DNA of 20,000 bases from Seison nebaliae (taxonomy: Eukaryota): positions 46,184 to 66,183 of the forward strand of contig JALJEE010000208.1 in the NCBI GenBank assembly GCA_023231475.1, written 5' to 3'. Below are positions 1 through 20,000 of this stretch, in pieces. The notes beneath the pieces are model-generated. The model was not told where the DNA came from. It ran no database searches and worked only from the letters and a program-made list of their open reading frames with translations. Position 1 is the first letter of the stretch, and every line of letters starts with the position of its first letter. A program made the position numbers and the translations under genes.

Positions 1-39
1 TTTCACTTAATATAGTTTCTAAATATTCTACTTTGATAG

Positions 40-1579
40 TATTGTTGAGTTAATTGAATATCTTCGACCTTTATCTTATGGAGATCAACTCAAATGGAAA
101 GTGAATGAAATTGAAAAGAATTGGAGAAATCTAAGTACGACACTGTTGTGGGATGAGCATTTGCCGAGTCGAACTAGAAAATATTTGTTGGAGAACTATC
201 TTTTGTATACACACTCACCCACACTAATAGGAGTGATATCAGAAGTTTCATTTATTTTAATTTCAATCCAAAAAATTTTTGATGTGAAGGAAGAATTGGA
301 TTCATATCGAACACAAGATACATTTCTTTGTGGGAGGAATGATGACAATGAGATTCAAGTTGGTTACTATTTGAAGAGAGGAGAAAAGCAGCCTTTAATT
401 GTAGAAGCCGACGATCTTTGTACAATTCGACAGAAACATTTGAAAATTGGAAAATTATTCAAAAATTTTTTAGAAACTGCTACATCGTTTCGGATGGAAA
501 AAGGAGAGAAGGAAACTATGAAAAATTGGAAGAATGTCTTCCATCGGATAAATGTTAAATCGAATGATGATGAAAGTGATTGTCTCTTATCAATACATGC
601 ATGTCTCCGCCATCTAACGGAAAAAGAGAAGGAATTATTGAAATTTGAATTAAAAGATTATTTCAATGGAAATGATTTGATTTCTTCTCTCGTTCTCATT
701 AATAGTCCAAACGATAACATATTTTGGGATACGAGAATTGAGAAGATTATCGGAAATGGTTTCTTCGTAGAGAAATATGATAATTATCAGATTCGTCAAT
801 CTTCTTTTTCCACACCGAAAGTTCATCGAAATCAATTGATAAAAATGATGAAACAAATTAAAAACCATTTGGATGGATCGTTTAACGATTCTGTCTTGAT
901 CGATGTATGTTGCGATAGTGGATTATCATCAATCTTCTTATCAGATAATTTCCTTCAAGTATTTGCCATTGATCCCACCAAATGGTTGATCGATGATATG
1001 TTGTACAATATAGAAAGAAATAGTTCCAAATTTTTTTTTATACAGGAAATATTTGTGATATACTATTTTGATGTTTAATTAGATATCGGAAATATTTCAG
1101 CAATTTTTGGAAAATCTTATCCGAGATTGAAGGGTTTATTATATAAGTTAACGAAAGAAAAAGAGACAGATGCAATGAAGTTTAAGGATATAACGTTGCT
1201 AATTCATGTGGATTATACGAAAATAACATCTGATGGTTTTTTTTAATTACAATTTTTTACCTATTTTGTTCTAGTTCGAAAGATTGTTAGACTCGCACGT
1301 TTAAATGATAATGTGAAGAATGTAATTTATATATCTCAAAATATTGGTGGTCCAGCTCTCCATAATATTTATGAGATGACTGCTGGAAATAATCGAGGTG
1401 AAAAACTGTTTGGGAAACCATTTTTCCCTATAGACCAAATTTTCGTTGATTTAATTCCACAAACGACGGTGGTGGGAAGTGTGATATTTTTGAAAAAATT
1501 AGAAAATGATTTTCATCCACCTGACACCCGAATCTGGGAATTCCATAATGAGATTTTCGAGAATATGAAAAATTCATAA
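40..1579 (+). CDS. TRMT2/TrmA-family tRNA (uracil-5-)-methyltransferase-like protein, 5'-partial, probably catalytically inactive. Exons approx 40-244, 290-1022, 1083-1235, 1275-1579
   Basis: Translation follows TRMT2A motifs in order: LRPLSYGDQLKWK (cf. PLxxxPYxxQLxxK), YRTQDTFLCG (cf. YRNKCEFxxG), YQIRQSSF, SAM-motif-like LIDVCCDSG, VIYIS, PFFPIDQIFVDLIPQT (cf. PFxxxxAxxVDLFPQT). Introns 1023-1082 and 1236-1274 restore the frame. Intron 245-289 is 45 nt, in-frame and less certain. Confidence 0.8.
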
Positions 1580-1633
1580 AAACATTTTCTTTTTCTTCTT
1601 CCTATATCAGAGAGTGTTTTTTATAATGAGAGA

Positions 1634-3160
1634 ATGAAATTGATACGAATTCCTTTTCGGGCGTATAACGTCCGCAATTTGGACAATGATATGGCATCAT
1701 TATTCCAGAACGAGACCCGTTTGGAATCCATGAGAAGAAATTTAGATACTCGACAATTTATTGTTGATTTGGAAAAGATTCGATCGAAATGGAAAGAACT
1801 CCTTAAATTACGACAACGTATCAACGAAATAGAAAATGAACAAAAAATATTAAATAAAAAAATTCTTTCTATCGTGAGAGATGGAAATATGATACCAGAA
1901 GATTTGAAAGTTGTCGGACGTCGTTTGCGGAAGAAACATCAAGAAATTCATGAAAATGAATTGAATCCAACAGAGCTGATGTTGCGGAGAGCATTCCGTC
2001 AACTCCCCAATTCACTGCACGAATTTAGTGCACGGGTACCAAAAGCAGTAGCTCATCCACTTCGTTCCGATGATATATTTAGTTTGACAACGGTCTACCG
2101 TTCCGTCAGAAATAAACCGTCATCATCTAATTTTGCATTGAGGAGTTTCCGTCAATTGTTAGATTATTGTGCGAGACCAATGCCGACAACAGATCCAGTT
2201 CCTTGGTTTGAATGGAGATCGTCTCAACCGAAAACAACGGAGACGTTATTGCAAGATAAGAATTCGTTCATTACTTCCAAAATGGCGATTATACATGATG
2301 CAATTCCACGATATTTTAGAGGTGAATTATTGAAACTCCTAAAGAAAGAGACGATTGATGTGGAGGAAGTTGATGGTCCCTCACTCATTAAATCATCAGT
2401 TATTGACGATTGTGGTTTGGATTCAAATGATACTTCCTCCATTTATTCTTTGAACTCAACGAGCAGTACGTCTGACAATGACCGATTACATGTTGTTGGC
2501 AATGCATCGTTACCTTCATTAGTAACGAATCTCCGACATCAAACTGATGTGATTACTCCGAAAATATTTTTGACTAATGGTCGTTATTATTCAGTTAAAC
2601 GATGGCATGAAGCCAATTGTGTTAGTGTTCTAGGTGTAACAGGCAACGAATCCAAATATAATATGTTCAATAATTGGAAAAACGAAGTGAGAGATACGAA
2701 CGACATGTACAAATATTTAATAGATAAGAAAATGAATAGTTCTCAACTGGATCTTAATAAAACCGATCATATGTTCCAATGTCTATTACATCATTTCCTC
2801 CAAATCTACACGCAATTAGATATGCATTTCCGATTGGTGAATGTTAATGCAGCTGATCTGAAAAAAAACGAATCGTTACGTCTGGAAATTCATTGTTTTT
2901 CTCCATCAACTCACCAATATATTCCAGTTGCACGTCTCGCCATTCTCAACGATTATATCAGTCGCCGATCAGATATTCATATATCATCTGAAGGAAAACA
3001 GAATATAAAGTTCCCTCAGATGATATATGGGTCGCTGGTTTACACACCTTTCATGTTCGTCACTCTCATCGAAAATCGGCAATTGCCTCGCGGTTCTAAG
3101 AAGATTATCGACATTCCAGACAAATTAGAACCATATCTAGTGAATCGAACATTTATTTAA
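1634..3160 (+). CDS. Slimp: Mitochondrial seryl-tRNA synthetase paralogue, SLIMP-like (degenerate class II aaRS), 508 aa, apparently intronless
   Basis: N-terminal coiled-coil arm ending in LPNSLHE, then GPSLIKSSVIDDCG, IYSL, LHVVGNASLPS, LDMHFRLV, ESLRLEI, YIPVARLAILNDYISRR. This is SerRS layout, but the GTAE motif, motif 2 (CxRxE..GLYRVHQF) and motif 3 Arg are not recognisable. Confidence 0.8.
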   Translation: MKLIRIPFRAYNVRNLDNDMASLFQNETRLESMRRNLDTRQFIVDLEKIRSKWKELLKLRQRINEIENEQKILNKKILSIVRDGNMIPEDLKVVGRRLRKKHQEIHENELNPTELMLRRAFRQLPNSLHEFSARVPKAVAHPLRSDDIFSLTTVYRSVRNKPSSSNFALRSFRQLLDYCARPMPTTDPVPWFEWRSSQPKTTETLLQDKNSFITSKMAIIHDAIPRYFRGELLKLLKKETIDVEEVDGPSLIKSSVIDDCGLDSNDTSSIYSLNSTSSTSDNDRLHVVGNASLPSLVTNLRHQTDVITPKIFLTNGRYYSVKRWHEANCVSVLGVTGNESKYNMFNNWKNEVRDTNDMYKYLIDKKMNSSQLDLNKTDHMFQCLLHHFLQIYTQLDMHFRLVNVNAADLKKNESLRLEIHCFSPSTHQYIPVARLAILNDYISRRSDIHISSEGKQNIKFPQMIYGSLVYTPFMFVTLIENRQLPRGSKKIIDIPDKLEPYLVNRTFI

Positions 3161-3259
3161 CAATTTTTATTTCTTGTTTTATCAAATACATCAGACCAGC
3201 ATATTTTTGTAAGAGAAAAAGAAAAGAGAATAATAAAAATGAAAATTTTTTTAAATATT

Positions 3260-4009
3260 TTAATTATTTGACAATATTTCTGGTGGGGATTGTTGTTGTG
3301 GTGGTTCGTTTGGCGATTGTGTTTCATTCTTATAATCATTCGATAAATATTTTTCGTCATCATTCTCGTTAATTATCATAAATTGCGTCATTAAATAGTG
3401 ATCGATTAAATTGAGGGAACATAAAAAAATTAGAAGAATTCCTGAAAACGGTTATCAGATAAGTCAAATGAATGAAATGGGAACCTGCAAACATTCCGGG
3501 AACGCTAGAAATTATTGGCACGAATGTTGGTAATGCCAAAAGCAGATATATAATTGACAATTTCCATTGTTTCGTTAAATTTAAATAAAAGTCTGTAACT
3601 CTTTAAAAGAAAAGTTGAAAGTGGAAGTGTGAGAAAATGAGAGAACGGATAATTTTCTTTTAATTGATCGACATCATAATATTTTTGATGTTGTGAACGA
3701 AATTCGATTTCTGTCATAATTATTGCAATTAATCTTGATATGTAGACAACAAAGGCAAATTAAACAAGTTAAAAATTTCTTACCAACAATAGATAACATC
3801 CAATGAATCGGGAACCAGTCGTTGCTATACAAGAGATGGCGAACGCCCATTCACCTATCGACGAAGGTCAATCGGAAGAGCATATTGAAACAAAAGAATA
3901 TTAAATCGAAAAAAAAACATAATGTTATGAGTATTCCAAAAATCTGACGAATCGGTTTGAGATATCGATGACAAGATTGGAAAAACATTCTTTTTCTTTC
4001 ACTTTCCAT
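3260..4009 (-). CDS. TMEM72: Four-transmembrane protein, TMEM72-like (Flower/COPI-associated superfamily). Exons 4009-3919, 3854-3788, 3733-3647, 3600-3485, 3441-3260
   Basis: Four GTT..AG introns join four ORF-track fragments plus one unlisted exon into MESERKR..RQIFGILITLCEWAFAISC..IGCYLLLIAIIMTEIE..QWKLSIIYLLLALPTFVP..GMFAGILLIFL..*. The segments resemble TMEM72 as recalled (RLLGITT, FYLLxxG..E, QKFLAYLLLS, PGxMLII). Start codon uncertain. Confidence 0.6.
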
Positions 4010-4609
4010 TATTGTCGATTCGCACGAATGAAGATAAGAGTACTTGGTAACATGGTAAAATTTTAAATTAGATGGTGAATTATTTCTTTCATTAATCGAT
4101 CGGTGTAACTCATAAATTGATGGAGATTCCAATTTTAGTAGACAAATTTATTTATTTCTTTCTCATCTTCAATTCACTCGTTAGTTCTGTGGTTTGAATG
4201 AATGAATAAAAGGAATTGAAAGTGAAGCTCTTTCTCTCTCTTCTGTCGGTCCTACATAAACGAACAACTACATTAATTCCATTGCACCTTATTAAACACT
4301 CGTTCGTGTTCAATGAGGAAACTTCTCAAACACTTTATCACATTCTTCCAAATTATTCAAATAAACGATTTAAATTTCCTTTTTTATCTCATCTTAAATG
4401 TTTGTTTTCAAAATTAGCATATTTTCTATTGAATTGAGTTTTTTTTATCATTCGTTTCTTCATGTTCCTGCGTTCTTCATTTCCATCCAGAATTTGATTT
4501 ATAAAGAAAACAAGTATGAAATTTATTTCATATGATTTTCCTAAAATTAATTGAAGTGAAAGAATTTTATTTAAACACTTTATCTAGTTTTCTAAAGGAA
4601 ATTATTTTA

Positions 4610-5689
4610 TCAAGGAATCTTCTTCTTCTTTTTCGTTGTTTTCGTGTTCTTACTAATGGTTTTCGTACTCGATGGTTTCTGTTGACTACGTTGGAGTAAA
4701 TTGAGTAATTGCTCATAAGTCGAATATTTGGTTAGATAAAGTTGTTTCATAAATTCACTATTCAATTCAGAGAATATTAGTTCATGAGATTGAATGATAT
4801 TCTTTCTCGCTTTCATTAATTCAATCTTTTCTTGAAAATGATCTTCGGAACACGGATTAATTTTATTCGTTATAATATGAGTGGAAGCGATTTGTTCCAT
4901 TATATTGATATCATTCTGAGTGAGATAATTCATCATTAGTTCACGATTTCTTTTCGCATTATCTTTTATATTTTCGAATTTCTCTCTTAAAGATTCGATT
5001 CGTGTGTTCAAATAACTGTCGAGATGTTTGGAGGGAACGGAAGCATTCATTGAATGTATTTGATTGATCAGATCTTTCTGATATTCTTCATAACTTTTCT
5101 CATAATTCAGAGCATTGTTCTCGTATTTATCATCAGTTAATGTTGGTGTTTTATCACTCATTAAAATGTTAAACGTATCTTTAATCTTCTCATTTAAAGA
5201 GGCACTTTCCATCTGATTAAAATTGATATTCACATCCGATAAAGTTTGATAATTGACTTCCGATTCATTTTCTTCTTCTCGTAACTTTTGATTTTCTAAT
5301 TTACATTTCAAATTATCGAAATTCAACAAATCTTTATAATCGAATTCTGAAGCATTACTTTCTGCTTTACTTTGGTAATATTTGGGTTCGAACGTTTCCA
5401 CTTTCTCCGTTTGAATTGGACAATTTCTTAATCTTGCTTGTCGTTTCTTTAGTTTTTCTAATAAATTTCTGGATTCATCAAATAATTGCGCACCGACCGT
5501 TGAACATTCTTTTATTATGAAATCTTTATCTTCATCACACAACTCATTACCTTCACCTGCCGTCAACAACAACATTGCTTTCTTCATCTTTAATCCATAA
5601 TCTACTTGCTCTTTATTCAATTGAATGAGAGTATTGATTCCATTCCGAATTACTGTTTTTCTCTTCTTCTCATCCGTTGGATCCGACAT
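4610..5689 (-). CDS. Uncharacterised E/K/N-rich coiled-coil protein with basic K/T-rich C-terminus, about 359 aa
   Basis: Uninterrupted ORF of over 1 kb in AT-rich DNA, first ATG at 5689, helical heptad-like composition. No family recognised. Confidence 0.7.
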   Translation of the reverse strand: MSDPTDEKKRKTVIRNGINTLIQLNKEQVDYGLKMKKAMLLLTAGEGNELCDEDKDFIIKECSTVGAQLFDESRNLLEKLKKRQARLRNCPIQTEKVETFEPKYYQSKAESNASEFDYKDLLNFDNLKCKLENQKLREEENESEVNYQTLSDVNINFNQMESASLNEKIKDTFNILMSDKTPTLTDDKYENNALNYEKSYEEYQKDLINQIHSMNASVPSKHLDSYLNTRIESLREKFENIKDNAKRNRELMMNYLTQNDINIMEQIASTHIITNKINPCSEDHFQEKIELMKARKNIIQSHELIFSELNSEFMKQLYLTKYSTYEQLLNLLQRSQQKPSSTKTISKNTKTTKKKKKIP

Positions 5690-5931
5690 CACTATCGTTC
5701 GTTGGTTAAACAGAAGATTTCTTTACTTCAAAACAATTTTTAATGAATTAAACGAAATAATTATCGTATAAAATATGAGTAGAATAAATTGTTGGAGAGA
5801 AACAGTTGGAGTTGGAGAAGTCAAATGAAATTGTTTTAATGGAAATTTAACAATACAAATTATTTATGATATAAACTAGAAGAATTGTCAATTTGTATCC
5901 GTTCAAATTATAAAAGAATATTATTTAATTT

Positions 5932-8314
5932 CTAGAAATATTTCCAATCGATTAACATTTGTTGAAAGATATGAAATGAAAAGATAAAACTATTAACTGA
6001 AGCATGGATATCGAACTCTTCAATATCATCCGTCTCCGGGTTAACAGGATCACCAAAATCGGTATATTTCTCAGAACGTCTCTCTTTTTCGTTATGCTAA
6101 TAAATTATATAATTTGAACATTTATTATGAATTAGAGGAAACCTTAAACAGACGTACTTCTGGTAAGAAAGGTGGGGACAATTTACGTTCTTCTAATTTT
6201 GGAAAGTTTATTTTCTAAAAATATAATAATTTTATGGTTTTCTTCTTGTGATTTTGGGACGGGAGGGGAAGATGACTAAAATAAACTTGGAAGAAAGATT
6301 GTCGCTTGATATTTTCAAGACCATTCGGACCGAAACCTAATCTGGCCTTCGGATATCTTCGTAACATCTGGGAAATGGAAATAAATTATTTTAAGAGAAG
6401 TTTAAGAAGTAAATTTACTCGTCGTAATACATCGTACAAATTATGAGGCTTCTTTGCCACTTTGAATAACATATAACGCACTCGATCTCGGACTATCGAA
6501 TGCTCTTTAATTCTGTCCCAGGTAAAGAGATTCTGAAAAGAAAGTTTTAGAATTTTTTTAATTATCGGGAACGAGTTTTTGAAAAAAACTTTAAGAAAGA
6601 AACTTTTGGAAAAAATATCCATTTGTTTCTTTCTTTTATATTGGTTTTTAAAATTGGTTTTCTAAAAGATTTAAGCAAATTTTGGAAAAAATATTGTAAA
6701 AAAGAAAATTTTATAAAAAATTTCCAGAAATATTTTAGAATACCAATTTTAAAAAAGGGAAATTTTAGAAAAATTTTCCGAAAAAATTAAAAAATATTAA
6801 ATAAATAAATTATAATAAAAATTATGTTCAAACTTTCCCATGAATCATCCGAAACATAGTTACGGCTAAACTCCAGAAGTCTATGGCATTGGTATATGGC
6901 ATATGAGATAATAGTTCTGGCGCTGAATAAGATAATGTTCCGGCCACTGACGTGGCTGGTTCCCACCATGAAGTGGCTGATTTGCTAATACCGTAATCAC
7001 TTAATCGTGCATATCCGTCGTTATCAATGAGGATGTTATCAGGTTTAAGATCACTGAAAGAAAAATTGAGTTATAATTCTCATAAAATCGAACCGATGAA
7101 TGATACGATTGTTGTGAAGGAATTCCAATCCGATTAACATACAAGACGCGTAAAATCGAGTGGCAGAGATGCTGATAACTTTCTTTTTGTGAATAATATT
7201 TTGTAATGTGCCACGATTAGCGACTTCGATTAAAAAGAAAAGTTTAGTCTAATTGAGAGAAAAATGATTAGAGAGAAAGGAATTATAGAAAGGATGTGGA
7301 AGTGGAACTTTAGTATGGAATGAAGCGATGAGACCGATAAGAAATTTATTATGCTCCGAACTGATTAATGCATGAATGTTTCTTTCTAAGAATGCTTTCG
7401 AGAAATCTTTCTTTGTCGACATTGATGTGCGATCAATTGATTTTAAGGCAAAATACCCATATGAACGATGTCTCACTAATATCACTTGTCCGAATTTGCC
7501 TTTTCCGAGAAATTTGATGAATTCTAATTGTCTGAGTTCGATGGCACCAGTTCTAAAAGAATTGTTCAATAGAAAATAAGAGAGAAATGTGTGACCCCGT
7601 TTGGAAATTGACGACATTATTCGATTGTGATTTGGGTAATTCGAAAAAAGTATCAAGATGTTGCTCTTTCAATGGAAATGTAAATTCGAATCGTAATTTT
7701 CTCGGATCTGAAAAAGAATGGATCGAATTGATTCTATTGACGAAAAAGAACTTGCATGATATTTTGATGGAACATATGTGCCGACAATATCTTCAAGAAA
7801 CCCATTCCATTCACTTATTTCCACATCAAATTCACTTTCTCAAAAAAATTATAAGTTAATTTAACATATGACAAAATTCACTTTGATACAATTGTTGATA
7901 TTGGTGTAGTAGGAATGACAAACGTTTAGTACACAATTTACTTTCCTTCCTTAGACGTTGCAAAAGGAAACGACGATGGAGGACATGTTTCCGTTCAAGA
8001 ATCAAAGTGTCCATCATAATGAATGCTGCTTCTCTGATCTGTTTCGATTGAAAAAGGACGTCCACTCACAATTGAACAGAAATGAACTTTTAATTCAGTA
8101 CGAATATTTTGCTCGAGTTCCGGTCGATGAACTTTTATTCAATTGATATTTATTTGTATTGATGGAGAAAGAGAAAACTTGAAATACTATTGATTCGTCG
8201 CTGATTCCTTAGACCATTGATGCCACTAGAATAATCATATCCATAAAGATATTCAGTATCAGTTTCAGAATGCTTCGGTTGGATATTAGATCCGTGCTTC
8301 GATTTTTTCCGCAT
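5932..8314 (-). CDS. Divergent AGC Ser/Thr kinase with one N-terminal HR1 (Rho-binding) domain, PKN-like; about 12 exons
   Basis: HR1: LEQNIRTELK|IREAAFIMM..LRKESKLCTKRLSFLLHQYQQL. Kinase: LGKGKFGQV, FALK, HR|DLKPDN, SDYG, AGTLSYSAPE, DFWSL, LRR|MLRRYPKARLG, PPFLP. Firm introns: 8087-8039, 7308-7249, 7093-7054, 6833-6533, 6418-6368, 6286-6215. Introns near 8178, 7865, 7751, 7595 and 6142 have alternative solutions. The stop is at 5932, or 5908 if a final intron is spliced. Confidence 0.8.
6533..6833. repeat. Low-complexity alternating A-tract/T-tract sequence filling the 301-nt kinase intron
   Basis: Repeated aaaattttt, ttttggaaaaa and ttttagaaaa-like units; by far the longest intron in the window. 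Confidence 0.5.
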
Positions 8315-8856
8315 CAAATCTCCTTACGTTCTTTCATAGATACGAGGAAAGGACTTGTGAATCTATTCGTCGATCAGGAACTCAGGTCTTTCGAAATTGA
8401 TATGAAATACGTTGATGATATGAAGTTGAAATGCAACTGGTTGCTTCGTTGATAGATGAACGTAAAAAGAAAAGAAAAAAAATAGGATAGAAAGAAATTG
8501 ATAGAACTTCCAATTTTGATATGTAGTGAAAAGAAACGAATTCATACCCAAACCATTTCCACTTTACATCAAATTACTTTTTCCATTTTCCGTTAACGAA
8601 GTTTATTAATTTTTCACATTTCTTCAAAACTATTCCTCCAAACTCGAACTTTTCTTGATTTTTCTTGTGATTTGTGAATGGAAATTTTTAAATGGATATG
8701 TCAAGTTCAAAATGACGATTGGTGAAGATATTTTATAGAATTGAATGAGTTTTGAGAAGAGTTTTAGTTTAACAAAAAAGAATGAAAATTAATTTATTTT
8801 CTATAAATGAAAATATATAAGTAATGTATAAAGTAAGATAATTTCTTGTACACAAT

Positions 8857-9569
8857 TTATTTCTTTTGGATTGGTAGATAAAGTTTAAATTCAGCGGGTA
8901 ATTCGTCGTCTGAATATAACCTATCGGAGAAGTAAACACGTCGTATTCTACAATTAGCATGAATCTAAATGAGAATATAATGAAACATAGTAGAAAGAGA
9001 TGAAAGGTTGAACTTGTACACGAAGTGTCTCGATGTAATTTGTTCCGTAAGCTCGTCGAGTGAAATCGGAAAGGTTAAATTGAATCTGGTTCCAACCTTC
9101 GTCCAATCGCATTGGCATCGTGCAAATGAAAGGTTTGACTCGGGTCGTCGATTGGTAGTTAGATGCGCGGAATCGCCGTCGTACATTCTTGTCATCGAGA
9201 ACTTGAACTTCGAAAGTGAAATATTTCTTCAAGTTCTTAATTATCATGACGAGAAAAGGAAGCTTAATTCCTAAGGTTTGTTTTGGATCTGAAGGACAAG
9301 TGATAAATGTTGTACTGAAAATGGAGATGAATTGAGAAGGATTGATGATGAAAATTAACCTGACATTCGTCCCCACTATTTCCAATACTAGTGATTGGAT
9401 ATCGTTATCGGTGATTCTTTTGATATGGCCATTTCTCACCTGGAAATCGATAATATAAGAATGTTGAAATGAACTTCAATCGAACTTTCTTATCCCAAAT
9501 CTGTAGAGGTTTACTACCGATCGAGAATAGAATGGATAGGAATCCGGATTGAAACGAGTTTTTGAACAT
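8857..9569 (-). CDS. CFAP20: Cilia- and flagella-associated protein 20 (BUG22). Exons 9569-9486, 9439-9360, 9314-9014, 8964-8857
   Basis: Spliced translation [98 protein letters not shown] is near-identical to animal CFAP20, which fixes the intron boundaries exactly. Confidence 0.98.
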
Positions 9570-9842
9570 GATTCCGAGGTTGGTTTGAATACGACTGGAA
9601 TTTGTAGTATGAGGAGAAGGAATAAATAGTATTTAAAGAAACGATGATGGAATTTGACGTCCTACGCGGTTTATTGTGTCTTCCTCCAAATAATGTCGTC
9701 AAGACGACGGATGTTAATTTATTATTTATACTGGAGTGAATCAAATATTGTGATGATGACTACTATGGACATTTGGTGAGATGTCGGAGAGTTGTTGGAA
9801 ATTGTTGGAAATGATGTCTCTGAAAATTTCCCGTTCAAATCT

Positions 9843-9857
9843 GTTACTATTGACAAC
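9843..9857. promoter_or_regulatory. Putative RFX X-box in the CFAP20/BBS4 divergent promoter
   Basis: GTTACT-ATT-GACAAC, an imperfect palindrome with 3-nt spacer, about 46 nt before the proposed BBS4 ATG, between two ciliary genes. Confidence 0.55.
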
Positions 9858-9903
9858 GAGGAAAGTTAGGCTTAGCCGATTTCTTAGTATTATCGGAAAA
9901 TTG

Positions 9904-11528
9904 ATGTCGATTGGTTAATTCTCCTGTTGTTTGTTCGTAATCATTCGCTTTGTTTGTTGTCAGAATTCCTCCTCCAAAGTGAAAGGAGCAATGCCTTACT
10001 CCAACATCTTTATGCGCAGAAAGATTTCAAAACTGCCAAACGTCTCATTCATGACATAAACGATTCGACGATGAATATGTCGGAACAAGCGTCGAGATTG
10101 GAAGGATTAATTGCGCGGGAAGAAGGCAATTTACATTTGTCATCCGAATTATTTCAGAATTGCATCATACACAATCCACAGAATACGATGACTTTAAAAG
10201 AAGTAGCTAGAAATCTGTTTAATTTCCTTCTTCTCCTCCCTAAACACTTTAATTCATTCCAAGATCGTTACAATCATCAAATACAGCAGCTATCGATGTT
10301 TTCGAACAATGTGAGTCTCGTACGAAATCCAACGAGATGCTCAGTCTCATTCATTATTATAAAGGTTTCTTATTAACATCATTTCTCATTCATTATCTAA
10401 TTAATCATTTCGAATTTAGCTGAAGCTTATTTCAAATGTAAAAAGTTTGATAAATGTTTTCAAGAATTAGATATGGCTCTCAAAGCTAATGAACTCGAAC
10501 AAGCCTATATGCTCTGGCATAAGACGTTGATGCAAAAAGAATCGGAAATGAATGCCATCGCCATATCGAACAAATTGGAAGGTGGTGGCGATATGATTGA
10601 ACCGATTCAACAATCGAAAAGGAAGAAAACATTAAAAACTTCTGCAGATAGCTTATCACGTGGATGTGCCATATTTCCCGAATCATCTCCCTTATTCATC
10701 AGTTTAGGTATTGTGTATATGCAATTGAAATATTATCAGAAAGCCTTCGAATCTCTTTCGAGAGTATTGACATTCCAAAATGAGAATTTATCTGCAATTT
10801 TAGCTCTCGCTGTCATTATGCAACAACATGGTGATTATGAGGTGGCACTGAGTAAATATCGAACGGCTAGTCGAATAATTCCGGAAAGTAGTAACATCTG
10901 GAATAATATCGGAATGTGTTTTTATGGAAAGAATAAATTTGTTGCAGTTCATTTATCTTCCATTCATCAAATCTTCTTTAAAATAACTTCTAAACTTCTT
11001 TCAAGTCGATTGCCTGTTTGAAACAAGCACTTTATTTCTCTCCGTTAGATTGGAAGATTCATTACAATCTCGGTTTAGTACATATTCATGTGAAACAATA
11101 TGCGTCCGCCTTCAATTTCTTATCTGCCGCCTTATCTCTACAACCGAAAGAAATTCAGATTTATCCTTTATTGGGAAGTTTGTAAAATCTTTTTCATATT
11201 CTTCATAAATCGAATGAATTTAATGAATCACTTCCTTTCATAAGTTACTCTCTTCCATTTAGAGAATAAAGAACAATGTATGAAATGTTTCGATAAAGGT
11301 CTGGCGTTAGATAAGAATAATGTGGAGCTGCTCTACAATAAGTATGTGGCGCTAATTAAGATGGAGATGGATGGGAGAAATGTGCTAGATGAGTTGAAAG
11401 ACGTGATTTTGGAAAAGAATCGAAAGAAGATGAAGAAAGATGGGGATACTCAAGATTTTAGAATATTGATTGAAAACTTAAAAATTGATGATTCACTCAC
11501 AGAGAAATTATATTCAATTTATCTTTAA
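9904..11528 (+). CDS. BBS4: Bardet-Biedl syndrome 4 protein (BBSome TPR subunit). Exons 9904-9913, 9964-10216, 10264-10364, 10420-10946, 11006-11177, 11245-11528
   Basis: [120 protein letters not shown] all match BBS4. In-frame upstream ATGs exist from 9781, so the start is uncertain. Confidence 0.95.
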
Positions 11529-11697
11529 CCGATTTAAAATAAGTTGTTATCATTTAAAAATAAAACTCCTTTTTCAAATTCGATTTTACAACATATTCAA
11601 ATTTGAGAAACAAGTGGTTAATATCAGAATCTCATTTTATTTATTTTTTCTTCTTATAATTCTGTTCTTCATTTATTTAATTAAGAAGTTATTTCTA

Positions 11698-12804
11698 TCA
11701 AGTTTCTGTTTCAATGGTGGAAGCGGATGTATAATCAGCAGATATGAATCTCAATGGATCATCATCACTGTGCATTTGGAACATTTCCCTCGATAATTCT
11801 TTTCTTCTTCCTTCCTTATCCACTAATCGTGGAGAAATGTAACTGGTGATCGGGAGACTATAAGTATTTGTATTATTTTGATTCCGATCAGTACTCGAAA
11901 TAAATTCAGATTCAGTCACTACTTCACTAGCTGACACTTCAGTAGTACCTTCGATTGTAGATCTGTCACGATCATCTCCTGACGAAGATTCAATTGGCGA
12001 ATCGGTTTCTGTTTCAGTTGCAGTCACTTCGAACGATGTTTGTATCGTTCCAGTCTCTCGTGCCGAACTATTTGTGGGTGAAATATAAAGTGATGTGTTA
12101 TCAGTTCTAGTAAGGGAGTCTCGTCCAGTTTCATGAATACGAACCTGCAATTTCGGCGTCGTATCTCGAGAACTGGAGAAAATGGCCTGTGTACTTTTCA
12201 AAAGTCCTTTCTCAGGGAATTCTTTTTCCGTTTCATCTTCTGATACTATTTGTTGAGTTTCCTCCTCACTCCGATCAACTGTCGATTCGACAATATCTCC
12301 TTTCTGATCAATTTCTTTAATTCGAGTAATTTTCGAACGTTTTACATTATTGAAACCATTCTCCTCATTCCCGTCCTCATCTAAAGTAACTTCTGATATT
12401 TCTTCCTCAATCTCCTGCTCATATTTCTCTAATAATTGACGTTCGTTATCTTTCGTTGGTGTTGTTGGGAAAACACTATCGGGTGCAGGACTAACTGGTC
12501 GTGGAGGTGGTTGTGGTGGCAAATAAGGTGAATAATTTCGTTGATGTGAAACTTTAATTCGTTGAGATTCACCACCACGGAAACTGGGTCGTGTCAATTT
12601 GGGATCATCAGTTCGAATGTTGCCCGTCGCTATAATGATAACGGCGATGAGGAGAATAACGGTGATGGTTGAAATGATGATAATTGTGGCGATGGCGAAG
12701 AATTCGGATGAGGATAAAGTGCCCTTAGCAGTTACCATAGTTGGAAGGAAACCAACTATAAGTGCGGAAATGTAAATCACCAGATATTTGTTTAACGGTG
12801 ACAT
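11698..12804 (-). CDS. Predicted single-pass type I membrane protein: signal peptide, tiny ectodomain, long acidic S/T/E-rich tail, about 368 aa
   Basis: First ATG at 12804 (MSPLNKYLVIYISALIVGFLPTMVTA), second hydrophobic stretch FFAIATIIIISTITVILLIAVIIIA, then a Pro-rich motif and low-complexity tail. Intronless ORF, no family recognised. Confidence 0.7.
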   Translation of the reverse strand: MSPLNKYLVIYISALIVGFLPTMVTAKGTLSSSEFFAIATIIIISTITVILLIAVIIIATGNIRTDDPKLTRPSFRGGESQRIKVSHQRNYSPYLPPQPPPRPVSPAPDSVFPTTPTKDNERQLLEKYEQEIEEEISEVTLDEDGNEENGFNNVKRSKITRIKEIDQKGDIVESTVDRSEEETQQIVSEDETEKEFPEKGLLKSTQAIFSSSRDTTPKLQVRIHETGRDSLTRTDNTSLYISPTNSSARETGTIQTSFEVTATETETDSPIESSSGDDRDRSTIEGTTEVSASEVVTESEFISSTDRNQNNTNTYSLPITSYISPRLVDKEGRRKELSREMFQMHSDDDPLRFISADYTSASTIETET

Positions 12805-12877
12805 TGATAAATGAGAAATGAAGTAAGCGAACGAAAAGAAAAGAAAAAGAAAAACTTGCAAAATTAAAATTTAGTGG

Positions 12878-12891
12878 GTTGCCATGACATT
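12878..12891. promoter_or_regulatory. X-box-like motif in the divergent promoter of the membrane-protein and phosphatase genes
   Basis: GTTGCCATGACATT has a perfect GTTGCCATG half and a degenerate second half; it lies about 75 nt upstream of ATG 12804. Confidence 0.4.
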
Positions 12892-13085
12892 GAAAAGTTA
12901 CATATAAATCGAAGATGTGGAATGGTAGGATAAAGTGGAAAAAATGTGAAAGCAATGGAAAATTTTTCCGTTTCATATTTTCCCACATTTCTTTCCTTTC
13001 GAATAGGAGGCGTTAATTCTCTCCTCAAATTATTAGTCATTTCACATTTCCATGATTCTCTAATAATCATTTGTTGCATTTGAGA

Positions 13086-15061
13086 ATGGTTAACACGGAC
13101 GCTTCTTATGTCTTGAATCCTGAAGATATTCGTCATTTCCATCAACAATTCACTTCTACTCATCAATGGACAATGAAACATAATGTTCCCCTTTACAACT
13201 CTTCTCATTTCCTTCTTCATCTCATCAACAGGATATCAAACAAATCAGTCAACGAAGAACTTGCGAATTCTCCAACAATGAGTCTCTCGCTAATTTAAAT
13301 CGGAATCGTTATGCCAATGTTCTGTCATGTTCCTCACTATTATTCTCTTTTTAGAATTTCATTTTTCTTTTCTTTTTTTAAGTCGATCATACTCGAGTTC
13401 ATCTTCCACAAACCAAAAATGATTACATCAATGCCAATTTCGTCTATTTCCCATCTGTTGATCAGATTTACATTTCCGCACAAGGGCCACTCGATGGAAC
13501 GATTCATCACTTCTGGCATATGATCTGGAATCTCAACATTAATTGTATTGTCATGTTGAATAATTTGGAAGAGAAAAAACGTGTTAGTCTCATTATTTCC
13601 CTCCCTCTCTCTTTCTCTCTCTCTCTCTCACATTTTACTCACCATTAAAAACGATAAAAAAGTTTTTTTTTAAAAAGATTTCATTTTTGAATATTTTTCC
13701 GGAAATTATCATTAAATGGGAAATTTGATTTTTCTTTTCATTCTTCCAGATAAAATGCGCAATGTATTATCCAAGTTTTGATAATTTGGATAAAAGAGGT
13801 TCCCATTTTGTTTCAGGAAATTTACTCATCAATCTCTTCTCGTTGTCATGGTAACCGATGACCAGATAGCAACATGGACGTCAAGAGTGTTTACGAAGCC
13901 AATAAGAACATGTTCCACATAATCTGCATTAGTGAAATAACGGAAAATGAGAATTATACGATTCGAGAACTTTCCGTCTTCAATTATGAGATGTGTGAAC
14001 ATCGAACAATTTTTCATTGTCATTATGTGAAGTGGCCAGATTTCGGCGCTCCAGTCGTTGATTCCAACTTCCTACAATTTATAGAAGTTGTTCATCGTTA
14101 TGATAGTTTTGGACGAAAAAAAAATAAATTGAGTTCCGTCCCACCAAATTCTTCGAACGAAAAACATTTATGTCATTTTAGTCATCCACCTTTACTCGTT
14201 CACTGTTCGGCTGGTATCGGTCGAACTGGAACATTTATAGTCATCGATCTTTGTATGAAACTTCTCGATCGATTCGTTTCAACATCGAAACAAGATGAAA
14301 CGATGACTAATTTCGTTGAACTTGTCGTTCATTTGAGAACATGTCGAGAAGGATTAATTCAATCACCATCTCAATTAGAATTCTGTGTAGAATTCCTCCT
14401 TTACTTCATTGACAATTATCTAACGGGAAAGAGAAACGAACAAATTATTGACTTCAATTACAAATTACCCACAACTTGCTTAAAGAATGACGAAAATGTT
14501 GAAGAGCCAAATTGTAAAATTTCACATCGACCACAATCAGCGAGACATTCTCAAAAATTACAACGAAATCCATTGACGACTATGAGTATTTTAACTGAAT
14601 TCGAAAAATTGGATGATCATCGTCGAATGTCGATCGGTGATGACGATAATGACGACGACGACGATTTTGATGGACATGATCGACCAACAACTGCCATTTA
14701 TCAGAATGATCCTAAAAACGAAATGGAATTTCCCAAATCTTTGGAATTGGAAGGAATTATCAAAAATTATAAGAAAGCTCATAATTTCGAAGATAAATTA
14801 GAATGGAATATGAATGCTAATTATTCGGAAAGATCGTCATCGGACAACAATTATTCCAAGAGGACATCGGTGGAAAAGTATCAACAGACTACGGAAATGG
14901 TTGATGATCGGAAGGAATTTGAAAATTCCATCAAAAAATTACGGGAAGAATATAAACGAGAGAAATATCAAATGATATTGTTCTCAATGGGAATTGGAAT
15001 TCTATTCGGTATTGGATCATTTTATCTTTCTATTTATATCCGAGAACATCTTTTCTTTTAA
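13086..15061 (+). CDS. PTPN1: Non-receptor protein tyrosine phosphatase, PTP1B/TC-PTP (PTPN1/PTPN2) type with C-terminal membrane anchor. Exons 13086-13184, 13232-13328, 13383-13582, 13750-13798, 13866-15061
   Basis: RNRYANVLSF|DHTRV, NDYINAN, YISAQGPL, FWHMIW, IVMLN, KCAMYYP, KWPDFG, VHCSAGIGRTG, LIQSPSQ. Short N-terminus and hydrophobic C-tail MILFSMGIGILFGIGSFYLSIYI fit this subtype. Confidence 0.9.
13600..13628. repeat. Imperfect (CT)n microsatellite in phosphatase intron 3
   Basis: cctccctctctctttctctctctctctct read directly. Confidence 0.85.
13842..13855. promoter_or_regulatory. Consensus 14-bp RFX X-box inside phosphatase intron 4
   Basis: GTTGTCATGGTAAC matches GTTRYC-AT-GRYAAC. Confidence 0.55.
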
Positions 15062-15658
15062 TTCTGTCTTGTAATCTTTACATCGAATTAACTTATTTCT
15101 TTCCATATTCTTATTTTTCAATCATTTCTATTTAAATTAATCAAGTATTTGAATCCAGTAAATTCATCAAAAATTATCGCCTCTCACTACTAATATTTCG
15201 GTTATTTAAACGAATCAAATTTTCTAATTAAAACTTTTAGTCAATTAGTGTAGTTGTTATTTAGATACAATTCCAACTTGGGAAATAGTTCTCATTTAGT
15301 AATAATAATCTTTATATTTTGTCTGTATGTTTTCATGGGGGAAAATTGAATAATTGATTTCCTAATGGATAATTCATAAACTTTCTTCTCTTCTTGAATT
15401 CATTAACAGGTTCATTATCTTCGACGTTTCGTAATTTCGAATAAAATTCTAATATTCTTTAATGGGAAAAGTACAACAAATAAATTCTCAACTGTTCGAA
15501 GAAATAATTATATATTACAATTAGAATGTTATCGTACTAATGTTCGATGAAAGTCATTGGTGAAAAATTCAACTTGTTTATAAAACTTTTTCCTTCGATT
15601 AATTTTATTGAGATGGTATTAAAAAATAAATTTTTTTAATTAATTGACTTTTTTTCGA

Positions 15659-16315
15659 TTAATCTCTAATTTTTTCTTTCTTCTCAATAAGACGTTCAAA
15701 AGTCTGGATTGGAACTGCGTGACGTAACATCGGTCTCATTCCGAACGGAGTCATTACTGTTCGTAACGGTTGTTGTGGTTGTTGTGGTTGTAGCGGCTGT
15801 TGTGGTTGTTGTGGAAATTGTGATGGTTGCGGTTGTTGTGGTGAACCAATAGCTTGATTTTGATAAGTTGAATAAGTAGCAACTATTTCGTTTAATTTGC
15901 CGAAGACTTGTTGTAACATGGCTTGTAACATTGGCTTAATAACTTGGAGCATAGCCGAACCAAAATCGACTACACCAGGAATCGGATTGATCATATTAGG
16001 ATAAGTGGGTGATGGTGGAGTTGTGCTCATCTGTTCTAACAAATTAGCGAGTTGTCCGATGGAATTAATTTGTCTTTTTGAACGTGGCTTTTCTGTTGCC
16101 TTTTTTCCAGGTAACCGAATACGACCGATTAATGACTGTATTTTTTCGAAGACTTTATTCGTAAATCCAGAGAGCATTGGTCGAAAGAAAGAAAGAAATG
16201 TCTTTCCAACTGCTTTAGCATCAGTCTGACGAACATTCGGTTCTTTGACAGGGAGAGACGCTAAAGAACTAATTGAAATGAGAACGACAAGTGAACAGAA
16301 GATGATTCTTTTCAT
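15659..16315 (-). CDS. Secreted precursor protein, 218 aa: signal peptide, repeated amphipathic helices, furin-type RSKR site, PQQ repeats
   Basis: MKRIIFCSLVVLISISSLAS signal peptide; GKK at residues 70-72; RSKR|Q at 78-82; intronless ORF. Confidence 0.8.
   Translation of the reverse strand: MKRIIFCSLVVLISISSLASLPVKEPNVRQTDAKAVGKTFLSFFRPMLSGFTNKVFEKIQSLIGRIRLPGKKATEKPRSKRQINSIGQLANLLEQMSTTPPSPTYPNMINPIPGVVDFGSAMLQVIKPMLQAMLQQVFGKLNEIVATYSTYQNQAIGSPQQPQPSQFPQQPQQPLQPQQPQQPLRTVMTPFGMRPMLRHAVPIQTFERLIEKKEKIRD
15764..15841 (-). repeat. Coding tandem repeat (ccacaacaa)n encoding PQQ units
   Basis: Repeated ggttgttgt on the plus strand; translates PQQPQPSQFPQQPQQPLQPQQPQQPL. Confidence 0.8.
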
Positions 16316-17294
16316 AATTGATATAAAGAAAATTGTAGTTGAATATTTCGGAAAGAAGATTTATATGACATGACATTCATTGGAAGGAGAACTTGAGTAA
16401 TAAATTAACGATACATATCGAAGCCATTTATAAACAAAGAAATGGAACGAACTTTTCTTCCTATTTCTACATTATTCTTAAGTCGATTAGCAAACAGAGA
16501 GATTATTCGTTCTCTCATCGAATCTCCTTCCCCATCAATGACCAATATCCATCAATACAACTCGTCATTACCACCGTAATAATATCAAGGAAATTTGTTA
16601 ATTTAATTAAAACTAAACATTTTATTAACTAATGATATTAAATACCTATAAATATAATTCATCCACAACATAAAAGAACTAGAAGACAATTATCAGACTA
16701 AAACAAGAAAGAAGTCAAAATATATTTCAAATTTAAAAGCAATATTTCAAAAGTTTGGAGTTCATATCTATAGAGTTCAGGAAGAAAGTAAAAGTTTCTA
16801 ATAAATTAATGTTAATATACATCGAATTTAAATGGTTGAATATTAAATGAAAATATTCCGTTATGAAATTAAAAAAGTCGAATTTCAATTTCCTATCAAA
16901 ATGAATATTTTATCTTTTTTTTGCAAATTCTATCATGAAATGTTTGCAGAAATATCATTCTATTTATGCACAGAAGTTAGATTGTTGAAGTCATCCTATT
17001 TGTCGGTTATAAATAGAATAACGGCAAAATTAATTTGTGTGCGTTTTGAAACATGTCGACACAAATTTAATTTTGAACAAATTTCTGTAAAAAAAGAATT
17101 TTTCAAAAGAGAAATTATATTTTTGTGGTATTTAACTTTTTTTAATTATTATAAAATCAAAATGTCTTCGGGAAAAATTAAAGAAAAAGAATAAGAGGAG
17201 AAATTCAGATAGTTTCAATTTGAGTTGCCGTTTTAATTTTTTAAATCAAAAAAGAATTAAGAACTTTGCAAATTTAAGAATTCTTAAACTGAAA

Positions 17295-17621
17295 CTAGTG
17301 ATAGTCAACTACAACTCTCAAACAGATATTTTTTTGGCAGCATGTTTCGTCGTGCATCCATTGTGCACAAACTTCTGGGATATGATGAGGATGCAACATC
17401 GTCGTAATCAGCTGGCTTTTTTCCATTAGTTCCAACAAGGCGTTCATGACGTCCTTCGAATTAATTGCTTCTTGGACTCCGTGCAGTTTTTTTCCTGTGT
17501 CCGAAGTTCTTTCCAAAAACTCCTCCATCACTTGCGACAACTTGTCTTGATTTTCGTTTATCTGATCGAACCGTGTATTCACCTCCTTGGTGAAATGTGC
17601 CATATTATCTTTAAGGTTCAT
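17295..17621 (-). other. 108-codon coiled-coil ORF abutting the retroelement fragment; origin unclear
   Basis: Heptad-like NTRFDQINENQDKLSQVMEEF, GC content above flanks, and it starts at a duplicated ATGAACCTT 9-mer at the element boundary. Confidence 0.3.
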
Positions 17622-18250
17622 ACAAGGTTCATCTCTAAGGAAAACACGCCAGTATTGAAAGCTTGATTAACAATTTCGAGAAGAATTGCCGATAACTGAT
17701 CTCCGTAGCGTTGGACAAGTTTCGGACAGATCCCGTCGATACCGTGCGCTTTGTTGATTCCAATGGAGTTGATTGCATTGGTTATATCTCTAATCGTGAA
17801 CATATCTGGACTTGTCACGCAATCGGGAATTTGAGTTGAATAATTGGAGTCGATTTCCATCTGTGAACGGAAATGTGATGAGAATTGAGATATTGAAGGA
17901 CGATCTTGCGAATCGGTGTTAGATCTGGCGGGACGAAGACGTGCCCAGATAGTCGACTGGTTCAGAGATGAGAGAAGAGATTTCGCTGATTTCATTCGGC
18001 GGAGACGTCTGACACCATGGCGAAAAATCTTTTTCACACGAATTAGTGCTGTGGATGTTGCTAGTGATGGTGTTGTAAGGGAAATGTGGGATAATCTCGC
18101 GCATTCCATCTGTAGCGGAAGGATCGTGTGAAAGTGTGGAACTCCTGCTGATTACATCTATATTAAAATCTCCCGCGATGATAAAAGGAATCGAATAATC
18201 GAGTTGGCGATGATCTACGCACTCGAAGAACGAAGAGATGGTGGCTAAAT
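17622..18250 (-). mobile_element. Decayed non-LTR retrotransposon, 5' fragment: APE endonuclease motif plus pre-RT region
   Basis: Minus-strand PFIIAGDFNID at about 18190-18157 (APE GDFN motif). In another frame FTIRDITNAINSIGINKAHGIDGICPKLVQ..LLEIVNQAFNTGVF (cf. KAPGxDGI..N...GxFP). Frameshifted and internally shortened. Confidence 0.85.
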
Positions 18251-19038
18251 AACCTAAAGAATTTGAACACGGTGGTCAAGTCGATGAAGACTGAACTCTC
18301 AAAATGAGGCATTTCCTGCAATGACTCCAAATCAAAAATCTTGACAAACTGTCCAGTCACAAAAAAATACAACAATTTTATCGATTATAAATTCGACTGT
18401 ACCATATTCCTTGGTTGTTCTATTGACAACAAAAAGAAAAGCTCTTCCTTCGTTGAGCATATTCGAAATAAGTTCATCAGATAGTTTCACTTACTGTTAG
18501 TTCACCATCGCTGCAAATAGTTTCAATTATTCAAAATATTCTGTTGCGATTTGTATGGATTACAATGTTCAGTGTCATTTTCATTAAAATCTATGCTCGC
18601 ATTAGATCGTGCTTACAATCGCTGTATAAGAAACCTATTAGGCTGTTATCGTCCATTTTCTCGAGCCCTTTATGTTCTCGATTTCTGGGCTTCCTCCTCT
18701 TCCTCTATTGTTAGGGAAAATATTGCTCTATTGCTCTCATGCAAAACATAAAATTATCTGACTTCCGATATCCGACTTACGAACAGTGTGAGTTATTTAC
18801 GAATCCTGTCTATTTTTTTGCCACTATTACGAGATTCCAGTTCCCAACACAGTGGAAGTTGCTGAATCCTTAATATCTAATTTTTCAATCGATAACCGTG
18901 TTCCCGATATTCTTTCTCCATACATCTCTCGGGGCCATCATATTATTTCAAATCCTAATTTCTTTTATTTATTTGAATTCATTCAAAATTGCCCAAACTG
19001 GGATTCGTCATAAATAAAAAAACAAAAAAATATAAAAA
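18250..19038 (+). mobile_element. Decayed non-LTR retrotransposon, 3' fragment: RT subdomains 6-7, thumb, possible A-rich tail
   Basis: One frame from 18257: K*GISCNDSKSKIL..IFLGCSIDN..HIRNKFIR*..K*FQLFKIFCCDLYGLQ..LDRAYNRCIRNLLG, with in-frame stops at 18305, 18482 and 18518. AATAAA and an A-run at 19013-19038. The 3' limit is uncertain. Confidence 0.7.
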
Positions 19039-19309
19039 TTTGGGAATAAATTCTCATTTTGATCGTATTCATCATTTCTTTTTAATTTATCTAATTATAA
19101 CTTCATGTTCTGACTTCTAAAAAATAAGAGTCAATAAATCATAAAATTCTTCGTTTTCAATTAGAGGTTCGTATCAGCAACCAATTCCTGAAGTTACGGT
19201 TCAAATCGGAAGAAAATTCTAATTATTTCTTTCCAATAATCATAATTGAACCAGTCGAATATACAGTCACTCCAGATTATGGGAATGTGACGGTTTTTCA
19301 TTTAATCGT

Positions 19310-19372
19310 TTTATATTATATTATATATTATATTTATATCAATATATTATATATTATATTATATATATTAAT
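19310..19372. repeat. AT-only low-complexity (TATAT)n tract
   Basis: tatattatattatatattatattt.. read directly. Confidence 0.8.
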
Positions 19373-19666
19373 ATGGATTGCTATAACATCAGCTTGGAGA
19401 TAAATATTTCCTGTTAAAATATCATTGATAAATTTCGGGATTAATGTTCTATTATGTTTGTTCTTAATAAACTTCTAATATTTTTCTTTACTTTCTTAAT
19501 TAATAAATGAATGAGTAGTTAAGCTATTAGGTATTAGTAAATTAATTAGTTGTACATTGTGAGAAATGGATGTAACTCTCTAAATAATCATTCAATAAAC
19601 AATAAAAATGAATAAAATAAATCATTAAAATGGATAATGTCATGATGAATTTGAGGTTGTTGTGTT

Positions 19667-20000
19667 TTAGAGAAATTTATTTTTGTGAAGAGATTTCCGA
19701 ACATTTTTCAACAGTTCGATATCCTGAACGAATGACTCATTTTCATGAGCGAATCGATTAGTTAATTCGAAGATATCAGAATCATCTGTCGTATTATTCT
19801 CTTTATTGCCATCGTCGAAATTTTTCTCTCGTGACATGTGAGATGATTCGATAAGTTTCGTAAATTCTTCAGTGAAATATTCGTAAAGTTTCGTATGATA
19901 TTCATCTTTTTCTTGTAAACGTTTTTGAAATAAATTCCTTTCGTTTTCTAATTGAACATTCAGTTCATTAACACGATCTAACAATTTGACGACAGCTAAT
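19667..20000 (-). CDS. Partial exon of a coiled-coil protein entering from beyond the window edge
   Basis: Open frame LDRVNELNVQLENERNLFQKRLQEKDEY.. with a candidate GTTCGG donor at 19702. Downstream exons not resolved. Confidence 0.5.
   Translation of the reverse strand, partial: LAVVKLLDRVNELNVQLENERNLFQKRLQEKDEYHTKLYEYFTEEFTKLIESSHMSREKNFDDGNKENNTTDDSDIFELTNRFAHENESFVQDIELLKNVRKSLHKNKFL

Follow-up and report, generated by a model that had tools for sequence, protein, structure and literature searches.

The predicted introns in a stretch of Seison nebaliae DNA show a confirmed preference for starting with GTT, with counts that correct those of a first-pass annotation of the same DNA. In the window, a stretch of 20,000 nucleotides, we placed 27 predicted introns in five genes (Table 1), all with GT..AG termini (27/27), and their donors comprise 24 GTT, one GTA (6418), one GTG (7881) and one GTC (7595). 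The +3 base is T in 24 of the 27 donors, whereas T follows GT at 106 of the 295 GT sites that these genes leave unused (Fisher 7e-8), and its frequency in the donors also exceeds the T content of the introns (45%; p 5e-6). These data support the changed donor preference proposed by the first-pass annotation. Its dominance of GTT stands, while its count of 24 in 25 becomes 24/27, because the GTG and GTC donors had been missed. Five genes were found where six had been claimed; 7850-8320 is part of the kinase and may be the claimed sixth gene.

The donors depart from the usual GTRAGT consensus, with a purine at +3 in 2/27. The replacement of GTRAGT that had been announced holds for about 89% of the introns and fails for the GTA, GTG and GTC donors, all of which carry +4A (3/3, vs 4/24 of the GTT donors; p 0.012), which suggests that +4A still counts in donor choice. 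The +4 base is C in 11, T in 9 and A in 7 donors. The 20 pyrimidines at +4 counted previously were reproduced (20/27), but they do not make up the second half of a "GTT-pyrimidine" motif, being at the intron background (p 0.22) whereas +3U is strong. Neither +6T (p 0.6) nor +4A, which lies at background level (7/27), showed an excess or preference among the 27 donors. The reported scarcity of +5G was confirmed, with five donors (5/27) rather than six, and is better described as weak than absent: its frequency is similar to that of unused GT sites (p 0.79) and slightly higher than the G content of the introns (p 0.02), and all five donors fall within the 14 best-anchored introns (5/14). T is depleted at +5 (3/27, p 3e-4).

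On the exonic side, the last base is A in 15/27, G in 8/27, a purine in 23/27 and C in 0/27; -1G shows no excess over the exon background (p 0.1) and its earlier count was recovered when the two missed introns were left out, while -2A (17/27) is enriched (p 0.004). The 12 donors that had been quoted as examples are all present. The introns are T-rich and G-poor, with about 45% T inside, measure 39-72 nt in 25/27 cases and have a T-rich stretch at -4 to -11 that forms a pyrimidine-rich 3' end. The best discriminator of real donors is a downstream pyrimidine tract, with at least five pyrimidines in +6..+12 in 19/24 real GTT donors and in 19/105 unused GTT sites, part of this contrast being composition since the unused sites are mostly exonic. 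Judged from these frequencies, the donor appears to be a low-information (A)R/GUU motif in which only +3U is strong, and the GT..AG termini, the pyrimidine-rich 3' end and the lack of a U12 donor indicate that the introns are probably of the U2 (major) type. No branch-point motif in the intron set was significant after dinucleotide shuffling; a TCAT/TTCAT candidate, significant against base shuffles, was rejected on this ground (p 0.07-0.25).

Table 1. Genes and predicted introns in the window. A slash separates the last exonic bases from the donor; ranks and margins (in bits) come from homology scoring of alternative frame-keeping donors.
Feature	Position	Strand	Donor..acceptor	Length (nt)	Placement
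TRMT2-like tRNA uracil-5 methyltransferase gene	41..1579	+			3 introns; 5' end probably outside window
candidate intron, least secure	245..289	+	GAA/GTTTCA..AAG	45	in frame, stop-free
intron	1023..1082	+	ATA/GTTCCA..TAG	60	in-frame stop; shortest of 6 frame-keeping pairs
intron	1236..1274	+	ATG/GTTTTT..TAG	39	in-frame stop; shortest of 8 frame-keeping pairs
AGC-type kinase gene SNEBB_000332	5911..8314	-			12 introns; model identical to public P0094
intron	8132..8178	-	CAA/GTTTTC..AAG	47	public model; rank 4/5, not resolving
intron	8039..8087	-	AAA/GTTCAT..CAG	49	public model; rank 1/12, margin 3.5
intron, non-GTT	7839..7881	-	AAA/GTGAAT..GAG	43	public model; rank 1/18, margin 1.9
intron	7708..7751	-	CAA/GTTCTT..CAG	44	public model; rank 9/12, not resolving
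intron, non-GTT	7553..7595	-	GGG/GTCACA..TAG	43	public model
intron	7249..7308	-	AAA/GTTCCA..TAG	60	public model; rank 1, margin 15.7
intron splitting HRD motif	7054..7093	-	TCG/GTTCGA..CAG	40	public model; rank 1, margin 49
intron	6533..6833	-	AAA/GTTTGA..CAG	301	public model; rank 1, margin 12.9
intron, GTA donor	6368..6418	-	CGA/GTAAAT..CAG	51	public model; rank 1, margin 13.8
intron	6215..6286	-	CAA/GTTTAT..TAG	72	public model; rank 1, margin 13
intron	6097..6142	-	AAG/GTTTCC..TAG	46	public model
last intron	5932..5997	-	TCA/GTTAAT..TAG	66	public model
CFAP20 gene	8853..9569	-			3 introns; Pfam PF05018; alignment to solved CFAP20 chains
intron	9440..9485	-	AAA/GTTCGA..CAG	46	rank 1/9; donor-blind spliced alignment, non-Seison query
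intron	9315..9359	-	CAG/GTTAAT..CAG	45	exact 15-residue gap vs PDB CFAP20; rank 1/7
intron	8965..9013	-	CAA/GTTCAA..TAG	49	rank 1/4, 12.4 above GTACAA at 9019
BBS4 gene SNEBB_000334	9904..11528	+			5 introns; model identical to public P0001
intron	9914..9963	+	TTG/GTTAAT..CAG	50	public model; no rival donor given chosen start codon
intron	10217..10263	+	TCT/GTTTAA..AAG	47	public model; rank 1, margin 30
intron	10365..10419	+	AAG/GTTTCT..TAG	55	public model; rank 1, margin 6.5
intron	10947..11005	+	GCA/GTTCAT..AAG	59	public model; rank 1, margin 9.9
intron	11178..11244	+	GAA/GTTTGT..AAG	67	public model; rank 1, margin 43
protein tyrosine phosphatase gene SNEBB_000336	13086..15061	+			4 introns; Pfam PF00102; model identical to public P0099
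intron	13185..13231	+	AAT/GTTCCC..CAG	47	public model; rank 1, margin 5
intron	13329..13382	+	CAT/GTTCCT..AAG	54	public model; rank 1, margin 19.7
intron	13583..13749	+	CGT/GTTAGT..CAG	167	public model; rank 1, margin 24.9
intron	13799..13865	+	GAG/GTTCCC..CAG	67	public model; rank 7/15, not resolving

Anchoring of the predicted introns

The window matches named proteins of Seison nebaliae, and the models of the kinase, which we take to be PKN-like, of BBS4 and of the phosphatase are the same as public models letter for letter. The last kinase intron has an alternative donor, ATA/GTTTTA at 5990, and the variant that uses it is identical to public P0092, the two public isoforms having one GTT donor each. 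The homology-only test fixed 14 donors, 13 of them GTT, and the other 13 of the 27 introns are not fixed by it. Donor 6142 scored only 1.0 bit above the competing in-frame GAA/GTACGT at 6157, and the GTC donor at 7595, the sole frame-keeping GT donor, ranked 2/4 behind a GC donor. For the phosphatase donor at 13799 the four top-scoring candidates are all GTT, and in BBS4 an in-frame AAT/GTGAGT at 10311 is skipped for the donor at 10365, which is better by at least 16 bits. The frame of the TRMT2-like gene is open once its three introns are removed; its match to Pfam PF05958 is weak (E 0.0017, below cut-off), no homolog of its product was found in the PDB, and the candidate intron 245..289 was placed only by the spacing that we assume from TRMT2A. 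The ORF at 3854-4147 had no usable match in Atlas.

A donor-blind spliced alignment of the CFAP20 genes of other eukaryotes placed GTA or GTG at the start of 24 of 26 introns and GTT at none (0/26), and the same kind of aligner returned all three GTT sites for CFAP20 in the window. Sequence error is unlikely, since sequencing runs from two studies contain 0.99-1.00 of the words sampled from 5800-15300. Contigs from four sequencing runs over 1-19000 are DNA-like, with no joint at the predicted introns, and give no evidence either way. A metagenome scan for CFAP20 yielded mostly intronless or unnamed loci and no donors from other rotifers. Among the 19,906 transcript-map rows listed in PMC8351084 (file 2), none of 18 exon/intron length patterns fitted the window genes, and the rows listed contain at least a large number of gaps of about 40-80 nt in Seison transcripts; no splicing-factor names were found in the supplements of that paper.

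METTL16 and a proposed model with unmethylated U6

Gene presence was read from the published BUSCO table of 25 rotifer and acanthocephalan genomes (PMC12256650, supplement). The row of METTL16 (363851at33208), the U6 m6A writer, is Missing in Seison and Fragmented in one genome, while each of the remaining 23, both acanthocephalans included, is scored Complete or Duplicated. The splicing genes of Seison are not generally scored missing, because 27 of the 29 other major-spliceosome rows seen are Complete (PMC12256650). However, 356 of 954 BUSCO genes are Missing in Seison, 76 of which are not Missing in N. agilis, and LSm2, like METTL16, has a Missing score in no genome but that of Seison (PMC12256650). 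A Missing score is therefore weak for this genome. LSm2 is essential and its call is thus probably false. METTL16 may have been lost in Seison, but its call may be false too. Its Missing score in Seison alone of the 25 genomes gives independent support to one candidate cause in the first-pass annotation, a changed U6 m6A status; the loss of SNRNP27 is unsupported, this gene being Complete in Seison (PMC12256650). We found no rows for U1-C, LUC7, UBL5 and WW-domain proteins in that table, and an Rfam search of the window returned no snRNA and one chance-level snoRNA match (E 0.18).

Our best model, which we hold tentatively and at somewhat less than even confidence, combines an unmethylated U6, pairing with U5 and the definition of short U-rich introns; it is drawn from one window and 27 predicted introns. 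The major spliceosome would read (A)R/GUU donors after losing U6 m6A through the loss of METTL16. With A43 of U6 unmethylated, +4A would no longer be favoured and +5 would drift to non-G, with stronger pairing of the exon to U5 loop 1, as in METTL16-type mutants. The A-rich exon ends would then pair with the U5 loop uridines. The ACAGA box would be unchanged, and its G44 would keep +3U through a G-U wobble that stands in for the helix cap normally supplied by m6A43. The missing donor specificity would be supplied by protein-led intron definition across the short U-rich intron.

The Missing call of METTL16 fits the lost +4A/+5G preference and the exonic -2A/-1R bias. Arabidopsis fio1 mutants show a shift away from A+4, with +5 going from G to H and the pairing to U5 strengthened in many pairs with the same +4 (PMC9803359), A4 introns of S. 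pombe mtl16 are rescued by exonic AAG (PMC8163875), and G44 lies opposite +3, where A or G is bound weakly (PMC11732430). In addition, an ACAGA that stays unchanged is said to gain pairing potential from GUU (bioRxiv 10.1101/2022.06.08.495308). The loss of METTL16 does not explain +3U, which was not found as its result in the available portions of the literature on METTL16-deficient systems. Three further points stand against the model: the Watson-Crick partner of G44 is C, yet GTC occurs in 1/27 donors; all three non-GTT donors have +4A (p 0.012); and known METTL16-less yeasts go to +4U and keep +5G (PMC10581693, PMC11732430, PMC8163875), whereas Seison has C 11, U 9 and A 7 at +4 and +5G in 5/27.

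Several known systems share some of these features. Like Saccharomycotina that lost METTL16 and SNRNP27K and the fio1 and mtl16 mutants, Seison is scored as lacking METTL16 (by BUSCO), has no +4A preference (PMC10581693, PMC11732430, PMC9803359, PMC8163875), and has exon ends enriched in bases able to pair with loop 1 of U5. In contrast to its weak +5G, new +3U and C, U or A at +4, Saccharomycotina have few introns and +4U, with +3A and +5G kept (PMC10581693, PMC11732430), and the switch that accompanies METTL16 loss is expected to come with SNRNP27 lost or altered at M141, while SNRNP27 of Seison is Complete by BUSCO, which is a presence call only. The U5-class (AG//GU) sites of plants and animals also offset a weak match to U6 ACAGA by -2A and a -1 purine; in Seison, however, -1A exceeds -1G (15 vs 8), +3 is U, and these sites are nearly the sole class rather than one of two (PMC9803359). 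The animal Fritillaria borealis resembles the case proposed here in having a changed donor code tied to low U6 m6A, but its introns depart from GT-AG, with G-rich sequence downstream of +2, and its U2AF is duplicated, whereas Seison keeps GT-AG in 27/27 and moved to U at +3 (PMC13326754). A wholesale recoding, in which Seison would have no U6 m6A altogether and a rewritten snRNA (U1 or the U6 ACAGA box) would read GUU with GT-AG kept, is unlikely.

Other readings of the +3U preference

The main rival to the unmethylated-U6 model is that U1 snRNA co-evolved with the donors, as it did in Entamoeba, and reads GUU directly because its base opposite +3 has become A; we consider this rather doubtful, though a serious contender, and it is compatible with the loss of METTL16. 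Entamoeba has GUUUGU donors and a U1 with ACAAAC, Mastigamoeba being a second case, and it shares with Seison a +3U in most introns, GT-AG termini and an AT-rich genome (bioRxiv 10.1101/2022.06.08.495308). Something must read +3U positively if it is nearly fixed, the donors pair with a standard U1 in its normal register barely better than unused sites do (5.15 vs 4.77, p 0.10), and near-textbook exonic sites such as the GTGAGT at 10311 are skipped. However, the GUUUG of the intron-poor Entamoeba is rigid (97-98%), whereas the animal Seison has 27 introns in five genes, with +5G in only 5/27 and no fixed +4; GTTTGT occurs in 1/27 and GTTTG in 2/27 donors, against 88-98% in Entamoeba (bioRxiv 10.1101/2022.06.08.495308). 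A standard U1 was also retained in most lineages with changed donors, namely all Saccharomycotina examined, Giardia, Thecamonas and Mamiellales.

A further reading, quite unlikely, is that snRNAs and their marks are ordinary, that the compact genome and its short introns have simply allowed looser donor pairing, and that +3U is selected by a U-binding protein at the intron start (TIA1/Nam8-like, or an altered U1-C or LUC7). The short introns with about 45% T, the discriminating downstream pyrimidine tract and the lack of a significant branch-point motif are consistent with such a protein, but a sharp +3 (89%) together with depleted +5T (3/27, p 3e-4) is not expected of a general U-binder.

Less probable still is a standard U1 pairing one base out of step, in a shifted or bulged register that favours A/GUU. 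Such registers are known in human sites, which share the A/GUU start (summarised in PMC11162779), -1A is present in 15/27 donors, and donors stand apart from unused GT more clearly in this register (5.02 vs 4.06, p 1e-4) than in the normal one. Among GTT sites alone, however, it does no better (p 0.049) than the normal register (p 0.015), and its hallmarks are absent, with +6G, GTTNNGT and GT at +6/+7 each in 0/27.

An artefact of intron placement, self-trained annotation or window choice is very improbable: the junctions were predicted from DNA in five genes of one locus, 13/27 are not fixed by homology and the public models may share one trained donor model, but GTT was found in 13/14 homology-fixed donors, the donor-blind aligner gave GTT three times in the window and 0/26 times elsewhere, and the read coverage of 5800-15300 argues against sequence error. 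U12-type splicing was set aside; no donor matches the U12-type motif RTATCCTT. ZMAT5 and ZCRB1 are moreover scored Missing in Seison (PMC12256650). RNA editing of +3 was set aside, with nothing in the data pointing to it.

Bearing on annotation and on donor evolution

Our literature searches returned no description of Seison donor sites. The evolutionary link between U6 m6A and donors was shown in intron-poor yeasts, and the single animal case that we found concerns a tunicate whose introns are non-canonical. Seison nebaliae, a rotifer that rides on crustaceans, would add an animal that is dense in introns, keeps GT-AG, uses +3U donors and may have no METTL16. It bears on snRNA-donor co-evolution, on the reader of +3 and on the m6A dependence of the two animal donor classes, and, if the link to METTL16 is true, it would offer a natural test of the way in which intron starts are recognised. 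In this genome, introns will be placed wrongly by gene finders and aligners that expect GTR. The two acanthocephalans and 22 free-living rotifers that are scored as keeping METTL16 provide a ready-made comparison with Seison.

Intron set and donor composition

Seison, a seisonid rotifer within Gnathifera and Pararotatoria, inhabits Nebalia crustaceans; its genome is compact, at about 46 Mb (PMC8351084, in part). Six-frame translations and public proteins were used to place 27 introns in five genes of this single window, on which every count is based: TRMT2-like (3), kinase (12), CFAP20 (3), BBS4 (5) and phosphatase (4). All 27 have GT..AG termini and 25 are 39-72 nt long. The donors comprise 24 GTT, one GTA (6418), one GTG (7881) and one GTC (7595), which essentially reproduces the 24 GTT and one GTA of the first-pass annotation, although 7881 and 7595 had been missed.

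The BBS4 exon 10422-10946 matches NCBI protein SNEBB_000334 with 100% identity and 100% query coverage; the corresponding hits of a kinase exon and of the final phosphatase exon, SNEBB_000332 and SNEBB_000336, are just as complete. The spliced chains translate identically to the public models P0094 (kinase), P0001 (BBS4) and P0099 (tyrosine phosphatase). For BBS4, the phosphatase and the middle of the kinase gene, introns were placed before these models were seen; six kinase introns (the five 5' ones and the last) came from mapping the public proteins and agree with the annotation by construction. In kinase intron 5932-5997 (minus strand), isoform P0092 uses a second GTT donor at 5990, 7 nt downstream of 5997, with the same acceptor, and the resulting isoforms differ in their C-terminus. 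DNA runs from two studies contained 0.99-1.00 of the words sampled from positions 5800-15300, one being perhaps the window's own source. Contigs aligned from sequencing runs over 1-19000 are DNA-like and have no splice joint at any predicted intron, which speaks neither for nor against splicing. None of the rows searched in the available part of a transcript map (PMC8351084) corresponds to the five genes, and splicing at the 27 sites is predicted from sequence.

T occupies +3 in 24/27 donors, compared with 106/295 GT sites not used as donors in the same genes (p 7e-8) and with 45% T inside introns (p 5e-6); among the 14 introns fixed by homology alone the count is 13 (p 3e-4). The donors had been described as GTT-pyrimidine: GTT holds, but pyrimidine at +4 (C 11, T 9, A 7, G 0) is at background (p 0.22), with C enriched (p 0.005, uncorrected). 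+4A is found in all three non-GTT donors and in 4/24 GTT donors (p 0.012). At +5 (A 10, C 9, G 5, T 3), T is under-represented (p 3e-4), and G somewhat exceeds intron G content (p 0.02) but stays well below its level in control introns (5/27 vs 18/26, p 3e-4). Since the shortfall from the control is marginal in the homology-fixed introns (5/14, p 0.052), the +5G preference can fairly be called weak, and "lost" is an overstatement. Exons end with A at -2 in 17/27 cases (p 0.004) and with A 15, G 8, T 4 and C 0 at -1. Many tests were made on 27 sites, and only +3T, the -1 purine and +5T depletion survive a rough multiple-test correction. After dinucleotide shuffling, no branch-point motif was significant in the 27 introns. 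GTT donors occur in a minority of nematode, mite and bdelloid introns, mostly with +5G; the donor preference in Seison is real and unusual for an animal.

Intron placement by homology

The public models may stem from a predictor trained on the Seison genome itself, and placement was therefore also tested by homology only. Frame-keeping GT/GC-AG pairs up to 75 nt away were scored against Seison-free profiles in the four genes with homologs, the kinase profile being built on one homolog. The test was valid in 23/24 introns, all but kinase intron 5997. Fourteen (13 GTT and the GTA) ranked first by at least 6 bits, and 8087, 7881, 6142, 13185 and 9914 ranked first by less than 6 bits or without a rival donor, 6142 by a mere 1 bit over an ordinary-looking GTACGT; 8178, 7751, 7595 and 13799 were not top-ranked. 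The three TRMT2-like introns are candidates placed by reading frame, the least secure being 245-289, which is open throughout and was set by TRMT2A spacing. CFAP20 intron 2 corresponds to an exact 15-residue gap in the alignment to solved CFAP20 chains. An in-frame textbook GTGAGT in BBS4 (10311) was rejected, scoring at least 16 bits under the GTT site in use.

To obtain control introns, we applied a donor-blind spliced aligner to 22 of 80 CFAP20 loci from other eukaryotes, chosen for gaps or lower identity and including some near-duplicates. Their 26 introns comprised 18 GTA, 6 GTG and two doubtful 18-nt GC introns, with +5G in 18 and GTT in none, and the same aligner with a non-Seison query recovered all three CFAP20 GTT sites of the window. 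We consider it very improbable that the GTT pattern is an artefact.

Splicing machinery and candidate causes

In a keyword subset of the 954 rows (25 genomes) of the BUSCO sheet supplementing PMC12256650, METTL16, the U6 m6A writer, is Missing in Seison, Fragmented in one genome and present in 23/25, including both acanthocephalans. SNRNP27 is Complete in Seison, as are 27/29 other major-spliceosome rows; SNRNP40 and LSm2 are Missing, the LSm2 call being probably false. Because 356/954 BUSCO genes are missing in Seison (76 of them not missing in N. agilis) and the LSm2 call is doubtful, METTL16 loss is a lead rather than proof, perhaps evenly poised. The main text of that paper has no word beginning "splic" or "intron". 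In the same subset, Seison and both acanthocephalans score Missing for ZMAT5 and ZCRB1, the latter being Missing also in monogononts and one bdelloid, hinting that the minor spliceosome was lost in Pararotatoria.

According to excerpts of PMC11732430 and PMC9803359, METTL16 methylates the A in the middle of the U6 ACAGA box, opposite +4, while C42 pairs with +5G and G44 lies opposite +3, weakly. In plants and fission yeast with unmethylated U6, +4A is disfavoured and reliance on exon-U5 loop 1 pairing increases (PMC8163875, PMC9803359, excerpts); in Arabidopsis +5 often shifts from G to non-G (PMC9803359). Seison is similar in that the +4A preference is gone, +5G is weak and exon ends are A-rich. 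The +3U needs an extra step: a G44-U wobble could cap the helix in place of m6A43, and short U-rich introns could be defined by proteins, a combination we propose tentatively, at somewhat below an even chance. Against this proposal, METTL16-less yeasts gained +4U and kept +5G (PMC11732430, PMC8163875, excerpts), GTC is rare in the window and non-GTT donors are still marked by +4A. The main rival, a U1 rewritten as in Entamoeba (bioRxiv 10.1101/2022.06.08.495308, in part), is rather unlikely: most donor-changed lineages retain standard U1 (same preprint and PMC10581693, excerpts), and Seison donors do not share Entamoeba's rigid GUUUG. A U1 change could coexist with METTL16 loss. Donors read purely by proteins are improbable, and still more so is U1 in a shifted register, which is compatible with A|GUU but lacks +6G (0/27). 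METTL16 loss would be a concrete candidate cause that is quickly testable with public data.

The acceptors are CAG 11, TAG 9, AAG 6/27 and GAG 1/27, a relaxed position -3 that may belong to the same change, since U6 m6A is reported to affect 3' site choice (PMC9803359, in part).

Full-text searches, covering few subscription journals, listed no paper on a Seison or rotifer donor consensus, and in one of them none of the 30 listed of 134 matches contained METTL16. The parts available of PMC8351084, PMC7310846 (Pomphorhynchus genome), PMC10125929 (lamin), PMC11347168 (intron taxonomy), PMC11162779, bioRxiv 10.1101/2024.08.22.609214, PMC10581693 and PMC13326754 do not describe a GTT donor code. 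As the donor data here come, among rotifers and acanthocephalans, from Seison alone, the GTT donors may predate it.

Other features of the window

Open frames and repeats outside the five genes
Feature	Position	Strand	Remarks
ORF, 508 aa, intronless	1634-3160	+	NCBI protein; no Pfam match at E 0.01
Several hydrophobic open frames	3260-4400	-	weak Pfam WRW match under cut-off
ORF, 359 aa, intronless	4613-5689	-	no Pfam family
ORF, intronless, Ser/Thr/Glu-rich	11701-12804	-	hydrophobic N-terminal stretches; no Pfam family
ORF, 218 aa, intronless, Gln/Pro-rich	15662-16315	-	secreted-looking; no Pfam family
High-copy repeat region, broken frames	~16750-19000		depth 100-400 vs <12 in genes

The 508-aa ORF presumably resembles a divergent seryl-tRNA synthetase. 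The hydrophobic frames suggest a spliced membrane-protein gene, which we take to be possibly LMBR1/LMBRD1-like; an Atlas search of this region gave no match. The broken frames of the repeat presumably resemble a non-LTR retroelement, and Pfam gave no match to a domain of such elements there. Run X1 also yielded a short contig of low depth that differs from CFAP20 exon 3 (9032-9238) at 23/207 positions, as would be expected from a second lineage or a relative in the sample; a second lineage, if true, would make a donor comparison possible.
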